The notes below the pieces were generated by a model. The model was not told where the DNA came from, made no database searches, and saw only the letters and a list, made by a program, of their open reading frames with translations. 64,000 nucleotides of DNA, taken from positions 114 through 64,113 of the forward strand of contig JBGUPL010000085.1 in NCBI GenBank assembly GCA_045130275.1, written 5' to 3'. Positions within the stretch are counted from its first letter, which is position 1, and each line of letters begins with the position of its first letter. The DNA is from Bacteroidales bacterium. GTDB lineage: Bacteria; Bacteroidota; Bacteroidia; Bacteroidales; WCHB1-69. Below, one piece after another: positions 1 through 64,000 of this stretch. Position numbers and translations under genes: made by a program.

Positions 1-1
1 C

Positions 2-1690
2 TCTGGACCGGCGCACCTGCCGTGGCACCGCATGGCCAACCTCGACGGCTTCGGCGGTCCGCTGCCGATGTCGTGGCTGGAGGGGCAGAAGGAACTACAG
101 CAACAAATCGTCACCAGAGAGCGCGAGTTCAACATGACGCCGGTGCTGCCCGCTTTCGCCGGACACGTGCCCAAGCGGTTCGCCGAGATGCACCCCGAGG
201 CCGACATCCAGCAGCTGAGCGCGTGGTGCGGCTTCGAGCCCACCCACTTCCTCAACTCCTCCGACCCGCTCTTCGCCAAAATCCAGAAAAGCTTCATGGA
301 GAAGGAGATCGCCCTCTTCGGCACCGACCACATCTATGGCGTCGATCCCTTCAACGAAATGGACCCGCCCAGCTGGGAACCCGACTACCTCTCCAAAGTC
401 TCTCAATACATCTACTCCTCACTGCGACAGAGCGACCCCGCCGCCCGCTGGCTGCAGATGACCTGGGTGTTCTACTACAAACGCAAGTCGTGGACCCCCG
501 AACGGCTCCGCGCCTACCTCACCGCCGTGCCGCAGGACAAGCTCGTGCTGCTCGACTACTTCTGCGAGAAGACGGAGGTGTGGCGCACCACCGACGGCTT
601 CTACGGGCAGCCCTTCATCTGGTGCTATCTCGGCAACTTCGGCGGCAACACGATGCTGGTGGGCAACATCAACGAACTGGAGAAGAAACTCTCCGCCGCC
701 TTGGAGGAGGCCGGCCCCAATATGACCGGCATCGGCTCCACGTTGGAGTCATTTGACGTGAGCCCGCACATCTACGAGTACCTTTTCGACCGAGTATGGA
801 ACCCGCACCCCGATGTGCACCAATGGACGGATGATTGGTGCAAGGTGCGTTCAGGGTCGTATCATCATAGCGACAAATGGCGTTTGCTGGTTGACAGTAT
901 CTATAAAGACTGGTCGTTTTACGGTCTGGGGACGCAATTGGTAGCGCGACCCTCGCTGGAGGGCCACGGCACCTACTACACCAAACCCTACTATTCTTAT
1001 AATAATGACACGCTTAAAAAGATTTGCGAGTCATTTGTGGCAACACTCATTCTTGAGCCTTGTCGGGGATATGTTGGCACGAATTGGGAGGGTAAGTATA
1101 AAGATTCTTATAAATACGATATAGTCAACTTCTTCTCGCAATGGATGGGCAACCATTTTATGGACATCCGCAACAATTTTACGGTGGCGTATAAAAACCG
1201 CGATATCCAGGAGATGAAGCGGCAGGTGAAGATCGCCAACCGGTTGTTTGAAGATGTGGATGCGCTGCTCAACACGCACCCCGCCTTTATGTTGGGGCCG
1301 TGGATTGAGGCGGCCCGCGACTGGGGCGCAACGAAAGCCGAAAAAGACTATTACGAGCGGCAGGCGCGCACGCTGCTTACCGTTTGGGGCGGTCCTGTGC
1401 TCAACGACTACGCCAACCGGATGTGGGGCGGTTTGGTGAAGGACTATTATGCCAAACGCTGGAATCTTTTCTTCGGTGCCGTCATCAAAGCGGCCAAGCA
1501 GGGCCGGGAGTTCGACGAGAAGGCCTTCGGCGAGGAGCTCTCCAAGTTTGAACACGCCTGGACAATGAAGCACACGAAATATCCTGTGGAGCCGAAGAAA
1601 ACCAAAGAGAAAGTGCCCATAGATGAGTATTCTTTCCTGCCTCGGTTCGAAAAGGCTATGAAAATTTATGAGCGTTGGATGAAACCGTAG
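2..1690 (+). CDS. alpha-N-acetylglucosaminidase, GH89 (NAGLU-like); 5' end lies outside window
   Basis: Frame stays open from base 2 into track ORF 32..1690. Motifs MTPVLPAFAGHVP, GTDHIYGVDPFNEM, GQPFIWCYLGNFGGN and LNDYANRMWGGLVKDYY match NAGLU catalytic/C-terminal regions as I recall them. Confidence 0.85.
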   Translation, partial: SGPAHLPWHRMANLDGFGGPLPMSWLEGQKELQQQIVTREREFNMTPVLPAFAGHVPKRFAEMHPEADIQQLSAWCGFEPTHFLNSSDPLFAKIQKSFMEKEIALFGTDHIYGVDPFNEMDPPSWEPDYLSKVSQYIYSSLRQSDPAARWLQMTWVFYYKRKSWTPERLRAYLTAVPQDKLVLLDYFCEKTEVWRTTDGFYGQPFIWCYLGNFGGNTMLVGNINELEKKLSAALEEAGPNMTGIGSTLESFDVSPHIYEYLFDRVWNPHPDVHQWTDDWCKVRSGSYHHSDKWRLLVDSIYKDWSFYGLGTQLVARPSLEGHGTYYTKPYYSYNNDTLKKICESFVATLILEPCRGYVGTNWEGKYKDSYKYDIVNFFSQWMGNHFMDIRNNFTVAYKNRDIQEMKRQVKIANRLFEDVDALLNTHPAFMLGPWIEAARDWGATKAEKDYYERQARTLLTVWGGPVLNDYANRMWGGLVKDYYAKRWNLFFGAVIKAAKQGREFDEKAFGEELSKFEHAWTMKHTKYPVEPKKTKEKVPIDEYSFLPRFEKAMKIYERWMKP

Positions 1691-1756
1691 AGACAGGGTG
1701 TTCCCCGACCCCACAGGGCTGAAAACGTATAATTCGGTATATATAACCATATTTTG

Positions 1757-1764
1757 TACCTTTG
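1757..1764 (+). promoter_or_regulatory. -7 box TACCTTTG (Bacteroidota TAnnTTTG consensus)
   Basis: Exact TAnnTTTG match 33 nt upstream of ATG 1798. Confidence 0.45.
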
Positions 1765-1797
1765 CAGCATTGTTTTTTTTATGTATTATCGATATTT

Positions 1798-3123
1798 ATG
1801 TACGACAACAATCCTTTGAAAACCAATAATTTGAAACTCGTTGAGCAGCGATATTTGCTCCCGTTCATCCTGATCACCTCGCTGTTCGCGCTATGGGGGT
1901 TCGCCAACGACATCACCAATCCGATGGTTGCAGCGTTCCAGACAGTGATGGAACTGAGCGCGGCGAAAGCCTCCCTTGTGCAGTTCGCCTTCTACGGCGG
2001 ATACGCCACGATGGCCATCCCGGCGGCGCTCTTCATCCGGAAATTCTCCTACAAAAAGGGCATCCTGCTCGGCCTCGCCCTCTATGCTGTGGGAGCCTTC
2101 CTCTTCATTCCCGCTGCCGCCTACCAAAAGTTCTCCTTCTTCTGCCTCTCGCTCTACATCCTCACGTTCGGATTAGCGTTTCTCGAAACCACCGCGAGTC
2201 CCTTCATCCTCTCGCTCGGGCGCAAGGAGAACGCCACGCGCCGGCTGAACCTCGCGCAGTCGTTCAATCCGATGGGCTCGCTCTGCGGCATGTCCGTGGC
2301 CTCACTCGTTGTGCTGCCCAACCTGCTTTCCGACCAGCGCGACGCGGCGGGGAACATACTCTTCCCCACCCTTTCGGAAGCCGAGAAGGCCTCCATCCGT
2401 CTCCACGACCTGGCAGTGATCCGCGACCCTTACGTGGCCATCGGGCTTATCGTGCTCATTATGTTCATCGTCATCGCATTGGTGAAAATGCCCGACACGA
2501 CAGGTTCCGGCGAAAAGCAGAACAGCATCCGACAGACACTTTCAAATCTTTGGCACAACAAAGTCTATCGCCAAGGCGTTTTCACACAAATTTTCTATGT
2601 GGCCGCGCAGATCATGACATGGACTTTTATCATACAATATGCTGATAATCTTGGAATTAACAAAGCTACGGCGCAGAATTACAATATTGTGGCTATGATC
2701 CTCTTCCTTTGTGGACGCTTCATTTCCACCTTCCTGATGAAATACGTCAACGGTCGCAAACTACTGGCCATCTTTGGCGTATGCGCTGCTTTATGCGCCT
2801 TAGGGGCGGTTTTGGTCGTCGGAATGCCAGGATTGTACTGTCTGGTGGGCATCAGCATCTTCATGAGCCTGATGTTCCCGACAATCTATGGCATTGCATT
2901 AGAGAATGTCTCCTTGCAGGACAGCACCTTAGGCGCGGCCTTCTTGGTGATGGCCATCGTCGGCGGAGCACTGATGCCCCCGTTGCAGGGCATGGTCATC
3001 GACTGCGGCACTATTCTCGGTCACCCAGCCGTCAATGTCAGCTACGCACTGCCCCTGATCTGTTTCATCATTGTCAGTCTGTATGGGATAGTTTCTTATA
3101 AAAGAGAAAAGGCAATGAAATAG
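1798..3123 (+). CDS. MFS sugar:H+ symporter, FucP/GluP family
   Basis: Track ORF starts at TTG 1762; the first ATG at 1798 follows the -7 box. About 12 hydrophobic segments. LPFILITSLFALWGFANDITNPMV and FAFYGGYATMAIPAA resemble fucose/glucose-galactose permeases. Confidence 0.75.
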   Translation: MYDNNPLKTNNLKLVEQRYLLPFILITSLFALWGFANDITNPMVAAFQTVMELSAAKASLVQFAFYGGYATMAIPAALFIRKFSYKKGILLGLALYAVGAFLFIPAAAYQKFSFFCLSLYILTFGLAFLETTASPFILSLGRKENATRRLNLAQSFNPMGSLCGMSVASLVVLPNLLSDQRDAAGNILFPTLSEAEKASIRLHDLAVIRDPYVAIGLIVLIMFIVIALVKMPDTTGSGEKQNSIRQTLSNLWHNKVYRQGVFTQIFYVAAQIMTWTFIIQYADNLGINKATAQNYNIVAMILFLCGRFISTFLMKYVNGRKLLAIFGVCAALCALGAVLVVGMPGLYCLVGISIFMSLMFPTIYGIALENVSLQDSTLGAAFLVMAIVGGALMPPLQGMVIDCGTILGHPAVNVSYALPLICFIIVSLYGIVSYKREKAMK

Positions 3124-3152
3124 CAAACAGCCCTGTCTTTCGCTCAAAAGCG

Positions 3153-3953
3153 CTACTTCTTTAATTCTTTGCGAATTGCTTTGACTTCTTGAAACAATAC
3201 AGGATAGTTCGGCTCAAAGCGAGACGGGAAACGGGAAAACAGCGCCAAGAACTCCACATTCTTCTGACGTTCAAAAAGCGTTGAAACCGACAGCTTCTGC
3301 AAGTAAAAGCGATGGTTTAACGCTTCATTCGTCACCTTTTGGATAGCCGTTCGGTAACCTTTTTCATCCGTCACGATTCCGCTTTTATTCAAAAAAGAAG
3401 GCCCCGCCTCAAACTGCGGTTTGATCAAAAACATCATCTGTCCGTCCGGTTTCAAGAATGGATCAATATTGGGGATAATGTAGGTCAACGAAATGAAAGA
3501 CACATCCGACACAACAAAATCAAACATCTGATTATGAATATCTTGCGGGGTTAATACTCGAAAATCTTGATTCTCGAGCGACGTCACTTTAGGGTTGTTG
3601 CGCAACGACTCCACGAGTTGTGCGGTACCCACGTCCACAGCCGTTACCGAAGCGGCGCCGTGCTGAAGGGCGCAGTCCGTGAACCCGCCCGTGGAAGCAC
3701 CGATGTCCAGCACCGATTTCCCGGTGAAATCCAGCCCGAAATCCTTGATGGCTTTCTCCAATTTCAGCCCGCCCATGCTGACATACTTGTTGAAAAGGTC
3801 GATCACCTCCACGCGCATGGTTTCCGTGATCTCCATGGAGGCCTTCGTCACGATACGCCCCTCCACCATCACGGTCTCGTGCTTGATGGCGGTCTGGGCT
3901 TTCTCCCGAGAGGGGAAGAAGTTGTTGTCGGTTAGATATTTGTCTAATCTCAT
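3153..3953 (-). CDS. tlyA: TlyA-family rRNA 2'-O-methyltransferase (hemolysin A-like)
   Basis: S4-like N-terminus MRLDKYL, SAM-binding VLDIGASTGGFTD, 266 aa. Confidence 0.8.
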   Translation of the reverse strand: MRLDKYLTDNNFFPSREKAQTAIKHETVMVEGRIVTKASMEITETMRVEVIDLFNKYVSMGGLKLEKAIKDFGLDFTGKSVLDIGASTGGFTDCALQHGAASVTAVDVGTAQLVESLRNNPKVTSLENQDFRVLTPQDIHNQMFDFVVSDVSFISLTYIIPNIDPFLKPDGQMMFLIKPQFEAGPSFLNKSGIVTDEKGYRTAIQKVTNEALNHRFYLQKLSVSTLFERQKNVEFLALFSRFPSRFEPNYPVLFQEVKAIRKELKK

Positions 3954-3958
3954 TAAAA

Positions 3959-3986
3959 GGTTAATGGTTAACGGTTAATGGTTAAT
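3959..3986. repeat. heptamer tandem array GGTTAAT/GGTTAAC x4
   Basis: GGTTAAT GGTTAAC GGTTAAT GGTTAAT read directly. It ends 5 nt from the tlyA ATG (3953) on the minus strand. TTAA every 7 bp gives TAA in all three frames on both strands. Confidence 0.9.
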
Positions 3987-4014
3987 GAGAGGATTCGTTG
4001 GGGACATGTATTTC

Positions 4015-4042
4015 GTAGGGGCGAATAATTATTCGCCCCTAC
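4015..4042. repeat. REP-like perfect 28-bp palindrome GTAGGGGCGAATAATTATTCGCCCCTAC
   Basis: Perfect inverted repeat (14+14) beginning 6 nt after the ftsK stop (4049-4051). A near-identical copy lies at 32317..32344. Probable terminator hairpin without a U-tract. Confidence 0.85.
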
Positions 4043-4048
4043 AATATC

Positions 4049-6631
4049 TCATAACAATTGCAAATCCGCCAAATGTTGCCTTAATTCCGCCTCGGTCTTG
4101 ATGAGGACCTGACGGGGTTTGCTGCCGCTGCCGGGGCCGACGATTTTGAGGTCTTCGAGCTGGTCCATAATTCGGCCGGCGCGGTTGTAACCAAGACTCA
4201 GCTTGCGCTGGATCGAGGAGGTGGAGCCCTGCTGGGTCTGCACAATAAGCGTGGCAGCATCTATCAGCATGGGATCCAACTCGTTGGGGTTCACCGACTC
4301 CTCGCCGCGTCCGTTGCCCTCTTCACCGGGCTCGGGGACGTCGGGCAACTCGTAAGGTTCCAGCAAAGGACGTTCAAGTTCCTGTTTTTCGATAAATTCC
4401 GCAATCTGCTCCACCTCCGGCGTGTCAACGAAAGCACACTGGAGACGGACCACGTCGCTGCCGGTGGAAATGAGCATGTCGCCCTTGCCAATGAGCTGGT
4501 TGGCACCGGTGGCATCGAGAATCGTCTTGGAATCGACACCCGACTGCACACGGAAGGCGATACGTGCCGGGAAGTTGGCCTTGATGCTGCCGGTGATGAT
4601 GTTCACGGACGGACGCTGCGTGGCGATGACCAGATGAATGCCGATGGCACGGGCCAATTGCGCCAGACGGGCCAGCGGCTGCTCCACTTCTCGTCCTGCC
4701 GTCATGATCAAGTCACCGAACTCATCGATGACCACCACGATGTACGGCATATAGCGGTGTCCGAAAGCCGGCGACAGCTCGCGGGCGCAAAACTTGGCAT
4801 TGTACTCCTTGATGTTGCGCATCTTGGCGGCCTTCAGCAGATCGTAGCGCGTGTCCATCTCGACGCAGAGGGAGTTGAGCGTGCGCACCACCTTCTTGGT
4901 GTCCGTGATGATGGCGTCGCCGTTGTCGGGCAGCGTCGCCAGATAATAGTTCTCGATGGCAGAATATAGTGTGAACTCCACCTTCTTGGGATCCACCAAC
5001 ACGAATTTCATCTCGCATGGATGTTTCGTGTAAAGCAACGAGGTGATGATAGCGTTCAAACCGACCGATTTGCCTTGACCGGTGGCGCCAGCGACAAGCA
5101 AGTGCGGCATCTTCGCCAAATCCACCACAAAAGACTCGTTGTTGATGGTTTTACCCAACCCGATGGGCAACGCGTAGTTGTTTTTCTTGAATTTCTCGGA
5201 ATTGATGATCTCACGCATGGAGACGATGTTGGGGTTCTTGTTGGGAACCTCAATACCGATGGTGCCGCGACCCGGAATCGGCGCGATGATACGGATACCG
5301 AGGGCGGAGAGGCTTAGCGCGATATCGTCCTCCAAATTCTTGATCTTGCTGATGCGGACACCCTCTTTCGGCACAATCTCGTACAACGTCACCGTCGGGC
5401 CGACCACGGCGGAGATGCTCTTGATGGCGATGCCGAAGCTGAGCAACGTTTTCTCGATGCTCACCTTGTTCTCCATCAACTCCTTCTTGATCAGTTCCTC
5501 GGTGGAGGCGGTGTAGGGATAATCCTTGAGCAAATCGACCGGCGGGAACTCGAAGTGGGAGAGTTCTTTGCGCGGGTCGTAGGGTTCCAAATTGTGGACC
5601 TCCTCGGGCGTAAGTTCATGCGGTTGTTCCGCCTCGTCAGCGGCGACTTCCGCCTCGTCAACATCATCCACAGTGTCAACGGTTTTGTCATTCGTGTTGA
5701 CGAAATCGAAGGGGATGTCCGGCGTGTCAACCTCCGGAGTGTCCTCGACGAAGAGGTCGTTAGCCGTCATCACATCCTCATTGCCCAGGTCGTCTTCCGG
5801 TTCCTTGTTATCCACAAAATCATAGGTTTTTGTGGCGTATTCCTTGCTGAGGGCACCGTGGTCGGTAATGTATAGATCCGGCTGGTCCTCGTGCTGCGTA
5901 CGGGAAACGGGGATCGACTGGTACGCCTCATCACGTCTTTTCTCTGCCTTTCGCTCTCGGATATCAACAGCCCATTGTTGAAGTCTCCCGAAGAGGCCGG
6001 CAAACGAGAAATCATAACAAAACACCAAAATCAGCACCAGAACGGCAAGATCAAGCAGAACGGTGAAGAGAAGGCCGACTTTATCAATCAAATACTGGCA
6101 GACAAAATTCCCGAAATTACCCGCCAGAAAGGAATTATCCGTGTTATAGCCGATCAGGCCGAAGGTGATGGAGAGCCACGCCATCGTCATGATGACAGCG
6201 AAAGTGGTGCGGCCCAACGGAAGCAGCGACTTGCCTGTGATCAACCGTATGCCATACAACAAGATGAGAAACGGGAACCCGACGGACGAAACGCCGAAGA
6301 AAAACTGGATGAAGAAGTATGAAAGAAAAGCCCCTACCCCTTTGGCGAGATTGGGCACCTCCTGCGAGCGGTCGCCCACGACGAAGGAAACGTTCTCGTG
6401 CGCATTGAAGTAGAACGAAAAGATAGAGAGAAAGAGCAGCACGGAGAACAAAAGCAGCACAACCCCGTAAAAGACAATCATTTTCCTTCCTGAAAGGAAC
6501 TCCAAGAGAGAGAAAGAGGAACCTCTGGTCTTCTTGCCGGCCGCCGATTTCCGCGAAGGTTTCTTGGACGCACCACCGTTTTGCGAGTCGGCGAACTTCT
6601 TCATGTTCGATGTATTCGATTTCTTTGCCAC
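4049..6631 (-). CDS. ftsK: DNA translocase FtsK
   Basis: N-terminal TM segments, acidic linker, motor domain with Walker A GATGQGKS, and C-terminal gamma domain SSIQRKLSLGYNRAGRIMDQLE. Confidence 0.92.
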   Translation of the reverse strand: MAKKSNTSNMKKFADSQNGGASKKPSRKSAAGKKTRGSSFSLLEFLSGRKMIVFYGVVLLLFSVLLFLSIFSFYFNAHENVSFVVGDRSQEVPNLAKGVGAFLSYFFIQFFFGVSSVGFPFLILLYGIRLITGKSLLPLGRTTFAVIMTMAWLSITFGLIGYNTDNSFLAGNFGNFVCQYLIDKVGLLFTVLLDLAVLVLILVFCYDFSFAGLFGRLQQWAVDIRERKAEKRRDEAYQSIPVSRTQHEDQPDLYITDHGALSKEYATKTYDFVDNKEPEDDLGNEDVMTANDLFVEDTPEVDTPDIPFDFVNTNDKTVDTVDDVDEAEVAADEAEQPHELTPEEVHNLEPYDPRKELSHFEFPPVDLLKDYPYTASTEELIKKELMENKVSIEKTLLSFGIAIKSISAVVGPTVTLYEIVPKEGVRISKIKNLEDDIALSLSALGIRIIAPIPGRGTIGIEVPNKNPNIVSMREIINSEKFKKNNYALPIGLGKTINNESFVVDLAKMPHLLVAGATGQGKSVGLNAIITSLLYTKHPCEMKFVLVDPKKVEFTLYSAIENYYLATLPDNGDAIITDTKKVVRTLNSLCVEMDTRYDLLKAAKMRNIKEYNAKFCARELSPAFGHRYMPYIVVVIDEFGDLIMTAGREVEQPLARLAQLARAIGIHLVIATQRPSVNIITGSIKANFPARIAFRVQSGVDSKTILDATGANQLIGKGDMLISTGSDVVRLQCAFVDTPEVEQIAEFIEKQELERPLLEPYELPDVPEPGEEGNGRGEESVNPNELDPMLIDAATLIVQTQQGSTSSIQRKLSLGYNRAGRIMDQLEDLKIVGPGSGSKPRQVLIKTEAELRQHLADLQLL

Positions 6632-6680
6632 TTCTTTGTATTTTGACTTAGACTTAAACTATTTGATTTTGAGTTTTAGT

Positions 6681-6722
6681 ATTGGCCATTGGCATTATCA
6701 CTAATCACAATTCACCAATCAC
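6681..6722. repeat. degenerate 7-8 bp array (ATTGGCC ATTGGC ATTATCAC TAATCAC AATTCAC CAATCAC)
   Basis: Read directly; lies 50-90 nt upstream of the ftsK ATG (6631, minus strand). Confidence 0.6.
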
Positions 6723-6776
6723 TAAATTTCAACGAACAAAAATACAATATTTAAAGGAAACGCCCGTTATTTGCTA

Positions 6777-6829
6777 TGGTTTTATATAAACACCGTAATG
6801 TTGGTTTTATATAAACATCACAATGTTGG
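6777..6829 (+). promoter_or_regulatory. 25-bp direct repeat x2 (+TGG), each copy containing the palindrome TTTATATAAA; candidate operator upstream of exbB
   Basis: TGGTTTTATATAAACACCGTAATGT / TGGTTTTATATAAACATCACAATGT, 22 of 25 identical by my alignment. It ends about 42 nt upstream of the -7 box at 6871. Confidence 0.5.
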
Positions 6830-6870
6830 AAAAAATCTCGGGAAAAAGAAATTTTTAGCCAATAAGGGCG

Positions 6871-6878
6871 TATTTTTG
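6871..6878 (+). promoter_or_regulatory. -7 box TATTTTTG
   Basis: Exact TAnnTTTG 10 nt before ATG 6889 (second ATG at 6895). Confidence 0.4.
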
Positions 6879-6888
6879 CATAAAATTT

Positions 6889-7596
6889 ATGAGTATGAAA
6901 TTACTGACAGTTTTATTGGCGGCAATTAACGATTCCATGGCTGTGACGAACGCCGTGGAGCCGCATATTGAAGAGACTTCTTATTTTAAATTGGTGTTCG
7001 CAATCAACAGTTTGTGGATCATCATCCCGCTGATCCTGATGCTGGCCTTCGCCATCTACTTCTTCGTGAAAAAGCTTCTGGTGGTGAACCGCGCCTCGCA
7101 GGAGGAAGGCAACTTCATGAACAACATCCGCGACTTCATCCACGACGGGAAGCTGGACTCCGCGGTGGCCCTGTGCCGCAGCAACAACAACCCCACCGCC
7201 CGCATGATTGACAAGGGTCTGTCGCGTCTCGGCCGTCCTTTGGACGACATCCGCACGGCCATCGAGAATGAAGGCAACCTGGAAGTCTCCCGGCTGGAAA
7301 AAGGCGTCTCCGCCTTGGCCACCATCGCCGCCGTCGCCCCGATGATGGGTTTCCTCGGCACTGTGGTCGGCATGGTGGGCGCGTTCCACAACATGGCCGC
7401 TGACCCCAACAACTTCAACATCGGCACCCTGTCCTCCGGCATCTACACCGCCATGATCACCACGGTGGGCGGTCTGGTCGTCGGCATCATCGCCCTGGTA
7501 TTCCACAACTTGCTGATATCCAGAATCTCCAATGTTGTCTATATGCTGGAGGTGCGCACCACCGAATTCATGGATCTGCTTCACGAGAACGCATAA
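6889..7596 (+). CDS. exbB: MotA/TolQ/ExbB proton-channel protein
   Basis: Three-TM architecture with a C-terminal conserved region (GFLGTVVGMVGAF...GLVVGIIAL). First gene of an exbB-exbD-tonB-like operon. Confidence 0.8.
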   Translation: MSMKLLTVLLAAINDSMAVTNAVEPHIEETSYFKLVFAINSLWIIIPLILMLAFAIYFFVKKLLVVNRASQEEGNFMNNIRDFIHDGKLDSAVALCRSNNNPTARMIDKGLSRLGRPLDDIRTAIENEGNLEVSRLEKGVSALATIAAVAPMMGFLGTVVGMVGAFHNMAADPNNFNIGTLSSGIYTAMITTVGGLVVGIIALVFHNLLISRISNVVYMLEVRTTEFMDLLHENA

Positions 7597-7608
7597 GACC
7601 TCGCTGCC

Positions 7609-8049
7609 ATGGCTATCAAGATGCAAAACCGCATTGACCCGACGTTCAGCGCGACCTCCATGTCCGACTTGGTGTTCCTGCTGCTGATCTTCTTCATGCT
7701 CACCTCGACGATGATTTCGCCTAACGCCATCAACCTCGTCCTGCCGAAGAGCACTGCGGAGAAACAGTTGTCGAACAGACAGTTGGAAGTCTATATCGAC
7801 GCTGATCTCAACTATTATGTGAACCCCGAAGGTTCTTCTGCGCAACCCACCCCTTACGAGGATCTGCTCCCCGCGCTTATGGGTGCCGTGGAACAGGACG
7901 CCTCCGCCCAGAAAAACATCATCCTCCGCGCCGACAAGAGCGTCCCGATCGAGAACGTGGTCGCGCTGATGGATGTACTCAACGAATTGAACGAGAACTT
8001 CCCCGAGGAAGAGAGATATAAAATGGTACTTGCCACAGAAGCCAAATGA
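7609..8049 (+). CDS. exbD: ExbD/TolR biopolymer transport protein
   Basis: Single N-terminal TM (MSDLVFLLLIFFMLTS), periplasmic domain, 146 aa; 12 nt after exbB. Confidence 0.8.
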   Translation: MAIKMQNRIDPTFSATSMSDLVFLLLIFFMLTSTMISPNAINLVLPKSTAEKQLSNRQLEVYIDADLNYYVNPEGSSAQPTPYEDLLPALMGAVEQDASAQKNIILRADKSVPIENVVALMDVLNELNENFPEEERYKMVLATEAK

Positions 8050-8741
8050 TCAAAACTAACGAGAATAGGAAAGACAACGTGATTGCATGGTGCTCGACAA
8101 TCGGCACCATGACATTGCTGTTGATTTTGCTTCTGGCTTGCAGTCTGAAGACGCAAATTCCCCCGCCTCCGCCAAAACAGATGGTCTATGTCGATATTGA
8201 ACCCATGGGCGGCGGCGGTGGTGGCGGTACCCCTCAGACAGCCTCTAACCCGAAGCCCACGACCGGGCAGAACTACGCCACCCAGAACGCCCAGGACGCT
8301 CCGGCAGTGACCCACTCGAACCGGACCTCGACCAACAACACCCAGACCGTTCCCACCACGCCGAAACCCGACCAGTCGTCCATGTACCACGGTCGCGGCG
8401 GAAGCGGTAGCGGCGGCGGTTCCGGCTCCGGTATCGGCAGCGGCACAGGCTCCGGCCTCGGTCCCGGCGAAGGCGCGGGCAGCGGCGGCGGCATCGGCTA
8501 CGGCACCGGCCACCGCGGCATGATCAACAACATCGACGCCACCGTCAACGAGGAAGGACAGGTCTGCGTGGAAGTGCACATCGCCGCCGACGGCCACGTC
8601 ATCGACGCGCGCGTCATCAACAACAACAAGCACAAGACCACCATCACGAACCGCAACATCCAGCAACAGTGCGTGGCCCGCGCAAAACAGGCCATATACA
8701 AGCCCGGCAAGGAGGAATTGCGGATTATTGTTTTCAGCTAA
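8046..8741 (+). CDS. tonB: TonB-like energy transducer (Pro- and Gly/Ser-rich spacer)
   Basis: ATGA start/stop overlap with exbD. N-terminal TM, PPPPP, long G/S-rich low-complexity spacer, short C-terminal beta-alpha domain. Called from architecture and operon position. Confidence 0.6.
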   Translation: MIKTNENRKDNVIAWCSTIGTMTLLLILLLACSLKTQIPPPPPKQMVYVDIEPMGGGGGGGTPQTASNPKPTTGQNYATQNAQDAPAVTHSNRTSTNNTQTVPTTPKPDQSSMYHGRGGSGSGGGSGSGIGSGTGSGLGPGEGAGSGGGIGYGTGHRGMINNIDATVNEEGQVCVEVHIAADGHVIDARVINNNKHKTTITNRNIQQQCVARAKQAIYKPGKEELRIIVFS

Positions 8742-8745
8742 CGGC

Positions 8746-8785
8746 GAATTTTACGAATTTAAGAATTTTAAGAATTTAAGAATTG
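8746..8785. repeat. 8-9 bp tandem array GAATTT(T)AA x4-5
   Basis: GAATTTTAC GAATTTAA GAATTTTAA GAATTTAA GAATTG, starting 5 nt after the tonB stop. Confidence 0.8.
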
Positions 8786-8795
8786 TTCTATACTG

Positions 8796-8825
8796 ATGAG
8801 GGCTATGCTTATACATGGTCCTCAT
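8796..8825 (+). terminator. imperfect 12-bp-stem hairpin flanked by 9-bp direct repeats TTCTATACT
   Basis: ATGAGGGCTATG cttata CATGGTCCTCAT (10 of 12 paired). TTCTATACT occurs at 8786-8794 and 8829-8837. Confidence 0.4.
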
Positions 8826-8862
8826 TCTTTCTATACTACAATCTCATAATCCAAAAAAAAAC

Positions 8863-8870
8863 TATCTTTG
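8863..8870 (+). promoter_or_regulatory. -7 box TATCTTTG
   Basis: Exact TAnnTTTG 45 nt upstream of folC ATG 8916. Confidence 0.45.
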
Positions 8871-8915
8871 CACCCCTAAATCCACTTTTGAACTTTGAAT
8901 CTTGAAAATAACAAT

Positions 8916-10214
8916 ATGGAAACCTATCACGAAATACTTGAACGCATCTTCACCGCCTACCCGATGTACCACAAGGTCGGGAGCGCGGCATACAAAGAGG
9001 GGCTTGAAAACATCGTGGAACTGTTGGAAATCATCGGCAACCCGCAGCGGAACCTGCGCTGCGTGCACGTGGCCGGCACCAACGGAAAAGGATCTGTGTC
9101 GTCGTTCCTTTCCTCTTATTTCCAGGAACTTGGCTATAAGACCGGACTCTTCACCTCGCCGCATCTCGTCGATTTCCGCGAGCGCATCCGCATTAACGGG
9201 GCGATGATCCCCGTGGAGGATGTGCTGGCTTTTTTCGACGAATATCAGGAAAAGTTCGCCCATCTGGAGCCCTCGTTTTTCGAGATCACCACCGCGTTGG
9301 CGTTCCACTATTTCGCCAAGCAGAAAGTTGATTTCGCCGTCATCGAGGTGGGGCTCGGCGGCCGGTTGGATTCCACCAACGTCATCTCGCCCATACTCTC
9401 CGTCATCACCAACATCTCACTGGAACACACACAGTTGTTGGGCGACACCATCGCGAAAATCGCTTTCGAGAAGGCCGGCATCATCAAGGACAAGGTGCCC
9501 GTGGTCATCGGGGAATTCCATCCCGAGAGCTTCCCCGTTTTCGAAGATGTGGCCCTGAAACACGATGCGCCGCTCTTCCTCGCCGATGCCAACTATACCG
9601 CTGTAGGAAAGTTGGAAAACATTGACATAGAGGACAATAGCCATAACATTTTGTACACCGGCATAAAAAATCCGTTGGACGGAGAATACCAGCGCAAAAA
9701 CATCGCCACCTTTGTGCAAGCCGCCAAGGTGTTGGAATTCGTGCTGAATATCCAGACTGACAAAATCGTTCCGGCCATCGAGAACGTGGTGCGCAACACC
9801 GGTATTATAGGACGCTGGCAACAGTTGGGCGAACGACCGCGCATCATCTGCGACGTCGGCCACAACCTCGCCGGACTCACATACACGGTGCAGAGCATCC
9901 GCCAGGAATCCGAAAAAGTCACCGGCAAAGCCCACGTGGTTTTCGGGATGGTGCAGGACAAGGACATCGACCACATCGCGCCGATGCTGCCGAAAGAACC
10001 TGACTATTACGTCTGCCGCGCCCAGATCGAACGGGCGATGGATCAGGAAAAGCTCGCCGGAAAGATGCGGGAACAAGGTCTTGTCTGCAACACCTACCCT
10101 TCTGTGGAAGAAGCCATTAAGGCAGCGAAAGCGTCCTCTACGGATGAAGATGTGATATTCATCACCGGCAGTTGTTTCGTGGTCGGTGAAGCACTTGCTA
10201 CAATTAAGAATTAA
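8916..10214 (+). CDS. folC: bifunctional folylpolyglutamate synthase / dihydrofolate synthase
   Basis: Mur-ligase fold with P-loop VAGTNGKGS. ATG 8916 preferred to the track TTG 8895. Confidence 0.85.
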   Translation: METYHEILERIFTAYPMYHKVGSAAYKEGLENIVELLEIIGNPQRNLRCVHVAGTNGKGSVSSFLSSYFQELGYKTGLFTSPHLVDFRERIRINGAMIPVEDVLAFFDEYQEKFAHLEPSFFEITTALAFHYFAKQKVDFAVIEVGLGGRLDSTNVISPILSVITNISLEHTQLLGDTIAKIAFEKAGIIKDKVPVVIGEFHPESFPVFEDVALKHDAPLFLADANYTAVGKLENIDIEDNSHNILYTGIKNPLDGEYQRKNIATFVQAAKVLEFVLNIQTDKIVPAIENVVRNTGIIGRWQQLGERPRIICDVGHNLAGLTYTVQSIRQESEKVTGKAHVVFGMVQDKDIDHIAPMLPKEPDYYVCRAQIERAMDQEKLAGKMREQGLVCNTYPSVEEAIKAAKASSTDEDVIFITGSCFVVGEALATIKN

Positions 10215-10238
10215 GAATGCAGAATGTAGAATGCAAAA
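10204..10238. repeat. heptamer array TTAAGAA TTAAGAA TGCAGAA TGTAGAA TGCAAAA
   Basis: Read directly. The folC stop TAA (10212-10214) lies inside unit 2. The reverse complement of the same family is at 22421..22455. Confidence 0.85.
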
Positions 10239-10251
10239 TTTTTAAAACTCT

Positions 10252-10273
10252 CCCTTAAGTAGTCCTATAAGGG
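10252..10273 (+). terminator. weak hairpin CCCTTA-n10-TAAGGG after folC
   Basis: 6-bp stem and 10-nt loop, no U-tract. Confidence 0.25.
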
Positions 10274-10375
10274 CAAGGCTATGTCAGTCCTGGGAAAGTC
10301 AAAGCCGCAACCCTGGGACAAATGACCAAGAAGGAAACAAATTTCGAGAAGGGCAAGACAAATCACGATGAAACG

Positions 10376-11893
10376 ATGAATGGAATGAAGAAAAGAAGTA
10401 TCATCATCGCCACTTTTTTGTTGTTGAACGCATTTTTCGCATTCGGCCAAGCATCGTATATTGTTTTCAGCGAAAGTGACGCGGAGTTGTTACGGGAGGC
10501 GAAGGTCATCGGGCGGAAGAGTCAGGTGCTAACATTGGAGAACTACCCGCAGGCCGCCGAAAAGATCCTGCAATATCTTGAGAACCACGGATATCCGTTC
10601 GCTTCGGTAAACCTTACCACCGAATGGGGAAACGACACTCTCCCCCAATATGTGCTCCATATCGAGCGAAACCGATACACGAAAGTCGATTCCATTGTGC
10701 TGAAAGGCAACATCAAGCTGAGCCAGAGTTATTTGTGGCCCTATTTGGGACTGCGGCGCAAGGCGCCCTATTCTGAAAAGACCGTCCGGGAGGTGGCCGA
10801 GAAGCTCGCCGCCCTCCCTTTCGCAACTGTCGTGCAACAACCCGGCATCTCCTTTGAGGAGGAAAAAACACTGTTGTACATTTATTTGGACAAGCGACCG
10901 GTCAACCGCTTCGACGGCTACATCGGTTTCCAGCCCGTGAGCGAGTTGACGGGCAAGCTGGCCGTTTCCGGCGAGTTGTCGTTAGAGCTACAGAACATCT
11001 TCCACATCGGGGAACAGATTTCCCTGAACTGGCGCAGCAGCGAGCGTTATTCCCAGTATCTGAACCTCGATGCACAGTTCCCTTACCTCTTCCGCACGCG
11101 CTTCGGCCTCGACGGGCATTTCCGCCTCGACAAGCAGGACACCACCTTCCTGACGCTGAACTACTTTCTCGGCATCCCATACCATTTCCGGCACGACAGC
11201 TATATCCGTCCTTACCTCGAAGTCACGCAATCGCAACTGTTGGACAAAAACAGTTCCCAGACAGTTCTCGACACCGCCTACGTGAACTACCGTAACATAC
11301 TCTACGGGCTATCGTTCAGGTTCTCCAATCTGGAACCGAATCTCCCTGCCAAGCTCGGCTACGCAATCGGGGCAGATGTTTCCGCAGGACGCAGGACGCT
11401 ATTGCCAGGCATGGCAAACGTCGATGCCGCACAGGCGAATCTCGTCAAGACCACATACAGGGTCAGCGGCGAGGCAATGGGAGTCATTCCGCTTTTCAAA
11501 CATCGATTTAGCCTCATTCTGACCGCAAAAACGGGCAGTCTGTTGGGCGGACCGCACTATTTGAACGAAATGTTCAAAATCGGCGGTGTCGGGCAGATCC
11601 GCGGATTCCGGGAAAACGAATTGCTCGCCAGCACCTACCTGCTCTATTCGGCGGAAATGCGCTATCTCTTCGGCCGTAACAACGATGTGCACATCTTCTT
11701 CGACGGAGGGACATACGAGCGACAGGGTTACAACAGTTACCTGATTGACACACCGTTCGGCTTCGGCGCAGGTGTCAACATCGGGGTGCGCAGCGGCACT
11801 TTCTACTTCGATTACGCCCTGCCGAAACAGCGCGGCAACAAGATTTCTTTCAAAACCGGGAAGATCCATTTCGGCGTGAAGGTCAAATTTTAG
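10376..11893 (+). CDS. Omp85-superfamily outer-membrane protein (POTRA-like N-terminus + beta-barrel; BamA/TamA/ShlB-like)
   Basis: Signal peptide MKKRSIIIATFLLLNAFFAFGQ follows internal ATGs at 10376/10385. Alternating beta-strand pattern and C-terminal HFGVKVKF. Confidence 0.6.
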   Translation: MNGMKKRSIIIATFLLLNAFFAFGQASYIVFSESDAELLREAKVIGRKSQVLTLENYPQAAEKILQYLENHGYPFASVNLTTEWGNDTLPQYVLHIERNRYTKVDSIVLKGNIKLSQSYLWPYLGLRRKAPYSEKTVREVAEKLAALPFATVVQQPGISFEEEKTLLYIYLDKRPVNRFDGYIGFQPVSELTGKLAVSGELSLELQNIFHIGEQISLNWRSSERYSQYLNLDAQFPYLFRTRFGLDGHFRLDKQDTTFLTLNYFLGIPYHFRHDSYIRPYLEVTQSQLLDKNSSQTVLDTAYVNYRNILYGLSFRFSNLEPNLPAKLGYAIGADVSAGRRTLLPGMANVDAAQANLVKTTYRVSGEAMGVIPLFKHRFSLILTAKTGSLLGGPHYLNEMFKIGGVGQIRGFRENELLASTYLLYSAEMRYLFGRNNDVHIFFDGGTYERQGYNSYLIDTPFGFGAGVNIGVRSGTFYFDYALPKQRGNKISFKTGKIHFGVKVKF

Positions 11894-11955
11894 CGAAACG
11901 ACCATAGCAAATTATGTTTTGCAAGACTAATGTCCTGCCAAAAAACGAGCCGCAC

Positions 11956-14556
11956 CTAAAACGATACCCTGAACGAGAATCGTATGCCATTCTTTCCCCA
12001 TCCTTTCAAATCTTTTGCGTATGTAAGACGGCGAACATAGTCGATGCGGAGAAAGCCGAAGATGTTTTCGATGCCAGCGGTAAACTCCATATACGGCAAC
12101 TTGCCCATCATGCCGCAACCGTCGGGAAGCACATAGAGCCCTGGAGTATTGGAACTGGGGATGTTTTTCTGCGAAAGACCACCGTAAACACCACTGAACG
12201 AGAGCACTTCGCGAAACTTAAGACGGTTCCATAGCGGTATTCGGTTGAAAATCCATCCTTTCAGATAATACGTGGCATATAAGGCCACATAGCGATCCAT
12301 GATGAATTCCATAGGCTTCATCAAGTTGAAAGAGTTTGGCGTAAGGAATAGCGACTGGTTGGCCGGCGGGACATAAAGTTCGGGAAAAGGCACCGCATCC
12401 CAAACAATCCCCCCTTGTAAAGTGACATCAATATGGCCGAATGACGACAACCAGAACCTTTTCTCGATGGAAAGATCCGTTCGATTGTACCAGAAACGGC
12501 GGTCCATAATGCCCGCAATGTGTGTGAGGCTGAACACTGGCGCATTTTTGGCTGCATTGAGGAGGGATTTCTCACCCGCTTGCCGGTTGTTGGCAAGTTC
12601 CCCGGGTGCCCAGCGGAGCTTCAGGCACCACTCCATCGCGTTGAAATCCTTCACCGGCGAATAAGAACCATCACGGTTGATTCGCCAATAGGCCAACGCC
12701 CCTGTCGCTTCGTTGTTCTCGTATTGCAACCACGTGTCCACGCTGAAACGGTTCTGCCATTCCTGCTGGTAGCGGAGCCGCGTGCGACGGACATACTGCG
12801 CATTCAGCTCGGCGGTGCCTGCATTGTACGACATCAAGATGTTGTCTCGATCCACGTAAGAATAGCTTTGCCCCGGCATCTCCATATCATAACTGGAAGT
12901 GAACGTGATGGCATGCCTCGGCGATTCGTTCACGTGGTGTTTCTTGCTTACAAAACTGTGAATCAGCGAGATATTGTACTTCAACTGCAAATCCTTGCAT
13001 CCGAAGGCAAGGTAGCCGTTCACAAACCAGCGGTCGTGCGTGTTGGCTGTGGTCATGCCCCCAACGCGCAACCGGACTCCCTCCACCGGATTGTAACTGA
13101 CCATGTCGTAAATCGGGCCAATGTCGAAACGACTGTTCTTCCGCTCTTTGGCCGTGGATATATACCCCGAGCTGGCAATCTCCGCAACTTTCTCCATCAC
13201 CTTGAACACGGGCAGACGGCGAAGTTCCGTCGCCAAACTGTCGATGAAGGACTCCTTGGCCGTCAATGGAATCGGCCGCATCCTCTTCCAGCGACCGCTT
13301 TTGTATTTCGAAACATCAGGGGAAACAATCACCTCCACAGGAAGGGTGGCGTTCACTGAATCCGGCAACTCAGTCCCGGGCTCATATTGATACCACAAAG
13401 TGGTCTGCCGGGCATACAACTGTCGCGCTTTCTTGAAAATGGAAAACTTCGCGAACGTGCTCGATTTCACCGGTGCCCATAGCCCGCTGTCATTCCTTTC
13501 AAACTCCTGATCCACAATAAGTTGTCTTACAAAGTTCAAATTAATGTTATATGGTACGCTAAGCGTGTATTTCTTCACGGCGTAAGAGCTGTCATTCACA
13601 ATATACATACGCCCGGAGAATCCGAAGGTGCGACTATTCACCGGCGTGAATGTCAGTTCTAGACAAGAGATACTGTCTATCAACACGGTGTCCGTGATAT
13701 AATAGTGGTAATACGATGTCGCCAATGTGGAAGAAAGCGGGCTCACAAACCGGTTGGCCATCAGCTCTATATCGTTGTCAAAAATGTTGACTTCCGAAAA
13801 AATGGCATCCAAATCGGTACCGAGTCCTTCTTTGTCGAGCACCTCGTCCGCTCCTTGCATCCGCTTGGCCCTCACAAATGTCACATCCCTGTGCGGCGAC
13901 CGCTGATAATAGCGATCGGCAAGGTTCTCGCGCAAGGAGATCGTCAACACGGGGACTGAATCGTCGGGGATAGTGTCGATATATTTCTCCAAAAAAGAGA
14001 ATTGCTCGCGGAGACGGTTCTTGTGGAGGTCAAAGTCAAAACGCCCGAATGCCAACACCAATTTCTTGTAAACACTCACCTTGAAGCCATCCGATGCCTC
14101 AATACGATTGCCCTCTTTATGTTCAATCACTTGTTTCACAAGATCAATGGCCGGATTCCCTTTGCGGACATAACGTTGACGTTTTTTGGAGACCACTACT
14201 TCCTGCAACGCCTGCGCCGTGTTGATGACGACGACACGCTCCTCTGTACCGCGAGCGATGATCAACGTGTCCGGCTTGTAGAACGAATAGCTGACAACCA
14301 GCGTGTCGGTGCCGGCAAATGGCAACTGATAAGAGCCGTCACGTTTCGAATGTGTGCCCACCGTCGTGTGCAGCCACTGCAGACGGGCCATATACACCGG
14401 AACCGTATCACCGCGCTCATCAACCGTAAACACCTTTCCCACAAGCGATTGGGCATTCGCCGTTCCCACAAACATACAGAACAGGAAAAGACATCCGGCC
14501 ATTATTATCGGAATGCGCCGTCTTTTGTCCCTTATGAAAATTCCTATCCTGTTCAT
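11956..14556 (-). CDS. DUF5686-like protein with N-terminal carboxypeptidase-regulatory-like domain
   Basis: Signal/TM IPIIMAGCLFLFCMFVGTANAQ, a CarboxypepD_reg-like beta-sandwich (GKVFTVDERGDTVPVYMARL...GSYQLPF), a long C-terminal region, and ending IRFSFRVSF. Confidence 0.65.
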   Translation of the reverse strand: MNRIGIFIRDKRRRIPIIMAGCLFLFCMFVGTANAQSLVGKVFTVDERGDTVPVYMARLQWLHTTVGTHSKRDGSYQLPFAGTDTLVVSYSFYKPDTLIIARGTEERVVVINTAQALQEVVVSKKRQRYVRKGNPAIDLVKQVIEHKEGNRIEASDGFKVSVYKKLVLAFGRFDFDLHKNRLREQFSFLEKYIDTIPDDSVPVLTISLRENLADRYYQRSPHRDVTFVRAKRMQGADEVLDKEGLGTDLDAIFSEVNIFDNDIELMANRFVSPLSSTLATSYYHYYITDTVLIDSISCLELTFTPVNSRTFGFSGRMYIVNDSSYAVKKYTLSVPYNINLNFVRQLIVDQEFERNDSGLWAPVKSSTFAKFSIFKKARQLYARQTTLWYQYEPGTELPDSVNATLPVEVIVSPDVSKYKSGRWKRMRPIPLTAKESFIDSLATELRRLPVFKVMEKVAEIASSGYISTAKERKNSRFDIGPIYDMVSYNPVEGVRLRVGGMTTANTHDRWFVNGYLAFGCKDLQLKYNISLIHSFVSKKHHVNESPRHAITFTSSYDMEMPGQSYSYVDRDNILMSYNAGTAELNAQYVRRTRLRYQQEWQNRFSVDTWLQYENNEATGALAYWRINRDGSYSPVKDFNAMEWCLKLRWAPGELANNRQAGEKSLLNAAKNAPVFSLTHIAGIMDRRFWYNRTDLSIEKRFWLSSFGHIDVTLQGGIVWDAVPFPELYVPPANQSLFLTPNSFNLMKPMEFIMDRYVALYATYYLKGWIFNRIPLWNRLKFREVLSFSGVYGGLSQKNIPSSNTPGLYVLPDGCGMMGKLPYMEFTAGIENIFGFLRIDYVRRLTYAKDLKGWGKNGIRFSFRVSF

Positions 14557-14749
14557 TCAATGATATTTACTGAATAATATCAAAACGTATGCAAAAAGGC
14601 AAAAATTATACCGAAATGGATATTTATTTATTGTTGAAGTTTAGCGCTTATAACGGAAAATGCGGTGGACCAAGACAAGACCATCGCATTATATTTCTCT
14701 ATGATTATGTAGAAGACAACAGCGCGAAGACATTTCAATTCGCTGGAAT

Positions 14750-15247
14750 TCAAAATATTTCCAAAATTTCCATCCCCACCTCACCGGCCGGGGTCTTGAA
14801 CGTGACGGTCTCCCCCACCTTCTTGTTCATCAGCACCTTGCTGAGCGGGGAGATGAACGAGATTTTGCCCTGCATGATGTTGGCCTCATCCACCCCGACG
14901 ATTTGGTATTTCATGATCTGGTTGTTTTTCAGATTCTTGAATTTGATGGTTGCCCCAAACGCCACGTCGTTCTGCCGTTGCGGGTCATAGTCGAGCACGC
15001 GGGCGGAGTGGATACGCTCCTCCAGCAGACGGAGTTTGCCCGTCAGGTAGTTGTTGTTCACGCGGGCGTCGTTGTTATCGACCCCTTCGTACTGCTTGCG
15101 CTCCTGGAGAATCTCCTCGCGTTCCTGCTTCAACGCCTCCAGTCCGGCGGTGGTGACGAAATTCTCCACTCCGGGAGGCAAAAACGCCCTCGGGGTCAGC
15201 ATCGGGACCTCTTCCTGGTCGCCCTCTTTGACAAATCCTCGGCTCAT
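14750..15247 (-). CDS. GreA/GreB-family transcription elongation factor
   Basis: C-terminal GreA/GreB FKBP-like domain (ATIKFKNLKNNQIMKYQIVGVDEANIMQGKISFISPLSKVLMNKKVGETV). ATG 15247 is chosen because the -7 box at 15267-15274 lies downstream of the track start 15277. Confidence 0.75.
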   Translation of the reverse strand: MSRGFVKEGDQEEVPMLTPRAFLPPGVENFVTTAGLEALKQEREEILQERKQYEGVDNNDARVNNNYLTGKLRLLEERIHSARVLDYDPQRQNDVAFGATIKFKNLKNNQIMKYQIVGVDEANIMQGKISFISPLSKVLMNKKVGETVTFKTPAGEVGMEILEIF

Positions 15248-15266
15248 AATCGGTGATTTTTGGGCG

Positions 15267-15274
15267 CAAAGATA
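15267..15274 (-). promoter_or_regulatory. -7 box TATCTTTG (minus strand)
   Basis: The plus strand reads CAAAGATA; 19 nt upstream of the greA-family ATG 15247. Confidence 0.45.
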
Positions 15275-15285
15275 CATTTTTTTGG

Positions 15286-15332
15286 GGTTAAATGGTTAGG
15301 AGGTTAGGAGGTTAACGGTTGTACGGTTGTCG
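15286..15332. repeat. about 8-bp array GGTTAAAT GGTTAGGA GGTTAGGA GGTTAAC GGTTGTAC GGTTGTCG
   Basis: Read directly; it abuts the greA-family -7 box on its upstream side. Confidence 0.8.
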
Positions 15333-15371
15333 CAATGCGGCAGCCCTACCACTGACGAATACCATGGCCGA

Positions 15372-15410
15372 CCAAAAGCTAACAGCCAAAAGCTAACAGC
15401 CAAAAGCCAA
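15372..15410. repeat. 14-bp tandem repeat CCAAAAGCTAACAG x2 plus partial third copy
   Basis: Two perfect copies (15372-15385, 15386-15399) then CCAAAAGCCAA. It ends 7 nt before the mfd -7 box. Confidence 0.9.
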
Positions 15411-15417
15411 TTTTTCG

Positions 15418-15425
15418 TACTTTTG
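15418..15425 (+). promoter_or_regulatory. -7 box TACTTTTG
   Basis: Exact TAnnTTTG 14 nt upstream of mfd ATG 15440. Confidence 0.45.
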
Positions 15426-15439
15426 CCAACTTTTTGGTT

Positions 15440-18400
15440 ATGACTCTAAACAATCTTAAAAATAAATATTATCAATCTGAATCCGAGGCGCTTGCGAAGT
15501 CATTGAACACCAAAGCCTCCGGTTCGGTTATTGCCATAAATGGCGTAAAAGGCTCCGCACTTGCCTTCATCGCGGCACAAGCCATGGAGAAAATCACCAC
15601 AACGCAACTGTTTGTGTTCCGCGACAGCGAGGAGGCCGCTTTTTTCTACAGCGACATGGAGGTGCTGCTCCATGACCGCAGTAACACGCTGCAGAACAAG
15701 CGAGTGCTCTACCTGCCGTCGTCCTACAAACGCAACAGCCGCTGGGGCGAGACCGACTCCTCGAACGTGAAACTCCGCGCTGAAATCCTCCATAAGCTGT
15801 CGATACCCGGCGCGCAACCGCTTATCCTCGTCTCCTACCCCGAAGGCGTGGCGGAAACCGTTGTCACCCAGGACTATATCGACCGGAAATCCTTCTCCGT
15901 GAAGCATGGCGAGGAAATCCTCACCGACGATTTCCTCAACAAACTCTACGAATTGGAGTACCTGCCCGAGGATTTCGTCTATGAGCCGGGGCAGTTCGCA
16001 TGGCGCGGTAACATCTTCGACATCTTCTCCTACTCCGAAGAATACCCCATCCGTATCGAATTCGAGGACGACCGCATCGAATCCATCCGCTTTTTCAACC
16101 CTGAGACGCAACTCTCTGTGCGAGAGGTGGATCAGATCTACATCATGACCCCGATTTCACAGAAAGAGTCTGGCGACGGCGAGCGCGTGCCGTTTTTCTC
16201 CGTTCTGCCCGAAAACAGCGTGATTTGGCAGATGCACGCCGCCAACATCGCCTCCACCATCCATACCGCTTATCAAGATATTGTTGATAATGAATATTTT
16301 ACCACTAACGAGATTCCCATCATCAACAAGAAAACCTTCTTGAAAGAGGTGGCGAATTTCCAGCGGGTGTATGTCAACACCGCAGAGATCGACGCCCCCA
16401 CCCTTTCGTTGGACTTCAACATGCAGCCGCAGCACGATTTCGACAAGAGTTTCGACTATCTGCTACTGGAATGGATCGGGAATCTGGAACATGGCATCCA
16501 GAACTACTTCCTGTCGGAGACGCAGTCGCAGCTCGACCGCCTCTACAAGGTGATGCTCGACATCCTCGGCAAGTACAACCGTCAAAACGACGCCGCATAC
16601 AAGATCGAGCAGCTCTACACGCCGTTGCGCGAAGTGCTGCACGAGGGATTCACCGACGTGGACCACAAAATCGCGCTCTACACCGACCACCAGTTCTGGA
16701 ACAAGTTCCAGCGGATGGTTTTGCGCGACCGTTACAAGAAGAGCGAAGCCCTGACACTCAGAGAGATATACGATTTGCAGCCCGGCGACTACGTCACCCA
16801 CATCGACCACGGCATCGGTGTGTATGAGGGGTTACAGAAGATGCAAATGGGCGACAGCACGCAGGAGGTCATCAAAATCAGCTACAAAGACGGCGACACG
16901 CTCTACCTGAGCATCCACGCGCTGCACAAAATCAGCAAATACGTCGGCAAGGAGGGCACGCCGCCGACCATCCACCGACTCAGCTCCGGCAGCTGGGAGA
17001 AGCTGAAAGAGCGTACCAAGAAGCGGGTCAAGGAGTTAGCCATCGACCTAATCAAGCTCTACTCCGAGCGCAAGGCCAAGAAAGGGTTCGCCTTCTCGCC
17101 CGACAACTTCCTGCAAAGCACGCTGGAATCGTCGTTTATCTACGAGGACACCCCCGACCAAATCAAGACGTTGGCCGAGGTAAAGGCCGACATGGAAAGC
17201 GACCACCCGATGGACCGCCTCATCTGCGGCGACGTGGGCTTCGGCAAGACCGAAATCGCCATACGTGCGGCGTTCAAGGCCGTGTGCGACAGCAAGCAGG
17301 TGGCCGTTCTGGTGCCCACCACTGTGCTCTCCATGCAGCACTACTACACCTTCAGCGAGCGTTTGGCCAACATGCCGTGTAACATCGCGTATATCAACCG
17401 GTTCAAGAGCAGCAAAGAGATTAAAGAGACGCTGAAGCGGGTGAAGGAGGGCAAAGTCGATATCCTCATCGGTACGCACCGCATCCTAAGCAAAGATGTG
17501 ATTTTCAAGGATTTGGGATTGCTCATCATCGATGAGGAGCAGAAGTTCGGGGTGGCCGCGAAGGAGAAGATCCGCGAGATGAGGACCACCATCGACACGC
17601 TCACGATGTCGGCCACACCGATTCCGCGCACGTTGCAGTTCTCGCTCATCGGAGCCCGCGACATCTCCGTCATCACCACGCCCCCGCCCAACCGTCAGCC
17701 CATCGACACGCAGGTGCACGTCTTCGACGAAGAAATCATGCGCGATGCCATCCAGTACGAGCTGAACCGTGGCGGACAAGTGTTTGTTATCCACAACAAA
17801 ATTCAGAATATCAAAGAATTAGCGGGATTAATCCAACGATTGGTTCCGAAGGCGAGAGTAGCCATCGGGCACGGTCAGATGGAGGGCGACCAGCTCGAAA
17901 AGATCATGACGCAGTTCATCAACGGTGAGTACGACGTGCTGGTTTCCACCACCATTGTGGAGTCCGGCTTGGACATCGTGAACGCCAACACCATGATCAT
18001 CAACGATGCGCAGAACTTCGCGCTCAACGTGCTGCACCAGCTGCGCGGGCGCGTGGGCCGCAACAACCAAAAGGCCTACTGCTACCTCTTCATCAAGCCG
18101 TGGGACACCCTCAACGATCAGGCACGCAAGCGGTTACAGGCCATTGAGCAGTTCTCTGACATCGGCAGCGGCATCCACATTGCCCTCCGCGACTTAGACA
18201 TCCGTGGTGCCGGCGACATCCTCGGTGCCGACCAAAGCGGCTTCATCAACGAGATGGGCTACGACATGTACCAGAAGATCCTGAACGAGGCTATCCAGGA
18301 GATGAAGGACAGCGGCGACGAAGTTTTGGGCGACCTCCAAATGGCGGACAACAGCGCATTGTTGCGCCGGGAGTGCTCGTTGGAGACCGACATCGAGGCG

Positions 18401-18835
18401 CTGTTCCCCTCCACGTACATCTCCAACGTCACCGAGCGCATGAACCTCTACAAGGAGCTGGAATCCATCCGGGATCCGCAGAAGTTGGAGGATTTCCGCA
18501 AGAAGATCACCGATATTTTCGGTCCGATGCCGCGCGAGACCGAGGAGCTGATGCAGACCATCCCGTTGCGGATGCTCGCCGCCGACCTCCACTTCGAAAA
18601 GATCGTCCTCAAGAAAAAGGTCTTCCACGGTTACTTCACCGGCAACTCGCACTCCCCATACTTCCAGTCCGACGAATTCGGCAAATTCCTTTTGTTCATG
18701 CAGGCGAACCACCCCGTCGTGCAGCTCAAGGAGGCCAACCACAAGCTGGTCTGCAGCATCCACAACATCCCGACGTTCCGGGCGGCGTACCATTGGCTGG
18801 GGAAGATGCGGGAGGCGGTGGAGAAGGAAGCTTAA
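15440..18835 (+). CDS. mfd: transcription-repair coupling factor Mfd
   Basis: 1131 aa with Walker [17 protein letters not shown] box and helicase C-terminal motifs (QLRGRVGR). ATG 15440 follows the track TTG 15434. Confidence 0.93.
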
Positions 18836-18843
18836 TCTTGCTG

Positions 18844-18887
18844 CGAAATATCAATTATTTCGAAAAATCGAAATTTTGATATTTCGA
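18844..18887. terminator. two adjacent 7-bp-stem AT-rich hairpins between convergent genes
   Basis: CGAAATA-tcaat-TATTTCG (18844-18862) and TCGAAAT-tttgat-ATTTCGA (18868-18887). Confidence 0.5.
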
Positions 18888-18898
18888 CAACACCAACA

Positions 18899-19642
18899 CT
18901 ACCCTTTCAAACTCCTCGTTCCTTTGCACTCCGGATAACTGCTGCAGCTCCAGAATTCGTTTCCTGCGTTTAATCCCCTCTTGGCAACTCGCTTGATCAT
19001 GGGCTTTCCGCATTTCGGGCATTTCGGTGCGTCCGCTTGGGCGCTTTGCGCCGCGCGGTAGGCAAGCCGGTCGGCGGTGAGGGCCTCTGAAAAGCCACCT
19101 TCCTCTTTGAAAGTGTCCAGCTGGTTGCTCAACTGCTTGCCCAGCATCATGATCAGGCGGTTGCAAAGGACCAGCAGGCAGTTGGCCTCCACGGTGGAGT
19201 CTCCGGAGCGAAGCCACCCGTCGAATTTCCTTTTCTGCCGCAGGATGTGGATGCTGCTCAGATGCTGCACATCGTCCTTATAGGCGGGCGGGTCGAGTTG
19301 GACAGCCGTGACAGCCCGATGTTCCTCCGAATATACCGACCACGGCACATTCTCCCCGTGCAGTAGCCAATTCAGGTAATCGTTGGCGAGCTCGGCGAGG
19401 CTGGCGCGCGCCACATCGGTGAGCCGCATCTCCGTCTCCTTGGAGGTGGAGCGGCGGGAGCTTCCCTCCGCGATGTTGGCGGGCACCGACCGCGCCGCCT
19501 GCGTCATCTGGTCGTACTGACGGCCGCACGGATCGTTTTTGCGGTTGAGATAGCGCACACAGAAATCCTGCGTGGCCAGCTGAATCACATTCGCTAACAC
19601 CCAAGTGTCTAACCAATAATAGCCGAATCTTCTTATTTCCAT
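18899..19642 (-). CDS. four-helix-bundle (23S rRNA IVS / Avd-like) protein with extension domain and C-terminal topoisomerase-type C4 zinc ribbon
   Basis: NIAEG hallmark (SVPANIAEGSSRRSTSKE...ARASLAELANDYL). C-terminus CPKCGKPMIKRVAKRGLNAGNEFWSCSSYPECKGT fits CPxCG...FxxCSxYPxC. Confidence 0.7.
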   Translation of the reverse strand: MEIRRFGYYWLDTWVLANVIQLATQDFCVRYLNRKNDPCGRQYDQMTQAARSVPANIAEGSSRRSTSKETEMRLTDVARASLAELANDYLNWLLHGENVPWSVYSEEHRAVTAVQLDPPAYKDDVQHLSSIHILRQKRKFDGWLRSGDSTVEANCLLVLCNRLIMMLGKQLSNQLDTFKEEGGFSEALTADRLAYRAAQSAQADAPKCPKCGKPMIKRVAKRGLNAGNEFWSCSSYPECKGTRSLKG

Positions 19643-19771
19643 AACTGTTAAAATTTTGTTTAAGGTTTAATAAATAAATCAGGCTGCGAAGATACAACAA
19701 AACGGGGCGGTTGTCAAGGGGAATAGTCAAAAAAATGGAGTGTCGGTTGACAGGGAATATCGCACCACCCC

Positions 19772-19790
19772 ACTGACAAGGATTGTCAGT
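19772..19790. promoter_or_regulatory. perfect inverted repeat ACTGACAA-gga-TTGTCAGT; one of several TGWCARGG sites
   Basis: Read directly. Related direct copies are TTGTCAAGG (19711) and TTGACAGGG (19747). Confidence 0.35.
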
Positions 19791-19834
19791 ACGATTTTCC
19801 GTCCGTATCCGACAAAGGAATGCGAATATTTTTG

Positions 19835-19842
19835 TACTTTTG
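19835..19842 (+). promoter_or_regulatory. -7 box TACTTTTG
   Basis: Exact TAnnTTTG; the nearest downstream start codons are 19958 (small ORF) and 20122. Confidence 0.4.
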
Positions 19843-19957
19843 CCACGTTGCAGGCATCGGGCCAGGAACGGATGGGCGGCTGCATAAAAGTACTGACAGC
19901 AGTGGTTTTTGTCGCAATTGGCATCCCAGCCCAAGCAATCGTTGAGAAATAAAAAAA

Positions 19958-20062
19958 ATGTATATGAAAAAACCATTGATAGTCTTATTATTTTTATCTC
20001 CGATAATGATATTTGGACAAGTACATCGTTATTATTACGAAGTTTCTCCAGATTACTATTGA
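19958..20062 (+). CDS. hypothetical 34-aa peptide with signal-like N-terminus (MYMKKPLIVLLFLSPIMIFGQVHRYYYEVSPDYY)
   Basis: Hand-translated and below the track cutoff. It sits in an AT-rich island downstream of the orphan -7 box. No homology evidence. Confidence 0.25.
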   Translation: MYMKKPLIVLLFLSPIMIFGQVHRYYYEVSPDYY

Positions 20063-20121
20063 TAGATATGTAATCCCCCCTCCAACGACAAAACAGACAC
20101 ACTGCCATTAATAACCTTCTT

Positions 20122-21144
20122 ATGAGCACCATATCTAACATATCCCTCCACCTTGTTGGGAATTCCGGAGCGGCGGAAGGGGTCGTTCTGGCGCAGGAAG
20201 GCCTTCAGCTCTCCGACAGCGTGCGCGAGCTGCTCACCGACTATTTCCTCTCCCCCTTCTCCTCCGAAGAACTCTTCGAACTCTACCACGACAGCGGCAT
20301 CGAGTTCAACGTGGTCTATGGCGCGGCGTCAAGGATCTTCGACGACCCCGAAACACTCCACGAGCAGTCGGTGAACCTCGCCAAACACCTCTACGAGCAG
20401 AGCTCCCACCCGAAAATCAAGGGCGGGGAGTTCTACACGGTCTATTTCCGCGACTGCCTCGTGGACGGCGACACCGTGGATGCCGTCGGACTGTTCAAGT
20501 CGGAGAACAAGGACACGTTCCTGCGGGTGCTGCACGAGGGCGGCAACTTCAACCTCGAAAGCGAGCAGGGCATCAACATCAAGAAACTCGACAAGGGCTG
20601 CCTCATCTTCAACAAGGAGCGCGAGAACGGCTACGTGGTGGCCGTGGTCGATAACACCAACCGCGGCATCGAGGCGCAATACTGGATGGACGACTTCCTG
20701 CACGTGCGTCAGCGCAAGGACGGCTACGCGAACACGCAGAACGCGATGGCCATGGCCAAGAACTTCGTCACCAAGGCACTGCCTGAACAGTTCGAGGTCT
20801 CCAAGGCCGACCAAATCGACCTGCTGAACCGCTCCTTAGAGTTCTTCAAGGAGAACGACACCTTCGAGATGGAGGAGTTCGCCAACGAGGTCATCGAACG
20901 GCCCGAAGTCATCGAGAGCTTCCGCCAATACAAACGAAGCTTCGAGGAGGAGAACGACGTGGTGATTGACGACAGCTTCGACATCTCCGACTACGCCTTC
21001 CGCCGCCAGCAACGCTCCTACAAGCGCGTCATCCGCCTCGACCGCAAGATACAGATCATCATCGATGGCAACCGCGACCACGTGGAACAGGGCGAGGACG
21101 AGCGCGGGAAGTACTACAAGGTATATTATAGCGAAGAGGAATGA
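20122..21144 (+). CDS. nucleoid-associated protein, NdpA/YejK-like
   Basis: 340 aa. The N-terminal ISLHLVGN... and central region resemble Bacteroidota NdpA-family (PF04245) proteins, from memory. Confidence 0.6.
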   Translation: MSTISNISLHLVGNSGAAEGVVLAQEGLQLSDSVRELLTDYFLSPFSSEELFELYHDSGIEFNVVYGAASRIFDDPETLHEQSVNLAKHLYEQSSHPKIKGGEFYTVYFRDCLVDGDTVDAVGLFKSENKDTFLRVLHEGGNFNLESEQGINIKKLDKGCLIFNKERENGYVVAVVDNTNRGIEAQYWMDDFLHVRQRKDGYANTQNAMAMAKNFVTKALPEQFEVSKADQIDLLNRSLEFFKENDTFEMEEFANEVIERPEVIESFRQYKRSFEEENDVVIDDSFDISDYAFRRQQRSYKRVIRLDRKIQIIIDGNRDHVEQGEDERGKYYKVYYSEEE

Positions 21145-22349
21145 ACATCAACGAATCCACATGGCAGTACATCGCGGCGCACACGGACGACGACGTGTCC
21201 CACCTCGCCCTGCACCCCTCCAAGGACCCGCAGGTCGATATGAGCGTGGCGCTGCAGCAGATCGCCGGGCGACAGAAGGCCAAAGAAAAGCTGCCCAAGT
21301 GGTACGCCACCGAGGGCGTCCTCTACCCCAAGAAGGTCTCCATGGAGCAGTGCTCGTCTTCGCAAACAGCTGAGTACAAGGCATCCCTACTGGAAGGAGA
21401 CTCTTTTGCGGATTTCAGCGGCGGGTTCGGGGTCGATACCGTTGCCCTCGCCCGAAAGTTCGACAAGGGATACTACGTGGAACCGCAGGAGGAACTCTGC
21501 GAACTTTTTCAACACAACTGCAAAGTGCTGGATATCAACAATGTTAATATCGTCAACGGCACAATGGAGGAGAACCTCGCCTCCATCGGAACCGTTAATA
21601 CCATCTACCTCGACCCGTCCCGCCGCGATGTCCATGGACGAAAGGTGGTTGCATTGGAAGACTGCGTTCCCAACCTCCCCGAATGGAAATCCGCCCTGCT
21701 GGAACGTTGTAACACATTGATGGTCAAGCTGTCCCCGATGATCGACATTTTCCAGACATTGCGGGATTTACCGGAGACGTACGCCGTACACGTGGTTGCC
21801 GTGGAGGGGGAATGCAAAGAGGTGGTGTTTTTGTTGACTCGTGGAGACGCGCCATGGCACGTCTCTACAACGGACCCGACCGTCGTTGCCGTGGATATCA
21901 ACAAAAACAAGGCCTTCCACGTTGAAACCACCCTTGACACCGAGCGCACCACCCCACCCCGCATCGCCACGGAATTGGGCACCTATCTCTACGAACCAAA
22001 CGCCGCCGTGATGAAAGCCGGCATCTTCAACGCCATGTCGCAACAGTTCCAAATCGCGAAATTGGCGAAGAACACCAACCTGTTCACCGCCAACGAACTG
22101 CACGAGGATTTCCCGGGCCGCGTCTTCCGCATCGAGGCCGCCCACGAGTTCCACCCACGCAAAACAGCCAAAGAGCTGTCGCACCTTGCCAATGCCAGCA
22201 TCGCCGTGCGCAACTTCCCGCTCTCAGCGGAAGAATTACGTAAAACACTGAAAATCAAAAACGGAAATGCGTGCTATCTGTTCGGATGTACACTAACGGA
22301 TGGTAGGAAATGCGTGGTGGTATGCAAAAAATCTGCTTTTGGCTATTAG
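21141..22349 (+). CDS. class I SAM-dependent methyltransferase with C-terminal THUMP-like domain
   Basis: ATGA overlap with the upstream gene. Rossmann motif FADFSGGFGVDTVAL, 402 aa. Confidence 0.6.
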   Translation: MNINESTWQYIAAHTDDDVSHLALHPSKDPQVDMSVALQQIAGRQKAKEKLPKWYATEGVLYPKKVSMEQCSSSQTAEYKASLLEGDSFADFSGGFGVDTVALARKFDKGYYVEPQEELCELFQHNCKVLDINNVNIVNGTMEENLASIGTVNTIYLDPSRRDVHGRKVVALEDCVPNLPEWKSALLERCNTLMVKLSPMIDIFQTLRDLPETYAVHVVAVEGECKEVVFLLTRGDAPWHVSTTDPTVVAVDINKNKAFHVETTLDTERTTPPRIATELGTYLYEPNAAVMKAGIFNAMSQQFQIAKLAKNTNLFTANELHEDFPGRVFRIEAAHEFHPRKTAKELSHLANASIAVRNFPLSAEELRKTLKIKNGNACYLFGCTLTDGRKCVVVCKKSAFGY

Positions 22350-22364
22350 CTATTAGCTATTGGC
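22342..22364. repeat. heptamer array GCTATTA GCTATTA GCTATTG
   Basis: The stop TAG (22347-22349) of the methyltransferase gene lies across units 1-2. Confidence 0.8.
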
Positions 22365-22386
22365 CTGCTATGGCAAATGTTAGACT

Positions 22387-22402
22387 CCCCCTTTTAAGGG
22401 GG
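22387..22402. terminator. GC hairpin CCCCCTT-tt-AAGGGGG between convergent genes
   Basis: Read directly; probably 5-6 effective bp with a small loop. Confidence 0.45.
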
Positions 22403-22420
22403 CCAGGGGGGATTCAGATC

Positions 22421-22455
22421 ATTCTTAATTCTTAATTCTACATTCATCATTCATA
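22421..22455. repeat. heptamer array ATTCTTA ATTCTTA ATTCTAC ATTCATC ATTCATA
   Basis: Reverse-complement family of the 10204 array. The stop (22425-22427) of the minus-strand gene is inside unit 1, and both genes end ...IKN*. Confidence 0.85.
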
Positions 22456-23201
22456 ATCACCTCCGACATCACCCGGTAAATCTCCCTCAGCCGCTCGTCC
22501 TCCAGCGACTCCATCTGCTTCCGCATCACGTTCTCGTCGCCACGCGCGGCCGGACCCGTCTGAGCCTCCGCCGGGGTCATCTGCGACACCTTCTCGACAG
22601 TCTGGCGCAACAACGGCAACAGGATCTCAAACGGCAATCCTTTCTCTTCCAGCAATTTATACGCAATCTGATACATCGCGTTGCTAAAGTTGCAGGCGAA
22701 GACCGCCGCCACGTGCATCTGCGCGCGCTGCGACTCGGAAACTTCGTAACAAGTCGGTGACAACTCCTGAGCCAATTCCCACATTAGGGGCTTTTGATTT
22801 CCCACAAAGTCTGATTCTAAACAGAGAGGCACTTCCAAGCCACTCATATCCTGCGACTTAGAAAAGGTCTGCAAGGGGTAAATCACCCCGTAACAGTCGG
22901 CATAATCCTTCAGGCACTGACAGGAGACCGTACCCGAAGTCATAAAGGCGATCGGCAGCTTAAACGGCAGCTGCGGCAATATCTCGTCGTAGGCCTTGTC
23001 CACCAATGCGAAGATAAACACCTGGTTATCAGGACTCAAATCCTTGATATTGTCTATGGCTTCCGCACCGCATAGGTCGGCCAAAACGCGGGCGTTCGCC
23101 AACGTGCGGCTATAGACCTGCGTGATCGGGAAGCGCGACGACCCTTGCAGACGCTGCGCCATCCACGTGGCCACATTGCCGGAACCGATCAGCGTAATCA
23201 T
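22425..23201 (-). CDS. Rossmann-fold / DUF2520 domain protein (ProC/F420-oxidoreductase-like)
   Basis: N-terminal MITLIGSGNVATW dinucleotide-binding motif, 258 aa. TGATG 1-nt overlap with the upstream kinase gene. Confidence 0.6.
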   Translation of the reverse strand: MITLIGSGNVATWMAQRLQGSSRFPITQVYSRTLANARVLADLCGAEAIDNIKDLSPDNQVFIFALVDKAYDEILPQLPFKLPIAFMTSGTVSCQCLKDYADCYGVIYPLQTFSKSQDMSGLEVPLCLESDFVGNQKPLMWELAQELSPTCYEVSESQRAQMHVAAVFACNFSNAMYQIAYKLLEEKGLPFEILLPLLRQTVEKVSQMTPAEAQTGPAARGDENVMRKQMESLEDERLREIYRVMSEVIMNDECRIKN

Positions 23202-24877
23202 CAGTAGGTGAATTTACTGCCGCCCAAGAACTCGCGAAGGATGGAGGTGCCAGGAAGGGAGAATTCGGGAATGGTCTTGAAGAACATCAGCAACTTGATC
23301 AGTCGCTGGGCTTCCGCATACTCCGGTGCTGTTTCGGGCACGGCGTACAGGATCGGCAGCGCGAAGGGCTTCAGCACCGACAACTCGAACACCAACGACG
23401 TGTTGATCATCACGTCGGCGTTCTCCTGGAACGGGAAGATGTTCTTCTCCTCGCCGCGACGCACACTCGGCCAACGACGTATCGTATCCACCGCCGAATA
23501 ACCGCGGTAGTTGAAGTCACGCACAATTCGGCGTATCAGTCGGTTGTCGGAGGTCGGAATCGGATTCTGGCGGTCCAACGACAGGGATGTCAGTGCAGAA
23601 ACGAAGATCTTGAATTTCACATCGTCAGGCACTTGGGCGGTCAGTTCGGGATTCAGACAGTGGATGCCCTCGATGACGAGGATGGAATTCTTGCGCAACT
23701 GCAACGTGTTGCCGTTCCACTCCTTCTTGCCCAACGCGAAGTTGAAAGTGGGGATTTCCACCTGTTCGCCCGCCAGCAGCCGTTTCAGCGTGTTGTTGAA
23801 GAGCGGCAGGTCGATGGCGTGCAGGTCCTCGAAATCGAACTCCCCGTTCTCATCCTTCGGGGTGTCGTCACGTTCCACGAAGAAATCATCGACGGAAATC
23901 TGCACCGGATGGTAGCCTAACACGGCCAGCTGCACCGACAATCTGCGACAGGAGGTGGTCTTCCCGGAACTCGACGGTCCACTGATCAGCACCATCTTCA
24001 CATTGCCGTTTTGATAGATCATGTCGGCCACCCGCGCCAAATGTTTCTCCTGATAGGCCTCGGCCACCAAAACACCGGCTTGGACCATCTGTTTGGCATT
24101 CGAGTATTTGTTCAAGTCGGACACATAAGGCACCCCCATGGAGGCCACCCATTGTTTGTCCATCTTATAGACAGAGAACAGCTTGGGGTACAAGCGGGTT
24201 TTGGCCATCGCATTGATGTTTTTCTTGGAAGGCAGCTTCAGCAACAGTCCCTCCTCGTATTTCTCCAGCCCGAAGGTCGTCAGACAGCCCGTGGAAGGCA
24301 CCAAGAAACCGTAATAGTAGTTGATGCTATCGTCCAAATGATAGACGGAAGTGTAGATCCGGCTGCGGTTCTTGAAGAACTCGTACTTGTCCTCCAACCC
24401 GTGTTCCTGAAACGCTTTGATGGCGTCGGAGGTGAGCATCTCCTCGTGCACGAACGGCAGATCACGCTGCACCGTGTCTTTCATGAAGAGATACAACTTG
24501 CTCACCAACTGCTCCGTGATCGGGCCGTCCAAGTTCTCCAACGTGCAGTAACGGCCGCCGGAAATGGAGTGCTTGATGTGCAGCTTCACCTCTCTAGGCA
24601 GCAGCTTGTCAACCGCATGGAACAGCAGGAAGAACAGCGAGCGCATGTAGCCGTTGCGCCCGTAAGAGCTGTAATAGTCAAAGAATTGGATCTGCGCGGG
24701 CTTGGTGATGCGGAACGACATGTCGCGTTCCTTGTTGTTGACCAGCGCCCCGAGAAACGGGATTTCGGTGTTGTTTTTCACCTTGAGAAGCTCAACGAAC
24801 TCCTGCAGGGTGATGCCACAAGGGACTTCAACCTTTGTGTCTATGTTTTTGCAATATACGGGGATCTTATTGTCCAT
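23201..24877 (-). CDS. uridine-kinase-family nucleoside kinase with N-terminal TGS-like extension
   Basis: P-loop ISGPSSSGKTTSCRRL, a Udk-like C-terminal half and a long N-terminal domain, 558 aa. Confidence 0.65.
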   Translation of the reverse strand: MDNKIPVYCKNIDTKVEVPCGITLQEFVELLKVKNNTEIPFLGALVNNKERDMSFRITKPAQIQFFDYYSSYGRNGYMRSLFFLLFHAVDKLLPREVKLHIKHSISGGRYCTLENLDGPITEQLVSKLYLFMKDTVQRDLPFVHEEMLTSDAIKAFQEHGLEDKYEFFKNRSRIYTSVYHLDDSINYYYGFLVPSTGCLTTFGLEKYEEGLLLKLPSKKNINAMAKTRLYPKLFSVYKMDKQWVASMGVPYVSDLNKYSNAKQMVQAGVLVAEAYQEKHLARVADMIYQNGNVKMVLISGPSSSGKTTSCRRLSVQLAVLGYHPVQISVDDFFVERDDTPKDENGEFDFEDLHAIDLPLFNNTLKRLLAGEQVEIPTFNFALGKKEWNGNTLQLRKNSILVIEGIHCLNPELTAQVPDDVKFKIFVSALTSLSLDRQNPIPTSDNRLIRRIVRDFNYRGYSAVDTIRRWPSVRRGEEKNIFPFQENADVMINTSLVFELSVLKPFALPILYAVPETAPEYAEAQRLIKLLMFFKTIPEFSLPGTSILREFLGGSKFTY

Positions 24878-24899
24878 TTTCTCTGTGATTTTAAGAAAG

Positions 24900-24907
24900 C
24901 AAAAATA
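24900..24907 (-). promoter_or_regulatory. -7 box TATTTTTG (minus strand)
   Basis: The plus strand reads CAAAAATA; 22 nt upstream of ATG 24877. Confidence 0.45.
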
Positions 24908-25035
24908 CGATTTTTTTTATTGCGTAAACCGATACGAGAACCATTTTTCAGGTCTTACACATCATTTTTTTATTTTGGGCGAGCCGGCGCGGCAACCACC
25001 ATTACCATTACTGTCCCGAACTCCCCCTCAACAAC

Positions 25036-25057
25036 CTATAACCCATAACCGATAACC
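25036..25057. repeat. 7-8 bp array CTATAACC CATAACC GATAACC
   Basis: Read directly. Same ATAACC/GGTTAT word as the array at 32291..32311. Confidence 0.7.
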
Positions 25058-25090
25058 ATTTGACGCCGCGCCGTCGGGCTTTCCGCTGCA

Positions 25091-25187
25091 ATGTTTTTGG
25101 CATCCATCATCGTAGGGGCGTATGCGATACGCCCCTACGAACACCACATGTACGGGCGTATCGCATACGCCCTCATGCCAAAAACAT
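25091..25187. repeat. composite 97-bp imperfect palindrome holding two inverted REP-like hairpins (BIME-like)
   Basis: Outer arms ATGTTTTTGGCAT (25091-25103) and ATGCCAAAAACAT (25175-25187). Inner hairpins are GTAGGGGCGTAT-gcg-ATACGCCCCTAC (25112-25138) and GGGCGTAT-cgc-ATACGCCC (25154-25172). Confidence 0.85.
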
Positions 25188-25484
25188 TTCCACTTCAATC
25201 CCTCTCGCACGCCCGTCCGACACCTTCCACCCGTTTCGCGGCGAACCGTCCTATCCCCTCGCCCGACACATTCCCCCGCGCCGCGAACAAGGAAACCGCT
25301 CCGAACAGCGAATGCACCATTCCGTTTGGCCACCCTTACTATCGGAAACAACATGCATTACCGACAACCACCGCCATACCGAAAAGGCGATACATTGTCC
25401 GGCCAAACGGAACCTCCGACCCGCAAAGACAAAACGAAACGGAAGACGTGAACCCGCAAGAGCACTAAATATCGGGGAAATCCC

Positions 25485-26321
25485 TTATTTTCTGATCCGC
25501 CACGCTTCCCAGTCAATCTCCGACTCGGCGCGGTTTTCAACATCATCGGGGAGAAGCGGGAAAAAGTCAATGCCCGTGAGGTTTTCCACGTAATCGACGG
25601 TGCGGCAATAATGGTTCAGATTGTGGTGAGTGGGATCGTTGGGACATACGAATCCGACGGCTTTCCACGTGCCGCGCATGTCGCAGAGCACAACCTTGTA
25701 GAAGGAGTCCGGCACGGCGATGCAGTTCTCCCCTATCGTTTCAGGATGCTCCGACACGATGGGGCCGCATACCACATAGACCTTGCCGTAGAAATTGGCC
25801 CAGCCACGCACACGGTTCTCCAAATAGTTCCAGTCACCTTCGTTGAAGGTATGGTTCTGCGGGGCGATATTGCTCAGGTAGAAGCACTCGCGCATGGCGG
25901 TCTGATCCCATTTCATGTCGCCGGCAGGCACCAGATGACCGCGGTCGTAGGAGGTGTTCTTGTAGTCCCACCACTGCGCCGTCGCCCCTTTCACCTGCGG
26001 GTCGGCGTCGAATTTGTTGTAACGCTCCACCGGGCCTTTGGTCTGCTCGCTCGTCAACGAATAGGCCACCCAGTTCGCCAACCGCCACTCTTCGTTGTAA
26101 TCGACCGTATAAGCCTTGTGCTCAATCTGTTGCGAATGCTCTCGCGAACGGGTAAACACCGGGATTTCGAGCGCGCCATCCGGCACCACGGCGGCCGTTT
26201 TCTCCGCACGGGCAAACTCCGCCTGCGCCCCGGATTTTCCTTTCATGGCGAAACCCACAGCCGCCGCCGCAACGGCCAACACCGCCACAATAATCATTAT
26301 CGTTTTCTTATTCATCATCAT
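25485..26321 (-). CDS. secreted DNA/RNA non-specific endonuclease (Endonuclease_NS / NucA family)
   Basis: Signal/TM MMMNKKTIMIIVAVLAVAAAAVGFA; active-site SYDRGHLVPAGDM (DRGH) and NIAPQNHTFNEGDW. Confidence 0.85.
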   Translation of the reverse strand: MMMNKKTIMIIVAVLAVAAAAVGFAMKGKSGAQAEFARAEKTAAVVPDGALEIPVFTRSREHSQQIEHKAYTVDYNEEWRLANWVAYSLTSEQTKGPVERYNKFDADPQVKGATAQWWDYKNTSYDRGHLVPAGDMKWDQTAMRECFYLSNIAPQNHTFNEGDWNYLENRVRGWANFYGKVYVVCGPIVSEHPETIGENCIAVPDSFYKVVLCDMRGTWKAVGFVCPNDPTHHNLNHYCRTVDYVENLTGIDFFPLLPDDVENRAESEIDWEAWRIRK

Positions 26322-26338
26322 TCATCGTTTTTTATCAT

Positions 26339-26459
26339 CCATTCATCGTCCATTCATCGTCCATTCATCGTCCATTTATCATCCATTCATCATCCATTCA
26401 TCGTCCATTCATCGTCCATTTATCGTTCATTCATCGTCCATTCATCACCATTTCATCAT
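26339..26459. repeat. 11 tandem copies of the 11-bp unit CCATTCATCGT (minus strand ACGATGAATGG)
   Basis: Units counted by hand, 121 bp, with variants CCATTTATCAT, CCATTCATCAT, TCATTCATCGT and CCATTCATCAC. A degenerate tail runs to the nuclease ATG (26321). Confidence 0.92.
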
Positions 26460-26467
26460 CCACACCT

Positions 26468-26500
26468 CTACCGAGCTTTTGCCCCTACCGGGGCTGTTCA
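26468..26500. repeat. 33-nt element, copy A (CTACCGAGCTTTTGCCCCTACCGGGGCTGTTCA)
   Basis: 26 of 33 identical to 60546..60578. Contains a GCCCC/GGGGC 5-bp stem. Confidence 0.7.
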
Positions 26501-26539
26501 AGGAACATATTTTTATATTATTACCCCGGCCTACGGCCA

Positions 26540-26560
26540 CCCCTTCTACAACAGAAGGGG
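26540..26560 (-). terminator. hairpin CCCCTTCT-acaac-AGAAGGGG downstream of recX
   Basis: 8-bp GC-rich stem 33 nt past the recX stop, followed on the minus strand by an AT-rich stretch. Confidence 0.45.
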
Positions 26561-26580
26561 AATTAGGATCGCCCGCGACC

Positions 26581-26608
26581 AACTACTAACTACTAACTAC
26601 TAACTGCT
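26581..26608. repeat. heptamer array AACTACT x3 + AACTGCT (minus strand AGTAGTT)
   Basis: The recX stop TAG (26593-26595) is inside the array. Stops fall in all three frames on both strands. Confidence 0.9.
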
Positions 26609-27030
26609 TCCAAAGCCTCCTCCACCCTAAACCCTTTCGACAGCAAGTGCCGCACCAGTTTGGGACTGTTAGCCGCTTCGTCGGGGTGCGAGCGGCGCCA
26701 TTTGGCGATGGCTTCGCGCAGTTTCCCTTGATAATCATCCACAGGGATTGCCGCACAGGCCTGGTCGATGAGTTCCGCCGGAATGCCTTTCGCCCGCAAG
26801 GCCGCCACAATCTTCTGCCGTCCCCACGAGGACCTCACCTTGCCGCGCACAAAGGACTCCACATATCGGGCCTCATCCAAAAAGCCGTTCTCTTTCAAAG
26901 AATTTAAAACAGCATTCTTCTGACTTTCAGAAAGATGAAATGACGTGAGTTTCCGTCTCACGTCACTTCCACAACGTTCCTGAAATGCGCAGAAACGTTC
27001 CATTTTGACCATAATTTCCGATGGGACCAT
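26593..27030 (-). CDS. recX: recombination regulator RecX
   Basis: RecX three-repeat helical pattern (CAFQERCGSDVRRKL...LDEARYVESFVRGKVRSSWGRQKIVAALRAKGI). ATG 27030 is chosen so the gene starts just after the rng stop (27035). Confidence 0.75.
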   Translation of the reverse strand: MVPSEIMVKMERFCAFQERCGSDVRRKLTSFHLSESQKNAVLNSLKENGFLDEARYVESFVRGKVRSSWGRQKIVAALRAKGIPAELIDQACAAIPVDDYQGKLREAIAKWRRSHPDEAANSPKLVRHLLSKGFRVEEALEAVSS

Positions 27031-27034
27031 CAGG

Positions 27035-28621
27035 TTATTCTCGGGCAGGTTCATTCCAAAGGACAATATCCTCACCATGTTCATTCAGATAATGCAGTTC
27101 CGTCAGCCGGCTGCTCTGATTGGACACGATTTTCACAAATTTCTTGTATTTGACACTCCACTTCATCCGGATAGACGGGAATCCTTTTGTCAAATAGGCA
27201 TACACGAACGGATGTGCCACCACGGTGATCTTGCGTTCATGCTGTTTTTCGAAAAGGAAATCCAACGCATTGGCGATTTCGTCTTCAATGACGATCGGAG
27301 GTTTGATTTTGCCAGTACCCTTGCAGGTGGGACAGACTTCGGTGTTTTCTATGATGGTGGCCTGACGAACACGCTGGCGTGTTATCTGTATCAGCCCGAA
27401 CTTGTTGAGCGGCAGGATGGTATGTTTGGCTTTGTCGTTGCGCATGAAATCCGCCATGGCCTTGTTCAGGGTGTTTTTGTTGACAGGGTCGTGCAGATCC
27501 ACGAAATCGATGGTGATGATGCCGCCCATATCCCGGAGACGCAGCTGTCGGGCAATTTCCTGCGCTGCTATCATATTGGTGTTCAAGGCGTTCTGCTCGG
27601 GCGTCTGCGATGATTTCACTCGGTTGCCACTGTTCACGTCAATGACATGCATGGCTTCGGTATGCTCTATGATCAGATAGACACCGTTTTTCACCGTGAC
27701 GACCTTCCCGAAAGAACCCTTGATCTGTTTCGCAACATTGAAATAGTCGAAAATAGGGCGTTTGTCCGTGTAGAGATTCACAATCGACTCCTGCTCCGGG
27801 GCGTGCACGTGGAGATAATTCTTCACTTCGGTGAAAATCTCCGGCGTGTCAACATAAATGGCGTGGAAGGAATCGTTGAGGAAATCGCGCAACAGCGATG
27901 AGATACGGTTCTCCTCCTGGGCCAGGCGCACAGGGGCTTTCGATGCGAAAAGGTTCTCCACAGTGGTGTCCCAACGGTAACGGAGCATGTCGAGGTCGGC
28001 GGAGAGTTCCTCAACGGACTTGTGTTCTGCAACGGTTCTCACAATGATGCCGAAGTTGCGCGGACGGATGCTCTGCACGGCCGTGCGGAGGCGCTTACGC
28101 TCGTCGCTGCTCTTGATTTTCTGCGACACCGATACTTTGTCCCCGAATGGGACAAGAACCAAATAACGTCCGGCAAAAGAGATTTCAGTCGTGATCCGGG
28201 GGCCCTTTGTGGATATGGGTTCCTTTGCCACCTGGACCATGATCTGCTGGCCCGATGTGATCACATCACTGATTTTGCCGTTTTTGGGAATCTCTTCCAG
28301 ATACTGCACACGGCTGATACTCCGCTTTCCCGTCGTAATCGCCTGACTGACAAACGCATTGACGGTCCTGCCATGGACTCCCAGGTCAAGGTAGTGCAGA
28401 AAAGCCTCTCGTTCGCTCCCCACATCCACAAAGGCGGCATTCAACCCTGGCATGATCTTCTTGACCTTTCCCAGGTATATATCACCCACCGAGAACTGCG
28501 CAGACGATTTCTCGGTATGAATCTCCATCAACTTTTTGTCTTCCAGCAGCGCAACCTGTACTTCGTTCGTATGCGAAGTGATGATGATTTCTTTTGTGAC
28601 TTCTGTTTGATTATTCTCCAT
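27035..28621 (-). CDS. rng: ribonuclease G/E family (Rne/Rng)
   Basis: S1 domain VGDIYLGKVKKIMPGLNAAFVDVG and the RNase E/G catalytic core, 528 aa. Confidence 0.9.
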   Translation of the reverse strand: MENNQTEVTKEIIITSHTNEVQVALLEDKKLMEIHTEKSSAQFSVGDIYLGKVKKIMPGLNAAFVDVGSEREAFLHYLDLGVHGRTVNAFVSQAITTGKRSISRVQYLEEIPKNGKISDVITSGQQIMVQVAKEPISTKGPRITTEISFAGRYLVLVPFGDKVSVSQKIKSSDERKRLRTAVQSIRPRNFGIIVRTVAEHKSVEELSADLDMLRYRWDTTVENLFASKAPVRLAQEENRISSLLRDFLNDSFHAIYVDTPEIFTEVKNYLHVHAPEQESIVNLYTDKRPIFDYFNVAKQIKGSFGKVVTVKNGVYLIIEHTEAMHVIDVNSGNRVKSSQTPEQNALNTNMIAAQEIARQLRLRDMGGIITIDFVDLHDPVNKNTLNKAMADFMRNDKAKHTILPLNKFGLIQITRQRVRQATIIENTEVCPTCKGTGKIKPPIVIEDEIANALDFLFEKQHERKITVVAHPFVYAYLTKGFPSIRMKWSVKYKKFVKIVSNQSSRLTELHYLNEHGEDIVLWNEPARE

Positions 28622-28635
28622 ATATAAATGAAAAG

Positions 28636-28674
28636 AAAACTAAATGACCCGTCTCGTACAAGTCATTTAGTTTT
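28636..28674 (-). terminator. 13-bp perfect-stem hairpin 15 nt upstream of the rng start (hup terminator and/or rng leader structure)
   Basis: AAAACTAAATGAC-n13-GTCATTTAGTTTT. On the minus-strand RNA it is followed by CUUUUCAUUUAUAUA then AUG. Confidence 0.5.
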
Positions 28675-28808
28675 CAAAAATGATGCGCAAAAAACTATCT
28701 GCTCTTATGTCTGTTCTTTCTCAGTCTTTTTTTGCGCTTGTGCGTATTCATTTTCGCACGTTTACGTTTTTTTCCGCTAGGCATAATGATATATTATTGA
28801 TGTTTATA

Positions 28809-29093
28809 TTATTTAGTGTTCTTTTTAACGGCTTCCACGAAATCTTTACAAGGTTTGAAAGCGGGGATATTGTGGGCTTTGATTGTAATCGTCTCGTTCT
28901 TGGAGATGTTACGTGCGGTCTTCTCAGCTCTATGTTTGACAATGAAGCTACCAAAACTTCTCAAATAAACGTTCTCGCCATCAATCATGGTCTTCTTCAC
29001 AGAATCCATGAAGGCTTCAACGATAACTTGCACGCTATTTTTCTCATAACCAGTGCGATTGGAAATTTCATTAACGATTTCTGCTTTAGTCAT
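28809..29093 (-). CDS. hup: HU-family DNA-binding protein
   Basis: 94 aa; MTKAEIVNEISNRTG...RSFGSFIVKHRAEKTARNISKNETITIKAHNIPAFKP has the HU/IHF arm. Confidence 0.9.
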   Translation of the reverse strand: MTKAEIVNEISNRTGYEKNSVQVIVEAFMDSVKKTMIDGENVYLRSFGSFIVKHRAEKTARNISKNETITIKAHNIPAFKPCKDFVEAVKKNTK

Positions 29094-29137
29094 AATCTTA
29101 ATTTGTTTAAAGTTTGATACTTAATTTTTTCGGGCTG

Positions 29138-29145
29138 CAAAAATA
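29138..29145 (-). promoter_or_regulatory. -7 box TATTTTTG (minus strand)
   Basis: The plus strand reads CAAAAATA; 44 nt upstream of the HU ATG 29093. Confidence 0.45.
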
Positions 29146-29170
29146 CAATAATTTCTTTATAATCCAACAC

Positions 29171-30043
29171 TTATAGAAAAAATTCTTGAATTTTCTCGAA
29201 AACCTTGCTGGCGAGGCGGCTTGTGCCCACTCTGAAGAGGTCCGGATTCAACCATTCCTTGCCCATATTCGTCTTCCAAATATGCAAATATGTGTATGCT
29301 TGCTGCAATTCCGAGACACCTCCGGCCACTTTTATGCCCACTTTCCGGCCTGTGTTCTGGTAATGCTGTTTGATGGCGAACATCATCACCCAAAAGGCCT
29401 CCGGGGTCGCATTGACGGCGATCTTGCCGGTCGAGGTCTTCAAATAATCCGCCCCGGCATGGATGGCCAACTGCGAGGCTCGGAAAATATTCTGCGGAGT
29501 CTGCAATTCCCCGGTCTCCAAAATGACCTTCAGCTTCTGTTTCGGACAAGCCTTCCGGATGGCGACAATCTCGTCATAGACCTGCTGATAACTGCCTTCC
29601 AGGAACGCGCCGCGGGAAATGACCATGTCTATCTCGTCAGCGCCCTCGGCCACCGCGTACGCCACTTCCGCGACCTTCAAGTTGATCGGCAACTGCCCGG
29701 CAGGGAACCCTCCGGCAACAGAGGCGACATGAATGCCGGTGCCCTCCAACCGCGCCTTGGCCAACGACACAAAAGGAGAATAGACACACACGGAAGCGGT
29801 GGACGGAATCCGCCGTTCGTCGTCCCGGAAAGAGACGGCTTTCTCGCAAAGATTCACGATTTTTTCGCGATTGTCGGAACCTTCCAGGGTGGTCAAATCA
29901 ATGCACCCAAGGATCATCCGGCACATTTCCAACTCTTCCTCCGGAGTGTATGTGAACGTGCTGTCGGTTTTCAGCCTTTGCCGGAATTGCGTATCCGAGA
30001 ACGGAAATTTCTGAATGGTAATGGTTTTCTGATTGTCTTGCAT
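29171..30043 (-). CDS. deoC: deoxyribose-phosphate aldolase (long form)
   Basis: Schiff-base lysine context DYLKTSTGK plus EIDMVISRG. ATG 30043 is preferred to the track TTG 30073, which would overlap the upstream gene. Confidence 0.8.
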   Translation of the reverse strand: MQDNQKTITIQKFPFSDTQFRQRLKTDSTFTYTPEEELEMCRMILGCIDLTTLEGSDNREKIVNLCEKAVSFRDDERRIPSTASVCVYSPFVSLAKARLEGTGIHVASVAGGFPAGQLPINLKVAEVAYAVAEGADEIDMVISRGAFLEGSYQQVYDEIVAIRKACPKQKLKVILETGELQTPQNIFRASQLAIHAGADYLKTSTGKIAVNATPEAFWVMMFAIKQHYQNTGRKVGIKVAGGVSELQQAYTYLHIWKTNMGKEWLNPDLFRVGTSRLASKVFEKIQEFFL

Positions 30044-30047
30044 GATG

Positions 30048-31127
30048 TTATTTTTTGAATTTGTCAATGGCAATTTTTAACGATACGATATGAGAGTATT
30101 GGGCGATGGAAAGATTGCCCAAATCGGTGAAAGCGTAATCAATCGACACGATATTCTTTATACATAGCCCTATTCCGAGATTGATCTGCAGCGTGGTTTT
30201 CAGGTTGCCGTCATAGTCAGGTTCACGCTGGAAATTGCCAATGCCAGCGCGCAACGCCACAATTTTCTTGTAGTCAAATTCCATCCCGAAATGCGGGTCC
30301 ATGCTCACGACATTACTCTTAATCAGTGCGTTACGTTTCCTGTCGAATGTGCAATCAACCCCCAGGGCAAATGTGCCATGGAACCCTTTCCCGAAATGAA
30401 CGGTCTTGCCGCCGCCCAACAGCAGCGCCGGGACCGTCAACTCCAGATCGTTCTCGGGGATCTCGTTACCCGTCTCCTCAAACACGGAAATGACATCATC
30501 CGTGAGGGAATAGCGCCACGCGTTAAACGTGGAAGTACCGTCTCGCAGCATCACCCCGGCCTGCCATCCCTTGCGCTGGTACATCAACCCGAAGTCGAGC
30601 CCGAAGCCCCACGAACGGGCGAATTTTCCGATCTTGCGGTGCACAATCTTCGCATTCGCACCCAACGACAAGCCTGGAACCTGCGGAAAAGCATACGCGT
30701 AACTCAACAGGAAGGCATTGTCGGCCGCAGAGAAATAGGTGATGCGGTCGTAGTCAACATTTCCTTGGTCGTCAATCAGTTGCGTGGTGTTCATGATGTT
30801 GTCCACCCCGAAACGGATGTAGGAGAAGGCCACCGCCTGGTTGGAGTCGATCTTGAAACCGATGCCACCGTAATCATATTTGGCGATGCCCGCGAAGTAC
30901 TCGGCATGCATCAGGGAAAGCTGATACCGCTTGTCCATACGCGTCAAACCAGCAGGGTTCCAGTAGGCCGAGGTCACGTCGTCGGTCAGAGCACACATCG
31001 TGTTCGCCATACCGAGCCCGCGCGCTCCTAACCCCAACGACAGGAACTCGTTACTGTACTTGCCTTGCGCGAGACCGCATACGGAAAAAGCCAGCAAGAC
31101 CGACACTATCAAAAGGTTGCGTTTCAT
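30048..31127 (-). CDS. PorV/PorQ-family outer-membrane beta-barrel protein (T9SS-associated)
   Basis: Signal peptide; N-terminal FLSLGLGARGLGMANTMCALTDDVTSAYWNPAGL motif as I recall for PorV/PorQ; beta-barrel pattern. Confidence 0.55.
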   Translation of the reverse strand: MKRNLLIVSVLLAFSVCGLAQGKYSNEFLSLGLGARGLGMANTMCALTDDVTSAYWNPAGLTRMDKRYQLSLMHAEYFAGIAKYDYGGIGFKIDSNQAVAFSYIRFGVDNIMNTTQLIDDQGNVDYDRITYFSAADNAFLLSYAYAFPQVPGLSLGANAKIVHRKIGKFARSWGFGLDFGLMYQRKGWQAGVMLRDGTSTFNAWRYSLTDDVISVFEETGNEIPENDLELTVPALLLGGGKTVHFGKGFHGTFALGVDCTFDRKRNALIKSNVVSMDPHFGMEFDYKKIVALRAGIGNFQREPDYDGNLKTTLQINLGIGLCIKNIVSIDYAFTDLGNLSIAQYSHIVSLKIAIDKFKK

Positions 31128-32284
31128 TCGTGCCGGTACTTTTGGGTGACAAACTGTTTGCGATCCCCGGCGAAAAGTTCATATTCCTGGAACAGACATT
31201 CCAGCGACCCGTTCAGCATGGGCCACTTCCGCGACGGCTTCAACCCCACCCTTTTCAGGGCTTCCTTGTCAGAACTGATGATATAGGCTTTGCAGCCGGA
31301 GTAGCGTTTCTTGAGCGTGTCGCCAATCTCCCTGTAAAGCGTGCCGACATTCTCCACGGAGAGCCGTTCGCCATACGGAGGGTTCATCATCACCACAGAA
31401 GGCACGTTTTCCGGATTGGAGTATCGCATGTCTTGCCTTTCCAAGACAATAAAATCCTGCAAGCGGGCCTTCTGCACGTTCGCACGCGCCACATCCAGAA
31501 AACGGCCGTCGATATCGGAACCGTAGAAATTGATGGCCACGTCGTCCTTGATGTCGGCCTCGTCGCGAACCTTCTTCCAAAGGGCACGGTCGAAATTCTT
31601 CCATTGGTAAAAGCCGTATTCCCGACGATAGAAACCGGCGGGGATGTTCAACGCCTGCATGGCCGCCTCGATGAGGAGAGTCGCGCCGCCGCACATCGGG
31701 TCTATGAAATCACAAGAAGCGTCCCAACCGCTCATCTTGACCATGGCCGCGGCCGTCACCTCGTTGAGCGGAGCCGGATGGTTGCGCACCTTGTAGCCGC
31801 GCTTGTGCAACGACTCGCCCGAACTATCCATGAACAACTGCGCCTCGTCTTTGTAAATGTGCAGATGGAACTGCACGTCCGGGTATTCCTTGTCCACCGA
31901 AGGACGGCGGTCGTATTTCTCTCGGAAACGGTCGCAGATGGCGTCTTTGGCCAGGACGGAGGCGTATAACGGCGTACTGAAGATGGTATCGACAATCGTG
32001 GCGTGGACCGCCAACGTGCCGTCCGGGGAGAGGTACTGCTCCGCCGGGAAGTCGAAAAGCTGATCGTAAAACTGGCGGTTATTCTTAAAGGTGAACCGCT
32101 TCTGACGCCACAAGATGCGCAAGGCGGTGCGACAGTAGTAATTCGCCCGATACAGCATTTCCATGTCGCCCTCAAAAGCCACAGCACGACTGAGTTTCTC
32201 GCAATTCTTGGCGCCCAAAGCGTGCAGCTCCTTAAACAGCTCCGTCTCCAGTCCGGCAAACGTTTTTGCCACAAAGTACTCCAT
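31124..32284 (-). CDS. THUMP-domain class I SAM-dependent RNA methyltransferase (UPF0020/RlmL-N-like)
   Basis: N-terminal THUMP region and NPPY catalytic motif (VVMMNPPYGERL). ATGA overlap with the downstream PorV/PorQ-like gene. Confidence 0.8.
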   Translation of the reverse strand: MEYFVAKTFAGLETELFKELHALGAKNCEKLSRAVAFEGDMEMLYRANYYCRTALRILWRQKRFTFKNNRQFYDQLFDFPAEQYLSPDGTLAVHATIVDTIFSTPLYASVLAKDAICDRFREKYDRRPSVDKEYPDVQFHLHIYKDEAQLFMDSSGESLHKRGYKVRNHPAPLNEVTAAAMVKMSGWDASCDFIDPMCGGATLLIEAAMQALNIPAGFYRREYGFYQWKNFDRALWKKVRDEADIKDDVAINFYGSDIDGRFLDVARANVQKARLQDFIVLERQDMRYSNPENVPSVVMMNPPYGERLSVENVGTLYREIGDTLKKRYSGCKAYIISSDKEALKRVGLKPSRKWPMLNGSLECLFQEYELFAGDRKQFVTQKYRHE

Positions 32285-32290
32285 CTTGTA

Positions 32291-32311
32291 ATGGTTATGG
32301 GTTATTGGTTA
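32291..32311. repeat. heptamer array ATGGTTA TGGGTTA TTGGTTA (minus strand TAACCAA TAACCCA TAACCAT)
   Basis: Ends 6 nt upstream of the methyltransferase ATG (32284) on the minus strand. Confidence 0.75.
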
Positions 32312-32316
32312 TTGAA

Positions 32317-32344
32317 GTAGAGGCGAATAATTATTCGCCCCTAC
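32317..32344. repeat. REP-like 28-bp palindrome GTAGAGGCGAATAATTATTCGCCCCTAC
   Basis: 27 of 28 identical to 4015..4042; begins 2 nt after the stop (32347-32349) of the upstream minus-strand gene. Confidence 0.85.
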
Positions 32345-32346
32345 AA

Positions 32347-33102
32347 TTAATTCTTAATTAATTTGGCGCGGTTATCGACGCGTTCCCACTTCCGGAACCA
32401 GCTGCGGATTTTGAGACCGATGACACCGAAGATGGCTTCACGGAAGATGCCAGAGCTCATTTTGGAAACGCCCAATGTTCTGTCCTTGAAGATGATCGGC
32501 ACCTCCACAATCTTGAAGCCCAACTTCCAAGCGGTGAACTTCATCTCGATCTGGAAACCATAGCCGACATGTTTGATTTTGTCAAAATCGATGGCGTTGA
32601 GGACATCCGCACGATAACAGATGAAGCCGGCGGTGGTGTCCTTCGCGGGCACACCCAGCACGCAACGCACATACGCGGAACCGTAATAGGACATCAGCAG
32701 ACGCCCCATCGGCCAATTTAACACATTGACTCCCTGACAGTAACGGGAACCGATGGCCACGTCTGCGTTCTGTGTCTCGCAGGCATCGTACAACCGCTGC
32801 AAGTCGTGCGGGTCGTGTGAGAAATCGGCATCCATCTCGAAAAGATAGTCGTATCCGTGCGCCAGCCCCCACTTGAAACCGTGGATGTAGGCAGTGCCGA
32901 GCCCGAGCTTTCCGGTGCGTTCCTCGATGAAGAGCCGCCCCTCGAATTCCGGGATCAGCGACTTCACAATGTCGGCGGTGCCGTCCGGCGAATTGTCGTC
33001 TATTATTAAAATATGGACATCAATCAGGTCATATATCGCCCGGATAATGTTCTCGATGTTCTCTTTCTCCTTATAAGTCGGAATAATAACCAGTCGTTTC
33101 AT
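32347..33102 (-). CDS. polyprenol-phosphate mannosyltransferase (GT2, Dpm1-like)
   Basis: IIPTYKEKENI, DDNSPDGT, EMDADFSHDP (DxD), 251 aa. Confidence 0.8.
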   Translation of the reverse strand: MKRLVIIPTYKEKENIENIIRAIYDLIDVHILIIDDNSPDGTADIVKSLIPEFEGRLFIEERTGKLGLGTAYIHGFKWGLAHGYDYLFEMDADFSHDPHDLQRLYDACETQNADVAIGSRYCQGVNVLNWPMGRLLMSYYGSAYVRCVLGVPAKDTTAGFICYRADVLNAIDFDKIKHVGYGFQIEMKFTAWKLGFKIVEVPIIFKDRTLGVSKMSSGIFREAIFGVIGLKIRSWFRKWERVDNRAKLIKN

Positions 33103-33206
33103 ATTATTATTGTTGTTGTTTTATTCTTTCACATTCACCCCACACTGCGCTTCGCTTATATGGGGTTATTAAAATCTTGCCCTTTCAGGGTTGCTCAATG
33201 AATTAT

Positions 33207-33251
33207 TTCATCACATCATTTTTCATCGCATCATCGTCCTTCATCGCATCA
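33207..33251. repeat. three dispersed copies of TTCATCRCATCA
   Basis: Copies at 33207-33218, 33222-33233 and 33240-33251. The stop (33241-33243) of the phosphatase-family gene lies in copy 3. TCATC-rich like the 11-bp array. Confidence 0.65.
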
Positions 33252-34260
33252 GCACAATATACACCGGCAGGTGATCGCTGTAACCGCCCTGGTAGTTGCC
33301 GCCCGCGAAAGTGCGGAACGGATAATCCATATAGGAGCCCGACTTCGTGAACAAAAAATCCTTTCTGAAGATATGGGCGGAACGGAACCTGTAAGTGCCC
33401 GGGGCGGCATTGACCAATGCACCGGAAATGATGATGTTGTCGAGCATCTCCCATGAATCGCGATAGGCATACGAACCAAGACCGTCGCGGAAGAGCTTCC
33501 ACATCGGGTTGTAAAGGTCATATTGCGTGAGCTTTTCGGGCTTGGTTTTCGTATCCATCTCCACCAAAATGCACTTGGATGTCGGGTTGTCGTTCAAGTC
33601 GCCCATGTAGATGAACTTCGCGTTGGGGCGCGAGCGCAGCACCGAATCCGCTATATGGCGGCCAAGCGCACCCGCCGCAAGCCGACCGGGAAGGCTCCGC
33701 TTCTCGCCACCCGACTTGGAGGGCCAGTGGTTGACCACAATGTCCAACGTGTCTGCGCCGTCAAGCACTCCTGTCATCAACCATTGGTCACGGGTGATGA
33801 AATCCGGCTCGTTCGGCACAATCGTCGGGAACGCCCTGGTACTCAATATTTTGAATCGTGACGCATCATAGAAGAAAGCCACATCCACACCGCGGCGGTC
33901 GGGCGACTCATGATGGCAGACCGACAAATGATACGGTTTCAGAAGCTCCGTGGCGGCCAAATCCAGCAACACTTGCTCATTCTCAATCTCGGAGACGCCC
34001 AGCACCACCAAACCGCCGTCAATCTTGGCAATTTCAGCAATCACCCTGGAAAGGCTCTGCAACTTGGCATTGTAACGCACAGTGTTCCAACGATAATCGC
34101 CATCAGGTAGGAACTGCTCGTCATTCTTGATAGGATCATCAATGGTATCAAAGAGGTTTTCCACATTGTAAAAACCTATAATAGCCTTATTTTGAGGTTG
34201 TTGCGCAAAAGAAACAACAGCGAACATCAAACCAATGACCAATAAACATATTCTTTTCAT
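33241..34260 (-). CDS. endonuclease/exonuclease/phosphatase (EEP) family protein, secreted
   Basis: ATG 34260 gives signal peptide MKRICLLVIGLMFAVVSFAQQ and sits 20 nt below a -7 box. Contains EEP motifs (GFYNVENLFD, SDHLPVY). Confidence 0.75.
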   Translation of the reverse strand: MKRICLLVIGLMFAVVSFAQQPQNKAIIGFYNVENLFDTIDDPIKNDEQFLPDGDYRWNTVRYNAKLQSLSRVIAEIAKIDGGLVVLGVSEIENEQVLLDLAATELLKPYHLSVCHHESPDRRGVDVAFFYDASRFKILSTRAFPTIVPNEPDFITRDQWLMTGVLDGADTLDIVVNHWPSKSGGEKRSLPGRLAAGALGRHIADSVLRSRPNAKFIYMGDLNDNPTSKCILVEMDTKTKPEKLTQYDLYNPMWKLFRDGLGSYAYRDSWEMLDNIIISGALVNAAPGTYRFRSAHIFRKDFLFTKSGSYMDYPFRTFAGGNYQGGYSDHLPVYIVLMR

Positions 34261-34280
34261 AACCTGGTAATATAAGTTTG

Positions 34281-34288
34281 CAAAAGTA
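34281..34288 (-). promoter_or_regulatory. -7 box TACTTTTG (minus strand)
   Basis: The plus strand reads CAAAAGTA; 20 nt upstream of ATG 34260. Confidence 0.5.
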
Positions 34289-34343
34289 CAAAAATTATTG
34301 TTCCGACGGGTAAACGAAAAATCGAACCGCCTATTGCATATTG

Positions 34344-34376
34344 AAAAAAAAAAGGCGCAGCCCACCGCCACGCCTT
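34344..34376 (-). terminator. intrinsic terminator of asd
   Basis: The minus-strand RNA AAGGCGUGGC-gguggg-GCUGCGCCUU forms a roughly 10-bp stem (2 G-U pairs) followed by a run of about 10 U (plus-strand A-run 34344-34353). Confidence 0.75.
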
Positions 34377-34423
34377 CATTCTTCATTCTAAATTCTTCTC
34401 TACATTATACATTATGCATTATA
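34374..34423. repeat. heptamer arrays CTTCATT x2 ... CATTATA CATTATG CATTATA
   Basis: Seven consecutive 7-bp units. The asd stop TAA (34405-34407) and the last codons (..IMHNV*) are encoded by the ATAATGY units on the minus strand. Confidence 0.8.
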
Positions 34424-35388
34424 TACTGCATAATCTGCACCGCATTTGTCGCGGCACCCTTGCGGAGGTTGTCGGCCACCACCCAAAGGTTCAGCGTGTT
34501 GGGCTGGGAAAAGTCGCGGCGGATACGGCCCACGAAAACATCGTCAAGGCCTTCGGCGTATTTCGGCATCGGATAGACATTCTCCGCAGGCGCATCCAAC
34601 ACCTTCACACCGGGCATCTCATTCAACAACGCATAAACCTCCGCCAAATCGTAATCCTGATGGAATTCCACGTTCACAGCCTCGGAATGACCACCCGTGA
34701 CAGGCACGCGCACAACGGTAGAGGTGACCTGTATCTCATTGTCCCTTAAAATTTTACGGGTCTCATTCAAGAGTTTCATCTCCTCGGTGGTGTAACCGTT
34801 TTCGGTGAAGGAACCACCGTGCGGAAAAAGGTTCATGTCGATGGGATACGGATAGGCGGGGTCGCAGGGCTGACCTGCGCGCTCGCTCATCAACTGATCG
34901 ACCGCCTTCTTGCCCGTGCCCGTGATGGATTGGTACGTGGCCACAACCAAACGCTTGATCTTATACCTGTTGTGCAAAGGGGCCAACGCCATCACCATCT
35001 GAATGGTGGAACAGTTCGGGTTGGCAATGATCTTGTCATCCGGGGTGATGACATCGCCGTTGATCTCCGGCACCACGAGCGGAATCTTGGGGTCGCTGCG
35101 CCAAGCGGCGGAATTGTCAATGACCACGGTGCCGACAGCGGCGAACTTGGGCGCATATTCGAGCGAGGCAGCACTGCCCGCAGAAAAGATGGCAAAGTCC
35201 GGCTTGCTGGCAATGGCATCGTCCACCGACACCACCGTCACTTCGCGATCTCCGAACATCAACTTCTTTCCGACCGATTTCGATGAGGCGGCAGGAATGA
35301 ATTCGCAATCCGCGAATCCTCTTTCAACCAACACTTTACGCATTACGCCACCAACCAAACCGGTGGCTCCGACAAGAGCTATTTTCAT
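34405..35388 (-). CDS. asd: aspartate-semialdehyde dehydrogenase
   Basis: MKIALVGATGLVGG NAD site and active-site IIANPNCSTIQM. ATG 35388 replaces the track start 35529, whose leader has an implausible sequence. Confidence 0.9.
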   Translation of the reverse strand: MKIALVGATGLVGGVMRKVLVERGFADCEFIPAASSKSVGKKLMFGDREVTVVSVDDAIASKPDFAIFSAGSAASLEYAPKFAAVGTVVIDNSAAWRSDPKIPLVVPEINGDVITPDDKIIANPNCSTIQMVMALAPLHNRYKIKRLVVATYQSITGTGKKAVDQLMSERAGQPCDPAYPYPIDMNLFPHGGSFTENGYTTEEMKLLNETRKILRDNEIQVTSTVVRVPVTGGHSEAVNVEFHQDYDLAEVYALLNEMPGVKVLDAPAENVYPMPKYAEGLDDVFVGRIRRDFSQPNTLNLWVVADNLRKGAATNAVQIMQYIMHNV

Positions 35389-35440
35389 AATTTCTTTATT
35401 ATTTATAAAAAAGTTATCAACAATATTTGTATTTTTCCCG

Positions 35441-35448
35441 CAAAAGTA
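35441..35448 (-). promoter_or_regulatory. -7 box TACTTTTG (minus strand), candidate asd promoter
   Basis: The plus strand reads CAAAAGTA; 52 nt upstream of ATG 35388. No well-spaced -33 TTTG seen. Confidence 0.35.
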
Positions 35449-35449
35449 G

Positions 35450-35457
35450 TATTTTTG
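35450..35457 (+). promoter_or_regulatory. -7 box TATTTTTG with -33 TTTG at 35426-35429
   Basis: 20-nt spacing between TTTG and TAnnTTTG; 28 nt upstream of ATG 35486. Confidence 0.55.
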
Positions 35458-35485
35458 CAGACATAAAACGAAAACAAAAAAAATT

Positions 35486-37216
35486 ATGAGAAAAAAAACT
35501 TTGAAAGCATTACTGCTGACCTTTTGCATCCTGTCCCTTACAAGGGTTTCTATGAGTCAAAACAACTCAGAACCAAAACGTTATGACATAGTCATCAGCG
35601 AAATAATGGCCAAGCCGGCTCCGGAAATCGGGCTCCCTGCGGTGGAGTATCTCGAACTGCACAACCGCCTGCCCTACCCTTGCCTGCTGCAAAATTGGCG
35701 ACTCACCTTGGGAAACACCTCCAAAACGCTCCCCGATATCACACTCGACAGTTGCGGCTTTGCTGTCATCATCGCGCAAAAGAACCTGGATGCGTTCTCC
35801 TCTGTCTGCGACAACGTGTACACGCTGTCTTCGCTGGCCATCACGGATGGCGGCCAGAAAATCACGCTGATGAACAAGAACGGCGAGGTGATTCATTTCA
35901 TTGACTTCAGGTCATCGTGGCACACCGAAAGCATCAAGCAGGAGGGTGGTTGGTCGCTGGAAATGATCGATGACGGCTGGCCGTGCGCAGGCAAGTGGAA
36001 CTGGAACTCTTCCTCGGATCCGCACGGAGGCACTCCTGGACGACCGAATTCCATCCGAAACGCACTCATCGACCACTCCAGACCCATGATCTCGGGCGCA
36101 ACCATGCCCGATTCGGTCACATTGCGCGTCCATTTTTCCAAAACCTTATCACCAGAGGTGCTGCAGCAGGACGACCTCTTTCAAACAACCCCCCACCTGA
36201 ACATTATACGCGTCGCCGAAGTGCCTCCAGCATTCGACGCACTGGACATACGTTTTGAAACCTCATTGCAACATGGGACAAGCTATCGTTTGCAACTTGC
36301 GGGCGAATTATACGACTGCGGCGGGAATGCATATCGGTCTTATGAGGAAATACCTTTCGGAAGCCCATCAACGCCATCACAAAACGAGTTAGTAATCAAT
36401 GAGATCCTGACAAATCCGCGCGACAACGAACACGCCGATTACATCGAAATCTTCAATCGTTCAGATCACTTCATTGATTTGAAAGAGGTAAAAATCGGAT
36501 ATGGTGGAGACACGCTCCCGCAAAAAGCCGTTTTGGCCGTTTCCAAAGGTTGGCAACTGGGGCCGAAGTCGTATGCTACACTCTGCAAAGAGCGAGATGT
36601 CACCCGTGAGCAATATTTCTGCAAAGACGAATCCCGACTGATCGAATGCGATTCCCTGCCAGACTTTGCCATCGGAAGTGGCATCATCCATCTGACAGAC
36701 AAAAGTTTACGGTCCATCGACAAGTTCGCTTACTCCGAAGAGATGCACTACTCCAAGCTACTGACCACAAAAGGGGTCGCCCTAGAGCGATTGTCCGTTG
36801 ACCGGCCAACACAAGACGAAAACAACTGGCGGTCCGCAGCCGAGAGCTCCGGATACGGAACCCCGGGCTATGAAAACTCGCAATGCGGATCGATGACAGG
36901 AGACGACGATTTTGAAATAGCACCCGAGGTGTTTTCACCGGACAACGACGGATATGATGACTTTTCTGAAATCCATTGCAAATTCACAGAAGGGGAAAAC
37001 CGTGTGAGCATCTGCATTTTCAACAGTCATGGACATCTCGTCAAAATTCTGGCCAACAATATTTTATGCGGAAATGAAGTTCACTTTCGTTGGGATGGCG
37101 ACGACGAAAAGTGCCAACCGGCTCCGGCGGGAATATATGTTGTGCAGTTCGAATGTTGGAACCTTCGGACAAAGAAAACAATCCGCAAACGGAAAGTTGT
37201 TTCTATTTATCGATAG
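35486..37216 (+). CDS. lamin-tail-domain (LTD) surface protein with T9SS type-B C-terminal sorting domain
   Basis: Signal peptide; LTD-like N-terminus (YDIVISEIMAKP...VEYLELHN). C-terminal FSPDNDGYDDF...GIYVVQFECW...VVSIYR resembles the gliding-motility/type-B CTD. Confidence 0.6.
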   Translation: MRKKTLKALLLTFCILSLTRVSMSQNNSEPKRYDIVISEIMAKPAPEIGLPAVEYLELHNRLPYPCLLQNWRLTLGNTSKTLPDITLDSCGFAVIIAQKNLDAFSSVCDNVYTLSSLAITDGGQKITLMNKNGEVIHFIDFRSSWHTESIKQEGGWSLEMIDDGWPCAGKWNWNSSSDPHGGTPGRPNSIRNALIDHSRPMISGATMPDSVTLRVHFSKTLSPEVLQQDDLFQTTPHLNIIRVAEVPPAFDALDIRFETSLQHGTSYRLQLAGELYDCGGNAYRSYEEIPFGSPSTPSQNELVINEILTNPRDNEHADYIEIFNRSDHFIDLKEVKIGYGGDTLPQKAVLAVSKGWQLGPKSYATLCKERDVTREQYFCKDESRLIECDSLPDFAIGSGIIHLTDKSLRSIDKFAYSEEMHYSKLLTTKGVALERLSVDRPTQDENNWRSAAESSGYGTPGYENSQCGSMTGDDDFEIAPEVFSPDNDGYDDFSEIHCKFTEGENRVSICIFNSHGHLVKILANNILCGNEVHFRWDGDDEKCQPAPAGIYVVQFECWNLRTKKTIRKRKVVSIYR

Positions 37217-37973
37217 TGACCTGCAAGCCATCGTAGCCCAAAGTCACATTCGGGGGCAGAGTTTTCTCCACATCGGCATACAGGCCCATGTGATGTGAAC
37301 AATGCGTCAGCAACGCACGCTTGGGATGGACAAGTTCAACAAAATGCAACGCTTGCTCTAGGTTGAAGTGAGAATAGTGCTTTTCGTGATGCAACGCATT
37401 GACCACCAGTACTTCCAAGTCTTGAAGATGGGGCAACTCTGAATCAGCCACAAAACTCGCGTCCGTAATGTACGCGAGTTTCCCGATACGAAATCCGAGA
37501 ATGGGCAACGTCAGATGGCGTACCTGAATAGGCTGAATTTCAATATTTTTTACAAAAAAAGGATCATGGCGAACGGCATGAAGTTGAAAAGAAGGGGCGC
37601 CTGGATATGGGTTCTCCTTGAATGCATAATCGTAGTCCTTTCGGATGACCCCTAGCACGCGTTGCATGGCATAGATATCCACGGGCCGCTTCTGCCGAAA
37701 ATAGATCGGGCGTATGTCGTCCAGACCAGCCAAGTGATCCTTGTGTTCATGGGTGACGAGCACCGCATCAACCCGAGTGATTTCGTTACGGAGCAGTTGC
37801 TGCCTCAGGTCCGGACCCGCATCGATGAGCAGGCGGACATCGTCCACTTCCACGAATGCGGCGGTTCGCAACCTGTTGTCACGGGCATCCGCCGAACGGC
37901 ACACCTCGCATCCGCACCCGACCACCGGAACGCCTTGTGAAGTCCCTGTGCCTAATAAGGTAATCTTCATCAT
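37203..37973 (-). CDS. MBL-fold metallo-hydrolase (PhnP/RNase Z-like)
   Basis: HxHxDH motif THEHKDH, GTGTSQGVP N-terminus, 256 aa. 14-nt convergent overlap with the LTD gene. Confidence 0.75.
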   Translation of the reverse strand: MMKITLLGTGTSQGVPVVGCGCEVCRSADARDNRLRTAAFVEVDDVRLLIDAGPDLRQQLLRNEITRVDAVLVTHEHKDHLAGLDDIRPIYFRQKRPVDIYAMQRVLGVIRKDYDYAFKENPYPGAPSFQLHAVRHDPFFVKNIEIQPIQVRHLTLPILGFRIGKLAYITDASFVADSELPHLQDLEVLVVNALHHEKHYSHFNLEQALHFVELVHPKRALLTHCSHHMGLYADVEKTLPPNVTLGYDGLQVTIDK

Positions 37974-37995
37974 ACTCTCACCTAAAATAAAACAG

Positions 37996-38003
37996 CAAAA
38001 GTA
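37996..38003 (-). promoter_or_regulatory. -7 box TACTTTTG (minus strand)
   Basis: The plus strand reads CAAAAGTA; 22 nt upstream of ATG 37973. Confidence 0.5.
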
Positions 38004-38126
38004 CGAAAAAAACGGATTGTATCAAAACACAAAAATGATGCAATAATTTTTTAACTTTTACGTTAGCGACACGTCTATAATTATATTAATTCAGACTTGG
38101 AATCATATATTTCAAAGCAGAAGATT

Positions 38127-39509
38127 ATGAAAGTACACTTTATCGCCATCGGGGGCAGTGCCATGCACAATCTGGCTATTGCTCTGAAAATCAAAGGTTT
38201 TGAAGTTTCCGGATCGGATGATGAAATTTTCGACCCCGCCAAGGGCCGCTTGGAGAAATACGGCATTCTGCCTGCGGACATCGGTTGGCACCCCGAGAAA
38301 ATCACACCCGAACTGGACGCCGTGATTTTAGGCATGCATGCCCGCGAAGACAACCCTGAACTTTTGAAAGCCAAGGAGTTAGGCCTTAGAATATATTCTT
38401 ACCCCGAATACTTGTACGAACAAAGCAAGGACAAAATCCGCGTGGTGGTGGGAGGCAGTCATGGCAAGACGACCATCACCTCCATGATCATCCATGTGCT
38501 GCAGCACCTGCATATCGACTGCGACTATATGGTCGGTGCGCAGCTGGAAGGTTTTGAAGTGATGGTCAAGCTCTCCGACAACGCCAAAGTGATGGTCATT
38601 GAAGGTGACGAGTATCTCACCTCCCCTATCGACCGCCGACCGAAGTTTCACGTTTACCAGCCTACCATCGGCATTATCAGCGGCATAGCCTGGGATCACA
38701 TCAACGTTTTCCCAACTTTCGAGAACTACGTGGAACAGTTCGAAATATTCGCCAAAATGATTCCGCAGGAAGGTCAACTGATTTATTGTCAGGAAGATGA
38801 GGAATTAAGAAAGTTGGGTGCCCGCATCCATAACACCACCTGCAAACCTTACGGGGTCCATCCGTACGTGATCCGTGACGGCGTGACCTACCTCCTCCAC
38901 AGCAATGGGGAGACACCTTTGCAGATTTTCGGAAAACACAACTTGATGAACATCAATGCGGCGCGACTTGCATGCAACGCATTGGGCGTTTCCGACGAAC
39001 AGTTCTATGATGCCATCGCCACTTTCAAAGGCGCCTCCAAACGGCTGGAATTAGTGGCAAAGAATTCGGAATGTGCTGTTTATAAGGATTTTGCGCATTC
39101 TCCTTCGAAACTCAAAGCGACCATCAACGCCGTTCGCGAACAATATCCCGACTGCAAATTGGTGGCATGTATGGAATTGCACACATTCAGCAGCCTGACG
39201 GAAGAATTTCTGCGACAATATGCACACGCGATGGACGAGGCCGATGTGGCTATGGTGTACTACTCGCCTACCGCTGTCGAGCACAAAAAACTGCCGCCTA
39301 TCCACCCGGAGACGATTTTTTCCGCGTTCCAACGAAATGACCTGCTTGTATTCAACGATTCTAATTTACTGAAGAACAAGCTTTTATCTATGAATTGGCA
39401 TCATTCTGTACTGCTTCTGATGTCCTCTGGAAATTTTGATGGAATTAATTTGAATGAATTCGGAGAAAAAATTGTACTTTTGCCCGCTCAAAATTCGAGC
39501 ACTTTATAA
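38127..39509 (+). CDS. mpl: UDP-N-acetylmuramate:L-alanyl-gamma-D-glutamyl-meso-DAP ligase (murein peptide ligase)
   Basis: MKVHFIAIGGSAMHNLAIAL N-terminus and P-loop GGSHGKTTITSMI. First ATG at 38127. Confidence 0.8.
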   Translation: MKVHFIAIGGSAMHNLAIALKIKGFEVSGSDDEIFDPAKGRLEKYGILPADIGWHPEKITPELDAVILGMHAREDNPELLKAKELGLRIYSYPEYLYEQSKDKIRVVVGGSHGKTTITSMIIHVLQHLHIDCDYMVGAQLEGFEVMVKLSDNAKVMVIEGDEYLTSPIDRRPKFHVYQPTIGIISGIAWDHINVFPTFENYVEQFEIFAKMIPQEGQLIYCQEDEELRKLGARIHNTTCKPYGVHPYVIRDGVTYLLHSNGETPLQIFGKHNLMNINAARLACNALGVSDEQFYDAIATFKGASKRLELVAKNSECAVYKDFAHSPSKLKATINAVREQYPDCKLVACMELHTFSSLTEEFLRQYAHAMDEADVAMVYYSPTAVEHKKLPPIHPETIFSAFQRNDLLVFNDSNLLKNKLLSMNWHHSVLLLMSSGNFDGINLNEFGEKIVLLPAQNSSTL

Positions 39510-39557
39510 ATAATGAATTGATATTCAATAAAATAACAAAAAAAAGAACAAAAGACA

Positions 39558-40655
39558 ATGAAAAAGTTAAGCTTATTATTGTTGGCGGTTGTGACCAGCA
39601 TGCTCTGCATTGCACAACCGGAAATCAAATTTGAAAACACCACATACGACTTTGGCAAAATCAAGGAAGAAGGTGGAAAAGTTACCGGAAAGTTCGTGTT
39701 CACCAACGTCGGAAACCAGCCCTTGGAGCTCACAAACGTTCGTCCTGGTTGCGGTTGCACGGCGGCCAACTACACCAAAGGTGCCATCGCCCCTGGTGAA
39801 AAAGGCTACATCGAAGCCACCTACAATCCCTACAACCGTCCCGGCGCATTCAACAAGAACATCCGCGTGACGACCAACGAGCCCAAATTCCTGGAGAACG
39901 ACAAAGCCACCCCGCACATGATTTTCATCAAAGGCGAGGTCATCAAACGCCCCCCGACAGAGTTTGAGATAGCTGGATACACCAAATCCGCCGGCATGCT
40001 GCGCATCAAGGAGCCCGATATCGCCCACAACATGCTGAACACCGAGTCGGTGCTGGACACTTTCTATGTGCGCAATTTCTGGACAAAACCCATCAACTTC
40101 AAAATGGACACTCCCTCTGATTTCGTTTCTGAGGTGTACCGTAATTTTGGCGCTGAGTTGCTCCCCGGCCAAGAGGGTTTCTTCGTGTTGAAATATGACG
40201 CTTCCAAACGGAACAAATTCGGACAAGTGAAGGACGCCATCGCATTCACCACAAACGACACGCTCGAGCCCACCAAACGTGTGCATTACGCTGTCAATGT
40301 CAAGGAGGATTTCTCAAAACTCACCCCTAAACAGCTCAAGAGCGCTCCTGTCAGCCAAGTGAGCAAGGAGTCAATCTTCTTTGGCGAAATGCAGAAAAAC
40401 GTTTCCAAGTCTGAGACCATCCAAGTGACAAACACCGGCAAGAGCCCCCTCATTATCAGAGCTCTGGAATCAGGAAACTCCCTCTTCAGAGTGACTTCGA
40501 ACATGTTGGAGGTTCAACCTGGCGCAACGGCGACGATTACCGTCACCTTCAAGGCTCCTGGCCGTACCAGCACTCAAACTTCCGCCATCGAAATCATCAC
40601 CAACGATCCGGCCGCCCCGATTCGCTCTATTTCCGTCTCTGCGAAAGTTTTATAA
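39558..40655 (+). CDS. DUF1573 domain protein (ASH/PapD-like Ig-fold repeats), secreted
   Basis: Signal peptide; DUF1573 hallmark FDFGKI...FTNVGNQPLELTNVRPGCGCT. Confidence 0.7.
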   Translation: MKKLSLLLLAVVTSMLCIAQPEIKFENTTYDFGKIKEEGGKVTGKFVFTNVGNQPLELTNVRPGCGCTAANYTKGAIAPGEKGYIEATYNPYNRPGAFNKNIRVTTNEPKFLENDKATPHMIFIKGEVIKRPPTEFEIAGYTKSAGMLRIKEPDIAHNMLNTESVLDTFYVRNFWTKPINFKMDTPSDFVSEVYRNFGAELLPGQEGFFVLKYDASKRNKFGQVKDAIAFTTNDTLEPTKRVHYAVNVKEDFSKLTPKQLKSAPVSQVSKESIFFGEMQKNVSKSETIQVTNTGKSPLIIRALESGNSLFRVTSNMLEVQPGATATITVTFKAPGRTSTQTSAIEIITNDPAAPIRSISVSAKVL

Positions 40656-40673
40656 TCCGAGATATTTCCATCG

Positions 40674-40710
40674 AAAAAATCCCTGCAGAAAACTGCAGGG
40701 ATTTTTTTTT
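40674..40710. terminator. strong bidirectional intrinsic terminator
   Basis: AAAAAAT-CCCTGCAG-aaaa-CTGCAGGG-ATTTTTTTTT lies between convergent genes. Confidence 0.85.
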
Positions 40711-40758
40711 AACAGAGCCAACCTTTATCCGACCACTTTACGCGATCATGCGTTTCGT

Positions 40759-41295
40759 TTAAAACAGCCGACTGTTTCCTTTTCGGAGTTCCTCGTCGGA
40801 AGGGACATTGTCCTTGATGGTGTCCACATCGATAACGAGCGGACGGCCTAGGCGGACCGGAGCCGGCTCGGATTTTACCGGAACACTGACCTCTTTACGC
40901 TCCGAAGAGGGATCTGCGGTTTTCTGTGGAGCATTCGGGTCATTATTTGAGGAATACGTCCGTGTCGGGACAGGCTTCACAGTCGGTACCGTTTGTTCCG
41001 GACAAAAATCTGCTTCCACAACCCCGACTTCGGGGGCGGATTCCAATCTTGCTGAATCAACCGTCATAGCAATCCGGGAGACCTCTTCCGGCTGTGAATG
41101 TTTGGGTGAAAAGTGGATGGCCGTGAACACCGCACCTCCCACAACCACGGCTGACACAGACCCCAGCACCCAATACTTTACTGGGCTTGAAGTTCCGGCG
41201 AAGTGCTTGAAACGTCTCCACGCGGAAGGTTTATAGTTGTATGCGGCCTGTTCAGCCTTTTCTTTTATCAATTTGTCAAATTCTGTCATAATCAT
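40759..41295 (-). CDS. putative anti-sigma factor (single-TM membrane protein)
   Basis: ATGA overlap with the ECF sigma gene. Cytoplasmic N-terminus, TM YWVLGSVSAVVVGGAVFTAIHF, low-complexity periplasmic tail. Called from context only. Confidence 0.45.
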   Translation of the reverse strand: MIMTEFDKLIKEKAEQAAYNYKPSAWRRFKHFAGTSSPVKYWVLGSVSAVVVGGAVFTAIHFSPKHSQPEEVSRIAMTVDSARLESAPEVGVVEADFCPEQTVPTVKPVPTRTYSSNNDPNAPQKTADPSSERKEVSVPVKSEPAPVRLGRPLVIDVDTIKDNVPSDEELRKGNSRLF

Positions 41296-41846
41296 TCGTT
41301 ATCACATTTCATAATAGCGGCTTTGAGTTTAGTTCTTGCCTGATTGACATGCCACGCAGAAGTGTTTTCCGACATATTCATCTGAGTGGCAATTTCCTTA
41401 TGGGAATAACCCTCAAACACATACAGGTTAAACACCGTCCGGGTGACCGGTGGCAAAAGTTGGATCAGAGCCACCATCTCCTGAGAAGACATTCGGGACA
41501 CAGCCTCGTTGACTTGATGGTCAACCAACTGCCCGTCCGGCACTTCATCCAAAGCGACGAACGTGACGTTTTTATCATAGTGTTTCCTATAATCCAACGC
41601 GGCATTACAAACCACTCTTTTAAGCCAAGCATCAAAAGAACCTGTGTTTTCGTATTTGTCAAGGTTCGAAAACACTTTCAAGAACCCTTCATTGAGCATA
41701 TCGGCAGCCTCGTCGGTACTTCCGGCATAGCGCATGCAAACACCCATCACCATACTGTAGAAATGTTTGAACAGCTTCCGTTGGGCTCGCGAATTACCTT
41801 CGCGACACTCACGCACCCATTCCAGCACTTCCGAATGCCCTTTCAT
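41292..41846 (-). CDS. ECF-type RNA polymerase sigma-70 factor
   Basis: Region 2 (FKHFYSMVMGVCMRYAG...DMLNEGFLKVF) and region 4 HTH (GYSHKEIATQMNMSENTSAWHVNQAR). ATG 41846. Confidence 0.8.
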   Translation of the reverse strand: MKGHSEVLEWVRECREGNSRAQRKLFKHFYSMVMGVCMRYAGSTDEAADMLNEGFLKVFSNLDKYENTGSFDAWLKRVVCNAALDYRKHYDKNVTFVALDEVPDGQLVDHQVNEAVSRMSSQEMVALIQLLPPVTRTVFNLYVFEGYSHKEIATQMNMSENTSAWHVNQARTKLKAAIMKCDNE

Positions 41847-41928
41847 ATCATATAACGAATAATGAAGACAAATTCTTGGGTCTGAAATCACATTTTTGGC
41901 ATAAGCAATATATATCCCAGTGGGACAA

Positions 41929-42522
41929 TTACTTAACTATCTTGAAGCCCAGGGAAAGAATGAACATATTCAACTGCTTTGTTTGGGATGTTCCTTCCAC
42001 CATATTACGGAAATTGTCGGCTGCTATACAATAGTTCGCATCCAGTGTAAAACGCCATAAGTCCACACCGATACCAAACTGTCCGCCCCATTGAAGAGAA
42101 TTGGAGGTCCAGTCCGAATCCTGCATATTGTCCGAAATCTTAAAATCAAAGCGGGGCCCCAAAGTCAACCTGAATTTGAAATTATCCTTTTCGATAAAAT
42201 GATAACCCAAAAGTGCAGGCACCGACAGATAGTGCTGTTTCAATGCTGTATTTGAAGAATACTCTGTCTGCTCTTCCATAAATGTGCTTCTTTTAAAAGA
42301 GTAGTTAACTTCAGGCTGGAAAAAGAAGCCACTTCCAAAACGCAAGAAAACACCTGCTTCAAGTCCAAAATCCCTTTCTGTCACCTTCTTGTAGTTCACA
42401 GCATTCCCAGCCACTTTCAGACCTAATGAAAACTGCGCCTGGGATTTCTCCAATGTCAAAACATTCAGCAGTAAGGCAGAAGCCAAGACCATAGCGGCAA
42501 ATTTCAACTGACCACTTTTCAT
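41929..42522 (-). CDS. small outer-membrane beta-barrel (porin-family) protein
   Basis: Signal peptide ending AQA, alternating beta-strand pattern, C-terminal LSLGFKIVK. Confidence 0.6.
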   Translation of the reverse strand: MKSGQLKFAAMVLASALLLNVLTLEKSQAQFSLGLKVAGNAVNYKKVTERDFGLEAGVFLRFGSGFFFQPEVNYSFKRSTFMEEQTEYSSNTALKQHYLSVPALLGYHFIEKDNFKFRLTLGPRFDFKISDNMQDSDWTSNSLQWGGQFGIGVDLWRFTLDANYCIAADNFRNMVEGTSQTKQLNMFILSLGFKIVK

Positions 42523-42603
42523 AATTTTATCACTTTATATTCACAAATCGTTCTAACGCGAAATTTTGCAATTTATTGTAATGTTTCTCCAACCCTTCTC
42601 GGA

Positions 42604-43515
42604 TCAGCATACACCTCTCACTTCATTAATGTCGGAGATGCCCTCCCGTTCGCAAAGTTGTATCAGATTGTCGAGGACATGGCTGCCTGCCAGAGGGTCA
42701 TTGAAATGGATTGTTCCGAGTTGGACAGCGGTCGCTCCCGCCATGACAAACTCCAGCACATCCTCTGCCGAATAGATCCCTCCTATACCGATAACAGGCA
42801 CATGCACGTGTTGGCATACGGCATGCACCATCCGCAGGGCAATCGGTTTGATGGCGGCGCCGGAAAGTCCCGCATACACATTGTTGAATACAGGCTTCCG
42901 TTTCCGGATGTCGATAGCCATGGCCTGGAAGGTGTTGACCAGCGAAAGGGCATCTGCTCCGGCCCTCTCGCATGCCAAGGCCATCTGTACGATATTCTCA
43001 GCATTCGGGGACAATTTGACGATCAGCGGTTTTTCACAAACCTTGCGGACCTCCCGGACGACTTCCTCGGCCACTTCGGACTTGATTCCGAATGCCATGC
43101 CACCGCTCTTCACATTGGGGCAGGAGATGTTGAGTTCCAACATATCAATATCCGCCGCGGAGAGCATTTTCGCCCCCGTGATGTAGTCCTCCATGCTGTG
43201 CCCGCCCATGTTAGCAATCAGGACGTTGCCGAATCGGCGCATCTGAGCTATTCCCGCACTGACAAACGCCTCAACGCCAGGGTTCTGCAGACCCACACTG
43301 TTCATCATCCCAGATGCAGTTTCCCAAACGCGGATGCCTTCGTTACCGTCCTTAGGGTGTAGCGTCAGCCCTTTGGAACAGATACCCCCCAGGCAGCCTA
43401 CATCATACAATTCGTCATACTCTTCCCCAAAGCCAAAAGTGCCAGAGGCGGCGATGAGCAGGTTCTTGAAAGGCACTCCCGCCACATTCACCGATAAATT
43501 CACTGCATTATCCAT
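42604..43515 (-). CDS. pyrD: dihydroorotate dehydrogenase, class 1B catalytic subunit
   Basis: [36 protein letters not shown] motifs. Confidence 0.9.
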
Positions 43516-43616
43516 AATCAGCTGTTTATTATATCCTAACTCTAAGTTTAATATGCTTCTTTACGTTAATCATCTGGATCATAGACGGTTATTCTAATGA
43601 TCTCCTTTCAACTGGT

Positions 43617-44354
43617 TCACCACAACAAGTCCGTGCTTTTGAACACAGGCCCATCCTTGCACACCCGTTTCATTCCTTGTTTCGTGCGGATACTACAGCC
43701 GAGGCACGCGCCTATTCCACAGGCCATACGGTGCTCCAAAGAGCAATAGCATGCGGTCCCTGTCTCCGCGCACATTGCAGCGACCTTGCGCATCATCACT
43801 TCCGGGCCACAAGTCAGCACCGCATCATATAGATTCGGTTTCAAAAGGTCGGTGACAAACCCGCGATACCCTTCATCTCCCTTTTCGGTGGAGATGAATA
43901 TGTTATTACACCACATCTCGAACTCCCCTTCTGCAAAGAGTTCGTTTCGGTAGCCAAGGTACGCGTCCACCTCGACGCCGCTGAGCATGAGTGTTTTGGC
44001 GGTCTCGCAAAGCGGCGGAATTCCGACTCCGCCGCCCACGACCGCAACCTTTCCTCTAATTTCTTGACATGGAAAGCCATTTCCACAGGGGCCCATCAGT
44101 TTCAACGTGTCGCCTTTCTTCAGCTCTGACAATTTCCGAGTTCCTTTTCCCACAACACGATACATGAACCATAGGTGAAAATCATCGGAACGAAACAAAC
44201 TGATAGGACGCATCAGTGTCAGTTCCGAATCCCAACATTTTATCATGAAAAACTTTCCTGCACCCACATCGACTCCTTCGCGGTTGACACACAAGACAAA
44301 AATATCATCCAGAAGTCGTTCATTACCGATCACTTTACTTTCAAAATATTTCAT
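43617..44354 (-). CDS. pyrK: dihydroorotate dehydrogenase electron-transfer subunit
   Basis: FAD/NAD-binding fold and C-terminal 2Fe-2S cysteines CSLEHRMACGIGACLGC. Confidence 0.85.
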   Translation of the reverse strand: MKYFESKVIGNERLLDDIFVLCVNREGVDVGAGKFFMIKCWDSELTLMRPISLFRSDDFHLWFMYRVVGKGTRKLSELKKGDTLKLMGPCGNGFPCQEIRGKVAVVGGGVGIPPLCETAKTLMLSGVEVDAYLGYRNELFAEGEFEMWCNNIFISTEKGDEGYRGFVTDLLKPNLYDAVLTCGPEVMMRKVAAMCAETGTACYCSLEHRMACGIGACLGCSIRTKQGMKRVCKDGPVFKSTDLLW

Positions 44355-44478
44355 AATCAGCTATTTAGATTGGACTTACCCTTTCTTCTTTCAAACTGCG
44401 AATATAGGATTTTTGTAAGAACATTTACAAGAATAATTAGAGAATTCTATTGACAACCATTATTTTCACAATGCCTTA

Positions 44479-47400
44479 TCACCTCGGGATCAATACTTTC
44501 TCCGTTTTCAATAGTTCTGTACCGCGAGTGACGCGTAGCAAATAAACGCCTCCACTCAAATCTCGAACATCCAAATGAACATCCTCGGAAAATTCGCCCT
44601 CCTTCAACAGCCTCCCTGCCATATCGAAAAGAGAATACTTTTTCAAAGTTGGACCTGATAGACCTTCAGTATTGATAACCAATCGTTTACCTGACATCAG
44701 AGCTACATTCACCATTTGCATGTTCGTCGGTTTCCCATTTGTTGCAGAAGGTGCCAGTTTGACCGTTTGGGGAGTTGAATACAGCCCTGCTCTGTTTTCA
44801 GCCACAACACTGAACACGATCATTTGATCTGACTGAACTGAGAAACAATGATTACATGTGCTTAGCAGTCCGTTATTTGTCCAACCCGCCAGTGAAGGAG
44901 ACGAAATCATCGCTGAATTATGGTAATAATACCGCAGGACACCCGATTGCATGTCTGATGACGGCAGCCACGATGCAGAGACCGACACTTCTTGTGACCC
45001 GTCAGGCAACATGACATTCACCGTATTCAATGTCAGCCCTGTAACCTGAGCGGGCGGTGTATAGTCCACCTTCAGGGACTTTTCAACCAAAGCAGATAGC
45101 TTATATGCCTTGTCCATCACAATGGACTTAAGCTTCGTCCTGCTTATGCAATTCACCGCCTGCTGCTGAATGTTACAGGTGTTCAACGAACCAACAGAAA
45201 TCGGGACTGTAGCGTTCCTAGAGCCGTAAACCCGCAAATTGTCGATTCCAACCGAGGCATTGCTTGTGACAAAACCGATATAGGAATTCGATGTTGTCGC
45301 CAAGACATTATCCACCGCACGTATGAGCCGATTCGCATGTCGGAGGACAACAATCTCTCCCGTCGAGCTATCATAGACAACCCGGCACAAATAGGCAGTC
45401 CCAAGTTGGAAATAGACCTGCTCGTTCACCTTGAGCAAACGTTTCGCCCCCAGAATCAGACGATATACGCTCACTGTATGGTTTACCCTGTCAAAACAGA
45501 CCTCATACCCCGAAAAAAGGGAAGTCAACGCCGGCGCATTTCCGCAATTAAAGAAGAACGAACACTTTTCGCCACCGTTAAATCGAAGATAAAAGTCAAA
45601 CAGGTAGGCGGTGTGCGCGGATCCGTTATAACGCGCCGCGACACCAGAATAATTCAGTGCCATATTACTTTGGCACAATTCACCGCCCTGCACCGTCCAC
45701 GTACCGGAACTGTTGTTCACCCAGACTGTTCCGTTCAAAACATTGTCAAAATTGTCACACAGGAACCCCTGATCATGATGAGCACTCCACGTCGAGCCGT
45801 CCGATTCCATTATCTGGTAGAAGCGCCATTTGAGCCCTTTGTCATCCGAATCGGTGAAATAGGCCGTGAAATTCCCCGTGATCCACTGGGCAGCGTCATT
45901 TTGGATGATTGTCTGAGGCATGGCGTTGTCCGTCACCGGTTCGCTTGGATCCGGTTCCCAATCGTTTATGATCTCGTCATCATCCTCTCCAGGATCATCA
46001 TCAGGATCATCATCTCCATCATCCGCCTGGTTTGCATTGCCGGTCACAGCCTGCCAAGTCGCATGCCAACCATCTGCAGTGGTGGCACAGTCTGAGCGAA
46101 ACTCAACCAAGAGATGTTCTCCTGAAGCTGCGACCCGCCCCGGAGACTGCGTGTTCCACCGCCCGATAAGGGGTGAAAAAAGACTTTCGCCATGGTATAT
46201 CCACATAAAGTCATAGTCAGCTTCCAGATTAAAACTTTGGAAGGTCAAGACAATGCTGTCCGCACCGGGCACGTGGATATGGAATAGTTTCCGCTCATCA
46301 TCCCCATAATTGCCATACAAACCGCCGGAATCCATGAAAACACCTGTTTCAGCCATGGAAGTTGTCATTACAGGATTGTCGTTGATGAGTTTATAGTACA
46401 AGTTCCAGTTCCAATACTGCCCAGGATCAGTATGCGTCTGACTCGGATAGTGTTGATGGCCACGGATTTGCGTACATGCCGTGGCTCCTCCCAAACTGTG
46501 GACCCCGTAGTTCAGAACCGTCCCGTTGTCCAGCGTGTCACGGTAGAACACCCTGTGAGGATTGATATTGGGGCGCCGTGAGCAGATGTTCTTCACCAGA
46601 TTGGCTGAAGACTGATACATGTTCATAGTGAAATATGAGTGGATGTCCCCGTAAGCTTCATGCTCGATGCCGATAGTGTAGCTGTTGGCAACCCCGACGT
46701 GCCAGGCCTTGTCTGCTTCACTGACCATCTGGGTGACCTGACCGTCAACAGAACGAATCACATAATGGGCGGACACTTTGGCACTGCAATTCTGAAACCA
46801 CGCGATAGCACCTGCGTATGTACCCTGGGTGTAGTGGATGGTGACCGACGAGATTGTCGTGCCTCCTCGTCCCGTCGTGTAATTGCAGGAGGCTGCAGGC
46901 ACTGGCACTGCATTGGGATAATCCGTAACGAAGAGGCTTGCCCGTTGAGACCGCGTCATGGGCACTTCCGTCCTTTCGCCCGTCAACCTCGAATAACCGT
47001 CGCCGAAAAGCCCTATAAAATCGATCTCGCGGTGAGGGGCCCCACAGCCAGCATACTCTTCCTTGTCAAGAAAGAAATAGATCATGTAGAGAAAACTGTT
47101 CATGGCAAAGTCGTCAACCCCGTCGTCCGGAAGGGGTAGTTCACACAACTCCGTGAAAATACGCTTGTACTTTTCCACTGAATCGCCGTAGAGAGCATAC
47201 TTGTCCTGCAACCGGGCGAAGGCACAGGCATAGGCCTTCACCGACGTGCCGGGCTGCCATAGTATCTCATCCAGAAGATACGGCGTCATCTCGGCCAGCA
47301 GGCGGGCGTTTTCCCTGAAGACCCCTTTTCCGTGCAGCGTCAGCCCCATCACCGAATAAACACAAGGCCTTTCCGAGGGATCCTTTTCAAGTGTGTCCAG

Positions 47401-47655
47401 TCGGATGTTCGGGGTAAAACGCGTGTACTGGAACGCCACTGCCTCCAAAACCCCTCGTGGAACCGTCGCATACTCCTGGTAGGCATCGTCAAACCATTGG
47501 CTGACTTCGTTATACTGCCTGTATAACACGGCATTGATTTGTTGATCATACTCCCACTTGTAGCGGGAAAAATCGTCCACCTGCTGAGCGGCCAAGACAA
47601 CAACCACCATCTGGAATAGCAGCATGGAAAACAGTAATTGTACTTTGTTTTTCAT
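44479..47655 (-). CDS. multidomain secreted peptidoglycan amidase (Amidase_2/PGRP) with CUB-like and lectin/LamG-like regions and T9SS type-A CTD
   Basis: ATG 47655 gives signal peptide MKNKVQLLFSMLLFQMVVVVLAAQQ. Amidase_2 region (ISSVTIHYTQGTYAGAIAWFQN...AHYVIRS...AWHVGVANSYTIGIEHE), acidic linker DDGDDDPDDDPGEDDDE, and C-terminal ...FDMAGRLL...LSGGVYLLRV...KVLIPR. Confidence 0.7.
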   Translation of the reverse strand: MKNKVQLLFSMLLFQMVVVVLAAQQVDDFSRYKWEYDQQINAVLYRQYNEVSQWFDDAYQEYATVPRGVLEAVAFQYTRFTPNIRLDTLEKDPSERPCVYSVMGLTLHGKGVFRENARLLAEMTPYLLDEILWQPGTSVKAYACAFARLQDKYALYGDSVEKYKRIFTELCELPLPDDGVDDFAMNSFLYMIYFFLDKEEYAGCGAPHREIDFIGLFGDGYSRLTGERTEVPMTRSQRASLFVTDYPNAVPVPAASCNYTTGRGGTTISSVTIHYTQGTYAGAIAWFQNCSAKVSAHYVIRSVDGQVTQMVSEADKAWHVGVANSYTIGIEHEAYGDIHSYFTMNMYQSSANLVKNICSRRPNINPHRVFYRDTLDNGTVLNYGVHSLGGATACTQIRGHQHYPSQTHTDPGQYWNWNLYYKLINDNPVMTTSMAETGVFMDSGGLYGNYGDDERKLFHIHVPGADSIVLTFQSFNLEADYDFMWIYHGESLFSPLIGRWNTQSPGRVAASGEHLLVEFRSDCATTADGWHATWQAVTGNANQADDGDDDPDDDPGEDDDEIINDWEPDPSEPVTDNAMPQTIIQNDAAQWITGNFTAYFTDSDDKGLKWRFYQIMESDGSTWSAHHDQGFLCDNFDNVLNGTVWVNNSSGTWTVQGGELCQSNMALNYSGVAARYNGSAHTAYLFDFYLRFNGGEKCSFFFNCGNAPALTSLFSGYEVCFDRVNHTVSVYRLILGAKRLLKVNEQVYFQLGTAYLCRVVYDSSTGEIVVLRHANRLIRAVDNVLATTSNSYIGFVTSNASVGIDNLRVYGSRNATVPISVGSLNTCNIQQQAVNCISRTKLKSIVMDKAYKLSALVEKSLKVDYTPPAQVTGLTLNTVNVMLPDGSQEVSVSASWLPSSDMQSGVLRYYYHNSAMISSPSLAGWTNNGLLSTCNHCFSVQSDQMIVFSVVAENRAGLYSTPQTVKLAPSATNGKPTNMQMVNVALMSGKRLVINTEGLSGPTLKKYSLFDMAGRLLKEGEFSEDVHLDVRDLSGGVYLLRVTRGTELLKTEKVLIPR

Positions 47656-47695
47656 TGTTAAATTGTTTAGGTTAATAATTTTGTTTTTGTCATGG

Positions 47696-47703
47696 CAAAA
47701 ATA
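47696..47703 (-). promoter_or_regulatory. -7 box TATTTTTG (minus strand)
   Basis: The plus strand reads CAAAAATA; 40 nt upstream of ATG 47655. Confidence 0.45.
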
Positions 47704-47958
47704 CAACAACAAAACGCCTTTGTCAATAGGCAAATACATTTTTAACAATAATTAACGGACTAAAATATCAACACGCATTAAAACAATAAATTAACCGAAT
47801 TCAAAATATTGAATTAGGCAATTTTTATGTTAAAATTATTTAATTTAAGAAGAATATGAAAGACGGAAGAAGCGGTGGGCAAAGGTGGGTTTGGAAAAAA
47901 GGAAGAAAATCTCCGACAATTTTTATAGAAATAACACGTTAGCTTATCTCAAAAATAT

Positions 47959-47966
47959 TATTTTTG
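47959..47966 (+). promoter_or_regulatory. -7 box TATTTTTG
   Basis: Exact TAnnTTTG 14 nt upstream of ATG 47981. Confidence 0.45.
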
Positions 47967-47980
47967 CAGGTTAAAATATT

Positions 47981-48550
47981 ATGGTTATGGAAGAGGAAAT
48001 CGAAAAATGCGTTTCCCTGCTTAAAGAGGGAAAAGTGATTTTGTATCCTACTGATACTGTGTGGGGTATCGGTTGTGATGCGACCTGCGAGGAGGCGCTG
48101 ACGCGTATCTACCGTATCAAGCAGCGCAATGAGAAGAAGAGCATGATCATCCTATTGGATTCTATCCAGCACCTGCCGATGTATGTGAAGAAAATCCCGC
48201 TGATTGCGTGGGATTTGCTGGCTCATGTCACCCGCCCCACCACTTTCATCTACCAAACCGCCTACAATCTGCCCGAAAAATTAATCCACGAAGACGGCAC
48301 CATTGCCATCCGCATCGTACAGAATGACTTTTGCCGCAAAGTGATACGCGCCCTCGGGCATCCGCTGATTTCCACTTCCGCCAACATCGCCGGAGAGCCC
48401 ACGCCGCAAACCTTTGACAAGATTTCGCAAGCGGTCATCAGCCAAATGGATTATGTAGTCTCCCCAGACCAATCCACCTCCGTGGAGTTCAAGCCCTCCC
48501 GCCTCATCAAATTCCTTGACGATTACAATTTCACCATCATCCGCGACTGA
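47981..48550 (+). CDS. tsaC: L-threonylcarbamoyladenylate synthase (YrdC/TsaC type)
   Basis: YrdC fold motifs ILYPTDTVWGIGCDA and LISTSANIAGEP, 189 aa. Confidence 0.8.
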   Translation: MVMEEEIEKCVSLLKEGKVILYPTDTVWGIGCDATCEEALTRIYRIKQRNEKKSMIILLDSIQHLPMYVKKIPLIAWDLLAHVTRPTTFIYQTAYNLPEKLIHEDGTIAIRIVQNDFCRKVIRALGHPLISTSANIAGEPTPQTFDKISQAVISQMDYVVSPDQSTSVEFKPSRLIKFLDDYNFTIIRD

Positions 48551-48552
48551 CC

Positions 48553-49017
48553 ATGGAAAAAACCGCTGTGTACGCCGGCTCGTTCTGTCCTTTCACAAAG
48601 GGTCACGAAGACATTGTGCGACAAGCACTTCCGCTCTTCGACAAGATCATCATAGCCATCGGGCAGAACCCCGACAAGAAGGATCTTTTCGATGAATCCC
48701 AACGCAAAGGCTGGATCCAGGGAATTTACGATGGAAACCCGAAAATCCACATCGTCTCCTACAGCGGGCTCACCATTGACCTATGCCGGCATCATGGCGC
48801 GCAGTACCTTCTCCGCGGGGTTCGCAACGCCAAAGACTTCGCCGCCGAACAGGAGCTCGCCGAAGCCAACAAACGCCTCGCCCCTGAAATCAACACCGTA
48901 CTCCTCTTGGCCTCTCCGGAATGGCGTATGGTCTCCTCCTCCATGGTTCGTGAACTTTGGCGGTTCGGGAGCGACTACCGTCCTTTCTTGTCCTACGAAC
49001 TACCAGAACACCCGTAA
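48553..49017 (+). CDS. coaD: pantetheine-phosphate adenylyltransferase
   Basis: AVYAGSFCPFTKGHEDIV (T/HxGH) and ISSSMVRE-like SSSMVREL motif, 154 aa. Confidence 0.9.
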   Translation: MEKTAVYAGSFCPFTKGHEDIVRQALPLFDKIIIAIGQNPDKKDLFDESQRKGWIQGIYDGNPKIHIVSYSGLTIDLCRHHGAQYLLRGVRNAKDFAAEQELAEANKRLAPEINTVLLLASPEWRMVSSSMVRELWRFGSDYRPFLSYELPEHP

Positions 49018-49020
49018 TCC

Positions 49021-50472
49021 ATGTCCAAACTTCACCGTCTTGTTCTCGCACTGGTTTGCCTGCTGACCGCCCTGTCCGCACGGCCTCAGTCGTCCGTAAC
49101 CATCACCGGCACAGCACCTTTCGCTGCTGGAGAAGAAGTGCGGCTGTTGGTCTTCCACGACCTGCTAAACGGAATCGCCGAAGTCGCAGCAACCGACATC
49201 ATCGACAAGCACGGCCGTTTCTCCTTGAAATACAGCACCAACGACATCCTGCTCGCGCAACTGGCCATCCGCACCTCCAAGGCTGAATTCCTCATCGTGC
49301 CGGCGAACAGCTACAACTTCACCATTTCGGTTGACAGCGCACTTTTCCAGCGGATAAACCCCGAAAAATATGGAGGTTATCTTCACATAGAAAGTGACCG
49401 CCGCGACACCGCCGACCTTAACTACAAAATCAACCGTTTCTCTCAATTCTTCAACAGCGTTGTCAGCGCCTACAATTATCCGATGATATACGGATCCGAC
49501 GTGAACATTTTCGACACAGTGCGTTCCATCATCTCAGAACAATATGATTTCCAGTACATTCCGACCAATTTCTATCAAGCATACGGTTTCTACACATTAG
49601 GAGAAATCGACATGCTGCAAATGAACAAACGGCCGATACAACTCTATCAGAAATACTTCGACAACGACTACATTCTGTACAACAATCCGGCATACATGTC
49701 GCTTTTCAACCAGTTCTACGAGGGTTACCTGTACTACTCGCCCTATATCACCAAAGAATCACTCGACCGAAACATCAACGAAACGCCCGACTACCCCGCC
49801 CTTTTCAACGAAGTGGGCCGCGACCCGAAGCTCGCCAACGCGCGCTTGCGTGAACTGGTGATAATCAAGAACCTGATTGAATTCATCGACAACGAGGAAT
49901 TCGATCGCACCAACGTCATCAAGGTTTTGGAATACATCCGGCAGACCACCTCGTTTGAGAAACACGCCGAGCTGATAACCAGTTCGCTCAACATGCTCAA
50001 GAAACGCCAGGAAATGCCCACTGAGCTCACTTTTATGAACGAAAAAGGGAAGAAAGTCACCCTTAAACAATATGAAGGGAAGCCCGTCTATTTACAGGTA
50101 TTTGAGACAGACTGTATCAGTTGCATCCGGGAAATGATGATAATCAAAGAGTTATATAACAAATACAATGACAAAGTCCAGTTTGTAAGTCTTTGTGTGG
50201 ACATGGGGAAGGAGCGTTATCTGGAGTTTGTGAAACGGTTCGGCGAACAGTTCGATTGGCCCATACTCTATTTCAACGACCAGTACGACTGGCTTTCGGA
50301 GAACGGTGTGGAGACCTTGCCCGACCATCTTTTTTTCGACGGGAAAGGTCGTCTGTCGATGCGATTCCCGCCCGCCCCTGAACACGGTTTGCCCGAATTC
50401 ATGCAAATGCGTTTCTCCGGCGAACAGGAGGAGGATCAGAATCCACTTTTTTACAACAGAAACAAACAATAA
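49021..50472 (+). CDS. secreted protein with C-terminal thioredoxin-like (TlpA/redoxin-type) domain, atypical CISC motif
   Basis: Signal peptide. The N-terminal ~330 aa has no fold I recognise. C-terminal KPVYLQVFETDCISCIREM...VQFVSLCVD resembles a redoxin fold. Confidence 0.5.
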   Translation: MSKLHRLVLALVCLLTALSARPQSSVTITGTAPFAAGEEVRLLVFHDLLNGIAEVAATDIIDKHGRFSLKYSTNDILLAQLAIRTSKAEFLIVPANSYNFTISVDSALFQRINPEKYGGYLHIESDRRDTADLNYKINRFSQFFNSVVSAYNYPMIYGSDVNIFDTVRSIISEQYDFQYIPTNFYQAYGFYTLGEIDMLQMNKRPIQLYQKYFDNDYILYNNPAYMSLFNQFYEGYLYYSPYITKESLDRNINETPDYPALFNEVGRDPKLANARLRELVIIKNLIEFIDNEEFDRTNVIKVLEYIRQTTSFEKHAELITSSLNMLKKRQEMPTELTFMNEKGKKVTLKQYEGKPVYLQVFETDCISCIREMMIIKELYNKYNDKVQFVSLCVDMGKERYLEFVKRFGEQFDWPILYFNDQYDWLSENGVETLPDHLFFDGKGRLSMRFPPAPEHGLPEFMQMRFSGEQEEDQNPLFYNRNKQ

Positions 50473-50484
50473 AACGTAATCAAT

Positions 50485-50997
50485 ATGAAAAAGAATTTCA
50501 TCTTCATTCTCTGTATGATATTGAGCATCAATATTTTTGCTCAAGAGGCAAAAGACAAGCACCTTGCCAAGCTCCCCGCTGTGGAGATTCAGGATTTGAA
50601 CGGCAACGCATTCAACACCAAAGACATCCAGAACGACGGGAAACCGGTGATTGTGAGTTTGTGGGCGACATGGTGCAAACCCTGCATTGCCGAGCTGTTA
50701 GCCATCGCCGACGAATACGAGGACTGGGTGGAGGAGACTGGCGTGAAACTCTATGCCATCTCCATTGACGATGCCAAGACCTCCGCGCGCGTCGCGCCGT
50801 TTGTGAAGGGCAAGAACTGGGACTACACGGTGCTGTTGGATGTCAACTCCGACTTCAAACGCGCCATGAACGTCAACGATGTGCCATTCATGTGCATCCT
50901 GAACGGCGACGGCGAGATCGTGTGGCAGCACACATCCTACGCGCCGGGCAGCGAAGAAGAAGTGTATGAGATCATCAAATCCCTGGTCAAAAAATAG
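50485..50997 (+). CDS. TlpA-family thiol:disulfide oxidoreductase
   Basis: Signal peptide, WATWCKPC active site, 170 aa. Confidence 0.8.
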   Translation: MKKNFIFILCMILSINIFAQEAKDKHLAKLPAVEIQDLNGNAFNTKDIQNDGKPVIVSLWATWCKPCIAELLAIADEYEDWVEETGVKLYAISIDDAKTSARVAPFVKGKNWDYTVLLDVNSDFKRAMNVNDVPFMCILNGDGEIVWQHTSYAPGSEEEVYEIIKSLVKK

Positions 50998-51018
50998 TAT
51001 TCACTCTAACATAACTTT

Positions 51019-52749
51019 ATGATTTTCAATTCTATAAAGCGATTATTTTTAGCTTCCGGCCTGCTATTGTGCTGTCTTTGCGCCAACGCGCAGCACCAAA
51101 TAGGCAACGGCCGAATCAGCGGAGACTTCGGATTCAACGGCATGTATTACATACCGGATTCCATCATCGGCGCCGAGCCGGTGGACTCCAAGGTCCGCGG
51201 CAATGCCTTCCTTAATATATTATACAGCAACGGTGGCTTTTCCGCCGGTGCCAGATACGAATTCTACCAATTCCCGCTCATCGACTTCGAGAAGATCGGT
51301 TATAAAGGGCAAGGCATCAAATATTTTTTCGCCGATTACACTAACAAGTTCATTTCGGTGACGGCAGGCAATTATTACGAACAGTTCGGTAACGGTCTGA
51401 CCCTTCGCGCCTACGAAGACCGTCAGCTCGGCATCGACAACAGCCTGTTGGGTGCGCGCATAAAACTCACCCCCTATAAGGGCATCTACCTCAAAGGCAT
51501 CTGGGGCATGGAGCGCCGCAACTTCGACTCTTACCTTGACCGCAACGATTTCGTGAGCGGTGGCGATTTGGAACTCTCCTTCGGCGAGATGTTCCCCGTG
51601 ATCCAAGAGAAAGGCTTCACCGCACGTGTGGGCGCAAGCTTTGTAAGCCGATACTGCGAGTCTGAACAAAGCTTATACTTCACCATCCACGCCGGAACAG
51701 ATTCGGCCATGCAAGCCGTCATCCCTCTGGACAAATGGCCCAAAAATGTAGCCACATGGTCAACACGGATGACGTTCGGTTACAAAGACTTCCGTTTGGA
51801 CGGCGAATATGCGCGGAAAATCAACGACCCGAACATCAGCAACGAGTTCATCTACAAACCTGGCGAATCGCTCTTCTTGTCAGCGACTTACGCTCGAAAA
51901 GGACTGGGAATCGCCGCCTCGTTCATCCGCGCCGACAATATGGAGTTCCGCTCGCAGCAGTTTGAGAACAGCAACTCGCTGCTCATGATCAACTGTATCC
52001 CGGCCATCAACCGACAGTATTCCTACCAACTTATCGGCGACTACAGCTATGCCAGCCAACCCAACAGCCAAATCGGGGCGCAGTTGCAAGTCAACTACCA
52101 GATCCCCAAGAAATCTGTCCTCGGCGGCAAATACGGCACCGACCTGACCTTTAATTACTCGCGGTTCCACGACATCGACAAACAGCTTGTGCCTGAAGCG
52201 ATTGAAAACGACATCATAGTCGGTACCGAGGGCTATACCTCCTCCTTCTTCAAATTCGGCCCGAACTTGCTCTACCAAGACATCGGTCTGGAGATCAGCC
52301 ACCGCTTCAACAACAAAAAGTGGAAATGGATTCTGGCATACAACTATATCACCTACAATCTGGAAATCCTGCAAGGCCATGCCGGCATGATGCGCGGCCA
52401 TTTAGTGGCCTCCGACCTTTCATACAAGATCACACCGAAGCACGCGCTGCGCCTCGAGCTCCAGCACTTTTACACGAAGGATGATGACGGTAGCAGCATA
52501 TACGGTATGTTGGAATACTCCTTCAGCCCGAACTGGTTTGTTTCCATCGGCGACGACTGGAACTACGGCAACCCGCTGGAGGGACACAAGACGCACTACT
52601 ACAACATCTCCTGCGCCTATGTGTGGAACACCACTCGCATAGCATTGAACTTCGGCAAAACCAAAGAGGGCATCCTCTGCGTGGGCGGCGTCTGCCGTGC
52701 GGTGCCTGCCTCGTTCGGTGCCGGATTGTCGGTCACGACATCCTTCTAA
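51019..52749 (+). CDS. DUF6029-like predicted outer-membrane beta-barrel protein
   Basis: Signal peptide; N-terminal GRISGDFGFNGMYY... and a long alternating beta pattern; C-terminal GAGLSVTTSF. Family name from memory. Confidence 0.55.
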   Translation: MIFNSIKRLFLASGLLLCCLCANAQHQIGNGRISGDFGFNGMYYIPDSIIGAEPVDSKVRGNAFLNILYSNGGFSAGARYEFYQFPLIDFEKIGYKGQGIKYFFADYTNKFISVTAGNYYEQFGNGLTLRAYEDRQLGIDNSLLGARIKLTPYKGIYLKGIWGMERRNFDSYLDRNDFVSGGDLELSFGEMFPVIQEKGFTARVGASFVSRYCESEQSLYFTIHAGTDSAMQAVIPLDKWPKNVATWSTRMTFGYKDFRLDGEYARKINDPNISNEFIYKPGESLFLSATYARKGLGIAASFIRADNMEFRSQQFENSNSLLMINCIPAINRQYSYQLIGDYSYASQPNSQIGAQLQVNYQIPKKSVLGGKYGTDLTFNYSRFHDIDKQLVPEAIENDIIVGTEGYTSSFFKFGPNLLYQDIGLEISHRFNNKKWKWILAYNYITYNLEILQGHAGMMRGHLVASDLSYKITPKHALRLELQHFYTKDDDGSSIYGMLEYSFSPNWFVSIGDDWNYGNPLEGHKTHYYNISCAYVWNTTRIALNFGKTKEGILCVGGVCRAVPASFGAGLSVTTSF

Positions 52750-52758
52750 TGCTACCGC

Positions 52759-55700
52759 CTAACCGTTCAGACGGTAATAGTTTTGATATTTCAGGAAATA
52801 ACGCCAATATCCGGGAGTCTCTAATTGCTCCCGGATTTTTTCATAATGGCTTATGTAATACTGCCGCATTTGCTTGGTGACCAGGCGGTCTTTCTCGCTT
52901 TCAGTGTCGGCAGTAACATTTTCGTAAGGACGGCAACGTTCCGCCACCTCCAAACACATTTCCCCTTCGCGGAGCATCAGTTCATCCTTGGGGAGCACAT
53001 GGCCGGTCCCGTGGAGGAACACCGGCAGAATGTCGGCGCCCAGTTCACGCGCCAACACAAACGCGCCCTTGTGGAAACGCAGAATCTCGCACTGAGGCGA
53101 ACGCGTGCCTTCCGGAAAGATACAGATGGAATAGCCTCTATTGTAGAGATCGCGCAACCGCGGCATATTCTGGTCCATGCCATCGCTTGCAGGATAACAC
53201 TCCGCTTTACGGATCACCAATCCGTAGAAAGGATTCCGCCACACCCAGTCGTTCGTCATAAACACGATTTTGGGAGTGAGCGCCATCATGCAGACCAGAT
53301 CAAAGTGGCTTTGATGGTTGGCGACAATCACCGCGGGCTTGTCGAAAGTCTCCGACGAGAGATTTTCCATTCGGAAACGTATTCCTGGGAGATGTTTCAA
53401 ATAGAAAACGGCCATACGGTGCAACATCGTGTGGTATTTCAACTTTTTGGCCTCTGAATTCTTCCCGAGCAGGAAATAGACGGCAGTGAAAGGGATCAGC
53501 CAGAGGAACAGCAAGAGAAAACAAAAACCGAGAAAAATAGTATTTACCAGGCGTCTAAGGGTGATTGGGGTCTCCCTGGGCTGACCGTTCTTCTTCGTCA
53601 GCCAATCAAAGACGACAGGCGGCAGGAACGATGACATCATCACCACCGTGGCCATACCGATGATGGTGACCAACGCCAGCGAACGCAACGCAGGATGTTT
53701 AGCCACAATCAGACAGCCAATACCGGCAAACATGATCAGCGCAGAGATGACCACGCTGTGTTTATACGATGCCAGTCGCGGCTTGCCCGTCGTATATTCA
53801 TACAGAAGTCCCTCAGTGATAAAAATGGTATAGTCATCACCTTGTCCAAAAATAAAGGTTGCCAAGATAATATTCACAATATTAAATTGAATACCGGTCA
53901 GATGCATCAGTCCCAAAATCCAAATCCAACCTACAGCCAAAGGAAGGAATGCCAACAGGGCAAGCTCTAAGCGGCGGAAAGAGACCAGCAGAAAGACAAA
54001 CACCACCAAACTGCATACCAACCCAATATAATTGAAAGAGTCACGCAACATATCCACAAGTTGCTGTCCAACATCGCTGCCAGAAAAGACGAAAGCCGTT
54101 TCATCACCATCCAGCAGTTCATGAACCGCTTTCTGATCATCTGTTTTCACATAACTGATAATACGATAGCCTTTGTCTCCAACAGGATAGATATATTTGT
54201 TAGTAAAGGGCTCTACAATATCGTTAAATTCTTGTATATCAGGTATTTCACACGGTTCAGCAACCATTGAGAAAAACGGTTGGAAAGCCTCTTCCGAAAA
54301 GCCATGAGCTGAAGCGGCTTGCTGGAATTCGCGCAGGAAAGCCTTGCGACTCTCTTCCTGCCAAAAAGCATTCCACCTTGCGGCAGCCTCCTCGCAGCGT
54401 CTCCTCGAAGGAAGCATCTCCCCCACCCCGCTTACGGAAGCGACGGCATCACAACCGCGGAGTATAGTCATCATCGAATCATGACGGTCAACCGCTTCCT
54501 GCAAAGAGGCGCCCTCTGTCACCGCATACATCATATCGGAAGACTGCAGACTCGACAGGACTTGTGCATTCTCCCGTTGCGATGGAGTCATATAGTTGAT
54601 ATTCGACAAATCGCTGTCGAAGGAAGTCTTGGTGGAAAAATAGCCCAAAATCACTGTGATGACCAACCCGACAAGCAAAATCCAGGGAGAAGCTTTCGTG
54701 CGCGAAAGGTGCAAGCCTGCCCATCGGCCGAAAAGACGGTGTTCGGACGGGGAGGGACGGCGCCGCATCAGCTGAGGCAGGAAAACCAGCACAAACAGGA
54801 TGGTTCCCAACAGCATCAATGACGCAAAAAGGCCGAGATCCTGCATGGCACGGGCATCGAGCCAGAGCAGGCAGAAAAAGGCGGCCACAGTGGTCAGATT
54901 GCCGATAAAGAGCGGCATAACCATCTCGCGCAGCGCCTCGCGACGATTCCCGACCTCCTTGTACTGGTCAAGGAAATGAAGCGGATAATTAGCCACAATA
55001 CCGATGATCACGGATCCAATTCCGAGAACGATAACGGAGACCCCACCACGGATCAGATATAGGCCGGCCAGCGAAAACAGAGCTCCGAAAAGGATGGAAG
55101 CGCCTACCCAAAGAATATCGGAGATGCGACGATAATGAAGCAACAGGATCAACAGAATCAACACGATCGCGATGGACACGGCAAGGATGGAGTCGCGCTT
55201 GATCTGGTTCGCATTGGATGCGGAGATCAACGGCGCCCCTATGGCCGCAACCGCGACACCAGGGCACTCCGACTGCACTTCCGCCATCAATGAATCCAAA
55301 TGCTTAGACAACTGGCCATTATGGAAACTCTCATTCGCTCCATACGGGGAGTCGAACGTCAATATCCCGTGTTTCCCGTCACTTGTAAACAAATATCCGT
55401 CAACTACTTGCAAAGCGTCGTTCAGTTTCAGGGAATGCAGCCGCTCCAATGTCGGGGAGAAGAGTTGCAGCGGATCGCTCGGGAGGGTGCGCATAAACAC
55501 GCCCGAAGTGGGGAACATCAGCATCTGCTTGTCGGACTTCAACCGCTCGTGGATGATATCCGGCGTTTTTATCAGAGAATCAATTCTTTGGTAGTCAGAT
55601 TCTTCAAGGAGGTACGGCAAGTGAGCATATACAGCGTCCATCAAGTCGAAGACTTGGGTTTCATCCACCGTCACGGTCAGATTCTCCACCAAGCCACTCT

Positions 55701-56001
55701 CTTCCAACCTGTTACCTAAAAGATCCATCGCATGCTGCACATCCTCGACACGGAGAGTATCATCCTGACTGGAAAAGAGGACCGCTATCTGGCTTTGGGT
55801 AGCGAACTGCTGGTAAACTTCCTGGTATTTACGGCTCTCGTCGCTGCGGGGCAGGAATTTGGCGATATCCTCCTCGTAGTGCACCCGCGTGGCCAAAAAA
55901 GCGAAGAGAGCGGTCAGGGAAAGAGCAAGAGCCAGCGTCAGCCAGCGCCGTTTCTCCAGAAAGTCGTATATTTTCAGAAAAAAATTCGTCATAATCGGCA
56001 T
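52759..56001 (-). CDS. fusion protein: MMPL/RND-type (12-TM) lipid exporter + C-terminal PlsC/LPLAT acyltransferase
   Basis: Two blocks of about 6 TM each separated by soluble loops over roughly aa 1-790. The C-terminal domain has HX4D (VANHQSHFD) and FPEGTRS acyltransferase motifs. ATG 56001 overlaps the upstream stop by 1 nt (TGATG). Confidence 0.8.
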   Translation of the reverse strand: MPIMTNFFLKIYDFLEKRRWLTLALALSLTALFAFLATRVHYEEDIAKFLPRSDESRKYQEVYQQFATQSQIAVLFSSQDDTLRVEDVQHAMDLLGNRLEESGLVENLTVTVDETQVFDLMDAVYAHLPYLLEESDYQRIDSLIKTPDIIHERLKSDKQMLMFPTSGVFMRTLPSDPLQLFSPTLERLHSLKLNDALQVVDGYLFTSDGKHGILTFDSPYGANESFHNGQLSKHLDSLMAEVQSECPGVAVAAIGAPLISASNANQIKRDSILAVSIAIVLILLILLLHYRRISDILWVGASILFGALFSLAGLYLIRGGVSVIVLGIGSVIIGIVANYPLHFLDQYKEVGNRREALREMVMPLFIGNLTTVAAFFCLLWLDARAMQDLGLFASLMLLGTILFVLVFLPQLMRRRPSPSEHRLFGRWAGLHLSRTKASPWILLVGLVITVILGYFSTKTSFDSDLSNINYMTPSQRENAQVLSSLQSSDMMYAVTEGASLQEAVDRHDSMMTILRGCDAVASVSGVGEMLPSRRRCEEAAARWNAFWQEESRKAFLREFQQAASAHGFSEEAFQPFFSMVAEPCEIPDIQEFNDIVEPFTNKYIYPVGDKGYRIISYVKTDDQKAVHELLDGDETAFVFSGSDVGQQLVDMLRDSFNYIGLVCSLVVFVFLLVSFRRLELALLAFLPLAVGWIWILGLMHLTGIQFNIVNIILATFIFGQGDDYTIFITEGLLYEYTTGKPRLASYKHSVVISALIMFAGIGCLIVAKHPALRSLALVTIIGMATVVMMSSFLPPVVFDWLTKKNGQPRETPITLRRLVNTIFLGFCFLLLFLWLIPFTAVYFLLGKNSEAKKLKYHTMLHRMAVFYLKHLPGIRFRMENLSSETFDKPAVIVANHQSHFDLVCMMALTPKIVFMTNDWVWRNPFYGLVIRKAECYPASDGMDQNMPRLRDLYNRGYSICIFPEGTRSPQCEILRFHKGAFVLARELGADILPVFLHGTGHVLPKDELMLREGEMCLEVAERCRPYENVTADTESEKDRLVTKQMRQYYISHYEKIREQLETPGYWRYFLKYQNYYRLNG

Positions 56002-57209
56002 CACTTCACCAGCTTCACCGCCTCCGAAACGGGGATTTTCTGCTCGCCTTTGAAAGCGATGATGAAGGCATCGGGATACTTCGACTTTATTTCGCTAAGG
56101 ATTGTTTTGGCCGCCTGCAGGGTGGTTTCGCTGCCAGCGGTGTATTTCCAAAGTCCACCTTCGTAAAAGCGGTTCACGTGGGGAATGTTCTTGAACCGTT
56201 TGTCATTGACGGCAATCTTTTCCGGAACTGCCATGAACTGCACCATAAAACGAACACCGTCGGGATCGGCCACCGTTTTTGTCACCGAGGCTTTTTCGTC
56301 AACCAGCTTCTTATCTGATTGATTATCAGCATTATTATCATTGCCGTTATCATGACTGGACGAAGTTACGTCATTTTTACTTTCAACAGAATTATCATTG
56401 TTTACTGAAGGAGTAACGTCCGGAGTGTCTGAATTATTGCCTGTGATCTGCAAATAATAGGAAGAAAAAGCGCGGTATATTGCTCCGGCGATTTCTTTTT
56501 TATGCTGTTCATCATTGAGGTAGTTCTCTTCAGTAGGATTGGAGAGAAAGCCCATCTCTATGAGGATGCTGGGCATGGAGACAGACCAGAGCACCCAGTA
56601 GGGGGCCTGTTTGACACCGCGGTTGAGCAAGTGGGTGGTGGCGACAAGGTTTTTCTGCACTTTGTCGGCCAACAGGATGGAATTGTTGAGGTATGCCGAC
56701 GAGTAGAGGGAAAACATGACGGCGGATTCGGGGGAGTCGGGGTTGAATCCGGCATAATTGTCTTTGTATCCCTCCTCTTTGAGCATGGCTGAGTTTTCGG
56801 CGCGGGCCACGGCAAGGTTTTGGGCCGATTTACTGAGACCCATCACATAGGTCTCGACACCGTGCGCGGAGTGGTTGTCATTGGCATTGCAGTGGAACGA
56901 GATGAAGAGGTCGGCGTGATGGCTGTTGGCGATTTTGGCCCGGTTGTAGAGTTCCACGAAGACATCCGTGCTGCGAGTGTATATCACCTTGACATTCGGG
57001 CAGTTATCGCTGATGAGTTTGCCTGTTTTTAGGGCGACGTCCAGGGCGACGTCCTTCTCCCGGGAATAAGTGCCGAGGCAGCCGGGATCCTTTCCGCCGT
57101 GTCCTGCGTCAATCACCACCTTGAACGTTTTACCGTCTTTCTGGGCACTAACCGGCGGCATCAAAAAAATTATGAACAGATATACTAAGAAAAATATTTT
57201 CGAGTTCAT
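56001..57209 (-). CDS. N-acetylmuramoyl-L-alanine amidase (Amidase_3, AmiC-like) with C-terminal SPOR domain
   Basis: VVIDAGHGGKDPG...FISFHCNA...LIEMGFLSNPTEE Amidase_3 motifs, N/D/S-rich linker, C-terminal SPOR-like FMVQFMAV...GLWKYTAG. Confidence 0.85.
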   Translation of the reverse strand: MNSKIFFLVYLFIIFLMPPVSAQKDGKTFKVVIDAGHGGKDPGCLGTYSREKDVALDVALKTGKLISDNCPNVKVIYTRSTDVFVELYNRAKIANSHHADLFISFHCNANDNHSAHGVETYVMGLSKSAQNLAVARAENSAMLKEEGYKDNYAGFNPDSPESAVMFSLYSSAYLNNSILLADKVQKNLVATTHLLNRGVKQAPYWVLWSVSMPSILIEMGFLSNPTEENYLNDEQHKKEIAGAIYRAFSSYYLQITGNNSDTPDVTPSVNNDNSVESKNDVTSSSHDNGNDNNADNQSDKKLVDEKASVTKTVADPDGVRFMVQFMAVPEKIAVNDKRFKNIPHVNRFYEGGLWKYTAGSETTLQAAKTILSEIKSKYPDAFIIAFKGEQKIPVSEAVKLVK

Positions 57210-57226
57210 ATCATTCGATATTTTGA

Positions 57227-57234
57227 TTATCTTT
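57227..57234 (+). promoter_or_regulatory. -7 box TATCTTTG
   Basis: Exact TAnnTTTG about 100 nt upstream of ATG 57335 (49 nt before the alternative TTG 57284). Confidence 0.4.
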
Positions 57235-57249
57235 GCTGATTTTTTCGCG

Positions 57250-57257
57250 CAAAATTA
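57250..57257 (-). promoter_or_regulatory. -7 box TAATTTTG (minus strand)
   Basis: The plus strand reads CAAAATTA; 40 nt upstream of the amidase ATG 57209. Confidence 0.45.
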
Positions 57258-57334
57258 ATAATATTGACTTAAGGAAATACTGATTGATTAAAAAAATATA
57301 CACATCGGATTTTTCATATTTCTGCAAGCTGATT

Positions 57335-59893
57335 ATGGTGTTCATATTCAGCGGGTTGTGTATATTTGCCTCCGCGCAGGACGTAAGACGGCGCCGTCCG
57401 CCGAGATCCACTTCCGACACGGCAAGGGTCAGCATCCTGAATCCGGGACAAGTTCCAGACAGCATCATCGCAAGCCAACATTCTCCAAAAGTGATCTCCG
57501 TCAACGCCATCTCCTCAGTGGTGGAGTACAGTGCCCGCGACTCGGTGGTGAATGACCTTCAGAACCGGCGCACCTACCTTTTCGGCGATGCATTGGTGCA
57601 TTACGAAGACATGGAGCTGCGTGCCGACTACATCGAGATCGATTTCAAGCGCAACGAGTTGTATGCCTGCGGCGTGGCCGACTCCAACGGCACACTGACC
57701 GGCAACCCCGTCTTCAGCCAGCAAGGAGAGAACTACCGGGCCCGGGAAATCATGTATAATTTCACCACTAAAAAGGGCAAGATCACCCATGTGATCACCA
57801 CGCAGGACGACGGATTCATCCATGGTGAGCAGGTGAAGAAAATGGGCGACAACGTGGCCTATATCAAGCGGGGCAAATACACGACCTGCGAGCTGGAGGA
57901 CCCGCATTTCGAGATTGCCTTCTCCAAAGCAAAGGTCATCCAGCACGACAAGATTCTCATCGGGCCGGCCTACCTGAGTTTCACGGGGGTGCCCACCCCG
58001 CTGGCCCTCCCTTTCGGGTTCTTCCCGCTTGACGCGCAGCATAAGTCCGGTTTGGTGATGCCTTCCATCGGACAGGCGGGCACACTGGGGTTCTATCTCC
58101 GAGATCTGGGCTTTTACTTTGCCATCAACGACAACATCGACCTGCTGCTCTCGGCCGACCTCTACACGCGCGGCAGCTGGGCGCTGAAAGCAAAGTCCAA
58201 CTACGTGTACCGCTACAAATGCAACGGATTGGTGGAATTGGCCTTCGCACGTTCACTCACCGGCGACCGCATTGACACGGCGAATTACAAAAAGAGCAAC
58301 AACTTCAAGATCTATTGGGACCACAAACAGGACAACAAGTCGCACCCGCGCACCCGTTTCAACGCGCACATCGACATGCAGAGTGCCAACTATGCCCGCT
58401 ACAACATGACCTCCGCCAACGACTATCTCTCCAACCAGTTCACCTCTTCGGTCTCCTTCTCCACCTCCGCTGCCGATGTCTTCTTTTTCGACGCCGGCAT
58501 TTCATACTCGCAGAACACCGGGACGCACACCGTCAACCTGAAACTGCCCAACATCAACATGTCCGTGGCACAGTTCTACCCTTTCCGGAAGAAGGACAAA
58601 ATCGGCAAATTGAAATGGTACGACAACATCTCCATGAAATGGACCTCCCAGCTGGTGGGGCAGGTGAACACCATCGACTCCCTGTTTCTCAAGCCAATCA
58701 CGTGGCAGCAGTTCGAGACGGGGATGATGCACACCATCCCGCTCACCATTCCCATCAAGATCGCGAAGACCATCAACTGGAACACCTCCATCACGCTCAC
58801 TGAAAAATGGTACTTGCAGCATTACACCCGCGACATGGTTTGGGACACCACCATTGCCGAGATGCCCGTACTGCACCAGTATTTCAACCGCAAGTTCGGT
58901 GCCGTCCACGACCTGAACGTTTCCTCCAACCTGACCACCAAGGTCTATGTGATGTACGTGTTCAAGAATGGAGGCGCCGTCAGGCACATCATCACCCCGA
59001 CGCTGAATTTCACTTTCCAGCCGATGCTCAACGGGCGCAACACCGCGCAATACGTCAACCCGATGACCGGGGAGTTGGTGAATTACACCTATTACGACAA
59101 TTCTATTTTCGGGAGCGGTAACAACCGGATGACCGCCAGGGCGCAGATCTCTTTCGGCAACAACTTGGAAATCAAGGTTCGTTCGAAGAAAGACACCATA
59201 ACGGGGCTTAAGAAAGTGCCTATCATCGACAACTTCAACATCTCAATGTATTACGACTTCGCTGCCGATTCCATGAAATGGTCACTGCTCACGATGTCGG
59301 GCCGAAGCACCCTCTTCAAGCACCTCTACCTCACCTACAGTTTCCTCTTCGACCCGTACAGCATCAACGAGAACGGGCGCCGGGTGAATGTCACCGAATG
59401 GGCGGCCAACCGACGTCTGCTGCGCTACTCATCAGGCACTTACAGTGTATCTCTCAATTACCGCATTGACCAGAGCACCTTCAAATCGAAAGATCCCGAG
59501 AGGCAGAAAGCGCGCCTGCCGTGGTCGCTTACTTTCAACTACACCTTCACCTACGGTATCAACGACAACCTCGACTATTATCGTCTTATATATCAATATC
59601 CTGACTTGAAGCCCTACACTCACAACATTGTCCACACGCTGGGAGTCGCCGGCGACATAAACATCACCAAAAAATGGCGATTTGGTTTCACCACTGGTTA
59701 TGATTTTGTACAGAAGTCCTTGTCATACACTTCGTTGGATTTCTATCGCGACATGCACTGCTGGGAAATGAGCTTCAACTGGATCCCGGTCGGATACCGC
59801 AAAGGATGGTCGTTCACCATCAATGTGAAGTCCTCAACGCTCCGCGATGTGCTGAAGTACAAGAAAGAGATGGATTTCCGCGACAACCTCTAA
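57335..59893 (+). CDS. LptD/OstA-like LPS-assembly outer-membrane protein
   Basis: Signal MVFIFSGLCIFASAQ. OstA-like N-terminal beta-jellyroll (YLFGDALVHYEDMELRADYIEIDF...) and a large C-terminal barrel. Typical Bacteroidota putative LptD. Confidence 0.65.
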   Translation: MVFIFSGLCIFASAQDVRRRRPPRSTSDTARVSILNPGQVPDSIIASQHSPKVISVNAISSVVEYSARDSVVNDLQNRRTYLFGDALVHYEDMELRADYIEIDFKRNELYACGVADSNGTLTGNPVFSQQGENYRAREIMYNFTTKKGKITHVITTQDDGFIHGEQVKKMGDNVAYIKRGKYTTCELEDPHFEIAFSKAKVIQHDKILIGPAYLSFTGVPTPLALPFGFFPLDAQHKSGLVMPSIGQAGTLGFYLRDLGFYFAINDNIDLLLSADLYTRGSWALKAKSNYVYRYKCNGLVELAFARSLTGDRIDTANYKKSNNFKIYWDHKQDNKSHPRTRFNAHIDMQSANYARYNMTSANDYLSNQFTSSVSFSTSAADVFFFDAGISYSQNTGTHTVNLKLPNINMSVAQFYPFRKKDKIGKLKWYDNISMKWTSQLVGQVNTIDSLFLKPITWQQFETGMMHTIPLTIPIKIAKTINWNTSITLTEKWYLQHYTRDMVWDTTIAEMPVLHQYFNRKFGAVHDLNVSSNLTTKVYVMYVFKNGGAVRHIITPTLNFTFQPMLNGRNTAQYVNPMTGELVNYTYYDNSIFGSGNNRMTARAQISFGNNLEIKVRSKKDTITGLKKVPIIDNFNISMYYDFAADSMKWSLLTMSGRSTLFKHLYLTYSFLFDPYSINENGRRVNVTEWAANRRLLRYSSGTYSVSLNYRIDQSTFKSKDPERQKARLPWSLTFNYTFTYGINDNLDYYRLIYQYPDLKPYTHNIVHTLGVAGDINITKKWRFGFTTGYDFVQKSLSYTSLDFYRDMHCWEMSFNWIPVGYRKGWSFTINVKSSTLRDVLKYKKEMDFRDNL

Positions 59894-59904
59894 TGTCAAG
59901 ACAA

Positions 59905-59927
59905 AAGGGCCATGGAATATGGGCCTT
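59905..59927. terminator. hairpin AAGGGCCAT-ggaat-ATGGGCCTT between convergent genes
   Basis: 8 of 9 positions paired, 5-nt loop. Confidence 0.45.
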
Positions 59928-59937
59928 AACGGGAATT

Positions 59938-60495
59938 TTACTCGAAGATTGCGATTTCCACTTCAAAATTATTATCCGAGACGGCTTCAACCCAACCGGC
60001 AAGGACACTTGTGGTTTCGGGATCGAGGAAGGCGCGCTCAACCGCCTGCAGCATCGTTCCTTGATCTTTTTCGGGAAGCAACAAAAAGCTGCTTTCCCCA
60101 TGATATTTGTTGCGAATGGAGATTTCTCCTGTCACAATATTGGGCAACGTATAGACGAACACAGAGGGTGACGGGTAAAACGACTCTTTGTCGGCAATGG
60201 TACGTTGGAACATACTGTCGGCGTGCAGGGAAGAATAGCGGTTGAAGAGGATAACGGCACGGTCGGCACGGGGCACGAAACGATCCCCTCCCTCTTGGGC
60301 CAACAGGATTTCTGATGCAATGAATCCGGCCTTACACAGGACATCCATCTTGAAAAACTTCGGATAGTCCAACTTAAATTTGCGATACAACTGCGTCAAA
60401 AAAGAATCCCCCTCGGCAGCCTCTGCCAAGCAATTCCCGTTCACCTCCAAGCTTTTCGGTGTCAATTTAACCCTATGTGTCACCTTCGATTCCAT
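59938..60495 (-). CDS. half-size ketosynthase-like protein (KS N-terminal-domain-only; CLF/ApeC-like partner candidate)
   Basis: 185 aa. SPSVFVYTLPNIVTGEISIRNKYHGES resembles the SPxxFxxSxxNxxxGxxSI motif of Ketoacyl-synt_2 proteins (memory only). No Cys-His-His triad. Confidence 0.45.
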   Translation of the reverse strand: MESKVTHRVKLTPKSLEVNGNCLAEAAEGDSFLTQLYRKFKLDYPKFFKMDVLCKAGFIASEILLAQEGGDRFVPRADRAVILFNRYSSLHADSMFQRTIADKESFYPSPSVFVYTLPNIVTGEISIRNKYHGESSFLLLPEKDQGTMLQAVERAFLDPETTSVLAGWVEAVSDNNFEVEIAIFE

Positions 60496-60545
60496 CTATT
60501 TCTTTCCGTTCATTGATCAATCATATATAAACATTCTTTTTTATG

Positions 60546-60578
60546 CTACCGAGCTCTTGTCCCTGTCAGGACTGCTCA
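60546..60578. repeat. 33-nt element, copy B (CTACCGAGCTCTTGTCCCTGTCAGGACTGCTCA)
   Basis: 26 of 33 identical to 26468..26500. The stem position C-G in copy A is T-A here (compensatory). Confidence 0.7.
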
Positions 60579-60600
60579 CGAGAAAAAACATCAACACCCC

Positions 60601-60638
60601 TTTAACCATTAACCTTTAACCATTAACCTTTAACCATT
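60601..60638. repeat. heptamer array TTTAACC ATTAACC x5 (minus strand GGTTAAT/GGTTAAA)
   Basis: The KS gene stop TAA (60630-60632) and its last codons (..VNG*) are inside the array. TAA falls in all three frames on both strands. Confidence 0.9.
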
Positions 60639-61778
60639 CACAAAAGCCGCTGCTGCGTTGCAACCGCCAAAGCCGGACAACAGTTTAACAAACGCAAATT
60701 TCTCAGTATCAATATTTTGAGAGCTCACTTTCACGGGTACGGAAACACCGAGTTCGTCATATCCGCGGGTAGCCGGCACTTTGTGGTCATCCAGGGCACG
60801 CATTGTGATCAATGTTTCCAGAACGCCTGCGGCGCCAAGCGTATGTCCATAATAGCCTTTCATGGCATTCACAGGCACATCGGCAAGCCCAGCCCGACCG
60901 ATGGCGATAGACTCCATCTCGTCGTTGTACAAAGTCGATGTTCCGTGCACATTCAGGCACGCCAAATCATCGGCTTTGAGCCCGCTTGATTGCAAGACAG
61001 TCTGCAATGCACGGAAACTGCCTTCACCGGTCCGCGACGGTCCAGAAATGTGGTTGGCATCGTTCCGGACGGCGCCGGCCAGCATTCTCCAGCCCGTGGC
61101 ATCGTCGGGCGCAACGGAATAGACCACGGTGGCGGCGGCCTCACCCAGGTTCAGGCCGTGCCGGTTCGCGCTGAACGGCCGGCACTGTTCGTCCGACAGG
61201 GCCTTCAGCGATTGGAACCCCGACACGATGAACGGCGAGAGCACATCCCCTCCGATGACCACGGCAGTGTCGTATTGTCCGGACACCAGGCAGCGATAGG
61301 CTTCAATCTGCGCACACAATCCAGAAATACAGGCATTCGAGACGGTCACCGGGACATTAGGATTTCCAAAATAACGGGCGATAAGTCGTGCGGAGGCCTC
61401 CGGGGAAATCCGGTCCAGATCGGGATCCTGCCCAGACAGATATTGGACATTTCCTTTTGTGGAGGAAAACACGAACAACAGTCTATCCGATGTTGTATCT
61501 ATCTCACATTGTTTCAATGCTTTAATAGCAGACAAAAGAGTGATTTTCTCGAATTTCGAAAGCGAGGTAAACGGAAGTTTGGCTTTATCCACCTCCGCCT
61601 GAAAGACCGTTTCCAGCGCTTCATCGTCGATAAGCGAAACAAAGCACGGGAATGGCATATCCCAAAGCGAGTCATAACGGCGCAGCGCGGAGCGGCCATT
61701 CATCACGGCCGTGTAATTCTCCTCCACCGAAAATCCGAGCGGAGACACTATATTTTCAGCTATCTTCTTGATTATCAT
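60630..61778 (-). CDS. beta-ketoacyl-ACP synthase (FabB/FabF-like, cluster-dedicated)
   Basis: Cys-His-His triad contexts SNACISG, NDANHISGP and VHGTSTLYND. ATGA overlap with the upstream dehydratase gene. Confidence 0.85.
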   Translation of the reverse strand: MIIKKIAENIVSPLGFSVEENYTAVMNGRSALRRYDSLWDMPFPCFVSLIDDEALETVFQAEVDKAKLPFTSLSKFEKITLLSAIKALKQCEIDTTSDRLLFVFSSTKGNVQYLSGQDPDLDRISPEASARLIARYFGNPNVPVTVSNACISGLCAQIEAYRCLVSGQYDTAVVIGGDVLSPFIVSGFQSLKALSDEQCRPFSANRHGLNLGEAAATVVYSVAPDDATGWRMLAGAVRNDANHISGPSRTGEGSFRALQTVLQSSGLKADDLACLNVHGTSTLYNDEMESIAIGRAGLADVPVNAMKGYYGHTLGAAGVLETLITMRALDDHKVPATRGYDELGVSVPVKVSSQNIDTEKFAFVKLLSGFGGCNAAAAFVNG

Positions 61779-62215
61779 GACTCAAGCCTTTCTCCCGATA
61801 GGGCAATCTTCATTTCAGTTGTGGCGATGCAGCGATCCCCCACAAACGATTCGGCGACAATGAGTTTCATATCCATCACTTCCTCCAAAATCCTCATTCG
61901 GGTGGTCAACGTCTCACCGACTTTCGGCACGGAATCTATATGCATCTTCTTCACCGAACCTATGTATCCTATTCTCACAGCGTCGTTGCCTGCAAGGTAT
62001 TTGTCTGCGAAACCGAGTTGGGCGGCGCAGGTCTGCGCGACATTTTCAATCAATGCATACGATTTCAGGGCACCGTTTTCCAAAAAAATATTCCCGTCAC
62101 GGACAACGAACTCGGTGGCGGCCGTTTTCAGGTCGGCATCAACGAGGCGGTCAACCATCAATATCGGCGGTCTCTGTGGCAAAAGGGTCTGTATGTCAAT
62201 ATCTTGCAGATTCAT
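61775..62215 (-). CDS. hotdog-fold 3-hydroxyacyl-ACP dehydratase (FabZ/FabA-like)
   Basis: LLPQRPPILMVDRL resembles FabZ LPHRYPFLLVD. ATG 62215 overlaps the acyltransferase stop by 1 nt (TGATG); the track start 62227 is TTG. Confidence 0.7.
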   Translation of the reverse strand: MNLQDIDIQTLLPQRPPILMVDRLVDADLKTAATEFVVRDGNIFLENGALKSYALIENVAQTCAAQLGFADKYLAGNDAVRIGYIGSVKKMHIDSVPKVGETLTTRMRILEEVMDMKLIVAESFVGDRCIATTEMKIALSGERLES

Positions 62216-63096
62216 CAAGATTTCCAAAATTCATAATAATTAAACCATTGTTCAGGATATTTCCGTACAACAGACTCGATATGGGAAGCATACCGCTGTG
62301 CCAAGTCCGCCGCCTTTTCTCTAGTCGTATTTTCCTGGCCTTCAATTTGTTCAATAAAAATATGGTACTTTTTGGCAGACTCTTTCATCACCTGGATGGA
62401 GAGCACGGCAAGATCGCGCTGTGCAGCCAGCACGAAAGGCCCGAGGGGGAAGTCAGCAGGCGCGCCGAAGAAATCGCAGGTGACTGTTTTCTGTCCCGAG
62501 ACCACCCGGTCGGAGGGTATGCTGACGCTCTCACCGTCACTCAAGGCGGTGTTCATCAAGAAAATGTGCGACATGTCATCCTTAACGGGGATCATCCGGA
62601 TATTGGTTTCGTCGAACATTTTCTGTCGGTTACGCATCACCGATTCCGCCTCGCCGGAGAAGACCAAGGCGTTGTAGCGTTTTTTGGTTGCCACCAGCGT
62701 GTAACCGGCGGCCTCGTAATTGCCGACGTGCGCGCTCAGGATCATGAAACCAGGCTCAGCACTGGCAAGCTGCTGGTAAAGATGGTAGTTATCGATTTCA
62801 AATTCGAATTTCCCGCCCGCATACATATAAAACCTGTCGAGGATGATCTGGGAGAAGCGGCGGAAATTGCGATAAACCCAGAAGAAAGATTTAACAGTGG
62901 AATACCCCAGGCGCTGCCTGAAGAAATGATACGTCGGCTTATAGCCTTTTGAGAAGAGGAAATAGAAAGGAACCACGAACACGGCGACGAAACCGTAGAT
63001 AAGGCGCAAAGGAATGATCCTCATCACCGCGACGAGGCCGTCATGCATCCAACTCGTGCCGTCGGTTTTCCCTTGCCAAGCCCGTTCTGCCGCCAT
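62215..63096 (-). CDS. LpxL/HtrB-family lipid A-type (lauroyl/Kdo-dependent-like) acyltransferase
   Basis: About 293 aa with an N-terminal TM. The SAHVGNYE motif context and overall length match the PF03279 family as I recall it. ATG 63096 lies 9 nt after the ACP stop. Confidence 0.65.
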   Translation of the reverse strand: MAAERAWQGKTDGTSWMHDGLVAVMRIIPLRLIYGFVAVFVVPFYFLFSKGYKPTYHFFRQRLGYSTVKSFFWVYRNFRRFSQIILDRFYMYAGGKFEFEIDNYHLYQQLASAEPGFMILSAHVGNYEAAGYTLVATKKRYNALVFSGEAESVMRNRQKMFDETNIRMIPVKDDMSHIFLMNTALSDGESVSIPSDRVVSGQKTVTCDFFGAPADFPLGPFVLAAQRDLAVLSIQVMKESAKKYHIFIEQIEGQENTTREKAADLAQRYASHIESVVRKYPEQWFNYYEFWKS

Positions 63097-63105
63097 GTGC
63101 AAAGA

Positions 63106-63348
63106 TTAGGCCACTTTGGAGGCAATATAATCGTAAAACTGACCGAGTGTCTTCACGGTTTTCATCTCCTCGGGCTTGATCTTGAACCCGAAAAGTTTCT
63201 CCACGATGACCACAATGTCCACAAAATCGAGGCTGTCGATGCCCAGATTTTCTTTCAGGAGAGCATCGGGATTCAATTTTTCCTCCTCAATCTCCAGCTC
63301 ATCGACCAGGAATGCGTTCACTTTATCTTCAATTTCGCTTCTATTCAT
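63106..63348 (-). CDS. acyl carrier protein (dedicated)
   Basis: 80 aa from ATG 63348; phosphopantetheine site LGIDSLDFVDIV. Confidence 0.85.
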   Translation of the reverse strand: MNRSEIEDKVNAFLVDELEIEEEKLNPDALLKENLGIDSLDFVDIVVIVEKLFGFKIKPEEMKTVKTLGQFYDYIASKVA

Positions 63349-63397
63349 TTCAAAAACAATCAATTATGTTTGACAATTTGGTTTCAAAAAACGGCGG

Positions 63398-63405
63398 CAA
63401 AGATA
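63398..63405 (-). promoter_or_regulatory. -7 box TATCTTTG (minus strand), candidate promoter of the ACP operon
   Basis: The plus strand reads CAAAGATA; 49 nt upstream of ATG 63348. Confidence 0.45.
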
Positions 63406-63484
63406 CGTAAAATTACCGAACCCTCCATCGTTTTTTTTCATGGTTTCCGATTTGTGGTTTACCGTTTCTCGCTCCATGCTAACT

Positions 63485-63505
63485 GAACATCGAACATCGA
63501 ATATT
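63485..63505. repeat. heptamer array GAACATC GAACATC GAATATT
   Basis: Read directly in the divergent ACP/PHP control region. Confidence 0.7.
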
Positions 63506-63542
63506 TTTCTGTCATACAAAGACAAATCAACGGTAAAAATTG

Positions 63543-63550
63543 TATTTTTG
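63543..63550 (+). promoter_or_regulatory. -7 box TATTTTTG
   Basis: Exact TAnnTTTG 18 nt upstream of ATG 63569. Confidence 0.45.
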
Positions 63551-63568
63551 CCCGCCAAATTCAAGCTG

Positions 63569-64000
63569 ATGAATATTTACAAAGCAGACTTGCATACGCA
63601 CACGCTCTTTTCGCCGTGCGGGGATCTGGACATGACGCCGGAGAACATCATCGCGCTCGCGTTGGAGCGGGGCATCGACGTCATCGCCATCACCGACCAC
63701 AACGCCACGCGCCACTGCCGGCTTGCAGAGCACTATTCGCACAACCGCGACATCTTCGTGCTTTGCGGCGCGGAGGTGACCACCAAGGAGGAGGCACACT
63801 GTCTGGCTTATTTCGGCGACCACGAGTCTTTGGACAAGTTCCAGGACTATCTCGACGAACATCTCCCGAATATCCCCAACGATCCCGATTTCTTCGGAGA
63901 CCAAGTGCAGATCGACGAGGAGATGAACATCGTCTATGAGGAACCGAAACTGCTCACCTCAGCCATCGACCAGAATGTCAACCAGATAGCCGACAAGGTG
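63569..64000 (+). CDS. PHP-domain (polymerase/histidinol-phosphatase-like) metal-dependent phosphoesterase; 3' end outside window
   Basis: Hand translation MNIYKADLHTHTLFSPCGDLDMTPENIIALALERGIDVIAITDHN... stays open to base 64000 (144 codons). It is not in the ORF track because no stop is reached. Confidence 0.75.
   Translation, partial: MNIYKADLHTHTLFSPCGDLDMTPENIIALALERGIDVIAITDHNATRHCRLAEHYSHNRDIFVLCGAEVTTKEEAHCLAYFGDHESLDKFQDYLDEHLPNIPNDPDFFGDQVQIDEEMNIVYEEPKLLTSAIDQNVNQIADKV

Follow-up and report, generated by a model that had tools for sequence, protein, structure and literature searches.

Gene clusters for pigment lipids of the aryl-polyene (APE)/flexirubin type are already well known and widespread in Bacteroidota. 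A flexirubin biosynthetic gene cluster (BGC) was reportedly described by McBride et al. in 2009. According to PMC12940132, which cites Schoener et al. 2014 on this point, the flexirubin BGC of Chitinophaga and Flavobacterium is an APE subfamily of the CFB group; the same paper describes a Bacteroides arylpolyene BGC as syntenic with the flexirubin BGC. For Bacteroidales from gut and mouth, the "arylpolyene" BGCs called by antiSMASH have likewise been reported as APE/flexirubin-like (PMC5850320, PMC12940132). For the APE systems, the roles of ApeD, ApeJ, ApeM and ApeL were described (bioRxiv 10.1101/2020.12.19.423268; PMC8253772), and ApeI and ApeP form a heterodimer with a single active site (PMC8041823). 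The papers found contain no characterised example of the product of a Bacteroidales cluster of this type.

The window analysed here is a stretch of 64,000 nucleotides. Its candidate locus comprises eight ORFs, which are real and essentially as first described (Table 1). Every ORF of the first-pass annotation was present where it had been placed, and the gene junctions were as claimed: the ACP and acyltransferase genes are 9 nt apart, the next two junctions are TGATG and ATGA overlaps, and 134 nt separate the KS gene from the half-KS. The start codons at the operon junctions were set by comparison with the related locus L083. We hold it about 75% probable that the region represents modules A and C of a three-module cluster of the flexirubin/APE type, that module B is separated and lies elsewhere, and that the LptD_2 and Amidase_3 genes in between are unrelated. 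The parent cluster, which combines a type II PKS with genes for lipid anchoring and export, is conserved across Bacteroidota. With pieces of a known cluster rearranged around a housekeeping pair, the locus would thus be an ordinary cluster in an unusual arrangement, and not a new envelope-lipid system.

Table 1. Features of the candidate locus (positions in the window).
Feature	Positions	Strand	Support
MMPL (RND, HAE3/HpnN-like) exporter + PlsC-type acyltransferase fusion (MMPL-PlsC)	52759..55992	-	PF03176 + PF01553
AmiA/AmiC-type N-acetylmuramoyl-L-alanine amidase	56001..57209	-	PF01520 E=5e-54
LptD_2, Bacteroidota LPS-assembly outer-membrane protein	57284..59893	+	PF19838 E=3e-130
Convergent half-KS/LptD_2 junction, 44 nt	59894..59937		sequence read; putative rearrangement breakpoint
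Half-ketosynthase (half-KS), 185 aa, chain-length-factor (CLF)-like	59938..60495	-	AlphaFold2 + Foldseek
Heptamer tandem repeat TGGTTAA, ~5 copies	60599..60638	-	TRF score 60-80
KS1, beta-ketoacyl-ACP synthase	60630..61778	-	PF00109 + PF02801
FabZ-fold hotdog subunit, ApeP-like	61775..62215	-	NCBIfam FabZ E=8e-8, below cut-off
LpxL/HtrB-superfamily acyltransferase	62215..63096	-	PF03279 E=4e-16
ACP1, 80 aa from ATG at 63348	63106..63348	-	PF00550 E=3e-11

A conserved cluster of about 13 genes was found in 80 KS-anchored species genomes. It starts with module A (ACP1, LpxL-like acyltransferase, His-less hotdog, KS1, half-KS), followed by module B (ACP2, KS2, ApeC-like CLF, small EamA membrane protein, LolA, ApeI-like hotdog, GT2) and module C, which is MMPL-PlsC. 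Among 85 KS-anchored loci, ACP1 was detected in 64, the LpxL-like gene in 71, half-KS in 77, ACP2 in 71, KS2 in 70 and MMPL-PlsC in 41, and in every locus with both genes the LpxL-like gene had ACP1 directly upstream. The half-KS immediately follows KS1 in 74 of 80 genomes, and it is followed by ACP2-KS2 in 60 of 67 related genomes. MMPL-PlsC comes directly after GT2 in 34 of 43 genomes.

The window genes are orthologous to this contiguous cluster (KS 77-79%, MMPL-PlsC 73% identity; L002 and L083). In L002 (KS 77%) module A and MMPL-PlsC belong to a single operon-like block, in which the module B genes lie between half-KS and MMPL-PlsC. L083 (KS 79%) contains A+B, with the Pfam labels PF13723, EamA, LolA, ApeI-like and GT2. 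Chitinophaga tropicalis has the identical core order plus TAL, KR, TE, O-MT and halogenase, and Tannerella forsythia has it plus KR, O-MT and TE; this common core order places the cluster in the flexirubin/APE family. Accessory genes were counted for TAL in 28, KR in 39, TE in 46 and MT in 56 loci. Within 10 kb, none of TAL, KR and TE was found in the nearest clade of the window, and an O-MT was seen only in L006. As had been claimed, KR, TE, TAL, LolA and a cluster-type GT2 were also lacking in the 64-kb window itself (tblastn).

ACP1 is a dedicated acyl carrier protein and the first gene of module A. The reported DSLD site is present (GIDSLD), and the DSL serine motif occurs in 63 of 65 members of the ACP1 family. 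Against the AcpP equivalogs it fell short of the cut-offs (TIGR00517, 57 bits versus 70). The next protein is the counterpart of ApeD, the lysophospholipid acyltransferase of APE clusters. Its assignment to the LpxL/HtrB type was verified by the PF03279 match, and its HX4E motif (H123/E128) was invariant in all 72 family members, but the LpxL/LpxM equivalog models were all far under cut-off (best 57 bits versus 248). The B. vulgatus homologue BVU_1014 was placed in an APE cluster, not in lipid A synthesis (PMC5850320).

KS1 is predicted to be an active beta-ketoacyl-ACP synthase of the APE/flexirubin type. The Cys-His-His triad, which had been described as intact, is indeed present (C150/H278/H312) and invariant in alignment A1. 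KS1 was nearest to ApeO and PRK09185: the latter was its best NCBIfam model with 186 bits, versus 151 bits for FabF TIGR03150 (cut-off 494), and ApeO (6qsp_A) was its best PDB sequence match, with a slight margin over FabF (118.5 versus 114.9 bits). Homologues number more than 8000, many at 70-85% identity. The 185-aa protein had neither a Pfam nor a PDB sequence match. Its AlphaFold2 model (pLDDT 83.6, pTM 0.83) retrieved the ishigamide CLF 6kxd_B (E=1e-5), FabF chains and ApeC (6qsp_B) as top Foldseek matches, and its Chitinophaga homologue passed the PF00109 N-terminal domain (22.4 bits, cut-off 20.8). Thus, the earlier label of a KS-like half protein holds. In the alignment to 6kxd_B the KS active-site Cys had no counterpart, and the half-KS is presumed to be the partner of KS1. 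The 206-aa CLF of module B in relatives is closest to ApeC 6qsp_B. The TGGTTAA array overlaps the KS1 stop codon, within the gap between KS1 and half-KS; stop-containing heptamer arrays of this kind trail many genes of the window and of related loci, genome-wide and not specifically in the cluster.

The hotdog protein had been annotated as a FabZ-like dehydratase. The fold was confirmed: the family profile matched FabZ structures (E=5e-12) and 6qsr_B, with FabZ scoring above 6qsr_B. Our own hmmscan gave no Pfam match and did not reproduce the PF22817 ApeP-like label of the precomputed annotation. The dehydratase function did not stand for the protein alone, because all 67 family members have a gap in the column of the catalytic FabZ His54 and only Glu68 is retained (67/67). 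The ApeI-like hotdog family shows the complementary pattern (His 38/38, Glu 7/38), which fits the published single-active-site ApeI/ApeP heterodimer (PMC8041823). Of the two catalytic residues of FabZ, the window hotdog on its own thus has a single one, and module A does not encode a complete FabZ-type dehydratase. Judged from these residues, it may be the ApeP-like half of a heterodimeric dehydratase and probably needs an ApeI-like partner that is absent from the window, so the middle module is likely to be elsewhere in the genome.

MMPL-PlsC is module C, the final gene of the canonical cluster and a counterpart of ApeM with an additional acyltransferase domain. The proposed fusion was verified, as both Pfam domains lie in a single protein of 1077-1081 aa (ORF 52759-56004, minus strand; the start is likely the ATG at 55992), which shares 73% identity with its in-cluster L002 counterpart over 1076 aa. 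HAE3, HpnN and AGPAT models matched, the HX4D and PEGTR motifs were found (HQSHFD at residue 893, FPEGTRS at 960), and the hydropathy fits a 1+5/1+5 MMPL core with at least one additional TM ahead of PlsC. Between the two halves, the LptD/OstA-like protein was identified as LptD_2; of the Amidase_3-SPOR call, the amidase domain was recovered and SPOR remained sub-threshold (E=0.035, 14.9 bits versus a cut-off of 21). In LptD-anchored loci, LptD_2 and Amidase_3 were divergently oriented without exception, over a range of 88% to 31% identity, and the pair was present in nearly all such loci that contained upstream sequence. They are a divergent housekeeping pair and bystanders outside the pathway.

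A divergent PHP gene sits upstream of ACP1, which places the start of the operon at about 63348, with no continuation past 64000. The PHP gene is syntenic with the cluster boundary in L083, L085, L004 and L164, and missing APE genes just beyond 64000, as the first-pass annotation had considered, are therefore unlikely. None of the seven module B genes was found in the whole 64-kb window. Furthermore, none of the best 120 KS2 clusters was attributable to the organism of the window, and two candidate module B clusters belong to other species. Module B is probably located elsewhere in the genome.

The 44-nt junction holds a 9-bp hairpin with one mismatch (AAGGGCCAT..ATGGGCCTT). The same half-KS/LptD_2 junction was found in seven further contigs from independent samples (L082, L086, L159, L160, L161, L162, L163), representing at least six independent assemblies, and the order A, LptD-amidase, C in no other of the 80 species genomes. 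Relatives contain A+B without C (L083, L164, L172) or the arrangement Trx-DUF6029, MMPL-PlsC, amidase, LptD_2 (L092, L098, L099, L125), of which L087 and L126 show the MMPL-PlsC/amidase/LptD_2 part only. These are both precursor states of an inversion model. Ancestrally, A+B would have been at the PHP locus and C already behind the amidase; a single inversion with breakpoints after half-KS and after lptD would then produce exactly the window order. The model predicts that module B is more than 60 kb away. The dN/dS ratio was 0.08-0.10 for KS1 within the species, 0.07-0.08 for MMPL-PlsC (49-52 synonymous, 12-14 non-synonymous differences) and 0.03-0.05 for LptD_2. Purifying selection acts on both KS1 and MMPL-PlsC, whose ratios fall in the range of the adjacent amidase and DUF6029 genes.

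The first-pass annotation had suggested a minimal or split APE-type cluster. The split form agrees with orthology to a contiguous cluster of which seven genes are missing, and the minimal form survives only as a rival. In that case module B would have been lost, and module A and MMPL-PlsC, with FabG and FabZ borrowed from fatty-acid synthesis, would build an unusual acyl chain on ACP1, pass it to a lysolipid via the LpxL-like and PlsC domains and export it. The lack of module B genes in the window and among KS2 matches attributable to the organism is consistent with this, yet only 64 kb of genomic sequence were searched. The purifying selection on KS1 and MMPL-PlsC of the split lineage also fits, but is equally expected with B elsewhere. 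Seven of 67 other genomes, T. forsythia among them, have a broken A/B junction, and module A may thus work separately; in the Xenorhabdus model, ApeD alone moves one polyketide-type acyl chain to lyso-PG. Against this, the hotdog His is absent throughout the family and present in the complementary ApeI-like protein, and relatives plainly operate these modules from different loci, as C stands apart in L083, L164 and L172. We regard loss of module B as unlikely.

A distinct, lipid A-directed pathway next to the LPS insertase had also been proposed. In such a system MMPL-PlsC, sharing a transcript with the AmiC-like amidase beside lptD, would act with module A to modify or export an LPS- or lipid A-related lipid. 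This proposal is not supported, given the neighbourhood and the His-less hotdog: LptD_2 or Amidase_3 occurred within 10 kb in none of the 80 KS-anchored genomes, the pair is conserved far outside cluster-bearing taxa, and MMPL-PlsC typically follows the cluster GT2. The close spacing of MMPL-PlsC downstream of the amidase (4-nt overlap with one possible start codon, 8-nt gap with the other) and the amidase-MMPL-PlsC operon in at least six relatives (L087, L092, L098, L099, L125, L126), plus two more with MMPL-PlsC 3.7 kb downstream of lptD, make this neighbourhood recurrent within the clade, but the genes downstream of lptD in relatives are unrelated and variable (MatE, LytTR, TPR, amylase, HAD). 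The acyltransferase does belong to the lipid A late-acyltransferase superfamily; the LpxL equivalog scores were far too low, however, and its Bacteroides homologue is held to act on a non-LPS substrate (PMC5850320). Such a coupling is thus very improbable. Least probable of all is a decaying remnant, inactivated by the rearrangement and heading for loss. Seven of about 13 genes are locally missing and the hotdog lacks a catalytic residue, but all six retained ORFs are full length with intact catalytic motifs, the dN/dS values resemble those of the neighbouring genes, and the layout is stable over at least six samples.

For the split cluster, a mechanism may be proposed in analogy to the APE systems characterised in Xenorhabdus and E. 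coli. KS1 with half-KS and KS2 with CLF would extend acyl chains on ACP1 and ACP2. Ketoreduction would be provided in trans, because the clade of the window has no cluster KR. An ApeI/ApeP-type heterodimer would dehydrate at a single site, with His from ApeI and Glu from the window hotdog. The LpxL-like enzyme and the PlsC domain may link the products as esters to a (lyso)phospholipid or glycolipid anchor, and MMPL with the LolA-like protein may carry the lipid towards the outer membrane. An aryl polyene is at most a putative product.

Compared with the flexirubin BGC of C. tropicalis (L081), the canonical core order matches (ACP1, LpxL-like, hotdog, KS1, half-KS, ACP2, KS2, CLF, LolA, ApeI-like, GT2, MMPL(-PlsC)), and homologous proteins are 46% (KS), 47% (ACP) and 30% (MMPL-PlsC) identical. 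In contrast, the window has only modules A and C, interrupted by the LptD/amidase pair, without TAL, KR, thioesterase, O-methyltransferase, halogenase and extra KS, and no dialkylresorcinol genes were seen. The Bacteroidales arylpolyene BGCs (BVU_1014 cluster, B. xylanisolvens pBGC-12, T. forsythia) are of the same family and taxonomic order, and module A is also present in L039 and L048 of T. forsythia; these BGCs are treated as single antiSMASH-called loci (PMC5850320, PMC12940132), whereas the window layout is split. The APE clusters apeA-R of E. coli CFT073, Xenorhabdus doucetiae and A. baumannii likewise have dedicated ACPs, a KS with a truncated, Cys-less CLF (ApeO:ApeC, 6qsp), the heterodimeric single-site dehydratase ApeI/ApeP, the LpxL-family acyltransferase ApeD, the GT2 ApeJ, the LolA-like ApeL and the MMPL exporter ApeM. 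Sequence similarity is low (KS 118 bits to ApeO) and the gene order differs. Unlike apeA-R, the Bacteroidota clusters provide each of the two KSs with a short partner and carry the PlsC-type acyltransferase as a fusion with MMPL; the window and its nearest clade are without the adenylating enzyme ApeH, the KR ApeQ, the TE ApeK, the MT ApeB, ApeG and ApeN. The ishigamide KS/CLF Iga11-Iga12 (PDB 6kxd) is likewise a polyene-forming type II system, and its CLF chain was the best structural match of the half-KS (query-normalised TM 0.58). At about 360 aa, Iga12 is a complete CLF; the half-KS has half that length (185 aa) and is only 15% identical, its partnership being presumed. Lastly, MMPL-PlsC shares the 12-TM core and two large periplasmic loops with HpnN/MmpL-type RND lipid exporters and matches the TIGR00921 (HAE3) and HpnN models, with scores all far under the family cut-offs; it differs from these exporters by its C-terminal PlsC acyltransferase domain and its PKS-lipid cluster context.

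The envelope-lipid locus of the window is best explained as a rearranged, split part of the known flexirubin/aryl-polyene (APE) BGC family, with a probability of about 0.75 for this reading as a whole. All eight open reading frames of the first-pass annotation were found in the sequence (see the table), and the gene junctions that it had described (a 9-nt gap, TGATG and ATGA overlaps, a 134-nt gap) were right once the start codons had been fixed by comparison with relatives. A PHP-domain gene is transcribed divergently upstream of ACP1, and, thus, the operon starts at about 63348. The triad of the ketosynthase KS1, Cys150/His278/His312, is intact and invariant across the aligned homologues, and the HX4E motif of the LpxL-like acyltransferase is invariant in 72 of 72 family members. 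The fusion protein contains both PlsC motifs, HQSHFD and FPEGTRS, and its hydropathy profile is compatible with a 1+5/1+5 MMPL core.

Positions and assignments of genes and repeat elements in the window
Feature	Position	Strand	Family match or description
ACP (ACP1)	63106-63348	-	PF00550
LpxL/HtrB-superfamily acyltransferase	62215-63096	-	PF03279
FabZ-like hotdog	61775-62215	-	NCBIfam FabZ, E=8e-8; no Pfam match
Ketosynthase KS1	60630-61778	-	PF00109 + PF02801
185-aa protein (half-KS)	59938-60495	-	no family match
LptD_2	57284-59893	+	PF19838
Amidase_3	56001-57209	-	PF01520
MMPL + PlsC-type acyltransferase, single protein of 1077-1081 aa	52759-56004	-	PF03176 + PF01553
1089-aa protein	44479-47748	-	Amidase_2 (peptidoglycan amidase) + CUB + weak T9SS C-terminal sorting domain
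330-aa ORF	25611-26603		no Pfam match
11-nt tandem array	26310-26462		ATTCATCGTCC, about 14 copies, score 192-220
Hairpin-like intergenic element	33136-33168		CACCCCACACTGCGCTTCGCTTATATGGGGTTA, once in the window
Heptamer arrays	3959-3987, 10202-10239, 22342-22361, 22421-22457, 26581-26605, 32292-32314, 34374-34423, 60599-60638		7-nt tandem repeats with stop codon

The KS1 family comprises at least 8000 scored homologues, the best 120 of which are 69-98% identical. A KS-anchored scan with one genome per species yielded 80 loci, nearly all from Bacteroidales; Tannerella forsythia, Alloprevotella, one Marinilabiliaceae genome and Chitinophaga tropicalis are also represented. Mapping with tblastn revealed a canonical order: ACP1, LpxL-like acyltransferase, ApeP-like hotdog, KS1 and half-KS (module A), then ACP2, KS2, a PF13723-type CLF, EamA, LolA, an ApeI-like hotdog and GT2 (module B), and finally MMPL-PlsC (module C). 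KS2 followed half-KS in 60 of the 67 genomes with enough sequence, and MMPL-PlsC followed GT2 in 34 of 43. In L002, a locus of a close relative (KS 77% identical), the complete gene set forms a single block, and its MMPL-PlsC is 73% identical to that of the window over 1076 residues; the window protein, an MMPL/RND exporter (PF03176) of the ApeM type, thus has an orthologue inside a cluster. In another close relative, L083 (KS 79%), the Pfam labels of the cluster genes were seen directly. The core order is also kept in the flexirubin-type cluster of C. tropicalis (L081), amid an aromatic amino-acid lyase (TAL), a ketoreductase (KR), an extra KS, a thioesterase (TE), an O-methyltransferase and a halogenase, and in T. 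forsythia the core sits among KR, O-methyltransferase and thioesterase genes. Within 10 kb, TAL was found in 28 loci, KR in 39, TE in 46 and a methyltransferase in 56; in the nearest clade of the window TAL, KR and TE were found in none, and a methyltransferase only in L006. The shared core order, the matches to ApeC, ApeO and PRK09185 and the contexts in Chitinophaga and T. forsythia assign the canonical cluster, at the level of sequence, to the flexirubin/aryl-polyene family. The core set of APE clusters consists of KS, ACP, CLF, a dehydratase pair, KR and a transporter (Grammbitter et al. 2020, Fig. 1 legend), and the Bacteroides homologue BVU_1014 has been placed in an APE cluster (PMC5850320). 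A literature search retrieved no characterised product of any Bacteroidales cluster of this type.

The biosynthetic genes differ from their housekeeping relatives. KS1 is a dedicated FabF-like enzyme: its best NCBIfam model is PRK09185 with 186 bits, the FabF model TIGR03150 scores 151 bits against a cut-off of 494, and the best PDB match is ApeO (6qsp_A). ACP1 stays below the AcpP equivalog cut-off (57 versus 70 bits), as expected for a dedicated ACP, and ACP2 of the canonical cluster has no counterpart in the window. The hotdog reaches 32 of the required 113 bits, and, thus, none of the three belongs to the housekeeping type II FAS (FabF/AcpP/FabZ). The LpxL-like enzyme falls outside the LpxL/LpxM equivalogs (best LpxL model 57 bits, cut-off 248) despite its PF03279 match and HX4E motif. 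Of the 85 KS-anchored loci, 71 contain its gene, which comes directly after ACP1 wherever the two were both detected, and the B. vulgatus homologue has been assigned a non-LPS substrate (PMC5850320).

The identity of the 185-aa protein, labeled a KS-like half protein in the first-pass annotation, was settled only by structure prediction and Foldseek, after sequence-based attempts had failed. Pfam and a phmmer search of the PDB gave no match, a profile search of the PDB retrieved the CLF 6kxd_B at E=0.9 only, and hhalign of its family gave E=0.005 and 6.7% probability for the PF13723-type family and nothing for KS families. The AlphaFold2 model, based on 33 homologues, is confident (pLDDT 83.6, pTM 0.83), and had as best Foldseek matches the ishigamide CLF 6kxd_B (E=1e-5), many FabF chains, ApeC (6qsp_B) and the actinorhodin CLF. 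In addition, the Chitinophaga homologue scores above the Pfam cut-off of the N-terminal KS domain, and, thus, the label was right. In the sequence alignment to 6kxd_B, the region of the KS active-site loop contains no counterpart of the active-site Cys. With half a CLF/KS fold and this residue missing, the protein is, judged by its predicted structure, a truncated CLF-like partner. The PF13723/ApeC-like CLF proper, a 206-aa protein with ApeC (6qsp_B) as best PDB match, belongs to module B and is missing from the window.

The hotdog family was aligned to E. coli FabZ. The HFPGxP stretch with the catalytic His is missing in 67 of 67 ApeP-like hotdogs, including that of the window, and the catalytic Glu is kept in all 67; the family thus lacks the complete His and Glu pair of a type II FAS dehydratase. 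In the second family of the same clusters, the ApeI-like hotdogs, all 38 members have the His and only seven have the Glu. The active site of FabZ is formed by the His of one subunit and the Glu of the other, and, therefore, the two families are complementary halves. This residue pattern agrees with the published ApeI/ApeP dehydratase, a heterodimer that has only one active site (PMC8041823). Both families co-occur in 40 related loci; the 64-kb window has no ApeI-like gene and therefore contains the His-less half of the pair only. In a precomputed Pfam annotation the hotdogs of the window, L001, L083-L085, L164 and L172 carry PF22817 (ApeP-like) without a mark of weakness, and hmmscan against Pfam-A returned no family for the window protein even at E<=5. 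Because the label was not reproduced, the ApeP-like assignment is based on the pattern of catalytic residues and on synteny.

Between half-KS and MMPL-PlsC the window lacks all seven module B genes and has LptD_2 and Amidase_3 in their place. None of the seven was detected by tblastn anywhere in the 64 kb. The window also gave no match to the cluster KRs (ApeQ/FabG-like) of Tannerella or Chitinophaga at E<=0.01 and none to TAL as aryl-starter enzyme. A search for KS2 homologues revealed no module B cluster that was assignable to the organism of the window; the candidates P0269 and P0305 were rejected, as they belong to other species with contiguous modules A and B. Module B probably lies elsewhere in the genome: the lack of the catalytic His in the hotdog and the purifying selection on the kept genes make this likelier than its loss.

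The split might instead reflect a distinct lipid A-related pathway with an export system linked to lptD, as the first-pass annotation had also considered. A functional connection with LptD and the amidase would fit the position of MMPL-PlsC, which lies directly behind the amidase in six loci of the same sub-clade (L087, L092, L098, L099, L125, L126) and 3.7 kb downstream of lptD in L091 and L107. In four of the six (L092, L098, L099, L125) the left flank of Trx, Trx and DUF6029 is the same as in the window, and no KS gene was found within 10 kb in any of the six. The co-localization test failed, however: LptD_2 and Amidase_3 were found within 10 kb in 0 of 80 KS-anchored genomes, and module A is joined to lptD only in the species of the window. 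Among 72 LptD_2-anchored metagenome loci, the divergent Amidase_3/LptD_2 pair was present in nearly every locus with upstream sequence, it persists at LptD identities between 88% and 31%, and the genes after lptD are variable and unrelated. The two genes are a housekeeping pair, the adjacency of cluster genes to lptD has no functional meaning, and a functional link is quite improbable. Of the first-pass proposals, a split APE-type cluster was thus supported, and the distinct LptD-linked pathway was not.

The split does not stem from a misassembly, since it is shared by assemblies that were made independently from other samples. The half-KS/LptD_2 junction recurs in seven further contigs of the species (L082, L086, L159-L163), and wherever these extend far enough the full order is half-KS, LptD_2, Amidase_3, MMPL-PlsC and DUF6029. 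The reading as a split cluster would be accounted for by a modular cluster of A, B and C, and by an ancestor organized as in the relatives, with C behind the amidase and with A and B together at the PHP locus. From this state, a single inversion with breakpoints just after half-KS and just after lptD would create exactly the order of the window, and module B is predicted at the far end of the inverted segment, at a distance of more than 60 kb. Modules A and B without MMPL-PlsC behind GT2 were found in L083, L164 and L172. The A/B junction is also broken in seven of 67 other species (L003, L035, L039, L045, L048, L050, L064): L045 has modules B and C a few kb downstream in inverted orientation (13383-19981), and in T. 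forsythia the gene next after ACP2 is unrelated, lies on the other strand and encodes 1887 aa. The junction after half-KS appears to be a site of repeated rearrangement.

Tandem arrays of 7 nt with a stop codon (TGGTTAA x5, CAGTTAG x7, AGGTTAA x5) lie on or just past the stop codons of many genes; of the 13 period-7 arrays in the window, about eight lie at the 3' end of a gene. Due to the period of seven, three copies place a stop in all three frames. We know of no described function of such arrays. They also follow LptD2 in L126/L087 and L091/L107 and half-KS in L083 and L172. The idea that the arrays after half-KS (L083, L172) and lptD (L091, L107, L126) served as inversion substrates was dropped; the inferred ancestor would have had them as direct and not as inverted repeats, which would not simply explain an inversion. 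Contigs from independent metagenome assemblies of the species are repeatedly interrupted in or close to the gap between KS and half-KS, where a heptamer array lies: L086 and L163 start 133 nt upstream of half-KS, L159 and L160 end in KS, and L001 ends at the KS stop. Strains may differ at this point, or the repeat may have interrupted the assembly.

The hairpin-like element recurs in the related genomes L002 (about 14560-14640), L006 (14224-14241), L164 (12263-12280), L094, L096 and L097, several times in the EamA/LolA intergenic region of the APE-type cluster, and may be a small repeat that is dispersed in the clade. The 11-nt array lies within the 330-aa ORF, which may not be a real gene, because a period of 11 is not divisible by three. 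A promoter scan, with no promoter model for Bacteroidota, gave eight promoter-like sites (10.5 expected), and a terminator scan gave 17 terminator-like sites (13.1 expected). The remainder of the window consists of housekeeping genes; the 1089-aa protein may be a secreted cell-wall hydrolase.

Selection on the retained genes bears on two further explanations. Between the window and the split-layout strains, dN/dS was 0.08-0.10 for KS (17-22 synonymous and 4-7 non-synonymous differences) and 0.07-0.08 for MMPL-PlsC (49-52 and 12-14), compared to 0.10-0.12 for the neighboring Amidase_3 and 0.08-0.11 for DUF6029; half-KS showed few differences. Decay of the cluster genes is contradicted by this purifying selection and by the intact motifs, and is very improbable. 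The same selection would suit a true loss of module B in the rumen species, with module A and MMPL-PlsC retained as an undescribed minimal pathway. It would make and export a non-aryl polyketide-type envelope lipid with FabG and FabZ acting in trans, and MMPL-PlsC would be co-transcribed with the cell-division amidase. On this reading, the 13-gene clusters of the clade, which have no TAL, KR or TE, would more generally yield a lipid that differs chemically from flexirubin and APE lipids. The His-less hotdog argues for a module B elsewhere, and we regard the minimal pathway as unlikely, if less so than the link to LptD.

For the preferred reading, a split flexirubin/APE cluster, the mechanism can be proposed by analogy with characterized APE systems (bioRxiv 10.1101/2020.12.19.423268; PMC8253772). 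KS/CLF pairs would elongate chains on both ACPs, and a heterodimer of the ApeI/ApeP type would perform the dehydration. The LpxL-family enzyme (counterpart of ApeD), GT2 (counterpart of ApeJ) and the PlsC domain would link the chains to an anchor, either a glycerolipid or a glycolipid, and MMPL (counterpart of ApeM) together with the LolA-like protein would carry the lipid to the outer membrane. The clusters of the rumen clade are very abundant, with thousands of homologues, and have no TAL, KR or TE nearby and mostly no O-methyltransferase. In Bacteroidota both ketosynthases have short, Cys-less partners and the hotdogs have complementary residues, which leads to clear biochemical predictions. 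The three modules have repeatedly been split in evolution, and cluster-calling tools will under-call or mis-type the fragments. Taken together, the locus belongs with the APE/flexirubin BGC family, which is already flagged by antiSMASH throughout Bacteroidales and of which the arylpolyene BGC of B. xylanisolvens is syntenic with the flexirubin BGC (PMC12940132).
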